DNA from: Alphaproteobacteria bacterium
GTDB lineage: Bacteria; Pseudomonadota; Alphaproteobacteria; MPNO01; UBA830
Reading direction: 5' to 3'
Length of the DNA: 64,000 nt
NCBI GenBank assembly: GCA_965243135.1
Contig: OZ251539.1
Location: 4,128,001-4,192,000, forward strand
Part shown: positions 1 through 64,000 of the stretch, piece after piece
Numbering within the stretch: position 1 is the stretch's first letter
Layout: each line of letters starts with the position of its first letter
Notes under the pieces: model-generated
The model's input: the letters and a program-made list of their open reading frames with translations, nothing else
Database searches by the model: none
What the model was told of the DNA's origin: nothing
Position numbers and translations under genes: made by a program

Positions 1-203
1 AGCCGCTCCAGCAGGAGTTGCCGCACCTGTTGGTCCGACAGCCGGGACACCGCGTCCCTGACCTCGCCGGGAGACATGGCGTCGGGAACGCTCGGCGCCG
101 ACGGGGAACCGGTCGCGGTCAGCGCCCCGGTCTGGGCTCGCGCCGAACCGGCGGCGAGCGCGCAACACAGCGCCAGAAGAAAAGCGAAGAGAAATCGCGG
201 CAT
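1..203 (-). CDS. 5' part of an exported/membrane protein, probably MscS-family mechanosensitive channel (runs off window)
   Basis: My translation from ATG at 203: MPRFLFAFLLALCCALAAGSARAQ (signal peptide)...PGEVRDAVSRLSDQQVRQLLLER, resembling the N-terminus of large alphaproteobacterial MscS proteins; not in ORF track because truncated. Confidence 0.5.
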   Translation of the reverse strand, partial: MPRFLFAFLLALCCALAAGSARAQTGALTATGSPSAPSVPDAMSPGEVRDAVSRLSDQQVRQLLLER

Positions 204-432
204 GATTTCGAACCCGTCCGTTGTCTGCGGATGCCGCCGGCCGGCCATCCGCCGAAAGCTCGCGCCGACGCGCGACGCCCTTCGCCGCCGCCGAGGGCCG
301 CCCGCTCCGTCGCCCAAGGCGCCCGTTCCCCGCGAACCCGGCCCCCTTTGCGCACCGTCGAACCGGGCGTTACATTAAACCCGATCCCGGGACGAATCGA
401 AAGATTCCCGGTACGCGAATCAGAAGGGAAGA

Positions 433-1434
433 ATGGCTATGAAACTATACGGAACCGTCGGCGCGCTGGTCGGCCTCGCGCTCGCGGGCGGCGCGGCGTC
501 CGCCGCGGACATGAAAATCGGCTACGCGACGATCAACGATCCGCAGCACGCCATCGCGCTGGAAATCCAGAAGCGCTTCGCCGCCGCCAAGGACGCCGGC
601 ATCGAGGTGCGCATCTTCCCCTCGGGCCAGATCGGCAAAATCCCGCGCATGATTGAAGGGTTGCAGTTCGGAACGCTCGAAGCCCTCATCTCGCCGCCCG
701 GCTTCCTGGTCGGCATCAATCCGGCGTTCCAGGTTCCCGACGCGCCCGGCGTGTTCGCGGACGTCTTCCACGCGCACCGGACCCTCAACGATCCGGCCTT
801 CTTCGGACCGTACTCGCAGCTCGCGTCCTCGCGCGGCATCAAGATGGCCTCGCTGTACGTGTACGGCCCCACCTCCTTCGCGAGCAAGGCGCCGCTCCGT
901 TCGCTGGCGGACTTCAAGGGCAAGAAAATCAGGGTGCTCGCCACCAAGATGGAAAGCTCGCTCGTGGGCAAGTTCGGCGCGGCGGGCGTTCCGATACCGT
1001 ACACGGAAGTGCTGCCGGCCCTGCAGCGCGGCACCATCGACGCGGTGCGCAGCTCGATCATCGTCATGGGCGGATCGAAGTTCTTCACGGTCACCAAGTT
1101 CATAACCGTCGTCGAAAGCGGGCAAATCCCCAGCGTCGTGATGCTGAGCGACATCTGGCTCAAGAAGCTCTCCGCCGCGCAGCGCAAGTTCGTCGAGTCC
1201 ACGCTCGCCGGAATGAGCGAGGGGAACACCGGGATCGCCGCCGAGTACGGCAAGCGCGCCGAGCAGCTGTGGAAGGACAACGGCGCCGAAGTGATCCGCC
1301 TTTCGGCCGCCGAACAGAAGACCTTCATGGACACGGTGCGTCCACTGGGCGACGAATTTCTCGGCAAGCACCCGAACGCCAAGGTCCGGGAGATGTACGG
1401 GATCCTCAAGGATTCCGCCAAGCGCAACATGTAG
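433..1434 (+). CDS. TRAP transporter substrate-binding protein (DctP family)
   Basis: Signal peptide; IFPSGQIG, DFKGKKIRV, PIPYTEVLPALQRGTIDA motifs typical of DctP. Confidence 0.9.
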   Translation: MAMKLYGTVGALVGLALAGGAASAADMKIGYATINDPQHAIALEIQKRFAAAKDAGIEVRIFPSGQIGKIPRMIEGLQFGTLEALISPPGFLVGINPAFQVPDAPGVFADVFHAHRTLNDPAFFGPYSQLASSRGIKMASLYVYGPTSFASKAPLRSLADFKGKKIRVLATKMESSLVGKFGAAGVPIPYTEVLPALQRGTIDAVRSSIIVMGGSKFFTVTKFITVVESGQIPSVVMLSDIWLKKLSAAQRKFVESTLAGMSEGNTGIAAEYGKRAEQLWKDNGAEVIRLSAAEQKTFMDTVRPLGDEFLGKHPNAKVREMYGILKDSAKRNM

Positions 1435-1441
1435 GCGCGCG

Positions 1442-1469
1442 GGCGCCGGGGGCGGCGGCCCTCGGCGCC
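1442..1469 (+). other. GC-rich stem-loop after dctP (possible mRNA stabiliser/attenuator)
   Basis: GGCGCCGGGGGC (1442-1453) pairs with GCCCTCGGCGCC (1458-1469), one G-U; no U-tract. Confidence 0.35.
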
Positions 1470-1538
1470 GGGCGGGGAAGCGGCGAAACCGGTCATGACG
1501 GGACGAAGCGCCGAGCGCGGCGGCCGGGCGAAGGCCGA

Positions 1539-3623
1539 GTGACCGGCGCGGCCCGGATTCCGCCGTGGCGCATCGGCGTCGACGTCGGCGGCACCTTCAC
1601 CGATCTCGTCGTCGCCGACGCGAACGGCCGGACGGACGTGTTCAAGGTTCCGTCCTTGCCCGTGGATCCGGGAGAAGGCGTAATCGCGGCGCTCGAGGCG
1701 GCGGTCGCCGCGTACGGCCTTTCCCTCGAGGGCCTGCTCGGCGATTGCCAGTTCTTCCTGCACGGGTCCACGGTCGCCACCAACACCTTGTTGGAGAGCA
1801 AGGGCGCGCGGGTCGGCCTCCTGACCACGAGGGGCTTTCGCGACAGCCTCGAAGCGCGCCGGGGCATGCGGAAGAATCCCTGGGACCACCGAACGCCCTA
1901 CCCGCCCGTTCTGGTGCCGCGCTATCTGCGCCGGCCGGTCGCCGGCCGCATCGACGCCGCCGGCAAGGAGGTCGAAGCGCTCGACCGCGAAGACGTCCGC
2001 GCCGCCTGCCGTGCGTTCCGCGACGAAGGGGTCGAATCCGTCGCCGTCTGCCTGCTCAACAGCTTCGTCAACCCCGCGCACGAACGGGCCGCGGCCGAAA
2101 TCCTGCGCGAGGAGAACCTGTGCGACGCGATATCCGTGTCCTCGGACATCGTGCCGATCATGGGCGAATACGAGCGCTGCTCGACGACGGTGGTGAACGC
2201 CTATGTCATGCCGCGCGTCGGCACCTACCTGCGGGCGCTGCAGAAGCGCCTGACCGGGATGGGACTCCGGACCAAGCTCCTGATGCTGCAGAGCAACGGC
2301 GGTGCCGCCTCCCTCGACCAGCTGCTGCAGCGGCCCGTGAACCTGCTGCTGTCCGGTCCTTCGGCCGGCGTCGGCGCCATGCGCCGCCTCGCGGCGCAAA
2401 TCGGCGAGGACAACCTGGTCAGCATGGAGATCGGCGGGACGAGCTGCGACGTGATGCTGATGCATCGGGGCGAGGTCGCGATCACCGACATGCTGTCCGT
2501 CGCCGACTACGATCTCGTAACCCCGTCGGTCGACATCCATACCGTCGGCGCCGGCGGCGGCACCATCGCGGGAGTGGATCCGGCGGGGCTCGTCTACGCC
2601 GGCCCCCAGGGCGCGGGCGCGAAGCCCGGCCCCGCGGCCTACGGCCTCGGCGGCGTCCGCCCGACCGTCACCGACGCCCATCTCGTGCTCGGCCGCCTGC
2701 GGCCCGGTCCCTACGCGGGCGGCTCCGTGACGCTCGATCTCGCGGCGGCCGAGGAGGCGATCGACAGGGAGATCGCGGAGCCGCTCGGGCTTTCCCGCGC
2801 GGACGCGGCCGCCGGCCTGATCCGCATCGTGGAGCAGAACCTGCTGCATGCCGTCGAACGGATCAGCATCCAGCGGGGCTACAACCCCGGACGGTTCATG
2901 CTGATCGCCTGCGGCGGCGCGGGTCCGATGCACGGCGCGACCATCGGCCGCCGACTCGGCGCGCGGGCGGTCTACGCGCCGCGGCAGTCCGGCGCGTTCT
3001 GCGCCATCGGCATGCAGCACGCCGACGTGCGGCGGGATTTCGTTCGGGTGCTGATGCGCCGGCTGGACGACGGCGCGTCCCGCGAGATACGCCAAGGGTA
3101 CGCCGACCTCGAAGCGCAGGCGCGGACGGCGCTGCGCGAGGAAGGCTTCGAGCCCGGCAGCATGGCGTTCGGCCGCGAGCTCGACCTGCATTACGAGGGG
3201 CAGCAATGGGACGTGCGGGTCGCCCTCGCCTCCGACGCCTCGCCGGACCGGATCCGCGAAGCCTTCGAAGCGGAGTACGATCGCCAGTTCGGACACACCA
3301 ATCCCGGCGGACGAATCAACGTGGCCAAACTGCGCATCGTCGGAACCGGCAGGCTGCCGCCGCTGGAGGATCCCGCGTTTCCGCGCGTCGACGCGCCGGC
3401 CGTTCCCGCCGGGAGCCGCATGGCGTACGCCGAAGCGGCCGGCGGCTTCGTCGAGACGCAGGTCTATCGCGGCGCCGATTTGCATCACGGACAGGGATTC
3501 CGGGGTCCCGCGATCGTCGAGGAAGAAACGACGACGGTCCTGGTCGGCCCCGGCGACAGGGTCGCGGTCGACGCGCTCGGAAATTACGTCATCGCCTTCG
3601 ACGGCGGAGAGCGGACGCCATGA
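1539..3623 (+). CDS. Hydantoinase/oxoprolinase subunit A (HyuA-like)
   Basis: GVDVGGTFTD, HGSTVATN, LSGPSAG, EIGGTSCD, GAGGGTIA, GGAGPMH motifs; GTG start at 1539 in the 1269..3623 frame. Confidence 0.9.
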   Translation: MTGAARIPPWRIGVDVGGTFTDLVVADANGRTDVFKVPSLPVDPGEGVIAALEAAVAAYGLSLEGLLGDCQFFLHGSTVATNTLLESKGARVGLLTTRGFRDSLEARRGMRKNPWDHRTPYPPVLVPRYLRRPVAGRIDAAGKEVEALDREDVRAACRAFRDEGVESVAVCLLNSFVNPAHERAAAEILREENLCDAISVSSDIVPIMGEYERCSTTVVNAYVMPRVGTYLRALQKRLTGMGLRTKLLMLQSNGGAASLDQLLQRPVNLLLSGPSAGVGAMRRLAAQIGEDNLVSMEIGGTSCDVMLMHRGEVAITDMLSVADYDLVTPSVDIHTVGAGGGTIAGVDPAGLVYAGPQGAGAKPGPAAYGLGGVRPTVTDAHLVLGRLRPGPYAGGSVTLDLAAAEEAIDREIAEPLGLSRADAAAGLIRIVEQNLLHAVERISIQRGYNPGRFMLIACGGAGPMHGATIGRRLGARAVYAPRQSGAFCAIGMQHADVRRDFVRVLMRRLDDGASREIRQGYADLEAQARTALREEGFEPGSMAFGRELDLHYEGQQWDVRVALASDASPDRIREAFEAEYDRQFGHTNPGGRINVAKLRIVGTGRLPPLEDPAFPRVDAPAVPAGSRMAYAEAAGGFVETQVYRGADLHHGQGFRGPAIVEEETTTVLVGPGDRVAVDALGNYVIAFDGGERTP

Positions 3624-5353
3624 CGGCCCTGGATCCCGTCCTTCTCGCGCTCACCCAGAACCGGCTGGACCACATCTCCCACCAGATGGGGTGGGTGATG
3701 GTGCGCACGGCGCGCAGCCCGATCTTCAGCCAGGCGCACGATTTTTCCTGCTTCATCGCCGGCCCGGGCGGCGAAGTGGTGAGCCAAGCCGACGGCATTC
3801 CCATCCACACCGGCAGCGGCGGCTTCGGGGTGCGGGCGATCCTGCGGGATTTCGAGGGCGACATCGCGGAAGGCGACGTATTCCTTCTCAACGACCCGTG
3901 GGCGGCCGGCGGCAACCACCTGCCCGACTGGGTGATCGCCCGCCCGGTCTTCGTCGACGGGACCATGGCCGGACTGACCTGCAACCGCGCGCACCAGTCG
4001 GACATCGGCGGCGGCGCGGCGGGCGCCTACAATCCCGGCGCCACCGAGGTGTTCGAGGAAGGAATTCGCCTGCCCGTCCTCAAACTGGCGGAAGCGGGGA
4101 AGATCCGCCGCGATCTCTGGAAGCTGCTGCTGCTCAACACGCGGACGCCGCATCTTCTGGACGGCGACCTGCGAGCCATGCTGGGATCGACCCGCATCGG
4201 CATGGAACGCGTGGCGGCGCTGGTCGAGGAACTCGGCGCGGACGAGGCCTTCCGGTATTTCGCGGGCGTTCTCGATCATGCCGACCGGTCGGTGCGGGCG
4301 GAGATTTCCAGGCTGCCCGACGGCGTCTACGAGGCCGAGGACCGCTCCGACAACGACTGCTTCGAGCTGCGCGACGTAACGGTGCGGGTCAGGCTGACGA
4401 TCGAGGGCGACCGGGCGACGGTCGACTTCGCGGGTTCGGATCCGCAGATAAGGGGATTCAAGAACTCGTCCCTGGGCAACACCTGCTCGGCCGTCTACAC
4501 CGCGCTGGCTTCGTTTCTCGATCCGGATCTGCCCCATAACGAAGGCGCGTTCCGTTGCGTCGACGTGGTCGCGCCGGAAGGCACGATCGTCAACGCCGCC
4601 GAGGGCGCGTCCACGACCATGTGCACGGTCTTCTTCGCGCACGAAATCATTCATGCCGTCTGGAAGGCGCTGGCGCAGGCCGACCCGCGGCGCGGCTGCG
4701 CCGGCTGGGCGAAGAACGTGTTCGGCCTGTCCGTCGGCCGCGAGGAAAGCGGCCTCCCTTACGTCTTCTACCACGGCGCGGCTTCGGCGGGCGCCGGCGC
4801 GGTGGAGGGCCGCGACGGCTTCAACCAGATCGGCCACGTCTGCACTTTGGGCGGATTGACGATGCCCAACGTGGAAGCCTACGAGCAGCTCTACCCCGTC
4901 CTTTTCCGCCGGCAGGAGTTCCGCGCCGACGCTGCGGGCGCAGGCGAGTGGCGCGGCGGCAGCGGCTGCGAGTACGAGGTCGACATCCGCACGCCCGCCA
5001 CCCACTCCTTCCGCGGCGAAGGGCTCGGCTACGAGACGGGGTACGGCATCAACGGCGGCCGCGGCGGCGCTCCGGGCGAGATGCATCTCGCGCATCCCGA
5101 CGGCGCGACGGAAGCCGCGCCGAAATACGGGCTGCTGGCCACCGGACCGGTGCGCTTCGTCACCAGTTCGCCGGGCGGCGGCGGATACGGCGACCCGCTG
5201 AAGCGCGATCCCGAGCGCGTGCTTCGCGACCGTCGCGACGAGATCATTTCGGAAGCCGCGATGCGCGAAGTGTACGGAGTCGCGGCCGCGCCCGACGGGC
5301 GGACGGTGGACGCGGCGGCCACGGCGGCGCTCCGCAAGCGGCTGGAACGCTGA
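3620..5353 (+). CDS. Hydantoinase B/oxoprolinase subunit B (HyuB-like)
   Basis: ATG 3620 overlaps hyuA stop (ATGA); RTARSPIF, NDPWAAGGNHLPD, AHQSDIGG, GAGEWRGG, PGGGGYGDP motifs. Confidence 0.9.
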   Translation: MTALDPVLLALTQNRLDHISHQMGWVMVRTARSPIFSQAHDFSCFIAGPGGEVVSQADGIPIHTGSGGFGVRAILRDFEGDIAEGDVFLLNDPWAAGGNHLPDWVIARPVFVDGTMAGLTCNRAHQSDIGGGAAGAYNPGATEVFEEGIRLPVLKLAEAGKIRRDLWKLLLLNTRTPHLLDGDLRAMLGSTRIGMERVAALVEELGADEAFRYFAGVLDHADRSVRAEISRLPDGVYEAEDRSDNDCFELRDVTVRVRLTIEGDRATVDFAGSDPQIRGFKNSSLGNTCSAVYTALASFLDPDLPHNEGAFRCVDVVAPEGTIVNAAEGASTTMCTVFFAHEIIHAVWKALAQADPRRGCAGWAKNVFGLSVGREESGLPYVFYHGAASAGAGAVEGRDGFNQIGHVCTLGGLTMPNVEAYEQLYPVLFRRQEFRADAAGAGEWRGGSGCEYEVDIRTPATHSFRGEGLGYETGYGINGGRGGAPGEMHLAHPDGATEAAPKYGLLATGPVRFVTSSPGGGGYGDPLKRDPERVLRDRRDEIISEAAMREVYGVAAAPDGRTVDAAATAALRKRLER

Positions 5354-5436
5354 AGGCGAACCGCCGACGGCGTCTTCACAAGCGTGACCGCAAGTAGCAT
5401 ACTGCCGCGGGCTTGCAGCGGCGAGGAGACGGAAAC

Positions 5437-6771
5437 ATGGCCGATCTGAGAACCGAATTCTGCGGCATTCCCTTCAAGAATCCGGTGTTGGTCGCCTCGC
5501 TCGAAACGACCAACAGTCCCGACCTCATGAAGCAGGCGTTCGACTACGGCGCGGGCGGGGCCATCATCAAGACGCTGACCGACATCGACGACATGGCCGT
5601 TCTGACCATGAACTCGAAGTACTGCATCATGAACGAGCGCGGCGACATCATAAAGGGCAAGGTGCCGCGCGACTTCAAGTTCTACAGCCGCTCCGGCTAT
5701 TCGAGCACCTACTACAAGGACTGGATTCCCTGCCTGAAGGAAGTGGGCGCCTACGCGCGGGAGCGCGACGCCCATCTGATCGGCAGCGCCGGCGCCAGGG
5801 ACGTCGACGGTTGGAAGGACATCTGCCGCACGTTCGAGGATTGCGGCGTCCCGCTCGTCGAGCTCAATTTCGGGTGCCCGCATCCGGCCATGATGCCGGG
5901 CGTCCACGGCGGCAGCATGATCGGCCAGTCGGCCGAGGTGGCGTTCGAAGTGACGCGCGCGGTCCGCGAAGCGGTGGACATCCCGATCATGGTGAAGCTG
6001 ACGCCGGACCAGACGCGGCCGGTGGAGATCGCGCGGGCCGTCAAGGAAGCGGGCGCGGCGGCGGTGACGGCCACCAACCGCTACACCGGCTTCGCCGTCG
6101 ACATCGAGACCGGACGCCCGCGGCTGGAAGGCCCCGCGGGCATCGGCGGCACCTGGACGAAGCCGCTCACCCTGCGTTACGTCCACAACATCTATCGCGA
6201 AGTCGGCATCCCCATCGCAGGTTCCAACGGCGTCTTCGATCACCGCGACGTGGTCGAGTTCCTGATGACCGGCGCGGACGTCGTGGAAGTCGGGTCGGTG
6301 CTGATGATCAAGGGCATGAAGTGGCTTCCCGGCATCGTGCGCGGCCTCGAGCGCTTCATGGACGAGCGCGGTTATCCCGACGTCGCCGCGATGCGCGGCA
6401 TCGCGACCGAATCGTCGGTGCAGGACTACGCCGGCCAGTTCGCGCAACCGCGAATCCACGCCGTCGTCGACCGGGAAACCTGCCAAAACCCGACCTGCAA
6501 CATCTGCGTGCAGATGTGCTTCTACGAAGCGCTGTCGCAGAACCCGGCCGGCCGCATCGACGTGCATCCCGACTCCTGCATCGGCTGCGAGCTCTGCCTC
6601 GACGTCTGCCCGTTCGACTCGATCTCCATGGAGCCGACCTCGGAAGCGCAGTTCGCTGAAGGGTATTTCGCGATTCCGGACGGCGTCTACGAAAAGCCCG
6701 GCAAGTTCGTCACGCAACGCAACAACATGGAAACCATAACCCGGGACGGCCCGAGGCTGGCGGCGGAATAG
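5437..6771 (+). CDS. Dihydropyrimidine dehydrogenase PreA-like FMN enzyme with C-terminal 2x[4Fe-4S]
   Basis: FKNPVLVAS, ELNFGCPH (active-site Cys), VKLTPD, TATN; CxxxxCxxCxxxC and CIGCELCLDVC ferredoxin motifs; RBS GAGGAG upstream. Confidence 0.8.
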   Translation: MADLRTEFCGIPFKNPVLVASLETTNSPDLMKQAFDYGAGGAIIKTLTDIDDMAVLTMNSKYCIMNERGDIIKGKVPRDFKFYSRSGYSSTYYKDWIPCLKEVGAYARERDAHLIGSAGARDVDGWKDICRTFEDCGVPLVELNFGCPHPAMMPGVHGGSMIGQSAEVAFEVTRAVREAVDIPIMVKLTPDQTRPVEIARAVKEAGAAAVTATNRYTGFAVDIETGRPRLEGPAGIGGTWTKPLTLRYVHNIYREVGIPIAGSNGVFDHRDVVEFLMTGADVVEVGSVLMIKGMKWLPGIVRGLERFMDERGYPDVAAMRGIATESSVQDYAGQFAQPRIHAVVDRETCQNPTCNICVQMCFYEALSQNPAGRIDVHPDSCIGCELCLDVCPFDSISMEPTSEAQFAEGYFAIPDGVYEKPGKFVTQRNNMETITRDGPRLAAE

Positions 6772-6826
6772 CGCCCGCCGGCCGGATCCGGCGGAAAGGC
6801 GCGAACGGGAGACCGCGGAGCGACGC

Positions 6827-7516
6827 ATGGCGAAATCGGAATTCAGGCTGGAACTCGAGGCCGCGGTGAACGAACGCCACTGCGCCGACCATCCGATGTG
6901 GGACAAGCTCGCCGCCGGCGAACTCGGCCGCCGCGCGTGCATGGGTTGGGCCGTGGAGCACTATCACTGGATCTCCACGATGCTGCGCGAAGCGACGTTC
7001 GGCATCTGCGCCAAGGCGCCCGGCGACGTGATCGAGGTCGAGCTGGAGAACTTCCGCGAGGAAGAAGATCCGGACGAGCCCCACATGGAGATCGTCCTGA
7101 AATTCGCGAAGGCGAACGGAGCGGATCTCGACGAGGTCAGAAGCGGCGAGGGCCTGCCGACCACCCGCTCGTGGTCGGCGTGGCTCAGGCATGTCGCCAG
7201 GGAGGAGCCGTGGTATTGCGGCGTGGCCGCGATCCGCATCGGCACCGAGTCCCAGTCGCCCCGGCTGTACAGCAAGGTTCTGCCGTCCCTGCGCGAGAAC
7301 TACCGGTACGACGAAGAGGACATCAAGCATTTCTGGCTGCATTCCGAGGTCGACATCGAACATGGCGACCGCGGATTCGAGGTTCTCGAACGCCATTGCT
7401 CGACCCGCGAGATGAAGGAGGCGGCGATCCGCTTCGCCCGCGAAAGCGCTCGCATGCGCTGGTTTTATTTCGACGGAATTCACCTGCACTACGAACTGGG
7501 CTACGCGCTTCGCTAG
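6827..7516 (+). CDS. Heme-oxygenase-like diiron protein (PqqC/TenA/CADD-like)
   Basis: HP near N-terminus; ENFREEE...PH, TESQ, HSEVDIEH give the E,H,E,H,D,H ligand pattern of CADD-type enzymes. Confidence 0.75.
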   Translation: MAKSEFRLELEAAVNERHCADHPMWDKLAAGELGRRACMGWAVEHYHWISTMLREATFGICAKAPGDVIEVELENFREEEDPDEPHMEIVLKFAKANGADLDEVRSGEGLPTTRSWSAWLRHVAREEPWYCGVAAIRIGTESQSPRLYSKVLPSLRENYRYDEEDIKHFWLHSEVDIEHGDRGFEVLERHCSTREMKEAAIRFARESARMRWFYFDGIHLHYELGYALR

Positions 7517-7547
7517 CCTCCCGGAAACAAGGAAAGGAAACCGGATC

Positions 7548-8411
7548 ATGCGTTTTGTCGCATTCAAAAAGAACAGGGAAGCCCGGCTGGGCGTCAGGAC
7601 GGATGCCGGGGTTGTCGATCTCTCCGCCGTCGACGAGTCCCTGCCCACCGACCTGAAACAGTTACTCGCCATGGGCAAGGGAGCCATGCAGCGCGCCGGG
7701 CGGGCGGCCCGGAAAGCGCCGGAAGAGGCTATCGTCAAGGGCCGGATCAGCCATCTGCCGCCGATCCAGGAGCCGCAAAAGATGATCTGCGTCGGGCTCA
7801 ACTACAAGGACCATGCGGCGGAGGCGGGTCTGAAGCCGCCGACCTACCCTGTCCTGTTCGTCCGTTTCCCGACCTCCATGGTCGGCCACGGCCAGCCGCT
7901 GATCGCGCCCAAGGCGTCCCGGCGGTTCGACTACGAGGCCGAGCTCGTCGCCGTGATCGGAAGCAAGGCGCGCAACGTCAAGAAATCCGAAGCGCTGAAC
8001 CACGTCGCAGGGTATTCGATCTTCAACGAGGGGTCGATTCGCGATTATCAGATGAAGGCCAGCCAGTGGACGGTAGGCAAGAACTTCGACGCGACGGGAT
8101 CCTTCGGTCCGGAATTCGTGACCGCGGACGAACTGCCGACCGGCGGAAAGGGCCTCGGCATCCAGTGCCGGGTCAACGGCAAGGTGCTGCAGGACTCCAA
8201 CACGAAGGAAATGATCTTCGACGTGAAGACGCTGGTCTACGAGGCGGCGCGCGCGTTCACCCTTCTGCCCGGCGACATCATCATTACCGGAACGCCCGCG
8301 GGCGTCGGGTTCGTCCGCAAGCCGCCCATCTTCCTCAAGGAGGGCGATACCTGCGAGATCGAGGTCGAGAAGATCGGCATCCTCTCCAACCCGGTCAAGA
8401 AGGAGAAGTAG
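7548..8411 (+). CDS. Fumarylacetoacetate hydrolase family protein
   Basis: CVGLNYKDH, DYEAEL, GKNFD, PGDIIITGTPAGVG. Confidence 0.92.
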   Translation: MRFVAFKKNREARLGVRTDAGVVDLSAVDESLPTDLKQLLAMGKGAMQRAGRAARKAPEEAIVKGRISHLPPIQEPQKMICVGLNYKDHAAEAGLKPPTYPVLFVRFPTSMVGHGQPLIAPKASRRFDYEAELVAVIGSKARNVKKSEALNHVAGYSIFNEGSIRDYQMKASQWTVGKNFDATGSFGPEFVTADELPTGGKGLGIQCRVNGKVLQDSNTKEMIFDVKTLVYEAARAFTLLPGDIIITGTPAGVGFVRKPPIFLKEGDTCEIEVEKIGILSNPVKKEK

Positions 8412-8439
8412 CGCCCGAAACGGTTTCCGGACTCCGCTG

Positions 8440-8620
8440 TTCGCGACGCGAGAGTTCGGAAACCGTGGACGTATTTTTGAAGCCATCGCCGGGGAAGAAG
8501 TTCGGAAGCGCTTGGCCGATGGCGGGGCGGCATTGGGCGTTTCGGAGCGCGCCTTCCGGCGCTGGCGCGACGGAGGGAGCGGAAAGGTTATACGACCATG
8601 GGCTGTCGGCTTGCCTGCCC
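8440..8620 (+). mobile_element. Short degenerate transposase HTH fragment (ISNCY/IS481-like)
   Basis: GAALGVSERAFRRWRD then (frameshift) EGAERLYD resembles the 'AAELLGVSERTFRRW..EG..GL.D' N-terminal HTH of such transposases. Confidence 0.35.
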
Positions 8621-8769
8621 CGAAACGCGTCGACGAAACTGCTTGGGTTCCGCCCCGGAGCGCAGCGCGCCCCGAACGTTCCCGCCGCTTACGAACGGAC
8701 GGTTGGAAAACCTGCCGTCCCGTCTGACGTGGTGGGTGGCGGCAGGTTGGGATTTGTCAGCGTCACGTT

Positions 8770-9200
8770 CCCACCGCATATGCTGTCCTGCGCGTAGCCG
8801 TCCAGCACCGTCCCATTCGCACGGTCGCCTTCACGGCGTTCCGGTCGCCAACGGCCATGCTTCCCCGACGGCGGTCCTGAACGGCGTCGCCGGCCGCGGG
8901 TCTCATGCTTGCTATGCTTCGAGCGGGCCCCGTTTGAATTCGATGCGGCTTCGACGGTCCAAATCTACAACCACAATATTCGCTGACGAACCGTCCAGGC
9001 TCTTCTCGTATCCCCGCAACAGATCCGGTAACCGGTTCGGAACGATCCTTTCCGCCGGATTTGCCCTGCAAATCTTTCGATACGCTTCCCAAATTCTTGT
9101 AACCGTGCGTCTTCCATCCATGGTGCGTGCGCCAAGAAGTTTCCCGAGAAGGATGTCAACCGCGATGCGCCCCGCCCTCGACCAATGCTTCGAATTGCAT
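8770..9200 (-). pseudogene. DUF4276-like partner of the AAA ATPase, frameshifted
   Basis: MQFEALVE (ATG 9200) / RIAVDILLGK / HGYKNLG / NRLPDLLRGYEKSL..IVVVDLD / EAW..GDRNAVK / YAQDSICG spread over several frames with stops. Confidence 0.65.
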
Positions 9201-9211
9201 CGCGCCGCCCC

Positions 9212-10501
9212 TCAATCCAGATAGTCGCTGTACCAGAGGCCGCCAAGCGGCAATCCTTCCTTTACCATAGCCCTGACGATTTTGTCGTCGCTCGCCCTTC
9301 GAATGCGGGAAAAACCGTCGCCTTTCTTCTCCAGAATCCAAGTTTCGTCAGGTCCAAGCGCGTCGACGAAATGCGGCTGGTGCGTCGTGACGAAAATCTG
9401 CGGCGCGTTCCTCCGCCCGGTCGCATGGCCGCGAAACTCGTCAGCCAAAATTTTCAGGAGCTTGTGATACAGCCCGCTCCCCGGTTCTTCCACGCAAATG
9501 AATGGCGGGGGATCCGGATCCTCCAGCATGAGCAGATAGGCAAGCACCTTCAGCGTGCCGTCGGACATCTGTTGCGCATAGAAAGGATCTTCGAAACTCT
9601 TGTCGTTGAAGCGCAAAAGCAACCGGCCATCGGGGCTACGCTCGGTATCGATCTTGTCGATACCCGGGACTCTTTCCGCGATCCGATTCAGAATCCTCCC
9701 GAATCCGCCTCGATGTTCACGTTCCATGAATTGCACAACGTTTCCGAGATTGTCGCCGTGGATGCTCAGGCGTCTCTGGGGGCCAACCATAGGCAGGCTG
9801 CGGGCCGCGTCCGGCGTGAAGCAACTCAAGTACCACCCTTCGACAAACTGGCGAAAAGATGCAATCCTGGGATGCTGCTTCAAAGCACCGAGCGTCGCAA
9901 TGCTGAGTCTGCTATTGTTCTGAAGTTCAACGCGCTCCGTTTTCTCGCTTTCTCCTCCCTTAGATCCCTCCGAGACTCGGTCCATCAACTTCACCAAGTC
10001 GAATCCAGTTTCTTCGTCTCCATCGATCCGCTGACCTTGCGCATCTCCTTTCCAAGCTATGCCTTTGCCTGCAATCATTATGAGGAACCATAAGGGCTGA
10101 CCGAGCTTTGGCCCTCTTTGCTGTTGTCCTAGGAGCTCATGCGAAACGTAAGGGCGCCCCGTATCGTCCTTGTCGATCGAGAGTACGTAGGTGAAGGGCC
10201 GCGTACGCGCTTGCTGTCGATAATGGATCTCGAACTTAATCGGTTTGTCGCTACCTTGGGAACGGATACTGTCGAATCCGCCCCGCCCCCGCACGTCGCA
10301 TGCTTCCTCCACCCCCAGCTTCAGGCAATCCGCCAGAAATCCGAAGGCGTCGAACAGGGCAGTCTTGCCAACGCCGTTCTTGCCGATCACAGCGGTCATT
10401 GGAGTCAACGAGGCAACATTCCGCATTTTCCACAGCTTGCCAAGCGCGACGTTCTTCAGCACCCGGTAGTTGACGATCCTGATTCCTTCGATCTTCGCCA
10501 C
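9212..10501 (-). CDS. AAA_21/ABC-type ATPase (defence-associated family)
   Basis: Walker A GKNGVGKT, signature MSDGT, Walker B CVEEP, H-loop TTHQ. Confidence 0.85.
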   Translation of the reverse strand: MAKIEGIRIVNYRVLKNVALGKLWKMRNVASLTPMTAVIGKNGVGKTALFDAFGFLADCLKLGVEEACDVRGRGGFDSIRSQGSDKPIKFEIHYRQQARTRPFTYVLSIDKDDTGRPYVSHELLGQQQRGPKLGQPLWFLIMIAGKGIAWKGDAQGQRIDGDEETGFDLVKLMDRVSEGSKGGESEKTERVELQNNSRLSIATLGALKQHPRIASFRQFVEGWYLSCFTPDAARSLPMVGPQRRLSIHGDNLGNVVQFMEREHRGGFGRILNRIAERVPGIDKIDTERSPDGRLLLRFNDKSFEDPFYAQQMSDGTLKVLAYLLMLEDPDPPPFICVEEPGSGLYHKLLKILADEFRGHATGRRNAPQIFVTTHQPHFVDALGPDETWILEKKGDGFSRIRRASDDKIVRAMVKEGLPLGGLWYSDYLD

Positions 10502-10516
10502 AGCAATGTTTCCTCT

Positions 10517-11142
10517 CTATCTCGGCGCCGCCAGCAACATGGCGCGGAGCAGGCCGCCCAGCGGTTTCAGCGGGAACGCCGCGTTCCCGGCGCATTCCCT
10601 GACGAATCGCGCGATGGTTTCGGGCGCGAGGCTCAGTTCCTGCGCCCACGCCCGGCCCTCGACAAGCGTCTCCAGATCGAGCTTTCGGGAAGCACGCCCT
10701 CAAGGACATTACGGTAAATGTCTCGAAACCAGCCTTCGTCCGCATCCTTCAGAAGCCGGTCCTCAAGATCGCCGTCGCCGGCCCGCACGCGCAATAGTCC
10801 CGAAGCACCCGTTCCACTGAGCACGGGGAATTTCTCACTGACGCGGCAGCTGATCCACGCGCGATATCGAAAGCCCGAAACAGGGATCGAACTCGTGGGC
10901 AATGCCCAGCGACCAAGCTTGCAGGCCGAGGCGCAAGAGCAGGCCGTCACCGTGACAGGAAAGGGCGGAGTCCGCGACAGCAACTTCAGCCAAATCGTCC
11001 GCCGTTAGCGCAACTCTGCCAAACTGCTCGGAGAGCGTGCCGACCAGGACCAAGCGTCAGTGCCGCATGCACGCATCGTTTCGTTGAACTGCGGCCCTGT
11101 CAGAACCTGTCCTTCGTCCAAGGACGCATCAACGCTCAACAA
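10517..11142 (-). pseudogene. Collapsed SNF2-type helicase remnant (N-terminal plus internal fragments)
   Basis: Fragments EGQVLTGPQFNETMR, GDGLLLRLGLQAWSLGIAHEFDPCFGLSISRVDQLPRQ (just before helicase motif I), LEDRLLK..., APETIARFVRE; motif I and the core are missing; multiple frameshifts. Confidence 0.6.
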
Positions 11143-11390
11143 TGACTCCCTGTGCGGCTCACGGTTGACGGTAAAATAGCATATGATCGCCAGTCCGACG
11201 AAGACAATCCCCGGCAGAGGCGTTTGCGCTGCGCCATTTTTCGTCGGCTCGGCGCCCGGCCGGCCCCCCTCGGGTCGCTCCGGACGGCCGCCGATAAGTC
11301 CGCAAGGGCCGCGCAGACGGCCAGATACGAGAACGAAAAGCGAATATCTGGTTGCCGCGGCAACGCGGCGCAAACGCTCCCCGACAAGGG

Positions 11391-11419
11391 GTTGAATCGC
11401 CGGTTCGCCCGAATCATAT
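11391..11419 (+). promoter_or_regulatory. Putative RpoH (sigma32) promoter of htpG
   Basis: GTTGAA-N16-ATCATAT upstream of a heat-shock gene. Confidence 0.45.
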
Positions 11420-11453
11420 TGCGCTCAACGAACAAGATTGGAGATCCGCACCG

Positions 11454-13313
11454 ATGGCGCAAGAAAAACTGAAATTCGAAACGGAGGTCTCGCGCCTCCT
11501 CGGAATCGTCGCCAACTCTCTCTACAGCCGCAAGGAAATTTTCCTGCGCGAGCTCATATCGAACGCGTCCGACGCCTGCGATCGCCTGCGTTACGAACTG
11601 TTGACTGCGCCGGAACTGGTTGCCGACGCTCCGGAGTTCCGGGTCCGGATCTCCATCGACAAGCGGAAGCGGTTCGTCGAGATCGACGACAACGGCATCG
11701 GCATGAACCGCGAGGCGCTGATCTCGGATCTTGGCACGATCGCGCGGTCGGGAACGTCCGCCTACATCGAGGAGCTGGGCGACGATGCGGATCTCAACGC
11801 CATCGGGCAGTTCGGCGTCGGTTTCTATTCGGCTTTCATGGTTGCGAGCGAGGTCGAGGTGATCAGCCGACGGGCCGGCGAGGACCAGGCATGGCATTGG
11901 GCTTCGGACGGGACGGGCGAATTCACGGTCGGAGAGAGCGAGCGCGGCGTCCACGGCGTGACGGTTCGCCTGAAGCTCAGGAAAGGCGAGGACGAGTTCC
12001 TCGACGCGAGCCGCCTGCGCCACGTGGCCCGGACCTATTCGAACCATATCGCGCTGCCGATCGTCCTCGTCGACGAAGACGGGAAGGAAGAGACCGTCAA
12101 CGAGGCCTCGGCGCTCTGGACGCGGCCGCGCAAGGAAATCACGGAAGATCAGTACCGGGAGTTCTTCCATCACGTGGGCGGCTTCGGCGACCCCTGGATG
12201 ACGATCCACTGGAAGGCCGAGGGCGCGCTCGAATATTCCAACCTCGTTTTCGTGCCGTCGAACCGGCCCTTCGACCTGTTCGACCCCGGACGCAAGCACG
12301 GCATGCGGCTGTTCGTGAAGCGAGTGTTCATCTCGGCGGAGGCCGAGGACCTGGTGCCGCCTTGGCTGCGCTTCCTCCGGGGCGTCGTCGATTCCGAGGA
12401 TCTGCCGCTGAACGTCAGCCGCGAGATTCTGCAGAACAACCCGATGATCGCCCGCATGCGCAAGGCCATCGTGAAGCGCGTCCTTGGCGATCTGGACAAG
12501 AAGGCCAGCAAGAAGCCGGACGAGTTCGAGACGTTCTGGGAGAACTTCGGGGCGGTTCTGAAGGAAGGACTCTACGAGGATCCGGACAACCGGGAGGCGA
12601 TTCTCAAGGTCGCGCGGTTCCATTCGACCGCCGGCGACGAGCTGACCAGCCTGGCGGACTACGCGTCCCGCATGAAGGAGGGGCAGGAGGCGATCTACTA
12701 CGTTTCGGGAGAAGATAGGGACAAGGCGCGCCTCAGCCCGCAGCTGGAAGGCTTCGCGGCGAAAGGCGTGGAAGTCCTGCTGGCGACGGATCCGGTGGAC
12801 GAATTCTGGATTCCGGCAGTCGGGGAATACGAAGGCAAGGCTTTCAAGTCGGTGACCCGCGGCGCCGCCGACCTCGACGGGATCGGGGCCGACGACGAAA
12901 AACCCGAAGAAGGCGAACGGGCCGACGACAGCAAGATCAACGCCTTGATCGCCATGTTCCGACTGACCCTGAAGGACGAGGTGAAGGATGTCCGGATCTC
13001 GGAGCGGCTCACCGACAGCGCCGTCTGCCTGATATCCGACGAGGGCGACCTCGACATCCGCATCGAACGCATGCTCAAGCATAACAATCAGCTCGGCGAG
13101 GTCTCGAAGCGCATTCTCGAAGTCAATCCGCGGCACGCGCTGGTGGTGTCGCTCGCGAATTCGGTCGGCAAGGACAAGGCTGGCCAGAACGTCGAGGATG
13201 CCGCATGGCTGCTGCTCGATCAGGCGCACATCATCGAGGGCGAGCAGGTTCCCGATCCGGCCGCCTTTTCGCGGCGGCTCAACGACGCGATGTCGGCCGG
13301 GCTCGCCGCTTGA
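11454..13313 (+). CDS. htpG: Hsp90 chaperone HtpG
   Basis: YSRKEIFLRELISNASDA, IGQFGVGFYSAF, DSEDLPLNVSRE. Confidence 0.97.
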   Translation: MAQEKLKFETEVSRLLGIVANSLYSRKEIFLRELISNASDACDRLRYELLTAPELVADAPEFRVRISIDKRKRFVEIDDNGIGMNREALISDLGTIARSGTSAYIEELGDDADLNAIGQFGVGFYSAFMVASEVEVISRRAGEDQAWHWASDGTGEFTVGESERGVHGVTVRLKLRKGEDEFLDASRLRHVARTYSNHIALPIVLVDEDGKEETVNEASALWTRPRKEITEDQYREFFHHVGGFGDPWMTIHWKAEGALEYSNLVFVPSNRPFDLFDPGRKHGMRLFVKRVFISAEAEDLVPPWLRFLRGVVDSEDLPLNVSREILQNNPMIARMRKAIVKRVLGDLDKKASKKPDEFETFWENFGAVLKEGLYEDPDNREAILKVARFHSTAGDELTSLADYASRMKEGQEAIYYVSGEDRDKARLSPQLEGFAAKGVEVLLATDPVDEFWIPAVGEYEGKAFKSVTRGAADLDGIGADDEKPEEGERADDSKINALIAMFRLTLKDEVKDVRISERLTDSAVCLISDEGDLDIRIERMLKHNNQLGEVSKRILEVNPRHALVVSLANSVGKDKAGQNVEDAAWLLLDQAHIIEGEQVPDPAAFSRRLNDAMSAGLAA

Positions 13314-13317
13314 GCCG

Positions 13318-14589
13318 TCAGCCGTTTTCCCGCAGGGCCGCGCCCGCGAGATATAGGGATCCGCAAACCAGGATCCGGTCGCAGACGGCAGCCTGTTTCA
13401 GCGCGTCTTCGAGAGAGCCGGCGATCGCTGCCGCGAGGCCCGAACGGCGCGCGGCGGCGGCCAGGCGTTCCGGCGGCGCGCCTCCTCCGGGCAAATCGAC
13501 GGCGACGAAGCGCTCCGCGACGTCCGCGAGGGGAGCGATGAATCCCTCCGCGTCCTTGCCGGCCTGCATCGCGCAGACCACGCCAAGGGACTTTCCGCCC
13601 GGCAACTGCGCGGCGGCGGCCGCCAGAGCCGCGCCGGCCGCGGGGTTGTGGCCGCCGTCGATCCAGAGTTCCCGGCCTTCCGGCAACGACGCCGGCAGGC
13701 GACCGCGGGTAAGCCGCTGAAACCGGGCCGGCCAAACCGCGCCGGCAAGGCCGGCGGCGAGGACGTCCCGCCCGAAGGCGTCGGGACGCCAGCATCTCAT
13801 GGCGGCCGTCGCGACCCCGGCGTTGATCACCTGGTGCGGGCCGCGCAGCGCCGGCCGCGGGAGGGCGAACTCCGCGCCGGCGTCGCGGAACGTCACGCCG
13901 GATTCGGTCGCCTCGACCGACCAGTCTCGGCCGGCCGCAAGCAACGGCGCGTCGATCTCGGCCGCGCGCGCTTCGATCGCCGCGAACGCGTCGGGCGGTT
14001 GAGGGGCCGCGACGCAGGGCGCTCCCGGCTTGAGGATCCCGGCCTTCTCGAACGCAATTTTTTCCCGGGTGTCTCCGAGAAAGCCGGCGTGATCGATGGA
14101 CACCGGCGTGATCACGGCGACGGCGGGGGCGGCGATCGCGTTGGTGGAATCGAGCCGGCCGCCGAGGCCGGTTTCCAGAAGCAGCAGGTCAGCCGGACGC
14201 CGCGAGAACGCGAGAAAGGCCGCGGCCGTCGTGATCTCGAAAAACGTGACGGGAGCGCCGCCGTTCGCCGCCTCGCACTCTTCGAGGAGGTCGAGAAGCG
14301 TCTCCTCGGAAATTGCGCGGCCGTTGAGCGCGATGCGTTCGTGAAACCTGACGAGATGAGGCGACGTGTAGGCGTGCACGGAAAGCCCCGCCGCTTCGGC
14401 GATCGCGCGCATGAACGCGATGGAGGACCCCTTGCCGTTGGTTCCGGCGACGTGGATCGTCGGCGGCAAGCGATCCTGCGGCCGGCCGAGGGCCGCGAGC
14501 AGGCGCTCGGTCCTGGTCAGCGACAGATCGATCAGCTTGGGATGCAGCGCCGTCAGCCGGTCGAGGACGGCGTCACTCGCCGGCGCCAT
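13318..14589 (-). CDS. folC: Dihydrofolate/folylpolyglutamate synthase
   Basis: HVAGTNGKGS, YTSPHL, ETGLGGRLDSTN, DGGHNP. Confidence 0.96.
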   Translation of the reverse strand: MAPASDAVLDRLTALHPKLIDLSLTRTERLLAALGRPQDRLPPTIHVAGTNGKGSSIAFMRAIAEAAGLSVHAYTSPHLVRFHERIALNGRAISEETLLDLLEECEAANGGAPVTFFEITTAAAFLAFSRRPADLLLLETGLGGRLDSTNAIAAPAVAVITPVSIDHAGFLGDTREKIAFEKAGILKPGAPCVAAPQPPDAFAAIEARAAEIDAPLLAAGRDWSVEATESGVTFRDAGAEFALPRPALRGPHQVINAGVATAAMRCWRPDAFGRDVLAAGLAGAVWPARFQRLTRGRLPASLPEGRELWIDGGHNPAAGAALAAAAAQLPGGKSLGVVCAMQAGKDAEGFIAPLADVAERFVAVDLPGGGAPPERLAAAARRSGLAAAIAGSLEDALKQAAVCDRILVCGSLYLAGAALRENG

Positions 14590-15469
14590 CCTCGACCGCG
14601 GCGATTTCCGCAGACGGCTCCCTTCGCGCCAGCAGGTCGAGGATGCGCGCCAGCGTATCGCGCAATTCCGACCTCGGCACCACCATGTCGATCATTCCGT
14701 GTTCCAGCAGATACTCGGCCCGCTGAAAGCCCTCCGGAAGCTTCTCGCGAATCGTTTCCTCGATGACGCGGGCGCCCGCGAAACCGATCACGGCGCCGGG
14801 TTCGGCGATCGCGATATCGCCGAGCATGGCGAGCGACGCCGAGACGCCGCCAGTGGTCGGATCGGCGAGAAGCACGATGTAGGGCAACCCCGCCTCCTTG
14901 ACCTGATCCACGGCGACCACGGTCCGCGGCATCTGCATGAGCGAAAGAATGCCTTCCTGCATGCGCGCGCCGCCCGACGAGGACACGACCAGAAACGCCG
15001 CCTTGCGGCTCGCGGCGAGACGCGCGCCGGCCACGACTCCGTTGCCGACCGCGACTCCCATCGAACCGCCCATGAACTCGAAATCGAACACTGCGGCCAC
15101 GACCCCCCGGCCGCCGATATCGCCGTGAGCGACGATGATCGCGTCGTTGCGGCCGGTGGCGGAGCGGGAATCCCTCAACCGGTCGCCATAGCGCTTGCGA
15201 TCCCGGAACTTCAGCGGATCCATGGCGCTGCCGGGCACGTCGACCTCCCGGTAAGCGCCCTTGCCGAACAGGAGATCCATGCGCTGGCGCGCCGGCAGCC
15301 GCATGTGATGGCCGCAGTGGCCGCAAACGCACAGGTTCTCGGAGAGGTCGCGGTGAAACAGCATCTGCTCGCAGGACGGGCACTGATGCCAGAGGTTGTC
15401 CGGAACGTCGGTCCTGGCGCCGACGAGAGATCTGATTTTGGGACGGACGTAGTTGGTCAGCCAGTTCAT
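14573..15469 (-). CDS. accD: Acetyl-CoA carboxylase carboxyltransferase beta subunit
   Basis: CxxC...CxxC zinc finger, GGSMG, SGGARMQEG, FAGARVIE. Confidence 0.97.
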   Translation of the reverse strand: MNWLTNYVRPKIRSLVGARTDVPDNLWHQCPSCEQMLFHRDLSENLCVCGHCGHHMRLPARQRMDLLFGKGAYREVDVPGSAMDPLKFRDRKRYGDRLRDSRSATGRNDAIIVAHGDIGGRGVVAAVFDFEFMGGSMGVAVGNGVVAGARLAASRKAAFLVVSSSGGARMQEGILSLMQMPRTVVAVDQVKEAGLPYIVLLADPTTGGVSASLAMLGDIAIAEPGAVIGFAGARVIEETIREKLPEGFQRAEYLLEHGMIDMVVPRSELRDTLARILDLLARREPSAEIAAVEDGAGE

Positions 15470-16275
15470 GCGGCGGCCCGGCGCACGGCGCGGGCGAGCG
15501 CGGCGACGTAAGCCAGCGTGCCGTTCACGGGATCCCCGCCGTTCAGTTCGTTCGCGATCTTTTCGACTATGGCGGTTCCGACCACGGCCGCATCGGCGAC
15601 GCGCGCGACTTCCGCCGCCTGCTCGGGCGTCCGGATGCCGAAACCGACGGCCACCGGAAGATCGGTCCGTCGGCGGATGCGGCTCACGCCTTCCTCGATT
15701 TCGGTCAGGGCGGCGCCGCGCGCGCCGGTGATGCCGCGCACGGAAATGTAATAGACGAAGCCGGACGCGTTCTCCGCCAGCCGGCCCAGCCGCTCGGGAG
15801 TCGTGGTCGGCGCGACGAGGCGCACCATGTCCATGCCGGCTTCCCGCGCGGGACCGGCCAGCTCGTCCGCTTCCTCCGGGGGCAGGTCGACGACGATCAG
15901 GCCGTCGACGCCCGCGGCGGCGGCGTCCCTCGCGAACCGTTCCGGTCCGTAGGCGTAAACCGGGTTGTAGTAGCCCATCAGGACGACCGGAGTGTCGCCG
16001 TCGGTTCCGCGGAACGCGGACACCATCGCGAGCGTCCGCGTCATCGTCTGCCCGGCGGCGAGAGCGCGTCCCCCGGCGCGTTCGATCGCCGGACCGTCGG
16101 CCATAGGATCGGTGAAGGGCATGCCGAGCTCGATCACGTCGGCGCCCGCGCCCGGCAGGCCGGCGAGAATGTCCGCCGAACGCGCGGCATCGGGATCGCC
16201 GGCGGTGACGAAGGTCACGAGGCCGCCGCGCCCTTCGGCGCGCAGCGCCTCGAAGCGCGGTTGCAGCCGGCTCAC
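15466..16275 (-). CDS. trpA: Tryptophan synthase alpha
   Basis: GTG start overlapping trpB stop; [30 protein letters not shown]. Confidence 0.96.
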
Positions 16276-17483
16276 AATTCGGCCCCCATCGCGGCGGCCA
16301 CGGAGAACACGTCCTTGTCGCCGCGTCCGCACATGTTCATGACGATCAGATGGTCCGCCGGCAATTCGGGGGCGATCTTGAGCACGTGAGCGAGAGCGTG
16401 CGCCGGCTCGAGCGCGGGTATGATGCCCTCCAGCCGGCAGCACAGGTGAAAGGCCTCCAGCGCCTCTTCGTCGGTCGCGGACGCGTACTCGACGCGCCCG
16501 GCGTCCCGCAGCCAGGCGTGTTCCGGGCCGATCCCGGGGTAGTCGAGACCAGCGGAAATCGAATGGGCCTCGAGAATCTGGCCGTCGTCGTCCTGCAGCA
16601 GATAGGTCCGGTTGCCGTGGAGGACGCCCGGCCTCCCGGCCCCCAGCGAAGCGGCGTGACGGCCGGTCTCGACGCCCTCGCCGGCCGCCTCGACGCCCCA
16701 GATCCGCACGTCGTCGTCGAGAAAGGGATGGAACAGGCCCATGGCGTTCGACCCCCCGCCGATGCAGGCCACCAGGCTGTCGGGGAGGCGCCCTTCCGCC
16801 GCCGCCATCTGCTCGCGCGCCTCGTCGCCGATCACCGACTGGAAATCCCGCACCATCGCCGGATAGGGATGAGGCCCGGCAACGGTGCCGATGACGTAGA
16901 AAGTGTCGTCGACATGCGCGACCCAGTCGCGCAGCGCGGCGTTCATGGCGTCCTTGAGCGTCGCCGAGCCGGTTGCGACCGGGACGACTTCCGCGCCGAG
17001 CAGCTTCATGCGAAAGACGTTCGGCTTCTGGCGCTCGATGTCCGTCTCGCCCATGTAGACCACGCAGGGAATGTCGAACAGGGCGCAAACCGTGGCGGTG
17101 GCGACGCCGTGCTGTCCGGCGCCGGTCTCGGCGATGATGCGCGTCTTCCCCATGCGGCGGGCGAGGAGCGTCTGGCCGAGGGTGTTGTTGATCTTGTGCG
17201 CGCCCGTGTGATTGAGTTCGTCGCGCTTGAAGTAGATTTTGGCGCCGCCGCAATGGGCGGTGACGCGGGACGCGAAATAGAGCGGGCTCGGCCGTCCCAC
17301 GTAATTCTTCAGGAGATCGCGAAACTCGCCGCGAAACCCGGCGTCGCCGCGCACCGCCTCGTAGGCCGCCTCGACCTCGGTCAGCAGCGGCATCAGCGTC
17401 TCCGCGACGTAGCGTCCGCCGTAGATGCCGAAATGCCCGCGCTCGTCCGGGCCCGCCCTGAATGTGTTTTGAGCACCCGTCAT
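16272..17483 (-). CDS. trpB: Tryptophan synthase beta
   Basis: HTGAHKINN (PLP Lys), [15 protein letters not shown]. Confidence 0.98.
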
Positions 17484-17535
17484 GGCGGCGGAGTTTTAGA
17501 CCATGGAGCCGCCGTTGCAAAACGGGGGACGCCCG

Positions 17536-18177
17536 TCATTCAGCCCGGCCGGCGGCGGCGAGAAACGCGCGGATGCGATCCGGGTCCTTAACGCCCGGCG
17601 CGGACTCGACGCCCGAGGAAACGTCGACCGCGGACGCTCCGGATATGCGAACCGCGTCGGCCACGTTGTCCGGATCGAGCCCGCCGGAAAGCATCCAGGG
17701 CACCGGCCACTCGCGCCCCGCGAGAATGCTCCAATCGAAGGAGACCGCGTTGCCGCCCGGCATCGCCCCCTCCATTCGGGGCGGCGTCTTCGAGTCGAAC
17801 AGCAGCATGTCGGCGGCGTCGACATAGGCGGCGGCGGCCGCGAGGTCGGCGGGCCGCGAGATCTTGATCGCCTTCAGGACCGGCTTTCCCGTGCGCGCCC
17901 GGATCTCGGCGGCCCGATCCGGAGTCTCGCGGCCGTGGAGCTGGAACATTCCGGCGGCCGGATTCATCCGGTCGACGAGATCGTCGTCGGGATCGACGGA
18001 CAGGACGACGGGAACCACGCCGCCCGGCAGCAGCGACGAAAGCGCGCGGGCGGTCTCGGGGGTCACGTTGCGCGGAGAGCGCGGATAGAAGACGAACCCG
18101 ACGTATCTCGCTCCGGCCGAGACCGCCGCCTCGACCGCGCCGGGATCGGAAACGCCGCATATCTTGACGTCCGTCAT
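17536..18177 (-). CDS. trpF: Phosphoribosylanthranilate isomerase
   Basis: VKICG, QLHG, LSGGL, VDVSSGVE; ATG 18177 overlaps pyrF stop. Confidence 0.95.
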   Translation of the reverse strand: MTDVKICGVSDPGAVEAAVSAGARYVGFVFYPRSPRNVTPETARALSSLLPGGVVPVVLSVDPDDDLVDRMNPAAGMFQLHGRETPDRAAEIRARTGKPVLKAIKISRPADLAAAAAYVDAADMLLFDSKTPPRMEGAMPGGNAVSFDWSILAGREWPVPWMLSGGLDPDNVADAVRISGASAVDVSSGVESAPGVKDPDRIRAFLAAAGRAE

Positions 18178-18875
18178 GGGGCGAGCGCCTCCGCGATCTC
18201 GCTCGCGATGCGGCGCGCGGCGCCCGCGGGATCGTCGGATCTCGTTATCGGCCTGCCAACGACCAGCCGGTCGGCGCCCGCGGCGACGGCTTCTCCCGGC
18301 GTCGCCGCGCGCTTCTGGTCGTCCGCGTCCGCCCGGAGGGGCCGAACGCCGGGCACGACGAGTTCGAATTCCGCGGGCAGCGCGGACCGGAGCATGGCCG
18401 CTTCGCGCGGCGAACAAACCACGCCGTCGAGACCGGCCGACTCCGCGAGCCGCGCCAGGCGCATCACCTGATCGGCCGCGGGCGCGCTCTGCCCGACCGC
18501 CGCGAGGTCCCGATCATCGAGGCTCGTCAGCACCGTGACGGCGAAGATCCTGGGTGCGCCGGCGGCCGCGTCGACCGCGGCCTTCAGCATCTCGCTGCCG
18601 CCCGACGCATGGACGGTGAGCATCCAGCATCCGAGAGCGGCGGCCGACCGCACGGCTCCGGCCACCGTGTTCGGAATGTCGTGGAACTTGAGATCGAGAA
18701 AGATCCGGTGACTCCGTTCGGCGACGCGGCCGAGACCGGCCGGACCGTGAGCCGTGAAGAATTCCTTGCCGAGCTTAAGCGCTCCGACCTCGCCGGAAAG
18801 GAGCTCGGCCAACAGCAGCGCTTCCTCCAGATCCGAAGTGTCGATCGCGCAGATGATGCGGTCGCTGGCGTTCAT
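18174..18875 (-). CDS. pyrF: Orotidine-5'-phosphate decarboxylase
   Basis: FLDLKFHDIPNTV, VPGVRP, VVGRPIT. Confidence 0.96.
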   Translation of the reverse strand: MNASDRIICAIDTSDLEEALLLAELLSGEVGALKLGKEFFTAHGPAGLGRVAERSHRIFLDLKFHDIPNTVAGAVRSAAALGCWMLTVHASGGSEMLKAAVDAAAGAPRIFAVTVLTSLDDRDLAAVGQSAPAADQVMRLARLAESAGLDGVVCSPREAAMLRSALPAEFELVVPGVRPLRADADDQKRAATPGEAVAAGADRLVVGRPITRSDDPAGAARRIASEIAEALAP

Positions 18876-19253
18876 CCTTCCGTTCCTCCGCGCGGGGATG
18901 CTTTCCGCGCGTTCGGGAGCGCCCGTCGAAACCCCCGCCGCGCCGCCGCCCGCGAAAGAAAGCCGTCGGGCCGGGCGCCCGCGGACGCTTTCCGGCCGTT
19001 CGTCCGGATCGGGCCAAGCCGGGCGGCGCCTTCCGGTCTTCTCTCCGTCCCGAAGCCGCGACCGCCGCGCGAACCGTCGGCCCGCGCCGGAGTCGACCGG
19101 GGGAGGCCGTCCGAACGGCGGCGCGCGTTCATGCGCGGCCGCGGCGAGACCGAATCCGCCGGCTCGCGGAAAAGCCGGGACCGTTCGCGCCAAGAAAACC
19201 CGGGAAAAGGAAGGGCCGGAGGCCGCGGCGGTTCGGACATGAGCTGTCGGCCG

Positions 19254-20171
19254 TCAACAGCGGGACCAGACCAGTTCGGCCGCGGCGAGATCCTCGAGCG
19301 CCATGCCGACGGATTTGAACAGAGTCCTCGCCTCCGACCAGCCGGAACATTCTCCCCGGCACAGTTCCGCGAGGTCGCCGACGATGTCCTCTTCCGAAAT
19401 CACGCCGGCTTCGATGGGACGGATCAGATCTCCGGCTTCGGCAAGCGCGCCCTCTCGGCTGTCCACGAACAGCCGGCAGGCCGACGCCGCCTCGTCGTCG
19501 GCCTCGCGCATGTCGGGCCGGTAGCCGCCGACGAGGTCGAGATGGGCGCCCGGCCCGAGCCACGCGCCCCGCACCAGCGGGCTCGCGGCGAGAGTCGCGC
19601 AGGAAACGACGTCCGCCCTGCCGACGGCTTCCTCCAGATCGCCGGCCGCCGACGCGGCCATTCCTTCCGCCGCGAGCGTCTCGGCGACCGCCGCCGCCTT
19701 GGCGGGGTTTCGCCCCCAGATCAGCGTTTCGGAAATCGGCCGAACGGCCGCGTGGGCCCGCGCGAGTTCCGGCGCGAGCTGCCCGGTGCCGACCACCAGG
19801 TGCGCGGAGGCTTCCGCGCGGGCCAGATGGCGAGCCGCGAGGGCCGACGCCGCCGCGGTTCGGCGATTGGTCAGCGCCTGTCCGTCGATCGCGGCGAGAG
19901 GCGCGCCCGTCGCGCCGTCGAACAGAAGAACGCTCGCCTGGACCGCGGGAATTCCCGCCGCCGCGTTGCCCGGAAAGACGTTCGCGACCTTGACGACGAC
20001 CGGGCCGTTCCTGCGCCATGCCGGCTTGATCAGCATCAAGCCTGCCGGGCCGATCTCGTGGCGATGGCGGAGCGGCGCTTCGCAGCCTTCGCGAAACGCG
20101 TCCTGGAGCCGGTCGATCAGAGAAGGATAATCGAGCAACGCCTTCACCTGTCCGGCGTCGACGACGCGCAT
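19254..20171 (-). CDS. Ornithine cyclodeaminase/mu-crystallin family protein
   Basis: LTNRRTAAASALAA, GTG, FKSVGMALEDLAAA. Confidence 0.9.
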   Translation of the reverse strand: MRVVDAGQVKALLDYPSLIDRLQDAFREGCEAPLRHRHEIGPAGLMLIKPAWRRNGPVVVKVANVFPGNAAAGIPAVQASVLLFDGATGAPLAAIDGQALTNRRTAAASALAARHLARAEASAHLVVGTGQLAPELARAHAAVRPISETLIWGRNPAKAAAVAETLAAEGMAASAAGDLEEAVGRADVVSCATLAASPLVRGAWLGPGAHLDLVGGYRPDMREADDEAASACRLFVDSREGALAEAGDLIRPIEAGVISEEDIVGDLAELCRGECSGWSEARTLFKSVGMALEDLAAAELVWSRC

Positions 20172-20452
20172 CAGTCCGCGGGGCCGGGCAATGCCGTCGG
20201 GGAGGCGCGCTTTCGCCCCTCCGGCGCCGCGAGCCGGCGGCCGGCCCGCCAGCGCCCGGACGTCCATCCGATCGCCATGCCGGCCAGCAATCCGGCGGCC
20301 GCCGATCCGAGCAACCAGATGGCGGCCGGCATTTCGAAAGAGCCGGGCAACGGCCAGAGCGTCAGCGCGACCGGCGCGCTGTTCTCGAAGGCGAATACGC
20401 CGACGAGGAGCGCGAGCAGGACGAACAGCGCGATTCCCGCGAGCCGCTTCAC
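20171..20452 (-). CDS. lapA: LapA (DUF1049) family membrane protein
   Basis: Two hydrophobic segments, FAFEN, position after ihfB. Confidence 0.75.
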   Translation of the reverse strand: MKRLAGIALFVLLALLVGVFAFENSAPVALTLWPLPGSFEMPAAIWLLGSAAAGLLAGMAIGWTSGRWRAGRRLAAPEGRKRASPTALPGPAD

Positions 20453-20479
20453 GAGCCGGCCGGCTTCCTGCGCGCCGCC

Positions 20480-20761
20480 CTACCTGCGGTTCAGGCGGTC
20501 GCGCATGTCCTTGCCGGCCTTGAAGAAGGGCACGCGTTTCTCCTCGACGTCGACGGCTTCGCCGGTTCGCGGGTTGCGGCCGACACGCGCGCCTCTCGTC
20601 TTGACGGAAAAAGCCCCGAACCCCCGCAATTCGACCCGACCGCCGCGCTCGAGCGTCGAGGTGATCTCGCCTAGGACCGCGGCGACGATCCGCTCGACGT
20701 CGCGCTGGAAGAGATGCGGATTTTTTTCCGTGAGCCGCAGAACGAGTTCGGACTTGGTCAT
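20480..20761 (-). CDS. ihfB: Integration host factor beta
   Basis: [30 protein letters not shown]. Confidence 0.96.
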
Positions 20762-20826
20762 GCCCCGTGTCTCCCTGCACCGCCGCGCAAGCCGGCGGGT
20801 TTCCTCCCGGACGCGAAGCCCGGAGG

Positions 20827-21714
20827 TCAGCGCAATTCAGGATGCCAGACGGATACCAACCCGTCAAGCGTAAGCCTCTCAGAAAACACCGTTTTTCTCG
20901 CCAATCCGACGACGCTGTCGAAAAGGTCGTCCATGTCGCGCCGCGGCCCGACGCGACGCACCGGCAGATCCTCGGGGATCCGGCCTTCCAGCCACGCGAG
21001 CGCCGCCTTCTGGCCGCCGATCTCGTCGACGAGCCCGGCCTCGACGGCGCGGCGTCCGGTGAAGACCCGTCCGTCCGCGAACTTTTCGGCGGAAGCCAGG
21101 CCGCGCCGTTCGAGAACCATGTCGCGGAACATCGCGTAGATTTCGTCGATCAGGCCCTGGGCGGCGGCGGCGGCCCGCGGAGACACCGGCTCCAGCGGAT
21201 CGGGCACGGACTTCAGGTCGCCGCTCCGGAACGTTCGCGTCCTGACGCCGATCGTTTCGAGCAGGCGCGAGATTTCCGCCGTCTGGAGAACGACGCCGAC
21301 GGAGCCAGTGAGGGTGCTTTCGCGGGCGTAAATCCGGTCGGCCGCGATCGCGACCATGTAGGCCGCCGACGTCGCGAGGCCGTCCAGAACCGCGACGACC
21401 GGCTTCCTTTCCGAGACCGACCGAAGGGCGCGATGCAGCGATTCGCCGCCGGCCACGGTGCCGCCCGGACTGTCGATATGAACGACGACGGCGCGCGCGT
21501 CGTCGTTTTCCGCGAGCGCCTCGACCGCCGCGAGCCGTTCCCCGTCCCGAACGATGACGCCCTCGACGTCGATGCGGGCGATGAAGTCGCCCCCGCCGCC
21601 CAGACGGCCCGCGACGACGGCGACCGCGAAAAAGGCGGCGAGAATCGCCAGAGCCCGCCAGAAGGACAGACGCCGCTTCAGGCGTTGCCGGTCGACGAGA
21701 TAGTCCGAATGCAC
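20827..21714 (-). CDS. sppA: Signal peptide peptidase SppA (S49)
   Basis: DSPGG, ATSAAY, GSVGV, DGRVFTG. Confidence 0.92.
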
Positions 21715-21736
21715 GGCCGAGGCAACCGCGGACGGG

Positions 21737-23482
21737 TCACTCCTTCCCGGGATCTTCCGCCGCCGCCTCCTCCGTTTCCCCGGTGCCGCGCTTGCGGTCG
21801 AGGGCGGCTCCCAAAATGTCGCCGAGGCTGGCGCCGGAATCGGACGATCCGTAATTCTCCATCGCCTGCTTTTCTTCGGTCATTTCGTACGCCTTGACCG
21901 ACAGGGTGAGCTTTCGCTCCTTGCGATCGACGTTCGAGACCTGGGCGTCGACCCGGTCGCCGACCGCGAACCGGTCGGACCTCTGCTCGCCGCGGTCGCG
22001 CGAAAGATCGGATCGCCGGATGAAACCGGGAACGACGCCCGCCACGGTGACCTCCAGCCCGCCGTCGACAACGGCGGAGACGGTGCACGTGACCGCGTCG
22101 CCCTTCTTCAGCCCCTTCAAGGCCGCCGCGACCGGATCGTCCGACAGCTGCTTGATCCCGAGGCCGATCCGCTCTTTCGCCACGTCGATATCGATCACGG
22201 AGACGCCGACGACGTCGCCCTTCCGGTAGGAGCCGACCGCTTCGCTTCCGTCTTGCTCCCACGACAGGTCGGAAAGGTGCACCATGCCGTCGATTTCGCC
22301 CGGCAGGCCGACGAACAGGCCGAATTCCGTAATATTCCGGACCTCGCCCTCGAGTTCGGATCCAACGGGATAGTCGCGGGCGAACGCCTCCCACGGGTTC
22401 TCGTGGCATTGCTTGAGACCGAGGCTTATGCGCCGCTTCTGGGCGTCGACCTCCAGCACCATGACCTCGACTTCCTGGCTGGTCGACACGATCTTGCCGG
22501 GATGCACGTTCTTCTTGGTCCAGCTCATCTCGGAGACGTGGACGAGCCCTTCGACGCCCGGCTCGAGTTCGACGAAGGCGCCGTAATCCGTGATGTTGCT
22601 GACCCTGCCCGTGAATCTGGCGTCCACGGGGTATTTGAGGACGGCCCCGTCCCAGGGGTCGGCGTCGAGTTGCTTCATGCCGAGCGAGATGCGCTGGGTT
22701 TCGGGATTGTAGCGTATGACCTGGACCCTCACGTTCTGGCCCACCGACAACGCCTCGCCGGGGTGCGCGATGCGCCGCCACGCGATGTCGGTCACGTGCA
22801 GCAGTCCGTCGACGCCGCCAAGGTCCACGAAGGCGCCGTAGTCGGTGATGTTCTTGACCATTCCGTCGAGCACCTGGCCTTCCTTGAGGCTGGCCAGGAG
22901 TTCGGAGCGCTGCTCGGCGCGGGACTCTTCGAGAACCGCGCGCCGGGACACGACGATGTTGCCGCGCCGCCGGTCCATCTTGAGAATCTGGAAAGGCTGG
23001 GGAGTGCCCATGAGAGGGCCCACGTCCCGGATCGGGCGCACGTCGACCTGGCTCCCCGGCAGGAACGCGACCGCGCCGGACAGGTCGACGGTGAAGCCGC
23101 CCTTCACCCGGCCGAAAATGGTTCCGGTGACGCGCTCGGTGTTCGCGAACGCGGCTTCGAGCTGGGTCCAGGCTTCCTCGCGCCGGGCGCGGTCGCGGCT
23201 CAGAACGGCTTCTCCGTTGCGGTCCTCCATGCGCTCCAGATAAACGTCGACGACGTCGCCTTTCTCGATTTCCGGCGGTCGTCCGTGCGTTCCGAATTCC
23301 TTCAGCGGCACGCGGCCTTCGGACTTCAATCCGACGTCTATCAGCACGTCGTCGCCGTCGACCGACAGCACGGTTCCCTTGATGACCGTTCCTTCGGCCA
23401 GCTTGCCGTCGCCGAAGCTCAGGTCGAGAAGCGCGGCGAAGTCTTCCGCTGCGTTGGCAGCGATCTCGGTTTCGACTGTCAT
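21737..23482 (-). CDS. rpsA: 30S ribosomal protein S1
   Basis: Repeated S1 domains (ITDYGAFV, GLVHVSE, RISLGLKQ). Confidence 0.98.
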   Translation of the reverse strand: MTVETEIAANAAEDFAALLDLSFGDGKLAEGTVIKGTVLSVDGDDVLIDVGLKSEGRVPLKEFGTHGRPPEIEKGDVVDVYLERMEDRNGEAVLSRDRARREEAWTQLEAAFANTERVTGTIFGRVKGGFTVDLSGAVAFLPGSQVDVRPIRDVGPLMGTPQPFQILKMDRRRGNIVVSRRAVLEESRAEQRSELLASLKEGQVLDGMVKNITDYGAFVDLGGVDGLLHVTDIAWRRIAHPGEALSVGQNVRVQVIRYNPETQRISLGMKQLDADPWDGAVLKYPVDARFTGRVSNITDYGAFVELEPGVEGLVHVSEMSWTKKNVHPGKIVSTSQEVEVMVLEVDAQKRRISLGLKQCHENPWEAFARDYPVGSELEGEVRNITEFGLFVGLPGEIDGMVHLSDLSWEQDGSEAVGSYRKGDVVGVSVIDIDVAKERIGLGIKQLSDDPVAAALKGLKKGDAVTCTVSAVVDGGLEVTVAGVVPGFIRRSDLSRDRGEQRSDRFAVGDRVDAQVSNVDRKERKLTLSVKAYEMTEEKQAMENYGSSDSGASLGDILGAALDRKRGTGETEEAAAEDPGKE

Positions 23483-23504
23483 GTTCGCTATCGGTAACTC
23501 CCGT

Positions 23505-24191
23505 TCAGGACCGACCGCCGGAGAGCGGCGGTTTCGGTTCCACCCTGCCCTGCGGCCGGATCAGAGACATCGCCTTGGCGAAGACGGCGTCGGCGCTCAG
23601 TTCCGTCGTATCGATGACGAACGCGTCCGCCGCAGGCGCCAACGGCGCAACCGAACGGGTGCGATCCCGCTCGTCGCGAGCCTCCATGTCCTGCAGGACT
23701 TGCGCGGTTATACTCTCAATCCCCCTGTCCCGCAACTCCCGGACTCTCCGCCGGACGCGCTCGTCCAGAGCGGCGTGCACGAACAGCTTGACGCCCGCGC
23801 CGGGGCAGATCACGGTGCCGATGTCCCGGCCGTCGAGAACCGCTCCGGGAGCTCCGCCCGGCGGCGAAGCGGCGAAGCGGCGCTGAAACCGCAACAGGGC
23901 CTTGCGGACGCCGGGATCGGCGGCGACGATTCCGGCGGCGTTTCCCGTTTCCTCGTCGCGCAACGCGGGGTTCGCCATGTCCGCGGCGACGAGCGCTTCC
24001 GCCGCCGCGACGGCCGCGCGCGGATCGCCCGGATCGCCGCCCGCCTGCAGAACCGCATGACCGACGGCGCGATAGAGCATGCCGGTATCGAGATGCGCGT
24101 AGCCGAGGGCGGCGGCGACGCGGCGGGCCAGCGTTCCCTTGCCGCTCGCGGCGGGTCCGTCGATCGCGACGACCGGCGGCGCCTCAGTCAT
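23505..24191 (-). CDS. cmk: Cytidylate kinase
   Basis: AIDGPAASGKGT, LDTGMLYR, DGRDIGTV. Confidence 0.96.
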   Translation of the reverse strand: MTEAPPVVAIDGPAASGKGTLARRVAAALGYAHLDTGMLYRAVGHAVLQAGGDPGDPRAAVAAAEALVAADMANPALRDEETGNAAGIVAADPGVRKALLRFQRRFAASPPGGAPGAVLDGRDIGTVICPGAGVKLFVHAALDERVRRRVRELRDRGIESITAQVLQDMEARDERDRTRSVAPLAPAADAFVIDTTELSADAVFAKAMSLIRPQGRVEPKPPLSGGRS

Positions 24192-25506
24192 CGCGCAGCC
24201 GCGCGCCGATGCCTGCCATGAGGGCCGCGAAACCGGGGAAGCTCGTGTCGATGGCCGACCCGTCGTCGATGCGGACAGGCGCCGCCGCGGCGGTTCCCAT
24301 GACCAGGAACGACATCGCGATCCGGTGGTCCAGATTGACCGCGATCCGCCCGCCGCCCGGAGGCGGGCCGCCGCAGCCGTCGATCACGATGTCGTCGCCT
24401 TCCGCCCGCGCCGCGACGCCGCAGGCCGTCAGGCCGTCGACGATCGCGCCGAAACGATCGCTTTCCTTGACGCGGAGTTCGGCCAGTCCGCGCAGGCGCG
24501 TGCGCCCCTGCGCGAAGGCCGCCGCGACGGCCACGATCGGGTATTCGTCGATCATGGACGGCGCCCTTTCCGCGGGAACGTCGACCCCGCGCAGGGGGCC
24601 GTGGCGGAAAACCGCATCCGCCACCGGCTCGCCGCCCGCCTCGCGGCGCCCGGAAAGCTCGAAATCGGCGCCCATTTCGCGCAGCGTCTCGAGGAAGCCG
24701 ATTCTGGACGGATTCACGCCGACGTTGTCGACGGCGAGTTCCGAACCCGGCGCGAGCAGCGCCGCGACGCCGGGGAACGCCGCCGACGACGGATCGCCGG
24801 GAACGTCGACCTCGATCGCGGTCAGCTCCGCGTATCCTTCGACGGAGATTTCGCTCCCGCCGCCGACGGCGGGAGCGGCGCGGACCGCGGCTCCGAACGC
24901 GCGCAGCATGTTTTCGGTGTGGTCGCGGGTCGCCCGGCGCTCGACGACGGTGGTGCGCCCCGGAGCGTTGAGCGCGGCGAGCAGGATCGACGACTTGACC
25001 TGCGCGGAGGCCACCGGCAGCTCGTATTCGATCGGCAGGGGATTCGCCGCGCCGCGCAGGCGCAGGGGCATGCGCCCGCCGTCGCGGGCCTCGAACGCGG
25101 CGCCCATCCGGGACAGCGGGACGATGACGCGGTCCATCGGCCGGCGGCGGAGCGACGCGTCTCCGGTCAGGTGCGCGTCGATCGCCTGCGTCGCCAGCAG
25201 CCCCGCCAAGAGCCTCGCCGAGGTGCCCGAATTGCCGAAATCGATCACGTCGTCCGGCGCGGCGAGGCCGCCGACCCCCGCGCCGTTGACGAACCAGGCG
25301 TCCCCTTCCTTGCGGACTCCGGCGCCGAGCGCACGCAGCGCCTCCGCGGTCCGGAGGACGTCGTCGGATTCGAGCAGGCCGCTGACGCGCGTTTCGCCGA
25401 CGGCGACGGCGCCGATCATGAGCGCCCTGTGCGAAATGGATTTATCGCCGGGCACGGATACCCGGCCCCTCAAGGGGCCGGCGGGTTCGGATCGCAGCGC
25501 CGTCAC
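24184..25506 (-). CDS. aroA: EPSP synthase
   Basis: PGDKSISHR, GNSGT, SAQVKS, RDHTE, LRVKESDR, DHRIAM; GTG start inferred. Confidence 0.96.
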   Translation of the reverse strand: MTALRSEPAGPLRGRVSVPGDKSISHRALMIGAVAVGETRVSGLLESDDVLRTAEALRALGAGVRKEGDAWFVNGAGVGGLAAPDDVIDFGNSGTSARLLAGLLATQAIDAHLTGDASLRRRPMDRVIVPLSRMGAAFEARDGGRMPLRLRGAANPLPIEYELPVASAQVKSSILLAALNAPGRTTVVERRATRDHTENMLRAFGAAVRAAPAVGGGSEISVEGYAELTAIEVDVPGDPSSAAFPGVAALLAPGSELAVDNVGVNPSRIGFLETLREMGADFELSGRREAGGEPVADAVFRHGPLRGVDVPAERAPSMIDEYPIVAVAAAFAQGRTRLRGLAELRVKESDRFGAIVDGLTACGVAARAEGDDIVIDGCGGPPPGGGRIAVNLDHRIAMSFLVMGTAAAAPVRIDDGSAIDTSFPGFAALMAGIGARLRDD

Positions 25507-25648
25507 GCGGTTCTCCGCAGTTGCCGCCCAAGTTGCGGAATCTCCTACCACAAAAGGTTCCGCCTGCCATCGCGCGAGGTTTTTTGCCTTTGACAGGCAA
25601 GATCGAACATGGCAAAGGCTGCCCCCGGTCAATCGAGGGAGGAGGGCG

Positions 25649-25948
25649 TTGGCGAAGCCGGAATGGGGATCGAAGCGGGTATGCCAGAGTTGCGGCGGCC
25701 GCTTTTACGACTTGTTGCGCGATCCGATCGTATGCCCGCATTGCGGGGCCGAACTCCAAGGGACGGCGCATCAGCGGTCGCGGCGCAACCGGCCGGCGGC
25801 CGGCGGGGCGCAACCGGCGACGGCCGCGGCCGCCAGCGGCGAGAGCATCGAAAACGGAGATCCCCTTGCCGAGGTCATCGACGACGAGGCGGATCTGGAG
25901 GACGAATCCGACGATAGCGGCGGCAACGACGTGTCGGGCGTGATCTGA
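25649..25948 (+). CDS. TIGR02300 / FYDLN acidic zinc-ribbon protein
   Basis: TTG start after GGAGG; AKPEWGSKRVCQSCGGRFYDL...CPHCG plus acidic tail; divergent from aroA. Confidence 0.88.
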   Translation: MAKPEWGSKRVCQSCGGRFYDLLRDPIVCPHCGAELQGTAHQRSRRNRPAAGGAQPATAAAASGESIENGDPLAEVIDDEADLEDESDDSGGNDVSGVI

Positions 25949-26362
25949 GGCGGCCCGCCGTTTCCGAAAACCCCGCCGGCTGCGGACGGAAAGCTCCCGC
26001 GACCCCGAACGTTCGCGCGCGGTTCGTGCGCCGAAGCGCCGCCCGTTTCTCCTGCGCCGCCGAAAACACGGGCCGGCGCGGCCGCGGCGACGCCCGGTGG
26101 ATCGAAGCCCACGGATCCGGTAGGCTCCGCGGGCGGGCTGCCCATCGCGGCGATCGTCAGGTCTTTCTCCGAAAGCTGTCTTGTGGGCGCATCATCCGAG
26201 CAAGCGAAAACGTCCGGGCGGCGCGCTCCTGTCGGCGGCGGCATAGGCCTCGATTGTCGGGCGGCTGTCCGCGGAGGAGCGCACTCCGCCGCTGACCTCC
26301 CGGCGACGGGTCTGCGCCCCGCTCTTCTTCGGACGCGAGATCTGGCGACAGCGCAGCGCGAT

Positions 26363-26733
26363 CGCCGCGACTTCCGGCTTCTGAACCTGCTCGCGCCGTT
26401 GTCGATGAGCTCGTTCAGCGCGACCGGCATACGGCTCGAGCGCCAGCCGACGGGCGACGCCTGCGCATGAAGGACGCCGGCGACGCCTCCCGGACCGCGG
26501 CTTTCGTTCTGCTGGCGCTGGTCGCCATGTTCTGGGCGGCGAACACCATCGTCGCGCGCGCGACGGCCGACGAGGTGCCGCCGTTCGCCCTGACGTTCTG
26601 GCGCCTGTTCCTGTCGGCGCTCGCTTTCGCTCCCTTCGCGCTTCGCAACGTCTGGCGGCAGCGCCTCGTCCTGCGCCGCGACTTCCGGCTTCTGAACCTG
26701 CTCGCGCTGCTGTCGATGAGCTCGTTCAGCGCG
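26363..26733 (+). repeat. 60-bp direct repeat (26363-26422 and 26674-26733)
   Basis: CGCCGCGACTTCCGGCTTCTGAACCTGCTCGCG...TCGATGAGCTCGTTCAGCGCG twice, 2 mismatches. Confidence 0.9.
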
Positions 26734-27369
26734 CTGGTCTACAGCGGCCTTCAGTTCACCGAAGCGATCAACGGAAACCTGCTGCAGGGAGCGCTGCCCC
26801 TCTGCATCCTGTTGTCGGGCGCGCTCTTCGTCGGCCGCGCGGTGACGGCCCGCCAGGCCGTCGGCATGCTGCTCGGACTCGCCGGGCTGGTCGTCATCGT
26901 CGTGCGCGGCGATTTGCAAATCCTGCTCGGGTTGCGGATCAACGTCGGCGATCCGCTGGTTTTTCTGGGCGTCTTCGCGTCGGCCACCTACGCCGTCCTG
27001 CTGTTCAAGCGGCCGGAAGAACTGGACATGCCCGCCTTCCTGTTTCTGATGATGGCGCTCGGCAGCGTTCAGATCGCGCCGTTCTACGTCGCGGAGCATT
27101 TCTGGATCCGTCCCCTGCCGCCGACGGAAACGGCGCTATTCGCCGTCGGCTTCGTCGCGCTGTTTCCGTCGGTGCTGGCGCAATGGTTTTTCGCCGAGGG
27201 CGTGCGCCGCGTCGGCGCGGCGATGGCGGGATACATGATCTATCTTACGCCGGTATTCGGCGTCTTCATGGCCGTCGGCGCGCTCGGCGAGGCGTTCCGG
27301 GCGTTCCACGCTGCGGGCATCGCGGCGATCGCGGCGGGCATATGGCTGGCGACGGTTCGCCGCGGATGA
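26467..27369 (+). CDS. DMT/EamA family transporter
   Basis: About 10 hydrophobic helices, FWAAN..VAR, GDPLV, YLTPVFG, GE..RAFH. Confidence 0.9.
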   Translation: MKDAGDASRTAAFVLLALVAMFWAANTIVARATADEVPPFALTFWRLFLSALAFAPFALRNVWRQRLVLRRDFRLLNLLALLSMSSFSALVYSGLQFTEAINGNLLQGALPLCILLSGALFVGRAVTARQAVGMLLGLAGLVVIVVRGDLQILLGLRINVGDPLVFLGVFASATYAVLLFKRPEELDMPAFLFLMMALGSVQIAPFYVAEHFWIRPLPPTETALFAVGFVALFPSVLAQWFFAEGVRRVGAAMAGYMIYLTPVFGVFMAVGALGEAFRAFHAAGIAAIAAGIWLATVRRG

Positions 27370-28271
27370 TCCATCCCTACGCCATGTTGACTCTCGCCGC
27401 GCTGTTCTGGGCGGGTTCGGCGGTCACGGCGCGCGCCGTCGCCGACGAGGTGCCGCCGATGGCGCTGAACTTCTGGCGCTGGGCGTTCGCGTTTCTCGCC
27501 GCGCTGATCTGGACCTGGCCGGAGCTTCTGCGGCATCGCAGGCTGATCGCGGCGCGGTGGAAATACCTCGCCTTTCTCGCCCTGAGCTCCGCCGTCGGCT
27601 TCGGCGCCCTGCACATCGTGGCCATGCATTACACCACGGCGATCAACGGCTCCCTCTTCCAGGGCTTGATGTCGATATTCATCCTGATCGCCGCATGGAT
27701 CGTTCTGGGCGACCGCATCGGTCCGGCGGAAGGCGTCGCCGTCGCGCTGGGGTTCGCCGGCCTCGCGGCGATCGTCACGCGCGGCGACGCCGGGGTCCTG
27801 CTCGGGCTCCGGTTCAATCCGGGAGACATCCTCCTGCTCGTCGCGACGGCCTCCTATTCGATCTACGCGGTCTACCTGCGAAGAGCGCCGCCCGAGCTGA
27901 GCTCCAGCGGGCTCATGACCCTGATGTTCTTCTTCGCCTGCCTGTGGATGCTGCCGCTCTGGCTGATCGAAGTCTACGCTTTCGACCGTCCCCTGCCGCT
28001 CGGCTTCGACTCGGCCTGGTCCATCGCCTACATGAGTCTCTGTCCGTCCCTGCTGGCGCAGATTTTCTGGGCCGCCTCGGTGGCGAAGGTGGGGCCGGGA
28101 CGCGCCGGATACTTCGTGTACCTCTCGCCGGTGTTCGGCGTGGCGTTGTCGATGGCGCTCCTCGGAGAGGCTTTCCGTTGGTACCACGCCGCCGGAATCG
28201 CGCTCATCTTCGCGGCGATCTGGCTCGCGACGCGGAAGCCGCCGCGCGCCGCCCGCCCGGGGGATCGCTAA
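27366..28271 (+). CDS. DMT/EamA family transporter (paralogue)
   Basis: ATGA overlap; FWAG..ARAVADEVPP, GDILL, YLSPVFG, GEAFRWYH. Confidence 0.9.
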   Translation: MIHPYAMLTLAALFWAGSAVTARAVADEVPPMALNFWRWAFAFLAALIWTWPELLRHRRLIAARWKYLAFLALSSAVGFGALHIVAMHYTTAINGSLFQGLMSIFILIAAWIVLGDRIGPAEGVAVALGFAGLAAIVTRGDAGVLLGLRFNPGDILLLVATASYSIYAVYLRRAPPELSSSGLMTLMFFFACLWMLPLWLIEVYAFDRPLPLGFDSAWSIAYMSLCPSLLAQIFWAASVAKVGPGRAGYFVYLSPVFGVALSMALLGEAFRWYHAAGIALIFAAIWLATRKPPRAARPGDR

Positions 28272-28879
28272 GCTTGCGGCAGGGCGACGCCGACCATGCA
28301 ATCCCGCGTCACGATGCCGGCGAGCCGTTCCTCGGACCAGCCTTCGGTGCCTTCGGGACGCCGCGGCAGGACGAGGTAGCGCATGTCGGCGTTGGAATCG
28401 TGCACGCGCACGGCGACATCGTCCGGAATTTCCGTACCGAACTCCTTCAGCACGGCCCGAGGCTCGATCACCGCGCGGCTGCGGTAGCTCTTCGACTTGT
28501 ACCAGTCCGGCGGCAGGCCGAGTATCGTGCGGGGGTAACAGGAGCACAACGTGCAGACGATCACGTTGTGCACGTCGGGCGCGTTCTCGACGACGACCAG
28601 TTCCGCGTCGCCCATCGCGAACCCCAATTCCTCCACCGCTTTCGTTCCGTTTTCCAGAAGCCGCTTTCTGAACTCCCGGTCGACCCAGGCGCGAGCCACG
28701 ATGCGGGCGCCGTCGGCGGGGTCGCGGCTGTCGAGAAACTCAAGGTTGCGGCGGACGTCTTCGGCGTCGACGACTCCCTTCTCGACCAGCAGTTCCTTCA
28801 TGGCCTCCGCCATCAATTCGTAATGGCCCGTCTCGTCGACGTCCGGCGTCGTGCCGGCGTGCGCGCCGTGATCGTGCAT
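28268..28879 (-). CDS. Co-type nitrile hydratase alpha / thiocyanate hydrolase gamma subunit
   Basis: Metal-binding VCTLCSCY (T/Y = cobalt type), GARIVARAWVD, RYLVLPRRP. Confidence 0.92.
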   Translation of the reverse strand: MHDHGAHAGTTPDVDETGHYELMAEAMKELLVEKGVVDAEDVRRNLEFLDSRDPADGARIVARAWVDREFRKRLLENGTKAVEELGFAMGDAELVVVENAPDVHNVIVCTLCSCYPRTILGLPPDWYKSKSYRSRAVIEPRAVLKEFGTEIPDDVAVRVHDSNADMRYLVLPRRPEGTEGWSEERLAGIVTRDCMVGVALPQA

Positions 28880-28883
28880 TTTC

Positions 28884-29171
28884 CTACTCCTCAAGCCGTT
28901 CGAGCCAGTGGTCGTAGATTTCGAGATCCAGGGTGTCCCCGGGCGGACCGTCGTACGAGTCCCAAAGCTCGGTCTGCCGTAACCGCACCCGGTAGAGTTC
29001 GCGCCTTGGGAGGCCGTCGAAGCCGTAGGCGAGTTCCTCCGGATTGCGGAACGCGCCGCAATATCGTTCGATGACGCCCGTCTTGCCGCGAGCGTAGAAC
29101 GGCGTGCGCCGGTGTCCGGGCGGGTGGGCGTTCCTGATGCGCACGCGGTCTCCGACTTCGAACAAGGGCAT
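28884..29171 (-). CDS. Nitrile hydratase beta C-terminal (SH3-like) subunit / ScnA-like
   Basis: FEVGDRVRI, GHRRTPFYARGKTG, YRVR...LW, EIYDHWLE. Confidence 0.85.
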   Translation of the reverse strand: MPLFEVGDRVRIRNAHPPGHRRTPFYARGKTGVIERYCGAFRNPEELAYGFDGLPRRELYRVRLRQTELWDSYDGPPGDTLDLEIYDHWLERLEE

Positions 29172-29173
29172 CG

Positions 29174-29476
29174 TCAGGCCTCCAGCCTCGCGCGGATCGC
29201 GCGCATGCGCTCCTCGACTTCCGCGCGGGTCATCAACCCCTTTTCCTCAAGCAGGTTGACCATCGCTTCGGACCAGCGCTCGAAATAGTCCTGCGCGTAG
29301 ACGTCCGGCGGCAGGTCCTCCAAGGCGCGGCGCAGCTCGTCGATCCGCATGGTGTCGCGCTCGCGCATGGCCGCCGCCAACGCCGTGATCGTCTTCGCCC
29401 AGGGTTCCGCCGCATGGCTGCCGATTTCGAGCGGGCCGGCCTCCATGCCGCCCATGTCGTGCTGACGCTGGCTCAT
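29174..29476 (-). CDS. Nitrile hydratase beta N-terminal subunit / ScnB-like
   Basis: HDMGG, EPW, DELRRALE, YFERW, LEEKG; RBS GAAGGAG. Confidence 0.85.
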   Translation of the reverse strand: MSQRQHDMGGMEAGPLEIGSHAAEPWAKTITALAAAMRERDTMRIDELRRALEDLPPDVYAQDYFERWSEAMVNLLEEKGLMTRAEVEERMRAIRARLEA

Positions 29477-29831
29477 GTTCTCTCCTTCACTCGGCAATTC
29501 TGCGACTTTCGCCCGGAGAGTTCAACCGCCGCGTTCCCGCGCGGCAGGCCGGCCTGCGCCACTTCGAGCGCGTCCTTTCGCGCCAGCGCGTCGCGCACCG
29601 CCCGCGCTCGAAGCACCCCGGCGCGCGGTAGCGCGCCCGGCCGAGGTTTTCCCGCGCCCGCCGCGCGAAGGGATGTCGGTCCCGCGTCGCCCGGCGCCGA
29701 CCGCAACGCGACGGATGGCCTCGCCCGCGGCTCGCTTTCCGGCCCCGGTGTTCGCCGCCGATGCCGTTCGCTCTTTTCACGGCTCTCTCCCGGCGTTATC
29801 TGTAGCGGCCATCGTAATCGAGGAGCTGCCA

Positions 29832-31235
29832 ATGCGCGACCAATCGCTGCGAGGCCACATCGCAAACCTCGAACAGCAAGGCGAAACGATCCGCATCGCG
29901 AAGCGGACGAACCCGCGCGAGAACGTCTCCGCCATCGGATGGAAGGCCTACGACCGGCTCGGGAAGTCCACGCTGTTCACCGATCTGGAAGGCTTTCCGG
30001 GCTGGCGCGTGGCGAGTCAGATCGTCGCCGACCGGCGCAAGTGGTCGATCGCGCTCGGGCTTGCGGAAGACGAACTGATTTCCGCGCTTGCGGAGCGCAT
30101 CAAGCGGCGGGTGGCGCCCGTCGGGATCGACCGGCGCTCGGCTCCCGTGAAGGAGACGGTTCTGCGCGGCGCCGACGCCGACCTTACGCGCCTTCCGGCG
30201 CTGTGGCATGCGGAAGACGATCCGGGGCCGTACATCGCGTCGGGCATCGCAATCATCAAGGATCCCGAGACCGGCATTCGCAACATGTCCATCCACCGGC
30301 AGCAGGTCATGGGGCCGGATTCGACGGGTTTCCTGATCTGTCCCCGACACGCGCTTCGCATCTACCAGAAATACCAGGAGCGGGACGAGGCGATGCCGGT
30401 CGCGATGGTGATCGGCGCCCATCCGGCGCTCTACTACGCCGCGGCCTTCACCTCGTCCTACGGTCTCGACGAACTCGAAATCGCCGGCTCCCTGCTCGAC
30501 GATCCCGTCCGCCTAGTCAAATGCGAAACCATCGACCTCGAGGTGCCGGCGGAAGCGGAGATCGTCCTCGAAGGCGAGGTGCCGCCGCGCAGCAAGGTCG
30601 AGGAAGGGCCGTTCGGCGAGGCCACGGGCACCTACGCGATGGAGGGATCCACGGAGGTCTTCCGGGTCAAGGCGATCACGCATCGCCGCGACCCGATATT
30701 CTACGCAATGCAATGCGGCGCGCCCATGACGGACACGCAGTCGATCACCGCCACCTGCATCGAGACCGTGATCACCGACCATCTCCGGAACGTGGAAGGC
30801 GGCCTCGACCTGCTCGATCTGCGCTGCCTCGGGATCTCGGGCCTTATGGCCGTCGTCCTCAAGTTGCGGCCGCGCGTCGAAGGCCAGGCCAAGACGGCGG
30901 CGATGGCCGCCCTGTCGAGTCCGTACCTCCACCCAAAGGTCGCGATCGCGGTGGACGACGACATCGACGCGGCCGATCTGCGTCAGGTGTTCTGGTCCCT
31001 GACCACCCGGGTCGACGCCGGCCGCGACGTTATCAAGGTGCCCAATACGCGGATCTGGTCGCTCGACAACGTATCCGACATCGTTCCGGGCATGAGCCCG
31101 ATGTACCGGATCGGAACCAAGTTGATCATCGACGCCACGAAGCCGGCGGTTACCCAGACGGACGAACGGGCGCGGTTCGACCCGGCGATGCCGTTCGGCC
31201 ACGACCGGGTGAAGTTCGAAGACTTTCTGTCCTGA
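29832..31235 (+). CDS. UbiD-family prFMN-dependent (de)carboxylase
   Basis: DPGPYI, RNMSIHRQQ, VPAEAEIVLEG, EGPFGE, AVDDDID, IIDATKP; RBS GAGGAG. Confidence 0.92.
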   Translation: MRDQSLRGHIANLEQQGETIRIAKRTNPRENVSAIGWKAYDRLGKSTLFTDLEGFPGWRVASQIVADRRKWSIALGLAEDELISALAERIKRRVAPVGIDRRSAPVKETVLRGADADLTRLPALWHAEDDPGPYIASGIAIIKDPETGIRNMSIHRQQVMGPDSTGFLICPRHALRIYQKYQERDEAMPVAMVIGAHPALYYAAAFTSSYGLDELEIAGSLLDDPVRLVKCETIDLEVPAEAEIVLEGEVPPRSKVEEGPFGEATGTYAMEGSTEVFRVKAITHRRDPIFYAMQCGAPMTDTQSITATCIETVITDHLRNVEGGLDLLDLRCLGISGLMAVVLKLRPRVEGQAKTAAMAALSSPYLHPKVAIAVDDDIDAADLRQVFWSLTTRVDAGRDVIKVPNTRIWSLDNVSDIVPGMSPMYRIGTKLIIDATKPAVTQTDERARFDPAMPFGHDRVKFEDFLS

Positions 31236-31284
31236 AGGCCCGGACGGCGGAGCTGGCGGTCCGCGCGGAACGCGGAGGAAGCGA

Positions 31285-32232
31285 TCACGCCTCGGGCGCG
31301 TCGTGCAGGATTTGTTGCCAGACGGCGACCTCGTCGATCAGGATCCATTCGGCGACGATCCTGCCGCCGACCGCATGCGCGTGATTGATTCCGAAGAAGC
31401 GCGCCGTCTTTCCCGTCGGTTCGCCGAAAGCGCCGCGGCCGCCGTGGGTCGCCGCGACCGACCAGCGCATCGCGATGCGGACGGGGCGGTCCGCGTCGCG
31501 GCGGGCGATCAGGTGATCGACGGCGAATTCCGCATCCGGAAAAGCCGCGAGATAGCCAAGAAAGAAACGGTCCATGCCTGCATGCCCGACGGCCGACTCG
31601 CCGCCGGGCAGCGCCAAAGCGGCCGCCTCGTGATAGGTCTCGGCGACGGCCGAAAGCCTTTTTTCGTTCCAGGCATCGCGCCAGCAATTTGCGTAGGCAA
31701 CCGCGCATTCGTCCGCGCGTTCGCTCGCGCCGCCGCGCCATTGTCCGGGTCCGGCGGTTTGCGGACACGGTCCCAGCCGCGCCGCGAGATCGCGCGGGCG
31801 AAGGCCGATCCGGCGCGCCGCCGCGGCGCGGTCACGGACCATCCATTCCATGTGGATCCGGTTTTCGCGCACCGCGCAGTCGGCGATGGTCCTCGCCCTG
31901 ACCGGCTTGCCGGTCGCGGGGCCGAACAGGCCGTCGCCATCGTGATGCATCGTCGACAATATGCGGTGCGACGAATAGTAGCCTGCATCGTCGCCGCCCG
32001 CCCAGACCACGTCTTCGCCGAGCAGGCGGCGGTCCGGAAACTCGTGCATCGTCTCGAGGGTGCTCGCCACTACGGCTTCGGCGCCGCGCATGTCGCCGGC
32101 CGGCGTGCGGACGACGCAGTCCGGCGCGTAGTATCGACGGATCAGGTCGGGCCGGCGTCCCTCCCAGATCCGCGCCGTTATTTTGAGGATGTAGTCGGGA
32201 AGGTCTTCGAAATCGGGATCGAATCCGCGCAT
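31285..32232 (-). CDS. Tandem SnoaL/ester-cyclase (NTF2-like) protein
   Basis: Two repeats of 'IWE/AWN...YY...FPD...H.G.G.FG..TGK...EW'. Confidence 0.75.
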   Translation of the reverse strand: MRGFDPDFEDLPDYILKITARIWEGRRPDLIRRYYAPDCVVRTPAGDMRGAEAVVASTLETMHEFPDRRLLGEDVVWAGGDDAGYYSSHRILSTMHHDGDGLFGPATGKPVRARTIADCAVRENRIHMEWMVRDRAAAARRIGLRPRDLAARLGPCPQTAGPGQWRGGASERADECAVAYANCWRDAWNEKRLSAVAETYHEAAALALPGGESAVGHAGMDRFFLGYLAAFPDAEFAVDHLIARRDADRPVRIAMRWSVAATHGGRGAFGEPTGKTARFFGINHAHAVGGRIVAEWILIDEVAVWQQILHDAPEA

Positions 32233-32402
32233 GCCGTTGCCGTTCCTTCCTTCCATGACGCTTGCGCGCCGATCTTCCGCCCGCCGCAGGCGCGAATCGG
32301 TTCCGTCAGTATACCCCTTCGGAAAGCCCGGCGCCTCGGAGTTGATAAAGGGCCTTAAATAAAGGCGGCCGGAACAAAAATCAGGAATACGCAAATCGCG
32401 CT

Positions 32403-34064
32403 TCAAGTGCGGAACGGCTCGAATTCGTCAAATCCAGATCTGGACATATGTTGTTCGATCGCGCTGGCGGTACGAAGCGCCCGCCGTTGTTTCAGATCCG
32501 CGACCCATATGAATTTTCGACCCTTTACGCTTTTGAAATGCAGTCTGCCGCGTTTCCCGTTTTTGACAGCCAAAACGGTTTTGGTTTCCGGATCCGGTTC
32601 AAACTCGAATGACGCGACTTTCGTATAACCCTTGTCTGGAACTCTAAGGCCGATGAAACTTGTTTCGGTCTTGCTGATTCCACATGGCACCACATGTTCC
32701 GGCTGTTTCTCTTCCTCCTTGAGCGGCACAAAAAGAAACGCCTGCGCTGTCTCCAAGCGCACCGAATCGCAGCTCGCCTGAAGGCAAAGCCAATGGTTGC
32801 GTTTGGGATCCAGAACGATTGTACCGAGACCAAGTTCCGGAGAGAATTTTAGCTGCTTTATCGCATAATCATCCGGATGCGAACGCGTACCCGTCAGCGC
32901 TGCAAATTTCTTCATCAACATATTGGCTTCAGCGGAATTTTTGGCAAATAGAGAGGTAAACGACTTCTTGAATCTTTCATTACCTGGCCTTCGAGCGACA
33001 TTGATTAAATTAGGAACATTCCGATATCCATTTAGTATCATCTCAATGACATCATTGACTTGTATGTCCGTTTCATTGTCGTTTTCGTCAATAAATTTGA
33101 GGCTATTACGCTCACCCGCTATCGATTGCACTCGACGTTCCAAAGCGGATTGACCAGCCAGATCCCGCCCGACTTTCCGAAGTCTTGTTGCGCTTGCCAG
33201 TTCCGAAAGAACGAGGTTGACCGCATATTCCTCCGCCTCGTCAGGAACCGGGATGCTCGCCCTATGATGAAAGTACGGTCCGTCCATGTCTCCGCTGAAG
33301 CTGCCCACGACTTGGTGCGTCACGTCTCTGATTTTTGCGACGGTCCCGAGCGCCACGTTCGACAACAGTCCCTCGGACAGCTTGGAAAACTCCTGCAACA
33401 GACGGTCCGGCAGTTCGGACTCGCTTATCTGATCGTTCGCCGAACCCGCTTGAAGCCTGGTACCATGTTTTTTGAACAGGCATACGATTTTCAACCCCAC
33501 TACGCTCCGTATTTCTCTTTTGTCGGAGACGCTCAATTTCATTCGCGATCGCTCGGCTGGCGTCCAAGATGTTTTGATGTCATTCAGTATCTTTCTCCGT
33601 CCGCGTTCCCCGGTATATATCGCGATCAGGCGAAGCCGACCGTTTCGTTCCTGATCGTGTCGGACAATCTCCCTGATCAGCGAACAGGTTGTCGCCCCGC
33701 TGTCGCCGTGGATTTCCCAGTCCAGACACACGATGTCCACTCGCGCCGCGGCTTTCAACACTCTCTGCGTGAGTTGATTCTGATTCTCTCCATGACGGTG
33801 ATGAAGCACGGAGCAGACCAACCCGATATCCATTGCGCCGTCCACGAGGGATTTTGCGTCGAGCACGTGAGTGACGTCTTGCTTTCCGGCAACGACATCG
33901 TCATTCTCTGCCGCCCGACGATGGCCGCGTCCCGGTCGAACGACAACGTTCGGCACTGGATCTTCGACGGTCTCCAAGGTGGCTTCGTCATCCACCACGA
34001 TCATGGTCTGAGCGAAACTTTCGGCAGCCTTCCGTCGATCCTCGCAAAAATCATCCCTCGTCAC
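32403..34064 (-). CDS. Large response-regulator receiver-domain protein with uncharacterised C-terminus
   Basis: IVVDDE acidic pocket, CLDW phosphoacceptor-like Asp, IYTG, LFKK; GTG start after GGAGAG overlapping the kinase 3' end. Confidence 0.8.
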   Translation of the reverse strand: MTRDDFCEDRRKAAESFAQTMIVVDDEATLETVEDPVPNVVVRPGRGHRRAAENDDVVAGKQDVTHVLDAKSLVDGAMDIGLVCSVLHHRHGENQNQLTQRVLKAAARVDIVCLDWEIHGDSGATTCSLIREIVRHDQERNGRLRLIAIYTGERGRRKILNDIKTSWTPAERSRMKLSVSDKREIRSVVGLKIVCLFKKHGTRLQAGSANDQISESELPDRLLQEFSKLSEGLLSNVALGTVAKIRDVTHQVVGSFSGDMDGPYFHHRASIPVPDEAEEYAVNLVLSELASATRLRKVGRDLAGQSALERRVQSIAGERNSLKFIDENDNETDIQVNDVIEMILNGYRNVPNLINVARRPGNERFKKSFTSLFAKNSAEANMLMKKFAALTGTRSHPDDYAIKQLKFSPELGLGTIVLDPKRNHWLCLQASCDSVRLETAQAFLFVPLKEEEKQPEHVVPCGISKTETSFIGLRVPDKGYTKVASFEFEPDPETKTVLAVKNGKRGRLHFKSVKGRKFIWVADLKQRRALRTASAIEQHMSRSGFDEFEPFRT

Positions 34065-37026
34065 TGTTTCTCTCCATTCGCGAAATTCTGAACGCCGCTC
34101 CCGTGGAAGGCTTCCCGGCTTCAAGCGTCAGGTTCCAACCCTCCTTGTTCAACGCCGCCCTCGATATATGGAGCCCCATTCCCCTGCCTCCCGGTTTTCT
34201 CGAAAACCGCAACAGGAAAATGTTGGTGCGATCTCCCGCCCTTACGCCGGGGCCGTTGTCCCGAACCACCAAGGCCCCGTCTTCGGCGTCCAATTCGATC
34301 TCGCGCGGGCGATCCTTTATGTCCTTCAACCAGAATATCGAGTTGTCGACTAGGTTGGCGAAGGCCGAATAGAAGGTCGAAGGGTAACTGACGACCGTCG
34401 CTTCCCGGAAAGCGTCCGTAGTCGTCAAGGCAACGGAGTGGCGTTCCAGCCGCTGTTCGAACAGATCCCTGATGAACTTGTATATCTCCGTACCGCGAAC
34501 CTCCACCCGGTTGCCGTAAAGTCGACGGTCGAATGGCGTGAACATGGTCAGATAACCGTCGAGATGATCGAATGCGCCCCTCATGTCTCTGTAGAGATTG
34601 TCCATATCAGGATTGGCTCGGGCCCAAGCCCGCAATCTTCTGAAGCCGTCTCTGAGCGCGCCAACCGTCTTCTCGAACTCGTGGCTGACGATGCTCACGG
34701 CCATTCCAATCTGGGCCATTTCCAGATCGGTGTCGCGCTGTTCGCGAAGATCCTCCAGTTCTTCTTCCATCGCTACGACCACGTCAATCGAATCGAACTC
34801 CCCTTCCGACCACGATTGACCTAATTCGTCGAATTGCTCCTTCAGGCGCTGGAGACGTATGCGCTCGCGTTCGAACGCGCTGTCGATCTTCTGCTCCAGT
34901 TCCCTGCGTTTCCCGGCGAGGGCATCGACTCCGACCTGCGCGCGCTTTAGTCTCTCCAGTTCGGAAAGGACTTCGTCTACGGTGGAGTTCACGGTTCTGA
35001 AGCTGTTTCTCGTCGTGGACTGCGCGATGGCAGCCACCTTCGAAACCGCTTCGTCCGACTCTTTTCTCAGGCGACGAACCGCTCCTACGGCTGTCTGGCT
35101 TCGCGACCGCACCGCCGAGTCGATTCGCACGAATTGATGGAATGGCAGCTTGAAGTTCGCCGCCGAAGTGCCGACATATTCCTCGATCTGCAATTCGGCC
35201 GGGCCGAGAACGTCGCTTTCCAGCCGTTCGAACTCGCGCGTATAGTCGAGCCACTGGTTGGACAGCCTTCGGGGCAATCCAACTCTCGGCCTGACGACGA
35301 TCGATCGTGCGCGGATCTCCTGCAGCTCTCCGCGCCCGTCCCTCTCTATCCTCATGAGCGCCAGCGCTTTCCCTCTAGGATCGCGTTTTGACCGAAGCAC
35401 CCGATCAGTTCCCCGTTTGACCTTCTCCAGCGTTTCTTCCGTTTCCTTCTCTATAGCGTGCCCGGCAAGTCCGTCAAAAAACAGTTCGAGAGACCGTTCG
35501 AAATTCTGCCGTTTGGAACTAGCCTGCCGCGCTCGGCGCTTTCGGCTTTCGTCCGCTTTCTGGAGTTCTTGCCTTTTCCGTTCCCAGTCTTCCGAGCGGT
35601 TTCCGTCTTCGCGGAAAAAATCGCCAGCGGACTGAAGAAAAAAATTGATGAGAATCGAGCGGAACTGACGATACGCTAGATTCTCGCTGAAGCCCTCCCT
35701 CCCGGCCTTTTCGTTCAAGGCTCCGTTGGCGGCGGCAGTGAGTTCTATCGCGCCGAACATTCGCCGAAACGAATAGAAGTAGTAGCCCGCGCCAAGCGTG
35801 CGGCGCCTTTCGATGTCCAGCCAGTCGTAATCCGCTCCTCCGTATGGCTGAACCCGGATACCGTCTCTGTATATGTATATTCCGCCCAGTCTGCCGGTTT
35901 TCCGGCTCATGCGCGCAAAATCCTCCGGCGGCACCAGGGATGCGGAGCGTTCGCCCTGCAGGATGGCGACCGACAGATCGAAGGGCCCGCATATCGTCTT
36001 GCGGCCGTCTCCCTCGTTCCAGCTCAGCACGTATCTATCCGGTTTCGTCTGATAGACGTGGACATTTCCCTGAAACTGACCGTATTCGTCGAAGCGGCCT
36101 TCGATGCGATGATCGACCATCAGGAATTCGTCTGGAGTGAAAAACGCGCTTTCGCCGATAAACTCCCGCGGCGCGCCTTCGTCCGGATAGTCTCGAAAGC
36201 GCGCCACGATTGGCGGAGGCTTGCTTCCCGGCGTCATGGTGTTCGTGAAGCCGAGAAGGTGCTTCTCGAAGTTCGTCGCCTTGTCCTGCTCCCTTGTATC
36301 CATGTCGTCCTGGACAAGGCGTTCCATCGGTCTGACGAAGAAGTGGGTGCCGGCGCCTTCGCCGGAAAGGGAGGGCGCGCCGAGCTCCGCGTTCAACTTG
36401 CGCGGATCGAGGTCGAATTCGTCCAGATCCCGCCTGATCGCCGCGAGGCGGTCGCGGTCGATCCGATCGGCAAGCCTGTCCACGACATTCGAATACTCGG
36501 CCGTCATCTCCCTGACCGCCGCTCCGTCCGGCAGTGCGGCCGCCGGAAATTCCCGGACGGGGATTTCAATCTCGTCGAGATCGAGTCCTGGAAGCTCGAA
36601 GAGTTTCCAATTCACGAAGGCCGCGACCAGCCCGTCGCCGGGAACGCCGTTCCTTCTGGCGCGGGTAAGGATGAATAGCTGGGGGCCGAGAATCGCGGCC
36701 GCGAGACGTCCGATTCCTTTTTCTCCAAGTGTCGGCCGCTTCGGCTGATCCGGATCCCTTGGGGGCGGCGGCAATCCTTGTTTCGTCCCCAGCTTGCTTT
36801 CCGTCCCCAAGGTGAGCCAGCGTTTCTCGAAATCGTCGCGCGTCATGCCGAGGCCGTCGTCCCGAAGCACCAGCAAGTCGTCTTCGCGGAAATAGTCGAC
36901 CTCCACGTTCCGGGCGTAGGCGTCATGGGCGTTCTTGAACAGCTCGCTGATCGCGGTCGGAATGCCGGCGATCTGCTGCCGGCCCAGCATGTCGACGGTA
37001 CGCGCGCGTACGTGAAACCTGGCCAT
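34051..37026 (-). CDS. MORC/MutL-like GHKL ATPase fused via coiled coil to a histidine kinase
   Basis: N-terminal ELFKNAHDA, DDGLGM, GEKGIGRL; long charged helical middle; C-terminal H-box SHEF, N-box NLVDNS, DNGPG, GRGMGL. Confidence 0.88.
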   Translation of the reverse strand: MARFHVRARTVDMLGRQQIAGIPTAISELFKNAHDAYARNVEVDYFREDDLLVLRDDGLGMTRDDFEKRWLTLGTESKLGTKQGLPPPPRDPDQPKRPTLGEKGIGRLAAAILGPQLFILTRARRNGVPGDGLVAAFVNWKLFELPGLDLDEIEIPVREFPAAALPDGAAVREMTAEYSNVVDRLADRIDRDRLAAIRRDLDEFDLDPRKLNAELGAPSLSGEGAGTHFFVRPMERLVQDDMDTREQDKATNFEKHLLGFTNTMTPGSKPPPIVARFRDYPDEGAPREFIGESAFFTPDEFLMVDHRIEGRFDEYGQFQGNVHVYQTKPDRYVLSWNEGDGRKTICGPFDLSVAILQGERSASLVPPEDFARMSRKTGRLGGIYIYRDGIRVQPYGGADYDWLDIERRRTLGAGYYFYSFRRMFGAIELTAAANGALNEKAGREGFSENLAYRQFRSILINFFLQSAGDFFREDGNRSEDWERKRQELQKADESRKRRARQASSKRQNFERSLELFFDGLAGHAIEKETEETLEKVKRGTDRVLRSKRDPRGKALALMRIERDGRGELQEIRARSIVVRPRVGLPRRLSNQWLDYTREFERLESDVLGPAELQIEEYVGTSAANFKLPFHQFVRIDSAVRSRSQTAVGAVRRLRKESDEAVSKVAAIAQSTTRNSFRTVNSTVDEVLSELERLKRAQVGVDALAGKRRELEQKIDSAFERERIRLQRLKEQFDELGQSWSEGEFDSIDVVVAMEEELEDLREQRDTDLEMAQIGMAVSIVSHEFEKTVGALRDGFRRLRAWARANPDMDNLYRDMRGAFDHLDGYLTMFTPFDRRLYGNRVEVRGTEIYKFIRDLFEQRLERHSVALTTTDAFREATVVSYPSTFYSAFANLVDNSIFWLKDIKDRPREIELDAEDGALVVRDNGPGVRAGDRTNIFLLRFSRKPGGRGMGLHISRAALNKEGWNLTLEAGKPSTGAAFRISRMERNSDEG

Positions 37027-38112
37027 CTATCCCGCGCAGGTCCGGCAGACTTCCTCATGCCGAAGGACATGCCTGCCGACGGCGCTCGCCAGCCTGACCG
37101 GAACCGCGTTCCCGATCTGACGCGCCATTGACCCTATACCTCCGAAAAATTCGAACGAATCGGCGAAAGTCTGAAGTCTCGCCGCTTCCCGTACGCTCAG
37201 CGCCCTGTTCTGCTCAGGATGTCCGTAGCGCCCGTTCGAAAGGCTGATGCACCGGGTCGTCAGGGCAGCTGCGGGCCGGTCCTTGCGAAGTCTTCCGTAA
37301 ACGTCCGTATGGCCCTTGTAATTGTTGTGGCAATCAAGTCTGAGGCGCTCAGGCCAGCTTTCCCGTCCGCAGCCGGGAGGGGTCGCCCGGATTCGCTCCA
37401 GATTTATCCGCGACAGGTTCGCCGCGCAATGATTGGCGATTTTCTCGCAGGATTGGCCGGCCTCCAGCGAGGGAAGGTCCTCGATCCATTTCCACACGGA
37501 CTCCGGTTCAGGATGGTCGGTGCCGGGTCCGTGCGTCGCGTCCGGCACCTCGATCGGGCCGAGCAGGCTGGCCAGCAATACGAAGCGCCGACGGTATTGA
37601 GGGACGCCGAAGTCCTGCGCCTTCAGAATCCCCGTGTCGTGTTTGTATCCCAGCCTATCGAGCAGTTCGGTAAACCTGTCCAGCGGCCCCCCCTTTTTGT
37701 TGTCGACGTCCTGAAGTCCGGCGACATTCTCGACGAAGACGTAATCAGGTCGAAAGGTTCCGATGAACCGGTGGATTTCGTCGAGCAGGCTGGCGCGGGT
37801 GTCCTTGCGGTCCCGGGTCGTCCGTTGCCTGGTGAACGGCTGGCAGGGAGCGCAGGCCGAAAACAGCAACGGGCGCTTCCGGTTTTCCCGGTTCTCCGGA
37901 ATCACCGATGTCAGATCGCTATGCCGGAGATGCCGGATGTCTTTCAGGAAAAATTTCGCATCCGGAAAATTCCCGGCGAACGTGCGCCCGGCATCGGCAT
38001 CATTGTCGATCCCCGCAAGGATCCTCATGCCCACCTCCTGCAGCCCGGCACTCGTGCCTCCGCATCCGCAGAAGAAGTCAACCACTTCGATCACAGACAA
38101 CCCGCCATGCAT
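37027..38112 (-). CDS. DNA (cytosine-5) methyltransferase
   Basis: Motif I FCGCGG, IV PCQ, VI ENV, VIII QYRRR, IX/X REAARLQTF...QIGNAVP. Confidence 0.95.
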   Translation of the reverse strand: MHGGLSVIEVVDFFCGCGGTSAGLQEVGMRILAGIDNDADAGRTFAGNFPDAKFFLKDIRHLRHSDLTSVIPENRENRKRPLLFSACAPCQPFTRQRTTRDRKDTRASLLDEIHRFIGTFRPDYVFVENVAGLQDVDNKKGGPLDRFTELLDRLGYKHDTGILKAQDFGVPQYRRRFVLLASLLGPIEVPDATHGPGTDHPEPESVWKWIEDLPSLEAGQSCEKIANHCAANLSRINLERIRATPPGCGRESWPERLRLDCHNNYKGHTDVYGRLRKDRPAAALTTRCISLSNGRYGHPEQNRALSVREAARLQTFADSFEFFGGIGSMARQIGNAVPVRLASAVGRHVLRHEEVCRTCAG

Positions 38113-38225
38113 TCGACCAATCGCGGACAGCCCGAATCCCCGCCATCCCCTGAGCTCTTCATAGCATCGGCAGAGGAAATTTCCAGAAATTTGAGAACTT
38201 TGGATATGCGTCGCACCGGCGCGCG

Positions 38226-38265
38226 TTGACTTCCATTGCGAAACGCTTTAGAACAAAAGATGAAT
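38226..38265 (+). promoter_or_regulatory. imuA promoter with alphaproteobacterial LexA (SOS) box
   Basis: TTGACT(38226)-N17-TAGAAC(38249) overlapped by GAAC-AAAAGAT-GAAT (38251-38265), matching GAAC-N7-GAAY. Confidence 0.8.
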
Positions 38266-38279
38266 CTCCGGATGACGCC

Positions 38280-39005
38280 ATGCTTGAACGATACTCACGA
38301 AGCCGGTCCGCCGGCGACGGTGCGGCGGCCGGCCCCGAGGCCGTCCGGCGGGCCGACGCAAGCGCGCCGGTCGACCCTTCGGACCTCGGGTTTCTGCGCA
38401 GCGCCCTGCACGAGGTGTTCGCCGCGGACGCGGGCGCCGCGACGGCTTTCTGCGCTCTGCTGGCCGGCCGGCTGGCCCGCGCCGGAAACTTCGTCCTTTG
38501 GTGCGAACAGCCCCGGGCGCTCGACGCCGGCGAGCTTTACGCACCGGCGCTGCGGACTTTCGGCGTCGATCCCGAGCGGATGCTTCTGGTGCGGGCGCGA
38601 CGCGACGCGGATGCGCTATGGGCGATGGAAGAGGGTTTGCGCAGCCGCAGCCTCGCCGCGGCGGTCGGCGAAGTCGCCGAACTGAGCCTGACCGCCGCCC
38701 GCCGCCTGCAACTTGCCGCCGAGGCCGGCGGCGCCGCGGCGATCGTCCTGCGGCCGAATCGCGAGACGCCGTCGCCGGGAGCCGCCGCGACGCGCTGGCG
38801 CATCGGCGAACCGCCGGCCCGAACGGTCGACGCGCCGCGGCAGCCGGCTTCCCCGGGCCTCGGCGCAGCGCAATGGCGGGCGAGGCCGTTTCGCTGCCGG
38901 GGCGGCGCCTTCCGAATGATCGAGTGGAACCATGAAACGGGTGATTTCTCTGTGGCTGCCCCGGTTCGCGACGGACCGCGCGCGCTGCCGGAACCGGCCG
39001 GATAG
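38280..39005 (+). CDS. imuA: ImuA (RecA-like mutasome accessory protein)
   Basis: ALHEV, DALWAMEEGLR, LTAARRLQLAAE, AATRWRI; upstream of imuB. Confidence 0.88.
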   Translation: MLERYSRSRSAGDGAAAGPEAVRRADASAPVDPSDLGFLRSALHEVFAADAGAATAFCALLAGRLARAGNFVLWCEQPRALDAGELYAPALRTFGVDPERMLLVRARRDADALWAMEEGLRSRSLAAAVGEVAELSLTAARRLQLAAEAGGAAAIVLRPNRETPSPGAAATRWRIGEPPARTVDAPRQPASPGLGAAQWRARPFRCRGGAFRMIEWNHETGDFSVAAPVRDGPRALPEPAG

Positions 39006-42000
39006 ACCGTTCGGCCTGATCGAATCTCGCGGCGGCCAGTTTCTGCTGCATGCCGTCGACGAGAAGGCGGAACGGGCCGGGATCCGCGTCGGGCAGACAT
39101 TGGCCGACGCCCGCGCGATTCTGCCCGAGATCGACGCCGCCGAAGTCGACCCGGCGGCGGAAGCGCGCGCCCTGGCCCGTCTCGCGGAATGGTGCGGCAG
39201 ATACACTCCGTGGACCGCTCCCGGCGGTTTCGGAAACGTCGGCGACGGCTCGGTCTGGCTCGACGTCACCGGTTGCGCCCGCCTGTTCGGCGGCGAGCCC
39301 GCCTTGCTCCGCGACCTGGCGCGCAAAGTCGGAGATCTCGGTTTCTCGGCCCGCGTCGCGGCCGCCGACACGCCGGGCGCCGCGTGGGCCGTCGCCCGTT
39401 ACGGCCGTTCTCGCGTGGAGCGCGTTCTCCGGGGCCAGTCCCGGGACGCGATCGCGCCGCTGCCGGTCGCGGCGCTCCGGCTGACGCAGCCGACCGTCCT
39501 GGACTTGCATGCGCTGGGGCTGCGTCGAGTCGACGATCTGCTGGCCATGCCGCGGGCGACGCTGGCCGACCGGTTCGGCCGCGAAATCGTCGATCGGCTG
39601 GACCAGGCGCTGGGCGCTCGCCCGGAGCCGATCTCGCCCGTCGCCCCGGCGAGCCGGACGTTCGCGCGAGTCGGATTCTCCGAGCCGGTCGGACGCAGCG
39701 AGGATATCGCCGAAGCGCTGGGCAACCTCGCAAGCGAGATCGCGGCCGCCCTCGAGGCCGAAGCACGCGGCGCACGGCGACTGGTCCTCGCCCTCCATCA
39801 TTCGGACGGCGCGGTCGACCGGCTCGCCGCCGGGACGAGTTGGCCGAGTTGCGACGCCGGGCATCTGGCGCGCCTGTTCGCCGAACGCCGCATCGAGTCG
39901 GCGTTCGGCGTCGACGCCATGACGCTGACCGTTGCCGAAAGCGAGCGGCTGCGGCCGCTGCAGGCTGCCTTCGATCGCGGCGGTCAGGAAGCGGACGTCG
40001 CCGAGCTTGCCGACCGGCTGAGCGCGCGGCTCGGCGCCGACCGCGTGTTGCGGCCTTCGCCGCGGGAAAGCCGCATTCCGGAACGCGCAGTCGAACTGTC
40101 CCCCGTCACGGCCATGCGGCCGCCGCCGAGCGCTTCGTGGCGGGACGGGATCCTTCCTCTACGGCTTTTTTCCCCGCCGGAAGAAATCGAGGCGGCGCCG
40201 CCGGGTTTCGACGATCCGCCGACGACGTTTCGCTGGCGCAGGCGAACGTTCCGCGTCGAGCGCGCGGACGGTCCCGAACGGCTGTCGCCGGAATGGTGGA
40301 GACCGGACGACCGGGCCGCCTCCCGCGACTACTACCGGGTCGAGGACGATAACGGCCGCCGTTTCTGGATCTACCGGGAAGGCCGCTCCGGGTGGCGCCT
40401 CCATGGAATATTCGGAAGAAGCGCCGCGCGGGCGGGACAAAGACCGGGCGCGCCGGAACGCCGGAAGCGCCCGAGCGCTCCGCCTCGCCGGCCCGCCCGC
40501 CCGCCGCCCTACGCCGAGCTCGCCGTCACGACCAACTTCTCCTTTCTCCGGGGCGCGTCCCATCCCGAGGAACTCGTGGCCAAGGCCGCCGCGCTCGGAC
40601 TTTCCGCGGTTGCCGTTGCCGACCGCAACACGCTCGCGGGCGTGGTCCGCGCCCATCAGGCCGCGAAAGAGGCGGGCATCCGGCTGCTCGTCGGCGCGCG
40701 GCTCGATTTCGAGGACGCGCCGCCGCTGCTCTGCTTTCCGTCCGACAGGGCGGCCTACGGCCGGCTCTCCAAACTCATCACCCTCGGCCGCCTGCGCGCT
40801 CCCAAGGGCGCCTGCGCGCTTCGTCTGGAAGATCTTGCCGCGCATGCCGGAGGACAGTCCCTCGTCGCGATGCCGCCGGACGACCCCGAGGATCCGCAAA
40901 TCCTCGGCTACCTTGCCCGGCTGCGCGAGATGCCGGGAGCCGGCGTCTGGGCGGCCGCGCGCTTCCGCTACGGCGGCGGCGATGCGGCGCAGCTGCGGAA
41001 GATCGCCCGCCTCGCGGCGCGGGCCGGGGTTCCCATGGTCGCGATCAACGACGTCTGCATGCACGTTCGGGAACGCAAGCCGCTGCTCGACGCGCTCGCC
41101 TGCATCCGCGAAGGCTGCACGATCCGCGAGGCGGGTTTCAGGTTGGAGCGCAACGCCGAGCGTTGCCTCAAGCCGCCCGAAGAGATGGCGCGGCTGTTCC
41201 GGGACTATCCCGACGCGGTACGGCAGACGATGGAAATAGCCGGACGTTGCGCCTTCTCGCTGGACGAGTTGCGCTACGACTATCCCGACGAGGCGCCGTC
41301 CGGCGCGACCCCGCAGGCCGAGCTCGAACGCCTGGTTTGGGAGGGCGCCGCCGAACGTTATCCAGACGGCGTGCCGGACGACGTGAAAACGCAGGTCGCC
41401 CGCGAGCTCGGGCTGATCGGAGAGCTGGGCTACGCGCCCTATTTCCTTACCGTTCAGGATATCGTCCGCTTCGCCAGATCCAGGAGCATTCTGTGCCAGG
41501 GACGCGGGTCGGCGGCCAATTCCGCGGTTTGTTATTGCCTCGGCATCACCGCCGTCGATCCCGTGCGCATGGATCTCCTGTTCGAGCGCTTCGTGTCGGC
41601 CGCGCGCCGGGAGCCGCCCGACATCGATGTCGATTTCGAGCACGAGCGCCGCGAAGAGGTCATTCAGTACGTCTACGGCAAATACGGCCGCGAACGCGCC
41701 GCGCTGGCGGCGACCGTCATCCACTACCGTGCGCGCATGGCCGTGCGCGAGGTCGGCAAGGCGATGGGACTCAGCGAAGATACCACCGCCGCGATCGCCT
41801 CCACGGTCTGGGGATGGAGCGGGAATGGCATAGCCCCCGAACAGGCTGGCGAGGCCGGTCTCGATCCGAACGACCCGCAGCTTTGCGCAACCCTTCGACT
41901 CGCCGGCGAGCTGACCGGCTTTCCGCGCCACCTGTCGCAGCATCCCGGCGGCTTCGTCGTCACGCAGGGACCGCTCTCCGAACTCGTCCCCGTCGCCAAC

Positions 42001-43632
42001 GCGGCCATGCCCGACCGCACCACCATCGAATGGGACAAGAACGACCTCGACGCACTCGGCATCCTTAAGGTCGACGTGCTCGGGCTCGGCATGCTGACCT
42101 GCATTCGCAAGGGCCTCGACCTGCTGGCGCGGCACTACGGCAGAAAGTTCGACCTTCACCAAATTCCCGCCGACGATCCCGACGTCTACGACATGCTGTG
42201 CGCGGCCGATTCCGTCGGCGTGTTCCAAGTCGAAAGCCGGGCTCAGATGACCATGCTGCCACGCCTCAGGCCGCGCAACTTCTACGACCTTGTCATCGAG
42301 GTCGCGATCGTCCGGCCCGGACCCATCCAGGGCGACATGGTCCATCCCTATCTGCGCCGCCGCAACGGCGAGGAGACGGTCGACTATCCCTCCCCGGAAC
42401 TGCGCGCCGTGCTGGAAAAGACCATGGGCGTGCCGTTGTTCCAGGAGCAGGCGATGAGGATCGCCATCGTCGCCGCCGGATTCACCCCGTTGGAGGCCGA
42501 CAAGCTGCGGCGCGCCATGGCGACCTTCCGCAACGCCGGCACGCTGGACGCCTTCCGGGAAAAGCTGGTCGGCGGCATGGTCGCCAACGGCTACGATCAG
42601 GAATTCGCGGAACGCTGCTTCCGCCAGATCGAGGGGTTCGGCGAGTACGGCTTCCCGGAAAGCCACGCGGCGAGCTTCGCGCTGCTGGTCTACGTGTCCG
42701 CCTGGCTCAAGAAGCATTACCCGGACGCGTTCGCCGCCGCCATCCTCAACAGCCAGCCCATGGGATTCTACAGGCCGGCCCAGCTCGTTCGCGACGCCCG
42801 AGCGCACGGCGTCGAGGTCCGTCCGGTCGACGTCAACCACAGCCTGTGGGACAACGCCCTGGAAAGGAACGGAAATGCCAGCGCCCTGCGTCTGGGGTTG
42901 CGACAGGTCAAGGGATTTTCGAAGGAGCATGCAACGACCCTGGCGCAGGAAGCGTCGGTCCGCCCTTTCTCTTCTCCGGCGGACCTCCGACGCCGCACGG
43001 GCCTGCCGACGGCGGCGCTGGAGCGGCTGGCGCATGCGGACGCTTTCGGCTCGATGGGGATCGGCAGGCGTCAAGGGCTATGGGCGGCGGCGGCCCCCGC
43101 GCCGTTGCCGTTGTTCCAAAGCAATGAAGCGCGCCCGATCCCGAAGTTGCCGTCGATGGCGGCAGGGGAGGCCGTTACCCGCGACTACGCGTTTCTCGGC
43201 CTGTCGCTCAAGACGCATCCTCTGGCCTTGCTGCGCGCGGAATTGGGCGCCGCCGTTCCAGCCGAACGGCTTGCGGAGATGAAAGACGGCGCGGCGGTCT
43301 CGGTCGCCGGGCTTGCGCTTATGCGGCAGCGGCCCGGCACGGCGAGCGGCGTTATCTTCATGACGATCGAAGACGAGACCGGAGTGGCCAATCTGGTGGT
43401 CTGGCCGAAGATCTTCGAAAGGTACCGCCGGGTCGTGATGGGCTCCCGCCTGATTCGGGCGAGCGGGCGGCTTCAACGCGAGGGGATCGTCATCCATGTC
43501 ATCGCCGACCGGATGGAAGATCTGACCGATCGCCTGCGCGCTCTCGCCGCCGGAAATGCTGCAAGTCCCGGACGAAACCCTGGCGGTTCCGGCCGGCTCG
43601 GCAAGCTGTACCCGTCGCGGGACTTTCGTTGA
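38932..43632 (+). CDS. ImuB-DnaE2 (ImuC) fusion: inactive Y-family polymerase plus error-prone C-family polymerase
   Basis: N-terminal ImuB (RVISLWLP, LDVTGCARLFGGE, GPERLSPEWW, RDYYRVED, WRLHG) in frame via a Pro/Arg linker with DnaE2 (YAEL..TNFSFLRGAS, PDIDVDF, KVDVLGLG, C-terminal SRDFR). Confidence 0.9.
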   Translation: MKRVISLWLPRFATDRARCRNRPDRPFGLIESRGGQFLLHAVDEKAERAGIRVGQTLADARAILPEIDAAEVDPAAEARALARLAEWCGRYTPWTAPGGFGNVGDGSVWLDVTGCARLFGGEPALLRDLARKVGDLGFSARVAAADTPGAAWAVARYGRSRVERVLRGQSRDAIAPLPVAALRLTQPTVLDLHALGLRRVDDLLAMPRATLADRFGREIVDRLDQALGARPEPISPVAPASRTFARVGFSEPVGRSEDIAEALGNLASEIAAALEAEARGARRLVLALHHSDGAVDRLAAGTSWPSCDAGHLARLFAERRIESAFGVDAMTLTVAESERLRPLQAAFDRGGQEADVAELADRLSARLGADRVLRPSPRESRIPERAVELSPVTAMRPPPSASWRDGILPLRLFSPPEEIEAAPPGFDDPPTTFRWRRRTFRVERADGPERLSPEWWRPDDRAASRDYYRVEDDNGRRFWIYREGRSGWRLHGIFGRSAARAGQRPGAPERRKRPSAPPRRPARPPPYAELAVTTNFSFLRGASHPEELVAKAAALGLSAVAVADRNTLAGVVRAHQAAKEAGIRLLVGARLDFEDAPPLLCFPSDRAAYGRLSKLITLGRLRAPKGACALRLEDLAAHAGGQSLVAMPPDDPEDPQILGYLARLREMPGAGVWAAARFRYGGGDAAQLRKIARLAARAGVPMVAINDVCMHVRERKPLLDALACIREGCTIREAGFRLERNAERCLKPPEEMARLFRDYPDAVRQTMEIAGRCAFSLDELRYDYPDEAPSGATPQAELERLVWEGAAERYPDGVPDDVKTQVARELGLIGELGYAPYFLTVQDIVRFARSRSILCQGRGSAANSAVCYCLGITAVDPVRMDLLFERFVSAARREPPDIDVDFEHERREEVIQYVYGKYGRERAALAATVIHYRARMAVREVGKAMGLSEDTTAAIASTVWGWSGNGIAPEQAGEAGLDPNDPQLCATLRLAGELTGFPRHLSQHPGGFVVTQGPLSELVPVANAAMPDRTTIEWDKNDLDALGILKVDVLGLGMLTCIRKGLDLLARHYGRKFDLHQIPADDPDVYDMLCAADSVGVFQVESRAQMTMLPRLRPRNFYDLVIEVAIVRPGPIQGDMVHPYLRRRNGEETVDYPSPELRAVLEKTMGVPLFQEQAMRIAIVAAGFTPLEADKLRRAMATFRNAGTLDAFREKLVGGMVANGYDQEFAERCFRQIEGFGEYGFPESHAASFALLVYVSAWLKKHYPDAFAAAILNSQPMGFYRPAQLVRDARAHGVEVRPVDVNHSLWDNALERNGNASALRLGLRQVKGFSKEHATTLAQEASVRPFSSPADLRRRTGLPTAALERLAHADAFGSMGIGRRQGLWAAAAPAPLPLFQSNEARPIPKLPSMAAGEAVTRDYAFLGLSLKTHPLALLRAELGAAVPAERLAEMKDGAAVSVAGLALMRQRPGTASGVIFMTIEDETGVANLVVWPKIFERYRRVVMGSRLIRASGRLQREGIVIHVIADRMEDLTDRLRALAAGNAASPGRNPGGSGRLGKLYPSRDFR

Positions 43633-43696
43633 TCGCAGGTTTGCGCGGGTTTGCGCAGCGCCGGACGGTTTCCCGCCCGGCGGGCCGCGCGGCGGC

Positions 43697-45031
43697 TCAG
43701 CTCCGCAGGTCCTGGAACCGCGGGGCTTTGACGCTGGCCTCGAAGTCGCGCGCGAGCGTTCCGAGCGGGAGAACGCGGACTTCGGGGCGTATTTCGAACG
43801 TTCGCCGAATCGCCTCCGCGGTCCGGTCTGCGACCGCAGTCTCGTCTTTTCCCCGCCCGACCTCGATCAGCAGTCTGAGAACTTCGAGATCCCGCTCCGC
43901 GACCAGCTCGACGCGAAAATCCGTCACCGACGGCAGCCGGAACACGAGATCCTCGAACTCGTCATGGTTCACGTTGATGCCGCGAATCTTGAAGAACCCC
44001 ACCGTGCGCCGGGCGTGGCGCATGACGGGAAAGACGGAAAAGGGGCCTTCGAGCGAGCTTTCATGCCTCATGCTCACGACATCGCCGGAACTCCAGCGCA
44101 GAAACGGCGTCGCATTGTTGATGAAGAGGGGCGTAACGACCATGAGCCCCTCTTCGCCTTCGGGGACTTCCCGGCCCGTATCCGGGTCGATCACCTCGAA
44201 AACAGCCTGATCCGTCCAGACGTGAAACCCCTCCTGCACAACGCTGTCGCTGCCGAGGATGCCGATTTCGGTCATTCCGAAAAGATCGCGGACCTCCTCG
44301 ACGCCCCACATCCGCCGCAGCTTTTCGCGCTTCGCGGCCGACAGCGCCTCGGCGCCGACCAGAAGCTTGCGAACGGATCCAGCCGCCAGATCGACGCCCT
44401 TCGCCCCGGCAAGGTTGGCGAGGTGCAGCCCGTAGCTCGGCATCCCCATCCACAGCGTGGGTTTCAGGCGGGTCAGAAGGTCGAGCTGGACTTCCGACGG
44501 CGTCGTGTTGCCGGCTCCGGCCCAGACGACCCCGATGCCCGAAGGGTTCGCCGTGCGCGACCAGAGCTGGCCTGCGGGGTGGACCCCGAAAGGAAACGAC
44601 ACGTGACAGAGGTCGCCCGGCTCGCCTCCCGCGCAGACCCAGCATCGAACGAGTTGCAGCAGGGCGTAACGCATGTCTTCGAACGTGCGCGGGTAATAGA
44701 GAGGCGTACCGGTCGCGCCGCCGGACCGCCAGTATTCCGCGACTTCGCCGCGGTCGCAGATCACGAGTTGGTCTCCGTCGATGCCGCGCAAGATCTCCTT
44801 GTCGATGATCGGAATCCTCGACCATTCTTCGGGATCGTCGAGACGATCGGGATCGATGCGATCGAGTTTTCCCGCGTAGAACGGCGCCCGCATGGCGCGT
44901 TCGAACGCGATTCGCTTGCGGCGCCTCTGAATGGCCGCGATCTCGTTCCTCGACGCCGGCAGTTGCAAGTCCTCGGGCCGGGGGCCGGGAGGCATGCCGC
45001 GACCGGCCGGGTTCTGTGCTGCCGGGCTCAT
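43697..45031 (-). CDS. Phenylacetate-CoA ligase family (PaaK-like) adenylate-forming enzyme
   Basis: RSGGATG, GAEALS, FGMTE, PFLRWSSGD, KIRGINV; ATG 45031. Confidence 0.85.
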   Translation of the reverse strand: MSPAAQNPAGRGMPPGPRPEDLQLPASRNEIAAIQRRRKRIAFERAMRAPFYAGKLDRIDPDRLDDPEEWSRIPIIDKEILRGIDGDQLVICDRGEVAEYWRSGGATGTPLYYPRTFEDMRYALLQLVRCWVCAGGEPGDLCHVSFPFGVHPAGQLWSRTANPSGIGVVWAGAGNTTPSEVQLDLLTRLKPTLWMGMPSYGLHLANLAGAKGVDLAAGSVRKLLVGAEALSAAKREKLRRMWGVEEVRDLFGMTEIGILGSDSVVQEGFHVWTDQAVFEVIDPDTGREVPEGEEGLMVVTPLFINNATPFLRWSSGDVVSMRHESSLEGPFSVFPVMRHARRTVGFFKIRGINVNHDEFEDLVFRLPSVTDFRVELVAERDLEVLRLLIEVGRGKDETAVADRTAEAIRRTFEIRPEVRVLPLGTLARDFEASVKAPRFQDLRS

Positions 45032-45099
45032 GGTTCGACCGTATGGATCGACGCCCACGAGGTCAAGGTCCGGCCGTCGGGAAAAACCGCTTTCCGGCG

Positions 45100-45542
45100 T
45101 CGCGAGCGATAGACTTCGCCTCGTCGACCGCCGCGGTCGGCCCTGACTGAAGACGACCGCTGCATCCAGTCGGCCCTCCCGCGCCAACCTGACGACATCC
45201 AGTCCAAGACGGAGATCGATTCCTTTTTCCTGAGCGATGAGTTTCTTTGCGACCGAGTCGTTCGTTTGGTCGAACGAGCGCAGACGGCATTTCAGCGTTC
45301 CGGATTCCACGACTATTCCTGCGCGACGCGTCACAGGAGGCGATTTGGTCCAATAAGCGCGCCAGTGCGCCGAGCGTCGGGTATGCCCGCATCCAGCCCC
45401 GAGATTTACACGCCCAATGTCCTTGCGTATCGCGTCGAACGGCTTGATCGGATCATGGATGGCGTCCAAACGCTTCCTTCTCGCGGCGATGCAAATTCTG
45501 CCCGTCGAAAAATCCTATTGCGCGTCCGGGGCGTCAATCATG
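45100..45542 (-). pseudogene. NYN/PIN-domain ribonuclease pseudogene
   Basis: RAIGFFDGQNL..KEAFG (stop) then, in another frame, ...QEKGIDLRLGLDVVRLAREGRLDAAVVFSQ; truncated before the final SxDxD. Confidence 0.7.
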
Positions 45543-45899
45543 CCGCGTCTTCGAAATTGCAAAGCAAGACTACCGGCCCATTAGGAGAGACCGGGTAGTT
45601 TCTGCGCCTGAGCGAGGCTGCAGGTAACCACCGAACGTAGTGTTTTTGGAAGGGGGATGGGAACGTTTTGAACATCTTATATGAAAACATAACCCCTCGG
45701 GGGCCGTTCGAAAATTTCCGCTCCGAGGCAAGAACTTCCCGACGGCAAGTCCCGAGGGGGGCAAGTGACGGCCCTTGTGCCTGGCATGACGGTCGATGTC
45801 AAGATGCTTTACTGTCGAGCGACGAAAAAAGACAGGCGTGATATTTTTGCAACGCACGAAGCCGCATCCACGAGGCCCTGGTCAAAGTCAGGATTCCGC

Positions 45900-46300
45900 T
45901 TGGAGAGAAGTTCCTCCCCGACGCGTTCGGCATTCAAGTCAGGAGGCGCGCGAACGCCTCGTCGCGTGTCCGGTCAGGCCGGCCAAGGCTTCTTCGTATC
46001 GCCACGCTCCTCCTCGTCGAGGTCGTAGTCGGGAAGGAACTTTCAGGCGGTCGAAACGTCGCGCCATCCGCAGGCCACGGCCCGATCCATCGTCGCGTGC
46101 AGCCAACGAAGCTTCGCGATATCCGGGTTGCGTTCCGCGTGATCGTGGAGGCGATTGCACGTCTTCGTCATGCCTTCGTCGTTCCCGATCACGAGCGCAG
46201 CGTGGAATTCGTAACATTCTTTGCCGACAGCCTCGAGATCGGAACGGGCCTCCCAACCTTCCGAAGGGGGAAAGCTCGAAGCGATCGGATGGGGTGAGGT
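45900..46300 (-). pseudogene. C-terminal remnant of a large Type IIG/Eco57I-like N6-methyltransferase
   Basis: TPSDRFE.., LEAVGKECYEFHAALVIGNDEGMTKTCNRLHD...LRWLHATMDRAV...FLPDYDLDEEE..KKPW...LNAER across frames and stops; similarity recalled, not searched. Confidence 0.55.
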
Positions 46301-46309
46301 GAGAGATCG

Positions 46310-46789
46310 TCACGTAGCCGCAGCGTTCAGCCGTTCCAGTTCGGCAAGAACGTCGCGTACGAAGCCGTCCGGCAGTCCGCGCGCATCGGAATAACGTGCG
46401 CGGCGATGCGCGCCGCTCATATTGACCGAGCACAAGGCGCCGCCATCCGAATCGCACAAAAGCAGGATCGAACGCCCAAGCCCGCCCGGAACGTCAATCG
46501 CGACCTCCCCATCTGGCGTGGGGTAGACCTCGAAGCGCCGTGGAAACAACCTGTACATGGCATGCAACAACCGCCGTGCATTTTTCAAAGCCACGTCGGA
46601 AGGCACGGAGAACTCCTCTTCATGCGCCTCGCCGCGTGCCTCTTCCAGATCGCGCAGAGCATCGTACAGGTCTGGATTTCGGTCGGCAGCCAACATCTTG
46701 AACTCCAAAATCTTCGGAGGGAAGGAACTCGTCCTGAAGGCCTGCAACAGCCGGTACGAATTCGGCAACGCCGAATGCGAGGGCGGCAC
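46310..46789 (-). CDS. Hypothetical protein of accessory/defence islands (true start uncertain)
   Basis: Protein-like composition (ALKNARRLL..PRRFEVYPTPDGEVAID). Confidence 0.5.
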   Translation of the reverse strand: MPPSHSALPNSYRLLQAFRTSSFPPKILEFKMLAADRNPDLYDALRDLEEARGEAHEEEFSVPSDVALKNARRLLHAMYRLFPRRFEVYPTPDGEVAIDVPGGLGRSILLLCDSDGGALCSVNMSGAHRRARYSDARGLPDGFVRDVLAELERLNAAAT

Positions 46790-47138
46790 CCCTCCCCTCT
46801 TCGCACGTCTCGTCCAGATCGTAAAGGGCTTCGCGCGAATTGAAGCGCAGGTCGCCAGCTAACGCGGCGGGGTTTACCACCGGGAAAGTACTCGAAGCGG
46901 CGCTGGTCTGGACATCGTCCGTGCTTCTTGCTGCCAATCCCAGCAAGCAGACCGGCCGGTAGACCCGATCAATCGTCTCGTTTCAACATGCCTCCCCCTA
47001 TCAACTTCGAAGCGCGCCGCAGGCGGAGTTGATAGGAGGGAGACGCAAGAACGGCGCGGAAGGCTCCGGAGAACCGTTCCTGGACACGGCGGTTCCGCGA
47101 GCCGCGCCGTTCTCTCGTGCGAACGGGACTGCGCGCCT

Positions 47139-47912
47139 TCAGAATGCGCGGGCCGCCCCGAAACCGGCCCCGGACTCCGCGCGCAGCCCTCCCTCGAAAC
47201 GGTGCGGCGCGTCGGTGATGACGCTTGCAACGCCGCGACCCAGCAATCTTTCGGCGAGGACGGGATCGTTGACGGTATAGGCGCCGACGAACATTCCGGC
47301 TTCGACGATCTCTTCGATCAGCGGCGCGCGCAGGCGGTCGTGGCGGGCGACGATTCCCCGGGCGCCCAACTCCGCCGCCGTCTCGCGCCAGTCGGTTCCG
47401 ACCGCTCGGTACAACAGCGCCACCGGAGCGTTTCCGTCCATGGCGCGGAAATGCCGCAGCGCGTCGCGGTCGAAACTCGAGACGAGAACGCTGTCCGCGC
47501 CGCGCAAATGGCGGGCGACGGCGGCGGCGAGAGCGCTGCTTTCGCCGCCGTGAACCTTGAGCTCGAGGTTGGCGCCGAGACCGAGGCGCGCGAAGGCGTC
47601 CAGCGCCGTCCGCAGGGTCGGCACCGGTTCGCCGGCGAACTCCGCGGAAAACCACGCGCCCGCGTCCAGCGTTCGCGCGTACTCGAGAGTCCGTTCCGAC
47701 AACGGGCCCGCGCCGTTCGTGGTTCTCTCGAACCGCGGATCGTGGAAGATCACCGGAGCGCCGTCGCCGAGCAGCGAAACGTCGCATTCGATCCACGAAA
47801 GCCCGAGTTCGCGGGCGGCTTCGAATCCGGCGATCGTGTTTTCCGGCGCGATGGCCGCCGCGCCGCGGTGGCCGACGATGGGCGGCAGGCGATTCTTCAA
47901 GCGGCCGGACAT
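47139..47912 (-). CDS. ugpQ: Glycerophosphodiester phosphodiesterase
   Basis: GHRGA...PENT, IECDV, FHD, NLELK, SSF, YTVN, ITD. Confidence 0.9.
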   Translation of the reverse strand: MSGRLKNRLPPIVGHRGAAAIAPENTIAGFEAARELGLSWIECDVSLLGDGAPVIFHDPRFERTTNGAGPLSERTLEYARTLDAGAWFSAEFAGEPVPTLRTALDAFARLGLGANLELKVHGGESSALAAAVARHLRGADSVLVSSFDRDALRHFRAMDGNAPVALLYRAVGTDWRETAAELGARGIVARHDRLRAPLIEEIVEAGMFVGAYTVNDPVLAERLLGRGVASVITDAPHRFEGGLRAESGAGFGAARAF

Positions 47913-47974
47913 GTTTCGCGTTCGATGATACATTGCGTCTTTCGGAGCCGGACAGGGGACGCCAAGCGGTTGCG

Positions 47975-49489
47975 ATGATCGAAGCAGAAATCAGGTTCTC
48001 TGTCCCGCGGGATCGCAACGCGATCGTCAAGGAGCATTTTCCGGACGCCGCCGAGGTCAATCGCGCGGTTTATTTCGACACGCCGGATCGCCGCCTGTGG
48101 AAGAGCGGCGTCGAATGCCGGATCCGGGAAAACGGGAAGGGGCTCCGGCAGACCGTCAAGAAGCGGATACCCGGAAGTTCGGGGTTCGCTCGCGAAGAGC
48201 ACGAAATCCCGGTCGAGTCGCTGGAGTTGAACGCCTCTCATCTCGAAGCGGTCCTTCCTCCCGACCTTCGCGGCGAGGCGGCGCGCCTCGCCCCCGCGTT
48301 CTCGACGGACGTGAAGCGCAGCAAGCGCGTGATCGAAAGGCGCGACGACGTCGTGGAGGCGGTCCACGATCGCGGTCGGATCACGGCGAACGGCAAGTCC
48401 CTGGAAATCGACGACGTGGAGCACGAACTGCGGCGCGGCGCTCCGCGCTCGCTCGCCGATGCCTGTCTCGCGTTTCTCGAACTCGCGCCGTGCGGACTCG
48501 AGACCCAGGGCAAGGCTGCGCGCGGGTTTCGGCTGCTGACCGGCGAGCCGCCGGGCCCGGTCCTCGCCGAGACCGTGCGCGTTCCTCCGTCCACCGCGAT
48601 ACCCGAGGCCGCCGCCGCCATGATGCGCAGCGCCTTCGCGCAAGTTCTCGCGAACCATGCGGCGCTGGTTCAGACGGCGCACCCGGAGGCCGTCCACCAG
48701 ATGCGGGTCGGCCTGCGCCGCCTGCGGTCGACGCTGTCCGCGTTCGGCCCCGTTCTCGACGTTTCCGGGGCCGCCGGAATGCTCGCCGCCGCGAAATCCC
48801 TGTTCTCGCGCCTCGGAGACGTGCGGGACGCCGACGTCTTCGCGGCCGAAACCGCAGCCTCGTTCCCGAAGGATCTGCTCGACGCGAGGCTCGCAAAGGT
48901 TCTGGCGGAGGAGGTCGCGCGGTTTCGCGAGCGGGCGTTCGCCGACGTGATCGCTCTCCTCGCCGGACCCGAATTCGCGCGGCTGACCGTGCGCTGGCAC
49001 GGATGGATCGAGGACGGCGAATGGCTGCGGGACGAGCGCCCGGTGGACCGCCTGCTGGCCCGGCGGCCGGTGGGCGAGTTCGCCGCGACGCGTCTGGCGA
49101 ACATGCACCGCAGGCTCGTCAAGCGCGGACGGCGCGCCCTGAAGGGGGACATCGACGACTGGCATCGCGCCCGGATCGCCGCGAAGCGGGCGCGCTACGC
49201 CGGCGCCCCTCTGTTGCAGGTGCTGGACGAAGGCGGCAAGGGCGCCCGGCGATACTCGAAACGCCTCGCCAGGCTGCAGGACGATCTCGGAAAATTCAAC
49301 GACATGTGCAACGTCGCCCCCTTTCTCCAGCGGGTGCGCGAGACCGTTCCGGAGCATGCGAAGGCCGATTTCGTCGAGGCCGCGGCGTTCTGCTCGGGAT
49401 GGAGCGGCGCGGAAGTCGCGCGCGCGGTGTCCCGTCTGGGCAAAAGCTGGAAAAAGTTCGAGGCTGCGCAGGGCGGCGGCCTGCCATGA
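47975..49489 (+). CDS. CYTH + CHAD domain protein (polyphosphate-related)
   Basis: EAEIRF, YFDTPD, RQTVK, REEHE (CYTH); VHQMRVGLRRLRS, RDADV, HRARIAAKRARY, LQDDLG (CHAD). Confidence 0.88.
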   Translation: MIEAEIRFSVPRDRNAIVKEHFPDAAEVNRAVYFDTPDRRLWKSGVECRIRENGKGLRQTVKKRIPGSSGFAREEHEIPVESLELNASHLEAVLPPDLRGEAARLAPAFSTDVKRSKRVIERRDDVVEAVHDRGRITANGKSLEIDDVEHELRRGAPRSLADACLAFLELAPCGLETQGKAARGFRLLTGEPPGPVLAETVRVPPSTAIPEAAAAMMRSAFAQVLANHAALVQTAHPEAVHQMRVGLRRLRSTLSAFGPVLDVSGAAGMLAAAKSLFSRLGDVRDADVFAAETAASFPKDLLDARLAKVLAEEVARFRERAFADVIALLAGPEFARLTVRWHGWIEDGEWLRDERPVDRLLARRPVGEFAATRLANMHRRLVKRGRRALKGDIDDWHRARIAAKRARYAGAPLLQVLDEGGKGARRYSKRLARLQDDLGKFNDMCNVAPFLQRVRETVPEHAKADFVEAAAFCSGWSGAEVARAVSRLGKSWKKFEAAQGGGLP

Positions 49490-50127
49490 CGCTTCGCGTA
49501 TGCGTAATCAACGGCAAGGGCGGCTGCGGCAAGACGACGGTTTCGACCCATCTCGCGGCGGCGTTCGCCTCCTCCGGACTCGAAACGCTGCTGGTCGACC
49601 GCGACCGGCATCGCGGCGCCAGCCGCTGGCACGGCCTGCGCCCGAAGGCGGCGGCGCGCGTCCGCCTGACGGACTGGAGGAAGGATTTCGGCAAGGCGCC
49701 GCGCGGCGTTCAGCGCGTGGTCATCGATTGTCCGGCCTCGCTCGGCTTCGCCCGGGTTCGGGAGATCGTCGCGGAGGCCGAGATACTCGTGGCGCCGCTT
49801 CTGCCGTCGGTCTTCGATCAGTACGGAACCGAGGCGTTTCTCGACCGGATCGCCGGGATCAAGAAGATCCGCAAGGGACGCAAGTCCGTTCTGATCGTCA
49901 GCAACCGGTTTCGCGAGCGCTCGCTGGCGTCCCGCCAGCTGGAAGAGTTTCTGGCGTCGATCGGTCGCGAGCCGTTCGCCCGCATCGCGGATTCTTCGGC
50001 CTATCCCCGGCTGGCCTCTCAGGGGCTCACGGCGTTCGACGTCGATACGAAACCGATGCGCGACAGGCAGGAAGACTGGATGCCGCTGCTCGAGGAGATC
50101 GAGCTTGCGGGAAGGACGACCGGCTGA
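49486..50127 (+). CDS. Short ParA/MinD-family ATPase
   Basis: ATGA overlap; KGGCGKTT deviant Walker A, VIDCPA. Confidence 0.88.
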   Translation: MTLRVCVINGKGGCGKTTVSTHLAAAFASSGLETLLVDRDRHRGASRWHGLRPKAAARVRLTDWRKDFGKAPRGVQRVVIDCPASLGFARVREIVAEAEILVAPLLPSVFDQYGTEAFLDRIAGIKKIRKGRKSVLIVSNRFRERSLASRQLEEFLASIGREPFARIADSSAYPRLASQGLTAFDVDTKPMRDRQEDWMPLLEEIELAGRTTG

Positions 50128-50151
50128 CCGTCCTTCCCGCCGGGTTCGCCG

Positions 50152-50646
50152 TCAGTTCGCCGCCTGGGCGTGGGCTTCGACCAGCCAGAGGTTCTTGTCG
50201 GTGTCGCGGGACACGCCGGTGAACAGATCTTCGGTATCGGCGTCGCCGATCTCGGCCATCTCGTCGATCGCCCGGCGGACCGCCTTGCCGAAGGCCGCGA
50301 GGGAAACGCTCGCCGCCTCCACGTGATCGACTCCGCTGTGGATGTCGAGAGGATAGGGCGGCAGCGTGGAATTGGCCGCGGTCGCGGCCGCGGTTCCCTC
50401 CGCCGTTCCGCCGAGCGCCGCGATCCGCTCGGCGATGTCGTCGACATGGACCTGGACTTCGCCGTGAATCTTGTCGAAGAGCTCGTGCAGGGCGATGAAC
50501 CCGGGGCCTTTGACGTTCCAGTGCGCCTGTTTCATATGGGTCGCGAGATCCACCGCGTCCGCGAGCCGGGCGTTGAGGACGCTGACGGCCGCTCCGCGAG
50601 CGTTTTCCGCCAGATCGTTTTTCGTTGCATGCAGTTTTCGAGACAT
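50152..50646 (-). CDS. dps: DNA protection during starvation protein
   Basis: KQAHWNVKG, LHELFD, DDIAER, DKNLW. Confidence 0.95.
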   Translation of the reverse strand: MSRKLHATKNDLAENARGAAVSVLNARLADAVDLATHMKQAHWNVKGPGFIALHELFDKIHGEVQVHVDDIAERIAALGGTAEGTAAATAANSTLPPYPLDIHSGVDHVEAASVSLAAFGKAVRRAIDEMAEIGDADTEDLFTGVSRDTDKNLWLVEAHAQAAN

Positions 50647-50755
50647 GGCACCCTCCATTAGAACGATTCTAATATCGGATCCGTTTTTCGGCATTCAAGG
50701 GAGCGGCGGCGTTTTTTCGACCGCGCCCGGCGGAACCGTTCGCGCGGAACCGGGT

Positions 50756-51199
50756 TCAGACTCCCAGGCCGGGCGCGTCCACCGGCACGAAGTTCTCTTC
50801 CGTCACGCCCTCCGACGGCGCGTCGAACGCCAGTTCCACCTGCACTCCGTTGGGATCGTGAAAGAAGACCTGAACGAGGCGTCCGCTTCCCGCCAGCCGT
50901 TTGCAGTAGGTCACGTCGTGGGCTTGCAACGTATTCTCGACGCTTTCGAGGCCGCGGGCGGACAATCCGATGTGGTCGAGGCCGCCGCCGCGGCCTTCGG
51001 CGACGGTCCGCCTGTCTCCGCCGGGATCGCTGAGGGAGAGATGGACGATGGCGACATCGCCGCAATACAGCCAGTAGCCGTGGGTGTCGAAGAGGGGCCG
51101 GTAACCGACCTTGAGTCCCAGGACATCGACGAAGAAGTCCTTGGTTTCCTCCATCAACACGGTGCGGATGTTGATGTGATTGAGTTCGCTGATCGCCAT
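50756..51199 (-). CDS. VOC/glyoxalase family protein
   Basis: LNHINI, FFVDVLGL, LDHIG, FFHDPNGVQVEL. Confidence 0.88.
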   Translation of the reverse strand: MAISELNHINIRTVLMEETKDFFVDVLGLKVGYRPLFDTHGYWLYCGDVAIVHLSLSDPGGDRRTVAEGRGGGLDHIGLSARGLESVENTLQAHDVTYCKRLAGSGRLVQVFFHDPNGVQVELAFDAPSEGVTEENFVPVDAPGLGV

Positions 51200-51296
51200 T
51201 TCTCGATCCTCCGTTCCGGCGCGCATCTTGCGCGGATGGCGTTTGCAATCTAGCTTTTCGCGGATAGTGACTCTTCGGCGCGAGGGAGGCAAGAAA

Positions 51297-52043
51297 ATGG
51301 GCGAGCGAGCGTGGGACGCGTTCCTGACGGAGCGCGACAAGGAAGTGTTCGAGGCGGCCGGCTACGGGGAGTCCGCGGGTTTCGGCGAACGTCCGGCGAT
51401 CGTCGTCATCGACGTCAACTACAACTTCACCGGCGACAGGTCCGAACCCATTCTCGATTCCATCAGGCGCTGGCCCAATTCGTGCGGCGAGGACGCCTGG
51501 GACGCGCTGCCTCACATCCGAAAGCTCCTGGACGCCGCCCGCGCGAAGGGCCTGCCCGTCATCTACACCACCGGCGACATGCGCGAGGACGGATGGGACA
51601 GGGGGGCCTGGTCCTGGAAGAACAAGCGCACCAGAGAATGGAGGTCCGGCGGAGCGCGGACCAATCTGGACGGCAACGAGATCAATCACGAGATCGCTCC
51701 GGCGCCGCGCGACATCGTCATTAGAAAGTTGAAGCCGAGCGCGTTTCACGGCACCCCGATGAGTTCGTTCCTGACGAATCTCAAGGCGGACTCCGTCATC
51801 ATGGTCGGAACGACGACGTCCGGATGCGTGCGCGCCACCGTGATCGACGCGTTCAGCGAGAACTACCGGGTGGCGCTGGTCGAGGAAGGCTGCTTCGATC
51901 GCTCGCAGGCCAGCCATGCGATCAATCTCTGCGACATGCACGCCAAATACGCGGACGTGGTCGGCGTCGACGCGGTCGTCGAACACATCGAGAGCCTGCC
52001 GGACGAATTGTTCGACCTGCCGCCGGGCAAACCGGTCGAATAG
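51297..52043 (+). CDS. Isochorismatase-like cysteine hydrolase (amidohydrolase type)
   Basis: VIDV, K..PSAFHGT, GTTTSGCVRAT (Asp-Lys-Cys triad). Confidence 0.9.
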   Translation: MGERAWDAFLTERDKEVFEAAGYGESAGFGERPAIVVIDVNYNFTGDRSEPILDSIRRWPNSCGEDAWDALPHIRKLLDAARAKGLPVIYTTGDMREDGWDRGAWSWKNKRTREWRSGGARTNLDGNEINHEIAPAPRDIVIRKLKPSAFHGTPMSSFLTNLKADSVIMVGTTTSGCVRATVIDAFSENYRVALVEEGCFDRSQASHAINLCDMHAKYADVVGVDAVVEHIESLPDELFDLPPGKPVE

Positions 52044-52093
52044 TTTTCCGCCGCCGGCCGGGCTCCGCCGCGGCCGCGGCGAGCGCGGCGGAT

Positions 52094-52822
52094 CTACACG
52101 AACAGCGTCGCCGTGCCGACGGCCAGCAGGAAGCACAGGGAGACGCGGCGGAACGTCTCTTCGGAAGCGCGGCCGAACAGCCTTTCGCCGATCCACATGC
52201 CGGCCATGAGCGGAGGCGCGATCAGCAGGCACAGCCAGAGCACGGTCCGCACCAAAAGACCCTCGATCCAGTACATGGCCAGGGCGGCGATCTGGGTGAA
52301 GACGAAATAAAGGATGATCGCGCCCCGGTTCTGCGCCGCCCGGTGGGGACCCGCCAGCAGGAACATGACGACGGGCGGTCCGCCGATCATCGCCGCGCCC
52401 GAAATGAATCCGCCCAGCGCGCCGACTCCCGCCGTGACGGCGCGGTTGATCCGCCCGGTATATCTCCATCCGCGCAGCATCAGGACGGCGAAGACGATGA
52501 TCAGTATCGATATCGCCTGCCGGATCAGTCCGGGATCCTGGGTCACGAGAAGCCATGCGCCGACGGGAACTCCGGCCATGCCGGCCGCCGAGAGCGGCCA
52601 GACCCGGCCCCAGTCGGCAGCCCGCAAGGCGCCCGGGGCGAGTTGGGCGCTGGTCGCGAGGTGCACGCAAACGACGGCCGGGACCGCGAGCAGCGGACCG
52701 ACGGCCGCGGCCGCGACCGGGACGATGGCGAGCGCCGACCCGAAGCCCGAGAAGCCGCGCATGACGCCGGCGGCGAGCGACATGGCCGCGATGATCGCAG
52801 CTTGCGCCCAGGTAATGTCCAT
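52094..52822 (-). CDS. TauE/SafE family membrane transporter
   Basis: RGFSGFG, GGPP, about 8 hydrophobic helices. Confidence 0.85.
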   Translation of the reverse strand: MDITWAQAAIIAAMSLAAGVMRGFSGFGSALAIVPVAAAAVGPLLAVPAVVCVHLATSAQLAPGALRAADWGRVWPLSAAGMAGVPVGAWLLVTQDPGLIRQAISILIIVFAVLMLRGWRYTGRINRAVTAGVGALGGFISGAAMIGGPPVVMFLLAGPHRAAQNRGAIILYFVFTQIAALAMYWIEGLLVRTVLWLCLLIAPPLMAGMWIGERLFGRASEETFRRVSLCFLLAVGTATLFV

Positions 52823-52874
52823 GTCCCGTCCCGAGGGAGCGCCGCGAAGACGACCGGGCGCGGCGCGCCGACGT

Positions 52875-53933
52875 TCAGTCCAGTTCGAGTTCCGTGCCGC
52901 GTCCCTGCTCGCGGGCCAGTCGGAAAGCCGTCATGGCGATCGCCATTTCCGAGGCTCCGGTGCCGTTGTTGTTCTTGTGATAGGTGATCTGCCCGGCCGA
53001 CGTCCTGCCGGGATGCCGGCCGGTCGCAAGGTCGCCCAGCTCGAAGACATTCTCGATCCGGAGGAGGCCGGCGCGGATCGGCTCGAAGAGATCCCCCTGT
53101 TCCTCGGAGACCATGGACTCCTTGAGATTGGTCACCACGACGTCGGCTCGCGCCGCGGTCGCGTCGTCGATCTCGCGCCGCGGCTTCGACAGGAAGCCGG
53201 CCTGCACGAGTTGCTTGTTGCTGCCGATGATGCCCGTCACGTGCTGCCCCGCCGCGAGGCGTTCGCCGTCGAACAGCGCCACGTTGGTGTTGGTGGCGCA
53301 GATCACGACGTCGGCGTCGTCGAGCACCGTTTCGGGCGCGTCGACCGGGGCGATGTCGAGGTCGAATTTCGGTCCGTAAAGATCGGCGAAACCACGGCGA
53401 TTTTGCGGGTCGCGGCTGTAGACCCTGACGGCGCGGATTCCCGGACGTTCGGTTTTGAGCGCCCATAGCTGGTTCGCGGCCTGGCCTCCGGAACCGAACA
53501 GGCCGACGGTCGCCGCGTCCTCGGGCACGAGGTAACGGAATCCGATGCCGCTGGTCGCGGCCGTGCGGAACGCCATCAGGCTCGTCGGACCGATGGTCTT
53601 CTCGTCGATTTCGCCGAAAAGGACCGCGATCAGGCGTCCGGTCGCGGAATCGTGCAGCACGTGCACCGGACGCTCGCGATGCGCGTAGCGCTGGTTGGCG
53701 TCCTCCTGCACGACGAGTTCGGCGCGGACCTGGGCGCCGATGACGCCCAGCTTGTGGACTCCGCCCGGGAAATTCGAGACGCGCACGCCGGCCGGCGAAT
53801 GGACCCGCCGCCGCGGCGCGTTGATGGCCGGAAATTCGGTGGATTCGCGATACCCCTGTTCGATGGCGTCGATCGCGTCCTTCATCCCGACCAGGCCCTG
53901 CAGGTCGCGCGGCTTGAGTATCAGTACGCCCAT
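52875..53933 (-). CDS. Ornithine cyclodeaminase/mu-crystallin family protein (alternative start 53942)
   Basis: FRTAATSG, GSGGQA, ADVVICAT, ELGDL, GRTS...IT. Confidence 0.85.
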   Translation of the reverse strand: MGVLILKPRDLQGLVGMKDAIDAIEQGYRESTEFPAINAPRRRVHSPAGVRVSNFPGGVHKLGVIGAQVRAELVVQEDANQRYAHRERPVHVLHDSATGRLIAVLFGEIDEKTIGPTSLMAFRTAATSGIGFRYLVPEDAATVGLFGSGGQAANQLWALKTERPGIRAVRVYSRDPQNRRGFADLYGPKFDLDIAPVDAPETVLDDADVVICATNTNVALFDGERLAAGQHVTGIIGSNKQLVQAGFLSKPRREIDDATAARADVVVTNLKESMVSEEQGDLFEPIRAGLLRIENVFELGDLATGRHPGRTSAGQITYHKNNNGTGASEMAIAMTAFRLAREQGRGTELELD

Positions 53934-54104
53934 GTCCCGCATCCTTTTCCGTTCGCCCGAAAATGGCCGCCGCCCGTCAGAGCGTCAATCAGCCGTGCCG
54001 AGATCCGCGGCGGCGCCGGGAAAGGAAGCCTGACGACGTTTCGGGCGTCGGCGTTCGCGGAACGCCCGGCCGCCGGCAGCTCGTTCGGCGTCAGCGCCGG
54101 ATTT

Positions 54105-54893
54105 TCAAAGCGCGACGTCGGCCCAGACGGGCGCATGATCCGAAGGGCCGTCCCACCCGCGCGCCTCGCGCAGAACTCCGGCATCCGTCACTTTGTCGGC
54201 CAGATCGGGACTTACCCAGATGTGATCGAGACGCCGCCCGCGGTCGCTGCCCGGCCACGCGCGGTTGCGGTAGCTCCACCACGAGTAGAGCTTGCGGTCT
54301 TCCGGAACGATCGCCCGCACGGCGTCGACCCAGCCATGCGCCTCGCGCCAGCGCCGCAGGCTCTCGACCTCGACCGGGGTGTGGCTGACGACCTTCAGCA
54401 ACTGCCGGTGGGACCAGACGTCGGACTCAAGCGGCGCTATGTTCAGATCTCCGACCAGAATGCGGCGGCCGCGCTTCGGCAGTCCCGCCGACCATTCGGT
54501 CACCTCCGCGACGAAGTCGAGCTTGTGGGCGAATTTCTCGTTGACGTCGGGGTCGGGGATATCGCCGCCCGCCGGCACGTAGAAATTGTGCAGCTCTGTC
54601 TTCTCCGCCAACAGGGCCGCCACGTGGCGGGCGTCCTCGCGTGCGCACCAGTCCCGGCTCGCGTTTTCCGTCAGGGGGGACCGCGACAGTATGGCGACGC
54701 CGTTGTAGCCTTTCATGCCGCGAACGAGCTGGTGGGGGAAACCGGCGGCGGCGACATCCTCCGAGGGAAAATGCTCGGTCCGAACCTTGATTTCCTGGAT
54801 GCACAGGCAATCGGGTTCCAGCGCGCCAACGACGCGCTTCAGCGTCTCCAGCCGCAGGCGGATCGAATTGACGTTCCAGGTCGCCACCCGCAT
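54105..54893 (-). CDS. xth: Exodeoxyribonuclease III
   Basis: ATWNVNS, QEIK, YNGVAI, GDLN, WWSYR, RLDH, SDHAP. Confidence 0.94.
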   Translation of the reverse strand: MRVATWNVNSIRLRLETLKRVVGALEPDCLCIQEIKVRTEHFPSEDVAAAGFPHQLVRGMKGYNGVAILSRSPLTENASRDWCAREDARHVAALLAEKTELHNFYVPAGGDIPDPDVNEKFAHKLDFVAEVTEWSAGLPKRGRRILVGDLNIAPLESDVWSHRQLLKVVSHTPVEVESLRRWREAHGWVDAVRAIVPEDRKLYSWWSYRNRAWPGSDRGRRLDHIWVSPDLADKVTDAGVLREARGWDGPSDHAPVWADVAL

Positions 54894-54916
54894 TGCCGAG
54901 GTCTTTCGGGACGTCG

Positions 54917-55702
54917 TTATTCGGCGGCGAGCAATCGTCCGAACCGGCGGGCGGCCCGGTCGCGGCAAGCTTCGCCGAAAGCGCGCCAGAGCTCGCGGGT
55001 AAGGGCGTGGGTTTCGAACCGCCATTCGGCGTGCCATTGGACGCCCACGCAGAACGTGCTCGTCTTGACGTACCGGATCCCCTCGATGACGCCGTCCGGA
55101 GAAACGCATTCCACTTCGCAGCCCGGAGCGACCTGGTCGACGGACTGTCCGTGGAGCGAGTTGACCATGATTTCGCGGCAATTCGAGAGGCGGTGAAAGA
55201 ACCCGCCTTCGGCCATCACGACCTTGTGGCGCAAGCTGAACTTGTGCTCCATGTCGCCGTCGCGGGGCATTCGATGGTCCTGGAAGCCCGGAACCAAATG
55301 CGTGCGATAGTGAAGCGTGCCGCCGAGCGCGACATTGATCTCCTGAATGCCGCGGCAGGAGCCGAATACGGGTATGCCGCGCGCGACGCATTCGCGGATC
55401 AATGGCAGCGTGGTGGAATCGCGCGGCGGGTCGCGGATTTCGTCGTCGGGGAAGGGCTGGCCTCCGTAGTGATGCGGCTCGACGTTGGCCCGCCCGCCCG
55501 TAAGGAACAGTCCGTCGAGTCGTTCCGCGAGATCGGCGTAGTCGCAGTCGCTGCCGAGAGCGGGCACGATCATCGGAAGCGCGCGGGCTCCCGTCGCCAC
55601 GGCGCAGACGTTGCGTTCGACCGTGCCGTGCTGGGCCAGCGTGTGCGAGGGCATGAAAAAGCGGCTCGCCGATATCCCGACGAGGGGCAGAGAGTACGAC
55701 AT
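54917..55702 (-). CDS. Gamma-glutamyl-gamma-aminobutyrate hydrolase family (peptidase C26, PuuD-like)
   Basis: LTGG, GSCRGIQE, VNSLHGQ, GVQWHAE. Confidence 0.9.
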   Translation of the reverse strand: MSYSLPLVGISASRFFMPSHTLAQHGTVERNVCAVATGARALPMIVPALGSDCDYADLAERLDGLFLTGGRANVEPHHYGGQPFPDDEIRDPPRDSTTLPLIRECVARGIPVFGSCRGIQEINVALGGTLHYRTHLVPGFQDHRMPRDGDMEHKFSLRHKVVMAEGGFFHRLSNCREIMVNSLHGQSVDQVAPGCEVECVSPDGVIEGIRYVKTSTFCVGVQWHAEWRFETHALTRELWRAFGEACRDRAARRFGRLLAAE

Positions 55703-56201
55703 GCGGAACAGGTATCATGTCGGCCGCGCATCGGCAACCGGCTCCGGGACGCCGGTCGCGCCTCGCGAAAATGCGTTGCGACGGAGAAAAACAGCTTTTT
55801 CCCTCCCTCGCTTCAAGGAAGCTGACGAGCGAACGGCCTGCCGCCGGTTGCGCCCGATCAAGCGTCGCTGCGGCCAGGTCGCTTCGGAAGCCGGCGAGAG
55901 AAGACAGTCCTTGCGCGGAGCGCCGTTCGCAAAACGCCGCGGGTCGCTCGAAGCGGCCGAAATCCCGGGGCGAGACGCGCTGCGCTTGCCGGAAATCGTC
56001 GGCCTTCCCGATCATCGCCGCCAAGCCTTCGGTCATGCTTCCCGGTTCGCGCTTCGGCACAGCCTTGCGATGGCGCGCTCCGCGATCCTGCGGAAACGTG
56101 CGCTTTGCGGAAGGAGGCAATCCTCGGGCGTTCCGGTCTTCGACACAGAACCGATCTCCAGCCACGCTGTGCACCCATATTTCGCGTCTGGAGCCCGTCT
56201 C

Positions 56202-56230
56202 TTGACATGATTCGTTTATTCATTTATATT
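56202..56230 (+). promoter_or_regulatory. Near-consensus sigma70 promoter
   Basis: TTGACA(56202)-N17-TATATT(56225) in an AT-rich patch; downstream palindrome TAGCTC-AG-GAGCTA (56255-56268). Confidence 0.75.
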
Positions 56231-56301
56231 TTATTCTGTCTATCCGCGACATCATAGCTCAGGAGCTAAGTGGGTTTCTTGTCTAAAGGGATTGTGGACA
56301 A

Positions 56302-56976
56302 ATGATCTTGAGTGATCGGCAAATCGAAAATGCGGTTGAAAACCGTCGTATTGTCATTGAACCATTCGAAAGGAAACAGGTTCAGCCGGCGAGTTACGAT
56401 TTAAGAGTGGGCGACCAAGGAGCGACGACTGGTTCCAAACGCATGGTAGATATCAAGACCACCGGTTTCGTGAGCCTAGAGCCGGGGGATTTTGGCGTAA
56501 TCACCGTTCACGAAAAGATCGAGCTCGATGCACAGCATGCAGCGCGTTTCGGCCTGCGTTCCAAGTATGCGCGGAAAGGTTTGATAGCGACCACAGGTCC
56601 GCAGATCGACCCCGGATTTCGCGGGCGCTTGATCATCGGGCTCACCAACCTGACTCCGCGGCCGGTGCCGCTCCCGTATCTAGACGATGTCGTTTCGGTG
56701 GAATTCCATCGTCTGGAGGAGCCGGCGGAAACGCCTTATTCCGGTCCCTACCAAGACAGAATGGAACTTGGCGCAGAAGAAATAGAGTTCATTGCCGAAA
56801 GCGAGGGCATGGCTCTTTCCGAAATGATCAATACGTTACGGTCGTTGAGCGAAAATGTCGGAATTCTGACCAAGGATGTGTCCCTTCTGACCGGCGAGGT
56901 CCGGAGCATCAAGTGGTCCATACCCGTCATTCTCGCAATCGGGCTGGCCGTTATCGGTTACGTTGCGGCCAAGTGA
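56302..56976 (+). CDS. dCTP deaminase/dUTPase-fold protein with C-terminal coiled coil and TM helix
   Basis: MILSD, QPASYDLR, RSKYARKG, IDPGFRG, PYSGPYQ; hydrophobic tail WSIPVILAIGLAVIGYVAA. Confidence 0.85.
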   Translation: MILSDRQIENAVENRRIVIEPFERKQVQPASYDLRVGDQGATTGSKRMVDIKTTGFVSLEPGDFGVITVHEKIELDAQHAARFGLRSKYARKGLIATTGPQIDPGFRGRLIIGLTNLTPRPVPLPYLDDVVSVEFHRLEEPAETPYSGPYQDRMELGAEEIEFIAESEGMALSEMINTLRSLSENVGILTKDVSLLTGEVRSIKWSIPVILAIGLAVIGYVAAK

Positions 56977-57244
56977 GCCTTTCTGCGAAACGCGGATCGA
57001 GGCGACGAACTGCGTTGCCGCTTCCCTCGATGGAAAGAGCGCCAGGATCGCTTGAATTTTCCCGGGCAGGCGATTTCCTACTGTTCGTCCGGCCCAAAGT
57101 TCGAGCGTGCGATTTTGCGAATCGGCCATGTCCAACGTGAGTACGGCCGTAGACCGCGAGAAAGGACCTGGACGGGCTCGTCAAAGAGAACATGTTTCAC
57201 CTTTGGTTGCGCATGGGTTAAGCGTTCGGTCGTGGGGTGGCGGT

Positions 57245-58032
57245 CTATTTGTTGAGAACCCGCCTCCAGCCCCGGCACAGGGGTTTCAGCGTCCTTGACC
57301 GGGAGAGCGCGTTCTTTCCGGGTGCTGCCGCGGCCCTGCGTTTTGCCGACCTTGCTGGCGGCCCGGTAGCAGCTTCCTTCGAAGCGCGGCGCCTCGCAGA
57401 AGGTCTCGAGCAGGACCGGAGCGTAGCGGTGCTCCCAGTCGTCCGGCAGCCGTCGTTCGACCAGAGCGAGGGGACGCGAGATTTTTGATCCGAACCCAAG
57501 GCAAGGCCCGGGCATTGTTAACCGCCAGCGGTGCGGCGGCGGGTCTCGGGGTTCCACGAGTTCGTCCCTGGGCGCGATCTTCCAGGCTGCGGCGCCGAAG
57601 CCGAGGACGGCGAGGGGTTCGCCGCCAGCGGCCCGGACCAAGTATCGCATTTGCGCGCCGGGCAGCGTGGAGTAGCCAAGATAGTGGTAGCGAGCGACGA
57701 ACTCGTTCCAGAGGCGGCCTTCGCCTGCGTTCCGGACAGGCTCCGCGGCGACAGGTTGGACATCGGCGAGACGTTCGGGGACCGGGAACAAGGGCCTGTC
57801 GGTCGCGGGGCCGGGCACGGGCGTACGGTCGGCGTTTGCCTTGGCGGCGGCAGGACGATCACGCCGTGCATGCGCAACATGGCCACCCGCGCGATCCTTT
57901 AGGCCGCCGTTGCGCCAGTCGAGGCGCCGGCAGACCTCCCGCGACAGCGCCCTGCGGCTGAGGCTGCCCCTCAGGGAGCGGCTCGTCCTCGGAGAAGTCG
58001 CGCCCGCAGTAGCGGCAAGGGCCGCCGCTCAC
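57245..58032 (-). pseudogene. DUF4338 (Druantia DruA-like) protein, frameshifted
   Basis: RYCGRDFS, LWNEFVARYHYLGY, GFGAAAWK, LPDDW...PVLLETF, GSCYRAA, GKTQGRG. Confidence 0.75.
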
Positions 58033-58092
58033 GGTCCTTGGGGGAGAGGCCAGGAGCGGAGGCGCTCCTCGTCGGCGCCCCACGGCAGCCAG

Positions 58093-59679
58093 TCAGCAGG
58101 GCCTTCGGGCGGTGGACGACGGGCGCAAGCATAGCAGCCAGCTGTACGGCGAGATGCCGGCCAGCGTGCCGAAGATGGACATGCCCGCCAACCGCGCTCC
58201 GTCCACGCTTTGCGACCCGAACGAAAGCTTCCGGCTGAGACCGCGCAAGCCGCGTTCGGCGGGGTTGTTGTCCATGGGAACGGCCGCGTTGTCCACGAAG
58301 GTTGTCAGACCGTCGCGGTGGCGCAGCAGGGAGTCCAGAGGGCCGCGTTGCGCCGCGCTCTCCGGGAGCGCGTCCCGCGCCTTTTTCGCCGCCGAGAAGA
58401 ACGCTTCGGCGAACCTCGCGAGCCGCCGCTGGGCGGCGGCGTTGCCCGGGCGCGCCAGACGCCTGGCGTTGAGACGGTATAATGCGTGACGAAGCCACTT
58501 TTGGGCGAACTGCGCGAGGTTCGGGTAGCCGGTCTCGAGGTTGACGAAGTCGCGTCTGGCATGGACCCAGGAAAGGACGATGCACCCTTCCATGACGCGC
58601 GCCAACTTCCGATAGGCGGAGTAGCGGTCGCAGACCAGGTGAGCCGCCTGTCCGGGCGAGCCGAGCCCCCTGAACAACTCAAGGGCGGCTTCCGCGCTGC
58701 GTGACGGCGAGGATGCGGACCGCGTCCGCCGCCCGGGCGGCCCAGGCGCGAGCGTTGCCTCCGTCCTCCTCGCCCAACTCCCGTCCACCCCGTTTCGTCG
58801 CCGTGAACGACCGGCGCTTCCGACAGGCGCCGGGAGATCTCATCGTCGAGCGGTCAGGCGCAGGAACCGTCGCTGGGCGTCCGCCAACGTGCCTGGCGCA
58901 ATGGCGAGCCCGTGCTGGCCCAGCGCACGGCAGACCGAACGCAGCGGACGATGCAGGCCATACCTCTCCGCCAGGACGTTCGCCCAGACGGAGACTCCAT
59001 ATCGGGGAAACAGCCTCGCCGGGGCCGGGCCGACGACCTCCTTTTCCGGTCGGCAGGTACAGGCCGGGCGCAGCCGCTTCCGTCGAATCCTCCGGACATA
59101 GGTGACGGTCCTGGTCTCGACGGTCTCCGTGTCCTTCCAACCGTTCGAGCCCCATGCCTTGCCGCAGTCCGGGCACATGCGCTCGTCCGGAATCGACTCT
59201 TCCTCGCGAACGGGCAGTTCGGGGCGCTGCGTGCGGCCATGCGACGGCGTTCCCTGTCGACGCCCCCGGCGTCGACCGGTTGCCGCAGGCCGCCGCTCGC
59301 TGCGGCGCCCGAACAACTCCCGGGCAAACCTGCGGCTGCGGGACTCCAGACTCTCGTTCTCCGGCGTCTCCGCAGTTCGACACGGGGGCGGCACCTCATG
59401 TCTCTTTATCTCGGCGTCGCAGCAACACTTCTCCGCTTTCTGGACCGCGGTCTCCAGCTCCCGGCCGAGATCCGCACTCTCCCGGCGCGACGCGGCCAGC
59501 TCCCGGCCGAGATCCGCACTCTCCCGGCGCGCCGCGGCCAGCTCCCGGCCGAGATCCGCACTCTCCCGGCGCGACGCGGCCAGCGCCAGACTGAGATCCG
59601 CACTCTCCCGGCGCGACGCGGCCAGCTCCTGGTCGCTGCCCGACAACTCGGTCCCCGGAAGTGAATGTTCGCTCGACAT
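58093..59679 (-). pseudogene. IS66 transposase TnpC, frameshifted
   Basis: LFGRRSE, CPDCG, HGDETGW, CDRYSAY, WVHARRDF, DNNPAERGLR in successive frames. Confidence 0.88.
59454..59629. repeat. 42-bp tandem repeat, 4 full units plus a partial
   Basis: Unit CCAGCTCCCGGCCGAGATCCGCACTCTCCCGGCGCGACGCGG; encodes (SADLGRELAASRRE)n in TnpC. Confidence 0.95.
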
Positions 59680-59895
59680 GGCGACCGTGGAGCCAAAAAC
59701 GCGTGTCCAGCCCCCGCCCGAATCATTCGCCAAGCTCAATCGAACGTTTACTCCGCGAGGAGCGCCGGGCCGCCAACCATGGGTGGACAGCCTCAGGCAC
59801 CCGGAACGAACGCGCTCTCCCGGTCAACGATGTCTGGTTGAACCCTTGCCTGGAGGCGGACTCTCAACACCGTCACCCCACGACCGAACGCTTAC

Positions 59896-60250
59896 GCGCA
59901 TGGCCGAGGACGATACGCGATGCAAAGACGCATGGGAGTTCAAGTATTCGACGAACATGGTCTGGGTGAAGGCTCCCGGCGGCATGGGCTTCCGGGTGCG
60001 CGGGGAACATGAAACGCTCTTGGTCGGCTTGCGCGGCGCGTTCCCGTTGCCTGATCCGAGGGATATGCCGTCGAGCGTCTACCGGAGCGAGCGGAAGGCG
60101 CCTCGCCATAGCGCGAAGCCGGAATACTACTACGAGTTGTTCGAGAGGCTGTATCCTGACATCGCCAAGATCGAGCTGTTTTCACGCACGGCGCGGGCCA
60201 GCTGGACAGCGTGGGGAAACGCGATTTTCACGCCGAACGAGGGGCTGTGA
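59896..60250 (+). pseudogene. MT-A70-family adenine methyltransferase, C-terminal part
   Basis: AWEFKY..MVWVK, GMGF.VRGEHE.LLVG.RG, HSAKP, IELFSR, WTAWGN; no DPPW half seen. Confidence 0.8.
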
Positions 60251-60379
60251 GGGGTGCCGCATATGCCGCATCTCTCCAACGAGTCCGTATATGGGGGGTA
60301 ATCGTAGATTCAGGTGATATTACCCCCCATATACGGACTCATAGAAAACATGGGGTAGATGCGGCACATGCGGCACCCC
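60251..60379. repeat. Nested long inverted repeat
   Basis: Perfect 22-bp arms 60281-60302/60319-60340; outer 23-bp arms 60251-60273/60357-60379 with 1 mismatch. Confidence 0.92.
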
Positions 60380-60429
60380 CCCATGCAACGCAACATCCTA
60401 AAGACCGACCGTGAAACAGGAGAACGACA

Positions 60430-60681
60430 ATGACCCGATTCATCACTTGCAGGCTGCATGATATGCCGGATCAATCGAACAGCAGAACCGTCACGCTCAA
60501 CGTCGACGACATCAAACGCTTCTGGCCGGTGGCCGGACCCGTCAAGGGCACGCTCATCGTCACCGGCGACGGCGATCAGCTATTCGTCGACGCCTATGCG
60601 GACGACGTTCGAGCGGCTCTTCTCGACGACTCCTTGGTGGTTCGCGATATTGAAGGCTTGCTGCCGAGTCTCGATCTGTAG
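60430..60681 (+). CDS. Small hypothetical phage-type protein
   Basis: RBS AGGAG, 83-aa ORF with globular composition. Confidence 0.6.
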   Translation: MTRFITCRLHDMPDQSNSRTVTLNVDDIKRFWPVAGPVKGTLIVTGDGDQLFVDAYADDVRAALLDDSLVVRDIEGLLPSLDL

Positions 60682-60689
60682 GGCCGCGC

Positions 60690-61061
60690 ATAACCGAACG
60701 GGACCGCTCGACGAAGTGGACGACGTTCAGGCGCCGATACCTGAAACGCAATCCGCTGTGCGCTCAATGCAAGCGCGAAGGCCGAACCGTTCCGGCTGAC
60801 GAAATAGATCACATAGTCCCGCTCCATCGCGGCGGCTCAATGTGGGACGAAAGCAATCTCCAGGGATTGTGCAGGAAGCCTTGTCACGCTGCCAAGACGC
60901 GGCGCGAACGAATTGAAGATGGCATTGAGACGATCAAGGGCCATGACGACGATGGCATCCCGTGGGCGCGGTACAAGGAGCTTGGCATGACGATCCCGAA
61001 GCAGGTGATCGAAGCGTGGGTCAATCGACCGAAACGACCGAAGCCGAAACCGCGCTGGTAA
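60690..61061 (+). CDS. Phage-type HNH endonuclease (no canonical start; ATA at 60690)
   Basis: In-frame W..FRRRYLKRNPLCAQC...EIDHIVP..RGG...NLQGLC..CH..KT. Confidence 0.75.
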   Translation: MTERDRSTKWTTFRRRYLKRNPLCAQCKREGRTVPADEIDHIVPLHRGGSMWDESNLQGLCRKPCHAAKTRRERIEDGIETIKGHDDDGIPWARYKELGMTIPKQVIEAWVNRPKRPKPKPRW

Positions 61062-61142
61062 CCCTACCCGAAAACCTCAATCGAGGCCGGGCGGGGGAAC
61101 CGTTCGCAGTCATTGGATTTTTATCGAGCGGCAGGAAATAAT

Positions 61143-61436
61143 ATGGGCCGCGACGCATCGCGCCGCCGTTCGGCGCATTGCATGGGAGTGACGCGCATGG
61201 AAGCGAAACAGGGCGACCGGGTACGGCCGATAGGGGCGATACCGAGGGCGTTGACGAACCGGGCGGAACGAGCGGCATGGCGCGAGGCCGCGAAGGCATG
61301 GCCGCATCTTCGATACGAGCATCGGGCGCTGTTGACCGACTATTGCCGGGAGGAGTTGGCCGCCGACGATCTGCGGAAGCTCAGCGAAGCGGGCGATCTG
61401 GAAGATGTCTCCCTGCTGGAGCCGCCGGACGGTTGA
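61143..61436 (+). CDS. Possible phage terminase small subunit-like protein (may be truncated)
   Basis: Follows HNH; RBS AGGA; P..L...ERAAW...LLTDYC pattern reminiscent of P27-type TerS. Confidence 0.35.
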   Translation: MGRDASRRRSAHCMGVTRMEAKQGDRVRPIGAIPRALTNRAERAAWREAAKAWPHLRYEHRALLTDYCREELAADDLRKLSEAGDLEDVSLLEPPDG

Positions 61437-62241
61437 CTCGCCCCGAACCGGGAGATCTGGAACTGCCCCCGAGACGCCTCCGATGGCAAGATGAAGAAAA
61501 TGCGGGAGAGAACTCGTGGGCAAACTGATCAGGGATACCTCGACGCCTGAGAGGCGCGAGTGGTGGAAATCCGTGCTGGCAGCGGCGGACCGCGCCCGCA
61601 AGATCGACGGACCGGCGGAAGACACGCGCAAGTCTGAGCAGCCCCCCAAGCCCCAGAACTCCGAACCGACCTGAAGGCCTCCCCGCCGGCGACCTCCCCC
61701 GGCCCAGTCTTTCACGAACGGTCTTGCGACCAAACCGTTGGCCGGCGACGGCTACCTCGATCCAGTCGATCGACTCCCGCAGACTCGGCACCGCGGAAAT
61801 TCGTAACCCCTCGTCCTTTTCGCTGACCGACACGGCATTCGGTTTCTCGCGAAGACGCGGCACCGATTTCGTCGCTGCCGGAAGACGCACGGGGACGCCG
61901 GGATTGCGCCTCCTGTTTTCGCCGCTTGCCGTGCGGGCGCAATGACGCGGGCATGACAGGGGCGCGGATACGCTCCCTTTTCGATCACGTTGACGGGCGC
62001 GGATACCTGCGCGCCGTGGAACGCGCTTCCGGGTGCGACCCCGCCAACCGGAAGCGCCGCTTGCCTGCGTCGCGAAAGCGAAGGGTATCCTCGACAGCAT
62101 TCCTTCGACGGAAACGGGAGAGCGGGTCGGTCGCCGGGGAAACCGTCGACGCTGACCACCGATCTGCGAGAACCGCCAGGTGCGCCCGGCTCGCCCCGCT
62201 TATCTCGTCGACGCGCGGCTTCGCCACGCCCGATTTCTTCG

Positions 62242-62994
62242 CTACTTGTTCGCGCCGCCCGACGCTTTGCGTGATGCCTTGCGACGAATGTGGACTGCGT
62301 TGTCAGGCCCCTTCCGGAGTTCGAAGCCGCCGGATTTCGTGACGAGCGTGCTCAGATTGGGACAACCATAGGTTCGCGGGTCGAAATCCGGGGCAGCGCC
62401 CACAATCCGGCTGCCGACGGTTCCCAGATGGGCCCAGCCGTCGGCGTCGCTATCCGCCATCGCCTTGGCGATGATCTTCGCGGCCTTTTTCGGAGCTTCC
62501 TTCTTCGTCGACAGCGCCGCGGCGGCAGCGCCTTCCTTCTCCGGCCCCGCTTCGACAAGATTCTCGACGTAGATGAAGCGATGGCACGCGTTGCGGAACG
62601 CCTCGGGCGTCTTCCGTTCGCCGAAGCCGTACACCGCGAGCCCATCCTCGCGCAGGCGTTGCGCGAGGCGGGTGAAGTCGCTGTCGGAACTGACGAGGCA
62701 AAACCCGTCGAGCTTGCCCTTGTGCATAAGGTCCATGGCATCGATTACAAGCGCAATGTCGGCTGCATTCTTGCCCGTCGTATTGCTGCGTTGCTGATGT
62801 TGGATAATCGCGAGCGATTGGATCTCGCCGTCCCAACCAGCGAGACGGTTGCCCGAGAAGTCGCCGTAGATGCGCCGAACGTTGGCCTCACCGAGTTTGA
62901 CGATTTCCTCGAAAATCGCCTGCGCATAGCGGGCGCTCGTGTTGTCCGCATCGATCAGCACCGCAAGGCTCGACGTTTGCCCCGTCGTAGTCAT
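62242..62994 (-). CDS. NYN-domain ribonuclease with C-terminal OST-HTH/LOTUS domain
   Basis: LIDADN, RIYGD, KNAADIAL.IDAMD, SSDSDF; C-terminal GWAHLGTVG...PDFDPRTYG..LS. Confidence 0.9.
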   Translation of the reverse strand: MTTTGQTSSLAVLIDADNTSARYAQAIFEEIVKLGEANVRRIYGDFSGNRLAGWDGEIQSLAIIQHQQRSNTTGKNAADIALVIDAMDLMHKGKLDGFCLVSSDSDFTRLAQRLREDGLAVYGFGERKTPEAFRNACHRFIYVENLVEAGPEKEGAAAAALSTKKEAPKKAAKIIAKAMADSDADGWAHLGTVGSRIVGAAPDFDPRTYGCPNLSTLVTKSGGFELRKGPDNAVHIRRKASRKASGGANK

Positions 62995-63451
62995 AAGCAT
63001 GCTCCAGAGTGGATTTGGAACCTTCGGTCGAGGCCGCGTGGGCACCGCACCGCACCTGAGTCCACCGAAAATATTATCCGAGGTCGCGGCGCTTATAATC
63101 CGGCAAAAGCCCTTCCGCGTCCAGGCATCGCCCCGCAGCGCGTCGGCAAGGCCGCCGAGCGCACGCGAGACCCGGCGGCGTCCATTTTCCCGGGCGGGCG
63201 ACCGGCACTTCCGGCGGCCTGCGACCCGCATGGAGCCCGCCGGGCGTTGTCCGCGCCGCCCCGGCACCTTGACTCACCGGCCAACTCATCCCCATACTGC
63301 CTTGGCGACAGCGATTGCCGACCGCCTGCATTGCGCTTCGGAGTTGATAGCGGGCCCACAGTCCGAAACACGATCATGCGGTTGGCAGCGCGACCTATGA
63401 ACCGTTCCGCTACATGGTCGGCGGGTTCGCTCTTCGACGTCAATAGGGAGA

Positions 63452-63874
63452 ATGACCATGAAGAAAATCAGCATCATCCTGCTGGCCGCTGCGATCCTCG
63501 CGTCCTGCGACGATGCCGACGTGGCGAAAGGCAACGTCTCGAAGGCGGCCAAGAATTTCGAGATCGCTCGACGGATCGTGTTCATCAACGGCATTACGGA
63601 CAACTACCTGCTCGAAATCCGCGGCCGTTGCGCGATCAATGCCGACGTTCATGACGATCAGCTTGAAGTGACCTGCAAGGTTCCGGACGGATACAAGGTT
63701 CACTTCCTGGGGCTTTCGGACAACGTCACCTATCTGGTCGAACAGATCGACGCGAAAGCCGTCTCGATCAATCATTATCGCGTCACGTTCAAGCCGCAGA
63801 CGATCGTGCCGTCGATAGATCTGCGCGGCGGCGGCGATTACGTCGGACCGACGATCAACAGGGGCAAACAATGA
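63452..63874 (+). CDS. Conserved phage-type lipoprotein
   Basis: Lipobox ILASC; NVSKAAKNFEIARRIVFINGITD.YLL, HFLGLSDNVTY; RBS GGGAG. Confidence 0.7.
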   Translation: MTMKKISIILLAAAILASCDDADVAKGNVSKAAKNFEIARRIVFINGITDNYLLEIRGRCAINADVHDDQLEVTCKVPDGYKVHFLGLSDNVTYLVEQIDAKAVSINHYRVTFKPQTIVPSIDLRGGGDYVGPTINRGKQ

Positions 63875-64000
63875 CCGAGTGGGTTCGCTTCAACCTGCGA
63901 ATCGGCAAGCCGCTTATGGACCGGGCCGCCGCCGCATGCGTCAAGGTTCCGGAGTTCGCAAGGCACGCGCTCAAGGAAGCCTGCGAACGCGCCGAAACGC
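63871..64000 (+). CDS. Ribbon-helix-helix-like small protein (runs off window)
   Basis: ATGA overlap; VRFNLRIGKPLMDRA...VPEFARHALKEA resembles the Arc/CopG strand-helix-helix pattern. Confidence 0.4.
   Translation, partial: MTEWVRFNLRIGKPLMDRAAAACVKVPEFARHALKEACERAET

Follow-up and report, generated by a model that had tools for sequence, protein, structure and literature searches.

How a DNA cytosine methylase, a histidine kinase and a receiver protein come to be tightly coupled, and whether such a set of genes acts as a defence module, as a regulator or merely as an assembly of unrelated neighbours, is the question raised by a locus in the 64,000-nucleotide stretch of alphaproteobacterial DNA analysed here (hereafter, the window). 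Between positions 32403 and 38112, three tightly coupled ORFs lie on the minus strand, coding for a methyltransferase (MTase), a kinase and a receiver, with the following features:

37027 to 38112, minus strand: C5 cytosine DNA methyltransferase, 361 aa, with the predicted catalytic Cys90 in PCQ (PF00145, TIGR00675 and PADLOC).
34051 to 37026, minus strand: 991-aa putative soluble kinase, composed of a GHKL-S5 ATPase, a long helical linker, a DHp domain (HEF_HK) and a CA domain.
35617 to 37026, minus strand: kinase residues 1-470, GHKL ATPase and S5-like transducer, MORC/SMCHD1-like (HATPase_c_3, AlphaFold2 and Foldseek).
34717 to 35592, minus strand: kinase residues ~479-770, long helical (coiled-coil-like) linker (AlphaFold2 helix).
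34516 to 34713, minus strand: kinase residues 772-837, DHp domain with the predicted phospho-acceptor His782 in the HEF motif (PF19191).
34084 to 34377, minus strand: kinase residues 884-981, catalytic ATP-binding (CA) domain (PF02518, 7.1e-14).
32403 to 34064, minus strand: receiver protein, 553 aa, GTG start at 34064, stop codon within the coordinates.
33471 to 34016, minus strand: receiver (REC-like) domain with D25/D26, the predicted phospho-acceptor D115, T151 and K198, in the 553-aa numbering (PF19192).
32406 to 33452, minus strand: 349-aa output module of the receiver, with no assigned family (AlphaFold2 model).
32766 to 32786, minus strand: signature motif C-x4-C-D (CLQASCD), recognised by its invariance in 8 receivers.

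The initial annotation of this DNA had described three intact genes, coupled with a 0-bp gap and a 14-bp overlap and lower in GC than their surroundings, and the ORFs agree with this description. The TAG stop codon of the MTase gene abuts the ATG of the kinase gene (a gap of 0 bp), and the receiver gene, whose maximal ORF spans 32403-34124, most likely starts at GTG 34064, because a GGAGAG box lies 5 nt upstream of this codon, the overlap with the end of the kinase gene (stop at 34051) is then 14 bp, and the resulting protein matches the length of its best homologue, P0004 (98% identity, likewise 553 aa). GC content drops from 0.688 in the 4.7 kb on either side to 0.575 in the cassette, which is intact and horizontally acquired. 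It is flanked by a SnoaL-like gene and by imuA/imuB-dnaE2, and no Vsr, HNH or known REase gene adjoins it in the window, as had been noted at first inspection, nor is an XRE or HNH gene present at the cassette. No nuclease family was matched in the three proteins with Pfam, PADLOC and NCBIfam, nor in the window flanks, and, as judged from these annotations, no known nuclease belongs to the cassette unit. Around the island, direct and inverted repeats, tRNA genes, promoter and terminator patterns and Rfam families gave nothing informative. Neighbouring defence loci had been called decayed, which holds for the fragments of DruA, IS66 and MT-A70 at 57-60 kb of the window, but not for the HEC-01A gene at 9212-10501, which appears full-length.

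The MTase matches the C5 family by profile (PF00145, 5.4e-55; TIGR00675 dcm, 3.2e-42; PADLOC MTase_II/DruM, 3e-82), and its translation contains FCGCGG, PCQ (with Cys90), ENV, QYRRR and GNAVP, which we take to be the core motifs of C5-MTases; the earlier claim of a methylase with all core motifs stands. The kinase, previously described as a 991-aa protein with two GHKL modules and a histidine-kinase H-box, indeed matches HATPase_c_3 (residues 24-124, 1.9e-15), HEF_HK PF19191 (residues 772-837, 9.9e-26, 90.5 bits against a cut-off of 24.1) and HATPase_c (residues 884-981). H782, E783 and F784 are invariant in 30 kinases, as are the N, G1, F and G2 boxes (N891, D923/G925/G927, F937/F941 and G946-G951), and the DHp/CA half matches solved histidine kinases in a profile search, down to 6.8e-10. 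In the N-terminal module, the invariant positions include E28, N32, D35, D56-G58-G60, G101/G104/G106, G226-T227 and K440, and many acidic residues at positions 241-444 are also invariant.

Residues 1-520 of the kinase were modelled with AlphaFold2 (AF2) at moderate confidence (pLDDT 70.3, pTM 0.62), and the best Foldseek matches of this model in the PDB are SMCHD1 (5.5e-10), MORC3 (8.3e-10), MORC2 (8.3e-10) and MORC4 (3.6e-08), which rank above Hsp90, GyrB and MutL. The SMCHD1 and MORC alignments extend over 450-590 columns, almost the whole query, with low TM-scores (0.34-0.48). By its predicted fold, the N-terminal half of the kinase is a MORC/SMCHD1-type GHKL and S5 module, as the first reading of the sequence had proposed, and it is best called paraMORC-like. 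The AF2 helix at 479-519 continues to the end of the model, and the linker to which it leads (residues ~479-770) matched no Pfam family, although residues 657-763 show weak matches to designed helical bundles. This linker is the least conserved part of the kinase (mean pairwise distance 0.58), whereas no part of the cassette is better conserved than the N-terminal module (0.32).

The third protein had been described as a receiver of about 550 aa with a large C-terminus lacking an assigned family and a LCLQASCDSVR stretch, and all of these features were recovered. Its Response_reg_2 domain (PF19192, 8.4e-34, 117.7 bits against a cut-off of 27) keeps D25, D26, D115 and K198 invariant, and T151 at 90% or more, in 40 receivers, D25, D26, D115 and T151 being invariant in the distant receiver branch too. 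At the level of sequence, kinase and receiver retain every residue that phosphotransfer needs. None of Pfam, PADLOC, NCBIfam and PHROGs assigns a family to the last ~350 aa of the receiver. The AF2 model of this output module (pLDDT 83.7, pTM 0.77) consists, in order, of a helical lobe, a small beta-hairpin, a beta-rich lobe, a long C-terminal helix and a disordered tail, the latter being the invariant GFDEFEPFR. LCLQASCDSVR falls within the best-conserved block of the C-terminus. The block at 221-230 of the module is among those with the lowest entropies (0.50), and C427, C432 and D433, which form the C-x4-C-D motif, are invariant in 8 receivers, including those of a branch that is only 15-18% identical. 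Across the whole family, the beta lobe proper has no other invariant polar residue, and R542, in the helix/tail after this lobe, is likewise invariant.

The output module forms 1480 representative clusters at 50% identity in a library of 1.84 billion proteins. A sequence search against PDB chains gave 0 matches at E <= 10, and the fold search of this region, which the initial annotation had proposed as a check, returned 0 Foldseek matches at E <= 0.001 in either the PDB or the viral library. Pfam searches of 29 output modules at E <= 10 yielded nothing consistent, neither an HTH family nor PemK, the strays being zf_CopZ (3/29) and other families found once each (1/29), and the ESM Atlas homologue P0098 gave solely unnamed clusters plus one with Response_reg_2. 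No fusion of the module into longer proteins was found, which is weak evidence by the search tool's own account; short matches to the module resemble fragments, such as P0249, which begins inside the REC domain. The module appears to be a large conserved family that matches no known family and that bears only a weak resemblance to MazF/PemK-like beta-barrels. A PD-(D/E)xK nuclease was also considered for the beta lobe, reading the motif as 'CD ... DLK', and was rejected because the candidate DLK (D523-L524-K525) is not conserved in the distant branch, where it reads K/M/E-L-R; Foldseek returns no nuclease either.

A scan of the genome collection for the cassette gave 34 loci. Wherever a locus with kinase and receiver could be judged, all three genes are present (29/29, with 0/29 lacking an adjacent MTase), and they are intact in 28 of these loci, the kinase of L009 being split over two frames. 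Two gene orders were observed: MTase, kinase and receiver in 18/29 loci, and kinase and receiver followed by a convergent MTase in 11/29. The nearest relatives of the window proteins in this collection are 46% (receiver) and 59% (kinase) identical, and more distant annotated cassettes with the same three genes occur in Pantoea, Rhizobium and Pseudoalteromonas replicons. Three decayed loci (L017, L033 and L034) retain the MTase, with the kinase and most of the receiver gone. In L033 and L034, a stop-free MTase reading runs directly into what is left of the 3' end of the receiver gene, 59 aa in one locus and 28 aa in the other (in L033 the contig ends within the MTase, which can be followed only from query residue 209). 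L017 combines the deletion seen in these two loci with one stop codon in its MTase. This asymmetric decay is the pattern expected if kinase and receiver were harmful without the MTase. A single neighbour recurs: in 9/34 loci the receiver is directly followed by a member of one gene cluster, and 4/4 of the members scanned are Vsr. No separate nuclease gene was found as a conserved neighbour among the 34 loci.

GC content is lower in the cassette than in its flanks in 26/28 loci (mean -0.083). A quick tree of the kinases places sequences from Deinococcota, Rhodothermota and Binatota within those of the Gammaproteobacteria, and different families contain kinases that are almost identical to one another; by these phylogenetic signs, the cassette has moved between phyla. 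Among mobile collections, the kinase gave four records in phages (CP-1639, annotated as a remnant integrative element; a sensor kinase gene of phi467; and two short unannotated fragments) and the receiver none, while two plasmid records were obtained for the receiver, both partial contexts. The parts of the cassette co-diverge, with r 0.52-0.96 between distance matrices (0.74-0.96 when the most variable stretch of the receiver is excluded) and r 0.85-0.91 between the MTase and the N-terminal part of the kinase. With the kinase controlled for, no excess covariation was detected between the target-recognition region of the MTase and the variable parts of the receiver (partial Mantel p 0.06-0.19, in 13 cassettes passing a crude threshold). 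In comparative genomics, the cassette behaves like a restriction-modification (R-M) unit.

This architecture has been described before. A purely computational survey (Bellieny-Rabelo, Pretorius and Moleleki 2021, Genome Biol Evol; PMC8011034) reported a HEF_HK / Response_reg_2 pair with an upstream C5 methylase and a linkage of 91.6% over 644 regions, in which the Response_reg_2 protein has no other known domain and 'group 1' kinases (174/222) are composed of HATPase_c_3, HEF_HK and HATPase_c; it proposed a regulatory role and gave the R-M and paraMORC context. Nothing architectural differs in the window, which has PF19191, a lone PF19192, the group 1 layout and an adjoining PF00145, and rows with the same layout are present in the supplementary table of the survey. 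By domain composition, the window cassette is a 'group 1' member, that is, an ordinary, intact representative of the HEF_HK / Response_reg_2 / C5-methyltransferase family, and the novelty implied by the initial annotation is weakened, given that the survey already holds the same architecture and the MORC/paraMORC-R-M reading and that both domains have Pfam families. The survey offers no analysis of the C-terminal module of the receiver, of decay patterns or of folds, and the window proteins are new sequences; the present work adds the MORC/SMCHD1-like fold of the kinase, the presence of all three genes at 29/29 judgeable loci in two gene orders, the MTase-sparing decay, the movement between phyla, the lack of a conserved separate nuclease gene and the C-x4-C-D output module. 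A check against PADLOC for a known defence system found that neither the kinase body nor the receiver has a model in PADLOC-DB v2, and a literature search found no experimental work on the three-gene form.

Several known systems share some of these elements. BbrUII/HgiDII enzymes (NF050001), which partner with an m5C methylase, have a related N-terminal GHKL ATPase domain, but only about 100 aa can be aligned, beyond which the window kinase consists of the transducer, coiled coil and histidine kinase. Detocs is an anti-phage system that uses a two-component-type His-Asp phosphorelay with a receiver-fused effector, a nucleoside phosphorylase, and it is not known to have a methylase or a MORC-like module; its likeness to the cassette lies in the phosphorelay and is a lead only. 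Unlike type II R-M systems, the window has no cognate endonuclease of a recognised nuclease family. Prokaryotic MORC/paraMORC GHKL ATPases were predicted to function in R-M-like systems (Iyer, Abhiman and Aravind 2008; PMC2292703) and resemble the window kinase in having an N-terminal GHKL and S5 module adjoining a cytosine methylase, often with Vsr; in the passages on them, none of paraMORC1-5 is described with a histidine kinase fusion or a receiver link, the words 'receiver' and 'two-component' having 0 occurrences, and they usually occur with helicases or nucleases, whereas the window cassette has neither.

The closest experimental comparison is Ambrosia, a functionally similar Pseudomonas system that, alone among tested systems, likewise combines a methylase with a kinase/ATPase and a receiver and has been shown to defend against phage (bioRxiv 10.1101/2025.09.30.679545). 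It consists of five genes (XRE regulator, N6-adenine MTase, HATPase kinase, REC-wHTH and type IV HNH nuclease), every one of which is required for defence, as is the phospho-acceptor Asp of the receiver. Its authors see R-M features joined to a two-component system, favour the view that the kinase and receiver control transcription, and report that methylation by the MTase did not protect phage. As in the window, the genes of Ambrosia for the methylase, the histidine-kinase/HSP90-like ATPase and the REC protein are clustered, although AbrB/AbrC are set here beside the window kinase and receiver by description, not by sequence. It differs in its XRE and HNH genes, absent from the window, in its N6-adenine instead of C5 MTase, and in its REC and wHTH receiver with acceptor D60, compared with D115 in the insert-bearing Response_reg_2 of the window.

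The explanation that we favour, at slightly less than even confidence, is that the cassette is a self-contained, mobile, R-M-like self/non-self module, acting in defence, addiction or both. In the proposed mechanism, the MTase, given its enzyme family, would place 5-methylcytosine on host DNA, and the GHKL-S5 module of the kinase, whose fold is indicated by the model, would work as a MORC-type ATP-driven dimerising clamp that may engage DNA and read its methylation. The state of the clamp would be transmitted through the ~290-aa helical linker to the DHp/CA core, which has the residues for phosphorylation of His782, and the phosphoryl group would then pass to Asp115 of the receiver, a step suggested by the residues present and by the strict linkage of the genes. 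Phosphorylation may finally switch the 350-aa C-x4-C-D module of the receiver, which is the weakest link of the scheme, and the output could be toxicity or damage to DNA or RNA, or it could consist in recruiting or controlling something else. It is possible, if rather doubtful, that this constitutes a complete immune or addiction system without a classical nuclease, in which the MORC clamp would report DNA methylation via the His-Asp phosphorelay to a phosphorylation-gated effector; the effector would be the previously unrecognised C-x4-C-D module, with its helical lobe and SH3-like barrel.

Alternatively, the cassette could be a regulatory two-component system, a reading that we consider unlikely, in which the kinase would sense an intracellular cue (nucleotide pools, DNA state or infection) and the output would be expression or epigenetic control, not killing or cleavage; the phosphorylated receiver would bind DNA via its C-terminal module and control the MTase, its own operon or unlinked genes. 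This reading is offered in the Discussion of PMC8011034, and the Ambrosia experiments also favour regulation, with reporter expression rising on infection, loss of defence in the receiver Asp mutant and a wHTH in AbrC. The AF2 output module contains a helix-helix-helix-beta-hairpin (H70-88, H91-99, H101-112, E117-131) that might be a winged helix, but this stretch is acidic, with a net charge of -5, and belongs to the most variable regions of the module, and no HTH family was consistently matched in the 29 output modules, even at E <= 10. A regulator alone also leaves unexplained why the MTase is never absent (0/29), why decay spares it while kinase and receiver are lost, and why the three genes travel jointly between phyla without a regulated target.

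It is decidedly improbable that the restriction activity resides in the kinase itself, with its GHKL-S5 half damaging or trapping unmethylated DNA in a BbrUII/HgiDII-like manner and the relay to the receiver merely tuning or reporting this activity. The N-terminal part is similar to NF050001 (2.7e-16) and to PADLOC REase_II PDLC03419 (5.3e-09), and it is the most conserved module (0.32), with its many invariant acidic residues at 241-444. However, the NF050001 match is confined to residues 4-110, about 100 aa of the ATPase domain, and reaches 59.3 bits against a cut-off of 550, and a MORC/SMCHD1/Hsp90-type ATPase with its transducer suffices to explain the fold of residues 1-520, with almost the whole query aligned, there being no sign of an extra nuclease domain in this model of moderate confidence (pLDDT 70.3, pTM 0.62; low TM-scores).

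A specific form of the last step of the favoured explanation would make the beta lobe of the receiver a MazF/PemK/CcdB-type toxin, so that phosphorylation would release an RNase-like or gyrase-poison-like toxin leading to abortive infection or addiction, which we regard as very unlikely. MazF-family toxins account for 20 of the 39 Foldseek PDB matches listed, with the full length of the target covered: 19 named MazF/MazE-MazF or toxin-antitoxin entries and 5xe2, a mycobacterial endoribonuclease and the best of them (E 0.029, probability 0.98, TMt 0.54, not significant), the others having probabilities of 0.66-0.93 and TMt of 0.46-0.61. PemK-like proteins also appear at ranks 4, 9 and 40 of the best 50 in the independent viral library, and the topology, a beta-barrel followed by a C-terminal helix (AF2), would be compatible. 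Nonetheless, no match reaches E <= 0.001 in either library, identity is ~9%, Pfam PemK is absent in 29 members, SH3-like barrels are common and, to our knowledge, the invariant C-x4-C-D motif has no counterpart in MazF or CcdB. As for a chance neighbourhood of an orphan Dcm-like methylase and an unrelated two-component pair, which has in its favour only that orphan C5 methylases are common, as are cytoplasmic kinases, its probability is negligible in view of the three genes being kept in 29/29 judgeable loci, in two fixed arrangements and at least four phyla, of their translational coupling in the window, of the correlated MTase and kinase N-terminal distances (r 0.85-0.91) and of the 91.6% linkage over 644 regions (PMC8011034).

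Whichever the output, the cassette fuses a MORC-like module to a readable one, a histidine kinase, with a cytosine methylase alongside. In plants and animals, the silencing of methylated or foreign DNA is a function of MORC ATPases, and the fusion found here, beside a methylase, opens the coupling between methylation and output to tests by straightforward genetics and by phosphotransfer assays. The family is widely distributed, with its 1480 output-module clusters at 50% identity and the 644 regions of the 2021 survey (PMC8011034), and is nonetheless absent from PADLOC-DB v2. If the nuclease-free reading, in which a clamp signals through a phosphorelay, were true, the cassette would provide a bacterial model for how MORC proteins couple DNA methylation state to an output, and its C-x4-C-D module would be a new effector fold for bacterial immunity.

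The interval 32403-38112 of the window is filled by three minus-strand ORFs that make up the cassette:

37027-38112, minus strand: C5 cytosine methyltransferase, 361 aa, first gene of the cassette (PF00145, 5.4e-55)
34051-37026, minus strand: kinase, 991 aa, with the Pfam domains HATPase_c_3 (residues 24-124), HEF_HK (772-837, 9.9e-26) and HATPase_c (884-981)
32403-34064, minus strand: receiver protein, 553 aa, with a Response_reg_2 domain in its N-terminal ~200 aa (Pfam, 8.4e-34)

The motifs FCGCGG, PCQ (with Cys90), ENV, QYRRR and GNAVP are readable in the methyltransferase translation and are the usual ones of C5 methyltransferases. The ATG of the kinase directly abuts the TAG stop of the methyltransferase, and the receiver GTG start at 34064, with a GGAGAG box 5 nt upstream, overlaps the kinase stop by 14 bp; the closest receiver homologue (98% identical) is also 553 aa long. 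GC content is 0.575 in this island vs 0.688 in its flanks, which carry a SnoaL-like gene on one side and an imuA/imuB-dnaE2 cluster on the other, and searches around it turned up neither tRNA genes nor repeats flanking it nor RNA families. The locus is real and intact, and the initial annotation, which had reported a low-GC methyltransferase-MORC ATPase/histidine kinase-receiver operon, described it correctly, being accurate in every checkable detail (ORFs, junctions, domains and GC).

Several other features of the window were recorded. At 38226-43632 (plus strand) an imuA-like ORF is followed by a single 1566-aa ORF that combines an IMS (ImuB-type) domain with the complete set of DnaE2-type polymerase domains. 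This could reflect an imuB-dnaE2 fusion, two genes sharing one frame, or an ORF call that runs past a gene boundary. Upstream of imuA lies a GTTC-N7-TTTC sequence, which we take to resemble the alphaproteobacterial LexA box. Two EamA-transporter ORFs (26467-27369 and 27183-28271, within 26467-28271, plus strand) overlap by ~190 bp in different frames and may represent a frameshifted or duplicated gene. A 429-aa AAA_21/AbiEii-like ATPase (9212-10501, minus strand), matching PADLOC HEC-01A (3.3e-174), is located in a second low-GC patch (0.54-0.60 vs ~0.62-0.65 around it). The interval 57078-60250 contains a run of apparent fragments, namely a 246-aa DruA-domain ORF (profile positions 53-222 of 297), a 231-aa IS66 transposase piece (111-283 of 284) and part of an MT-A70 methylase (55-171 of 172), and has the appearance of a degraded mobile or defence region. 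The earlier statement that neighbouring defence loci are decayed thus suits these fragments but not the HEC-01A-like gene, whose match is full-length. Finally, a 140-aa ORF at 63452-63874 (plus strand) hits the Mycobacterium phage VG64 family of Pfam (Phage_VG64, 6.8e-51), suggesting prophage-derived DNA at the window end.

The cassette can be assigned with confidence to the HEF_HK/Response_reg_2 family, an architecture that Bellieny-Rabelo et al. 2021 (PMC8011034) had already described. That paper notes the upstream C5 methylase, relates the kinase to paraMORCs and proposes a two-component system regulating restriction-modification (R-M) systems; its supplementary table includes rows with exactly the window layout, some of which continue with HNH_2 or Vsr, and the supplement mentions DNA_methylase 687 times, HNH_2 82 times and Vsr 38 times. 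MORC and paraMORC1-5 had been placed in R-M contexts by Iyer et al. 2008 (PMC2292703), whose relevant passages describe neither a kinase fusion nor a receiver for paraMORC1-5, whereas the window cassette has both. Experimental work on the three-gene form was not found in the literature searched, which included few subscription journals.

A scan of one genome per species produced 34 loci (341 pattern matches, 44 of them confirmed), and tblastn established the state of their genes:

18 loci: methyltransferase, kinase and receiver in the window order, all three genes present
11 loci: kinase and receiver, then a convergent, more distant methyltransferase (33-36% identity)
3 loci: methyltransferase directly joined to what is left of the receiver gene's 3' end, with the kinase lost (decayed cassettes L017, 8870-10759; L033, 2-605; L034, 8981-10084)
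1 locus (L002): contig end cuts inside the kinase
1 locus (L032): ambiguous, remnant at the contig start

All genes are intact in 28 of the 29 three-gene loci, the kinase of the other (L009) being split over two frames, and no locus with kinase and receiver lacks a methyltransferase (0 of the 29 that could be judged). In the decayed cassettes the receiver remnant comprises the last 28-250 codons of the gene, and the L017 methyltransferase carries one in-frame stop. The sole recurrent extra neighbour is a gene cluster right after the receiver (9/34 loci), all four scanned members of which are Vsr; annotated replicons encoding 33-35%-identical kinases have the same three genes, one of them with Vsr. 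Cassette GC lies under flank GC in 26/28 loci, and a quick kinase tree nests Deinococcota, Rhodothermota and Binatota sequences among Gammaproteobacteria and contains near-identical kinases from Devosiaceae and Paracoccaceae. Distances between cassette parts correlate (r 0.52-0.96 overall, 0.74-0.96 without the most variable stretch, which belongs to the receiver), the N-terminal module of the kinase being the most conserved part. Because the triad is conserved, decay is asymmetric, Vsr is associated and the cassette is mobile, these comparisons support with moderate confidence that the three genes form one R-M-like unit, in which the methyltransferase would be the protective partner.

The N-terminal GHKL motifs, His782 of the HEF domain and the C-terminal N, G1, F and G2 boxes are invariant in 30 aligned kinase homologues, and the family profile matches solved histidine kinases across residues 758-984 (best 6.8e-10). 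An AlphaFold2 model of residues 1-520, of moderate confidence (27-sequence input, pLDDT 70.3, pTM 0.62), pairs the ATPase domain with a second alpha/beta domain, after which a long helix, starting at residue 479, continues to the model end. Foldseek gave 359 PDB matches with E <= 0.001, led by two-domain ATPase modules from SMCHD1 (5.5e-10), MORC3 (8.3e-10), MORC2 (8.3e-10) and MORC4 (3.6e-08), whose alignments cover roughly the whole query, albeit at low TM-scores (0.34-0.48); Hsp90, GyrB and MutL rank below them. Since these are the best matches, "MORC-like" is a fair structural label for the N-terminal half, and "paraMORC-like" is the safer name for the protein, MORCs proper being set apart by a specific sequence motif (Iyer et al. 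2008). Residues 384-985 (34072-35877, minus strand) also match PHROGs phrog_8137, of unknown function (2.8e-124). Only four records of the phage collection matched the kinase, and phrog_8137 probably derives from prophage-flanking DNA, because the match in E. coli phage CP-1639 is annotated as "remnant integrative element / histidin kinase-like protein".

Four positions never vary in 40 aligned receivers, namely the acidic pair D25/D26, the acceptor D115 and K198, and T151 is almost as constant. The last 350 aa, the output module, had no match in Pfam, PADLOC (PADLOC-DB v2.0.0), NCBIfam, PHROGs or PDB sequences, and the profile built from it retrieved 1480 representative clusters from a 1.84-billion-protein library. 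The 150 clusters listed are ~550-aa proteins with the module at the same place or shorter pieces. No longer fusion protein was found, which is weak evidence. Its AlphaFold2 model is good (pLDDT 83.7, pTM 0.77): a helical lobe is followed by a small hairpin and further helices, then by a beta-rich lobe and a long C-terminal helix, and the chain ends in a disordered tail. This tail, FDEFEPFRT (residues 545-553; 32406-32432, minus strand), varies little or not at all across 29-40 homologues and is preceded by an invariant Gly; the conservation of GFDEFEPFR in a stretch predicted to be disordered (pLDDT < 50) suggests a short docking peptide. Fold searches of the PDB and a viral library gave no match at E <= 0.001. 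MazF-family toxins, aligned along their whole length, account for 20 of the 39 PDB rows listed (best E 0.029, TMt 0.46-0.61, ~9% identity), and PemK-like proteins recur as weak matches in the viral library, a resemblance to be regarded only as a lead. When a distant branch (Pantoea, Rhizobium and Pseudoalteromonas, 15-18% identical) was aligned, C427-x4-C432-D433 was the sole invariant polar motif of the beta lobe proper, R542, in the helix and tail that follow, being also invariant. A PD-(D/E)xK reading of "DLK" was rejected, this motif not being conserved in the same alignment.

The most economical reading is that a MORC-type clamp would feed a phosphorelay ending at a new effector domain, the receiver output module, since the unit has no other candidate effector. 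An alternative, in which the two-component pair controls transcription, is kept alive by data on Ambrosia, a system validated in P. aeruginosa that comprises an XRE regulator, an N6-adenine methyltransferase, a kinase/HSP90-like ATPase, a REC-wHTH protein and an HNH nuclease; according to the 2025 preprint (bioRxiv 10.1101/2025.09.30.679545), defence requires all genes and the receiver Asp, infection induces expression and methylation gives phage no protection. It is also conceivable that the kinase's own N-terminal half has a restriction role; its first ~100 aa are similar to the BbrUII/HgiDII-type restriction enzyme ATPase domain (2.7e-16), though with a score far under the family cut-off. 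The window cassette is an unremarkable new representative of a family known from computational work, and what merits experiment is its very widespread C-x4-C-D output module together with the MORC-kinase fusion.

Follow-up and report, generated by a model that had tools for sequence, protein, structure and literature searches.

An inherited in-frame imuB–dnaE2 fusion in a probable imuA operon of an alphaproteobacterium, the likely source of a single-chain tethered mutasome

ImuA, ImuB and DnaE2 are usually three separate proteins, of which ImuB bridges DnaE2 to the beta clamp. The canonical proteobacterial imuA-imuB-dnaE2 SOS cassette (ImuA1-ImuB1-DnaE2A type in the available text of PMC12926913) contains the same three families in the same order as the locus described here, likewise with a LexA-like box upstream. 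In mycobacteria the same functional trio is distributed over two places, with imuA'-imuB at one locus and dnaE2 elsewhere; ImuB is the hub and binds the clamp via an essential motif (352-QLPLWG-357 in M. tuberculosis), and the stoichiometry is described as not predictable from the genes (PMC10421592, accessible part). In DnaE2X systems ImuB is split into an inactive PolY protein and a stand-alone ImuB-C, and ImuB itself is viewed as a fusion of PolY and ImuB-C, with ImuB-C as candidate DnaE2-binding module (excerpts of PMC6511836 and PMC12926913). A covalent link to a C-family polymerase has been engineered in the epsilon-peptide–linker–PHP fusion of E. coli Pol III (PDB 4gx8/4gx9; PMC3919608, in the portion available), where a PHP-binding partner is tethered at the N-terminus of the PHP domain by a flexible linker.

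We analyzed a stretch of 64,000 nt (the window; positions 4,128,001-4,192,000 of the forward strand of contig OZ251539.1, assembly GCA_965243135.1, Alphaproteobacteria bacterium) in which imuB and dnaE2 form a single open reading frame downstream of imuA. The features of this locus are as follows:

38240..38265, + strand: putative SOS operator before imuA, with direct repeats resembling a LexA box (GAAA-N7-GAAC-N7-GAAT)
38280..39005, + strand: probable imuA (RecA-like accessory protein), overlapping the fused ORF by 74 nt
38932..43632, + strand: fused imuB::dnaE2 ORF with ATG start, 1566 aa plus stop, no internal stops
38932..40416, + strand: ImuB module, residues 1-495, apparently inactive Y-family scaffold (Pfam IMS at 38-154)
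39961..39972, + strand: Q344-A-A-F347, at the presumed place of the beta-clamp-binding motif
39994..40053, + strand: RecA-NT-like motif, residues ~355-374, DVAELADRLSARLGADRVLR, putative ImuA-binding element
40162..40416, + strand: ImuB-C beta-barrel, residues ~411-495, predicted from a weak Pfam DUF6504 match and the AF2 model
40417..40419, + strand: codon 496 (AGA), in place of the imuB stop of the ancestor (TGA, TAA or TAG in 37/37 split loci)
40417..40509, + strand: linker, residues 496-526, 31 codons, Arg/Pro/Ala-rich, no start codon
40510..43629, + strand: DnaE2 module, residues 527-1566, beginning at the conserved YAEL, no Met
41617..41634, + strand: catalytic PDIDVD, residues 896-901, invariant in 7 fused proteins and 24 DnaE2s

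The locus resembles the canonical cassette in having an apparently inactive ImuB with a clamp-motif place, a RecA-NT-like motif and an ImuB-C, and a DnaE2 with PDIDVD and SRDFR; it differs in consisting of one ORF, without an imuB stop or a dnaE2 start and with a 31-aa linker instead. Compared to the mycobacterial cassette it lies at the opposite extreme of gene organization, the ImuB:DnaE2 ratio being 1:1 by covalent linkage. Whereas the DnaE2X variants split or join PolY and ImuB-C, here ImuB-C is joined to DnaE2, an arrangement of which no description was found in the available portions of PMC6511836 and PMC12926913, and a literature search yielded no published description of a natural ImuB–DnaE2 fusion. 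The DnaE2X systems, together with the view of ImuB as a PolY/ImuB-C fusion, show that mutasome modules have been joined and separated repeatedly. The 4gx8/4gx9 construct combines the replicative DnaE1 with its proofreader and was made artificially for crystallization, whereas the protein encoded here is natural. The locus is an architectural variant of a well-studied system and leaves the picture of how that system works unchanged.

The 6.10-Mb genome is a single closed contig, and in a genome-wide search the fused ORF was its sole ImuB or DnaE2; a separate DnaE1-like gene (G000:C1:1696777-1700223) encodes a protein 34% identical to the DnaE2 module. The fused protein comprises a complete ImuB (residues 1-495), the linker (496-526) and a complete DnaE2 (527-1566). 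In the ImuB half, Pfam searches returned IMS (38-154), a weak IMS_C and DUF6504 (corresponding to ImuB-C, 426-485), and in the DnaE2 half PHP (531-647), DNA_pol3_alpha (797-1051), the finger domain (1054-1220), HHH_6 (1293-1381) and OB (1456-1531). Each half matches its own family strongly, so the ORF did not stay open merely by chance in GC-rich DNA. The first-pass annotation, made from the sequence alone, had proposed a single 1566-aa ORF at 38932..43632 that joins a full-length ImuB in frame to DnaE2, and the domain and family-profile matches bear this out.

The ImuB part closes as ...WRLHGIFG at G495, and its HGIFG end matches all 23 aligned ImuBs. The usual ImuB signature is HGxF[GA] followed by a stop; here the peptide end is kept and the stop is replaced by AGA. 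The first-pass annotation had placed the ImuB end where homologues stop, directly before this AGA, and all 37 split loci indeed have their stop there. Its estimate of about 30 Pro/Arg/Ala-rich linker codons stood as to composition (nine Arg, nine Pro and six Ala make up 24 of 31 residues), while the exact count was corrected to 31, with residue 495 as the ImuB end. Its statement that the linker lacks ATG, GTG and TTG and that DnaE2 has no start of its own also held, as an ORF scan found none of these codons in frame between residue 470 and the GTG at V549. The region of residues 493-524 has a GC content of 0.78 and a GC3 of 0.72, compared to a GC3 of 0.82-0.83 in both modules. Among the related fused proteins described below, the linker is 22, 29 or 31 aa long, its indels are in frame without exception, and its identity is 52-77% as against 83-98% in the flanks. 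Because it evolves faster than the domains and has a lower GC3, the linker is under weak constraint, and it is probably a former intergenic spacer.

A Y-family fold in the ImuB module was recognized by Pfam IMS (40.5 bits against a cut-off of 23.2), the IMS_C match being weak. The SIDEAF of the genome's own DinB-like protein is replaced by GSVWLD, so that the Asp-Glu pair is absent; (G)SVWLD occupies this place also in three other ImuBs of the alignment, and the CDSFYASVE of the DinB-like protein aligns with LPRFATDR. With the catalytic carboxylates of the Y-family polymerase at the positions we take them to have in E. coli Pol IV, the alignment indicates that they are lost and that the ImuB module is catalytically dead. 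The clamp-motif-like QAAF which the first-pass annotation had reported as kept lies at residues 344-347; neither Q344 nor L340 varies among 24 ImuBs, and in relatives this place reads QAALD or QAAFH. QAAF differs from QL[SD]LF and from QLPLWG. In the RecA-NT-like motif, the same 24 ImuBs all share D361 and G368, and nearly all share L359 and R362; a role of this motif in ImuA binding is taken from PMC6511836 and PMC12926913, as far as their available text goes. The DUF6504 match at residues 426-485 is weak (E 0.0011; 19.6 bits, under the cut-off of 24.2), and in the AF2 model residues 411-496 fold into six beta-strands (pLDDT block means 74-92). The GPER..EWW..RDY motifs of ImuB-C are invariant in the ImuB alignment. 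The fused protein lacks the 20-40-aa acidic insert that ImuB-C has in relatives of the same family.

The DnaE2 module matches NCBIfam NF004225 (error-prone DNA polymerase) with 1450 bits against a cut-off of 939, residues 525-1565 covering positions 4-1046 of the 1047-position profile. Its Pfam domains follow the order usual for the C family (PHP, palm/thumb, fingers, HhH, OB). The PDIDVD and terminal SRDFR (residues 1562-1566) noted in the first-pass annotation were both confirmed. In the 24-DnaE2 alignment the invariant PDIDVD positions are P372, D373, I374, D375 and D377 (module numbering), and in the 7 fused proteins D897, D899, D901 and D1048 (the third Asp, in KVD) are invariant; these are presumably the catalytic aspartates, by correspondence with E. 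coli DnaE. Identity of the module is 58-75% to alphaproteobacterial split DnaE2s and 53-54% to those of Bacteroidota. A stand-alone DnaE2 with its own start is not encoded here, as the start codon is lacking.

The ORF of imuA is open from a TTG at 38226, its likely start being the ATG at 38280. The product matches NCBIfam NF033429 (ImuA_translesion) with an E-value of 8.9e-19 and 68 bits, under the curated cut-off of 150, and gave no Pfam match; the gene lies directly upstream of imuB, as in the family. Upstream of imuA, box matches at 38240-54 and 38251-65 each have one mismatch to GAAC-N7-GAAC, which we take to be the LexA consensus of Alphaproteobacteria; the operator-like sequence there reads GAAACGCTTTAGAAC, with one mismatch to it. 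In the same genome lexA has a perfect GAACCAAACTAGAAC upstream and recA has GAACAAATAATGTAC. With 72 matches found and 63.7 expected, the window as a whole shows no enrichment of the motif, so that position is what speaks for the box. We infer that the locus is an SOS-type imuA–imuB::dnaE2 operon that would be induced by DNA damage. No RNA dataset was present among the sequencing runs listed for the locus.

The junction is covered without gaps by contigs from four of four runs in three studies, identical or nearly so to the genome, and these contigs are free of stops and indels over at least 40298-40640. They comprise a 9948-nt contig from run X1, which may be the source, two overlapping contigs from run X4, a 343-nt contig from run X7 and a 1916-nt contig from run X5, a sponge metagenome. 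The X5 contig carries 17 substitutions, none of them in 40351-40577, and its frame stays open; with 7 synonymous and 9 non-synonymous substitutions in 701 nt, the numbers are too small to demonstrate strong purifying selection. The fusion is therefore not an assembly error. The view of the first-pass annotation that no stop codon had been miscalled is upheld by the agreement of the contigs and by the additional absence of a DnaE2 start. Its suggestion to examine close relatives likewise turned out in favor of the fusion, as these are fused rather than split, with full-length matches covering both halves.

Eleven full-length fused proteins were found in the clade, drawn from Logan, ENA and NCBI assemblies. 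They include P0165, the genome's own deposited call; the other ten (P0002-5, P0161, P0162 and P0166-169) are 83-98% identical and all keep the frame. No DNA of a close relative was found in a scan of metagenome contigs. In the more distant loci with both genes the fusion was absent (0/37): imuB stops exactly at the place of the AGA in 37/37 and dnaE2 has its own ATG in 37/37. These 37 loci consist of 17 GTDB relatives, 13 of 19 genome-contig loci and 7 of 20 metagenome loci; G025 (L024), in which imuB and dnaE2 lie in several frames, was excluded from the junction count. Because all of them have both the imuB stop and the dnaE2 ATG, the comparison of loci places the fused state as derived. In a DnaE2 tree the fused sequences form one clade (support 100), whose sister group (support 96) consists of 13 split genomes from the same family. 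Programmed read-through as a route to a joined product was dropped, because imuB and dnaE2 are in frame in 7/17 relatives, close to the third that chance would give.

Such fusions also occur elsewhere: public databases hold what by their sequences are at least two other fused lineages. P0009 (NCBI MAG, Myxococcota, 1539 aa, annotated as error-prone DNA polymerase), P0010 (1559 aa) and P0088 (JGI/IMG, 1547 aa) have the same architecture, with a non-conserved linker of 20-28 aa between the end of ImuB-C and YAEL. They are 30-33% (ImuB) and ~51% (DnaE2) identical to the fused protein, their linkers are unrelated to its linker, and split genomes lie between them and this clade on the DnaE2 tree. 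On the tree the fused state requires at least three changes, which separate this clade, the Myxococcota pair and P0088. The fusion is a rare but genuine variant of a known mutagenesis system. An ImuB profile run against longer proteins returned only six already-known fused proteins; the search depends on a word index that limits it, so this result says little about how rare such fusions are.

To examine the contact between the two parts, ImuB-C (398-495) was modeled with PHP (1-290). The ipSAE was 0.80, compared to 0.39 for the best of three controls; in the calibration of this score the mark was reached by 58/80 solved complexes and 2/110 mismatched pairs, counts that hold only roughly for a model built with our own alignments. 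The runs share at least 83% of contacts, the partner has a pLDDT of at least 77, and the modeled interface contains invariant residues on both sides, including GPER/EWW/RDY. The barrel sits on PHP residues ~680-686 and 739-743 in this model. ImuB-C is thus predicted to dock on the PHP domain of DnaE2, matching the AlphaFold model of the split complex in which ImuB-C with PHP is the largest ImuB–DnaE2 interface (PMC12926913, available part). In AF2 the linker has low confidence (pLDDT block means 45-51, residues ~498-517) and both domains high, so the linker is predicted to be disordered. A mechanism with covalently joined adaptor and polymerase is consistent with the complex model and with the published split-complex model. 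A PDB sequence search returned DnaE1 and PolC matches only and no ImuB or DnaE2 structure. The published model has a second interface, between the ImuB thumb and the HhH domain of DnaE2, while the model made here covers ImuB-C and PHP (PMC12926913, same portion).

Taken as a whole, the locus probably represents an inherited imuB::dnaE2 fusion within an imuA operon whose product works as a single-chain tethered mutasome. The fusion would go back to an ancestor of this alphaproteobacterial lineage that lost the imuB stop, now AGA, as well as the dnaE2 start, so that a spacer of ~90 nt turned into an in-frame, disordered Arg/Pro/Ala linker of 22-31 residues. DNA damage would induce the operon via the LexA-box-like element and yield one chain of ~170 kDa with two modules: a dead Y-family scaffold with the clamp-motif-like QAAF, the putative ImuA-binding RecA-NT-like motif and the ImuB-C barrel, and DnaE2 as the translesion polymerase. 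The contact proposed for the two-protein complex most likely forms within the single chain, in cis, between ImuB-C and the PHP domain directly after the linker; such docking would hold adaptor and polymerase at 1:1 and recruit them to the beta clamp together. The sequence data establish an unbroken ORF, complete domains in both modules, independent support for the junction, a frame kept among relatives and a derived state; SOS control, docking in cis, binding of clamp and ImuA, and mutagenic function are inferred. The fusion need not be advantageous and may be neutral: after loss of its start, DnaE2 would by itself be enough for selection to preserve the open frame, and therefore persistence is no proof of advantage. 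The joining of ImuB-C to PHP offers independent 'Rosetta-stone' evidence of a contact between both parts, the stronger because the fusion recurs in unrelated lineages. The chain would also be a stoichiometrically defined single protein for biochemistry and cryo-EM, and comparing the fused gene with an engineered split one would provide a clean genetic test of how coupling affects mutagenesis.

A further-reaching and rather unlikely reading is that selection, and not a neutral accident, produced the single-chain mutasome convergently, with at least three independent origins (this sponge-metagenome-associated alphaproteobacterial clade, Myxococcota and P0088). It would ensure that the mutagenic polymerase is never synthesized, and never gets to DNA, without its clamp adaptor, and the basic Arg/Pro linker may add a DNA contact or a site of regulated cleavage. 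In that case these proteins would be ready-made natural constructs for a first experimental ImuB–DnaE2 structure. Still less probable is a real ORF from which DnaE2 is nevertheless produced additionally, or for the most part, as a protein of its own, from an internal start at GTG V549 or by proteolysis of the linker, giving an ordinary multi-protein complex. P0170 of the same clade, a 1012-aa call on a 46-kb contig, begins at the GTG equivalent to V549 (its upstream part is either broken or the gene miscalled), GAGGA lies ~5 nt upstream of the V549 GTG, and the linker, which is basic (Arg/Lys-rich) and predicted to be disordered, would be a likely protease target. However, a start at V549 would cost ~22 conserved N-terminal PHP residues (YAEL..NFSFLRGAS) including E5, L6, N11, F12, F14, L15, A18 and S19, which are invariant in 24 DnaE2s, and GAGGA and GTG are no evidence of a start because both are dictated by the conserved PEELV peptide. 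We consider it very unlikely that the locus is decaying and the fusion a by-product of relaxed selection on a disused mutagenesis cassette: the cassette is broken into several frames in the related closed genome G025 and adjoins a low-GC island here, yet none of the catalytic or interface motifs is damaged, module identity within the clade is 83-98% with no stops in 11 full-length sequences, and DnaE2 is 58-75% identical to the aligned alphaproteobacterial split orthologues. That imuB and dnaE2 are in reality separate and a base error removed the stop is hardly credible and already largely refuted: many apparent ImuB–DnaE2 'fusions' in metagenome protein libraries do read as frameshifted calls, but here ImuB is intact up to its end and runs through the junction in frame, a single base error cannot account for the missing dnaE2 start codon, four runs from three studies agree without gaps, and ten further full-length relatives are fused with in-frame linker indels.

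The library search against representatives gave 11768 matches at E<=0.001, of which 150 were listed; the 13 among these whose best stretch seemed to span the junction were read by eye. In 8 of these 13 (P0012, P0013, P0034, P0049, P0051, P0086, P0101 and P0124) the imuB 3' end is out of frame, and P0017 and P0158 are dnaE2 calls extended upstream; these ten were not counted as fusions. Several relatives with open frames of 1582-1660 aa were likewise rejected as fusions, direct reading showing a stop between the genes in each. Among the 13, P0088 was the one full-length fusion in the matches listed; P0011 and P0015, also among the matches listed, are fragments of fused proteins in which ImuB differs in no more than its final three residues.

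The first-pass annotation had described a single-chain mutasome in which ImuB is joined in frame to DnaE2. The open reading frame, the end of ImuB, the linker, the missing dnaE2 start and the motifs that it named are all borne out by the sequence, with slightly different counts. The main features of the fused gene are as follows.

38932-43632, plus strand: fused imuB::dnaE2 ORF with an ATG start, 1566 codons and no internal stop
Residues 38-154 of the fused ORF: IMS domain (Y-family) in the N-terminal third, from the domain search
Residues 344-347: QAAF, from the sequence
Residues 426-485: DUF6504, the ImuB C-terminal domain, a weaker match
40417-40419, plus strand: codon 496, AGA
Residues 896-901: PDIDVD, from the sequence
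Residues 1562-1566: SRDFR, from the sequence

The N-terminal third also contains an IMS_C match, which is weaker than that to IMS, and the remainder shows the full C-family order of PHP, polymerase core, fingers, HhH and OB. The NCBIfam error-prone DNA polymerase (DnaE2) model aligns with residues 525-1565, using positions 4-1046 of its 1047, and scores 1450 bits (cut-off 939). The ImuB part finishes with ...WRLHGIFG, its last residue being G495, and is followed by a 31-residue linker (496-526), of which Arg, Pro and Ala make up 24 residues. The conserved DnaE2 N-terminus begins at Y527 (YAELAVTTNFSFLRGAS), and from residue 470 up to the GTG at V549 no in-frame ATG, GTG or TTG is present.

The source genome is a single 6.10 Mb contig, in which no second imuB or dnaE2 was found; the related genes that it does carry are a DnaE1 (34% identity) and a DinB-like gene. 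The junction was checked in Logan contigs from four sequencing runs (three studies), compared over positions 40100-40800. Run X1, which may be the source sample, gave a 9948-nt contig identical across the junction stretch, and X4, from the same study but a different sample, gave two identical overlapping contigs (40286-40800). In X7, from a third study, a 343-nt contig (40298-40640) was identical. The sponge metagenome X5, from a separate study, gave a 1916-nt contig spanning all of 40100-40800 with 17 substitutions, none of them within 40351-40577, and without gaps. No insertions or deletions at the junction were listed in any of the four runs. The open junction claimed at first is thus upheld by gap-free contigs from three studies, and the frame of the X5 variant is still open after its 16 listed substitutions are introduced.

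To place the fusion among related cassettes, the junction was read in 37 loci having both imuB and dnaE2: 17 from genomes that share the genus, family or order, 13 from 19 genome_contigs loci and seven from 20 metagenome loci, some of which duplicate genome_contigs records. Genome G025 was excluded from this count, as its cassette is broken up over different frames. In all 37 loci imuB ends in ...HG-x-F-[G/A/P] or a near variant directly followed by TGA, TAA or TAG, and dnaE2 starts at an ATG of its own, one to four codons ahead of [Y/F]-x-E-L, with spacers of 5 nt to ~720 nt. The fused state was found in none of them, and this comparison indicates that the fusion is the derived state. Long open frames through the junctions of relatives were rejected as fusions; these frames read through the imuB stop. 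The GC3 of the linker is 0.72 compared to 0.82-0.83 in the modules, at an overall GC of 0.78, a composition that would fit a recruited intergenic spacer. Eight loci of the same family (L005 and L007-L013, from G007, G010, G024, G016, G013, G012, G008 and G019) have imuB-dnaE2 spacers of 200-720 nt, in which inserted small genes would fit; two types of spacer recur in their DNA. In the closed related genome G025 (L024, G025:C1:2091500-2098500), the matches to imuB and those to dnaE2 are both spread over several frames, and the cassette looks pseudogenised.

With the ImuB part as query and only proteins of 861-2741 amino acids admitted, 5.8 billion protein clusters yielded nine matches. Four of these (P0002-P0005) are fused proteins of 1529-1559 amino acids with 82-97% identity, and their clusters also contain the full-length fused proteins P0161, P0162 and P0166-P0169, so that homologues covering both halves do exist. 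The deposited protein of the source genome (P0165) is fused as well, with a call of 1510 amino acids that begins at residue 57. Linkers of 31, 29 and 22 residues occur in this clade, which means that every linker indel is in frame, and they share 52-77% identity with that of the window, compared to 83-98% for the two modules. Speaking against fusion in the clade is P0170, a 1012-amino-acid call on a 46-kb contig that begins at the GTG equivalent of V549; either its upstream part is broken or the gene is merely miscalled.

Two further matches are distant fusions: P0009 (1539 amino acids), from an NCBI Myxococcota MAG and named solely 'error-prone DNA polymerase', and P0010 (1559 amino acids). 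The other three, P0006-P0008, are ImuB-like proteins of 875-916 amino acids, almost double the usual length, with IMS, IMS_C and DUF6504 but without polymerase domains; two are named from Sphingomonas. Residues 300-720 were also run exhaustively with HMMER against 1.84 billion representatives, which produced 11768 matches; 13 apparent junction-spanners among the 150 matches listed were inspected. P0088 (JGI/IMG, 1547 amino acids) is a third full-length distant fusion, with an unrelated linker of ~27 residues. In the metagenome fragments P0011 and P0015 (392 and 394 amino acids), ImuB-C is intact to WFLHG and is followed by three changed residues and then directly by M..PRY[A/V]EL, the pattern to be expected if a single base shifted the frame where two genes overlap at ATGA. 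They may represent either another route to fusion, one that needs no linker, or a one-base error that recurs at this overlap. The remaining ten, judged by eye against printed upstream frames of split loci, were imuB 3' ends in the dnaE2 frame or dnaE2 calls extended upstream, and were treated as probable errors or pseudo-fusions. A word-index-limited profile search for long ImuB-containing proteins returned only the six known ones.

In a DnaE2 tree (first 650 residues, 43 rows, quick IQ-TREE search; L043 omitted as too short), the window's clade of five has a support of 100, and its sister group (support 96) consists of 13 genomes from the family with split genes. At least three changes are required for the fused state, forced by the starred branches, a count that does not separate gains from losses. 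As the linkers are unrelated and every intervening genome is split, independent fusions are the simpler reading. G003 and G004, placed in the same genus by the tool's grouping, show 43-45% (ImuB) and 61% (DnaE2) identity to the window and branch elsewhere on this tree, and other genera of the family are closer (50-59% and 67-75%); the cassette may depart from the species tree here.

Within the ImuB module, GSVWLD stands opposite SIDEAF of the source genome's DinB-like protein, and the catalytic Asp-Glu pair, as defined in E. coli Pol IV, is missing. The DinB-like gene (L046:766-2055, minus strand, G000:C1), the only other Y-family gene of the genome, reads AHLGCDSFYASVE with SIDEAF intact; a first catalytic Asp, as in E. 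coli Pol IV, would be expected at the Gly position. Among 24 sequences, the Gln of L-x-x-x-Q-A-A-F is invariant, with QAALD or QAAFH at this place in relatives. The counterpart of the RecA-NT-like element is a conserved helix motif at 355-374, and the ImuB-C motifs GPER, EWW and RDY are kept. In mycobacteria, the ImuB clamp motif QLPLWG is indispensable both to a working mutasome and to the formation of foci (PMC10421592). Two surveys name the RecA-NT motif as the part that binds ImuA and ImuB-C as the part that binds DnaE2, and describe an AlphaFold model with its largest interface between ImuB-C and the DnaE2 PHP domain (PMC6511836, PMC12926913).

When residues 398-815 were modelled with AF2 (54-row alignment; mean pLDDT 83.3, pTM 0.63), ImuB-C came out as a beta-barrel and the PHP domain as a confident fold, with pLDDT block means of 45-51 for linker residues ~498-517. 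When ImuB-C (398-495) and PHP (residues 1-290 in DnaE2 module numbering) were modelled as two chains, the score was 0.80 against 0.39 for the best control; this mark was reached by 58 of 80 solved complexes, and among mismatched pairs by 2 of 110, counts that are only rough here because own alignments were used. Runs had at least 83% of contacts in common, with partner pLDDT of at least 77. ImuB contacts lie at 446-452 (DGPERLS), 455-456 (WW) and 464-469 (RDYY), and PHP contacts at module residues 156-162 and 215-219, where Y156, G158 and D160 are nearly invariant and N217, A218 and E219 invariant. The models support, short of showing, that ImuB-C docks in cis on the PHP domain. The fusion links exactly these two parts, to which the ImuB-DnaE2 contact is assigned.

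Compared to the canonical imuA-imuB-dnaE2 cassette, the fused locus differs only in the missing imuB stop and dnaE2 start, the two features that define separate genes. Without a dnaE2 start, any linker stop or frameshift would abolish DnaE2, so that selection on the polymerase alone would keep the frame, and a benefit of tethering would not follow from persistence of the fusion across ~15% protein divergence. The linker evolves fast and varies in length, which is in keeping with a passive tether; the sole hint of an advantage is that the fusion recurs in three lineages. No description of a natural ImuB-DnaE2 fusion was found in the main texts of three surveys (PMC3919608, PMC6511836, PMC12926913), whose supplements could list some, and full-text literature searches returned only reporter fusions or an unrelated phrase match. 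A PDB sequence search found no ImuB or DnaE2 entry; it did match 4gx8/4gx9, the engineered epsilon-linker-PHP fusion of Pol III, a man-made counterpart of the architecture seen here. The fusion is an architectural variant rather than a new mechanism, useful as a Rosetta stone and as a candidate construct for structural work.

Upstream of the fused ORF, the following genes were identified.

32403-34124, minus strand: Response_reg_2 protein, low-GC island
34051-37026, minus strand: 991-aa protein with HATPase_c_3, HEF_HK and HATPase_c, low-GC island
37027-38112, minus strand: C-5 cytosine DNA methylase, low-GC island
38280-39005, plus strand: imuA, a real match to the ImuA model but under the curated cut-off

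The imuA frame extends 74 nt into the fused ORF (38932-39005) and ends in TAG; the ATGA at 38932-35, which would provide the customary stop/start overlap, does not lie in the imuA frame. Upstream of imuA, GAAACGCTTTAGAAC has one mismatch to the GAAC-N7-GAAC repeat, which is perfect upstream of the genome's own lexA, making SOS control of the cassette plausible; the LexA-box pattern is not enriched across the window. Directly upstream of imuA lies the low-GC island (32403-38112, minus strand; GC 0.54-0.62 compared to ~0.66-0.72 around it), which looks like an acquired three-gene methylase/kinase/receiver module.
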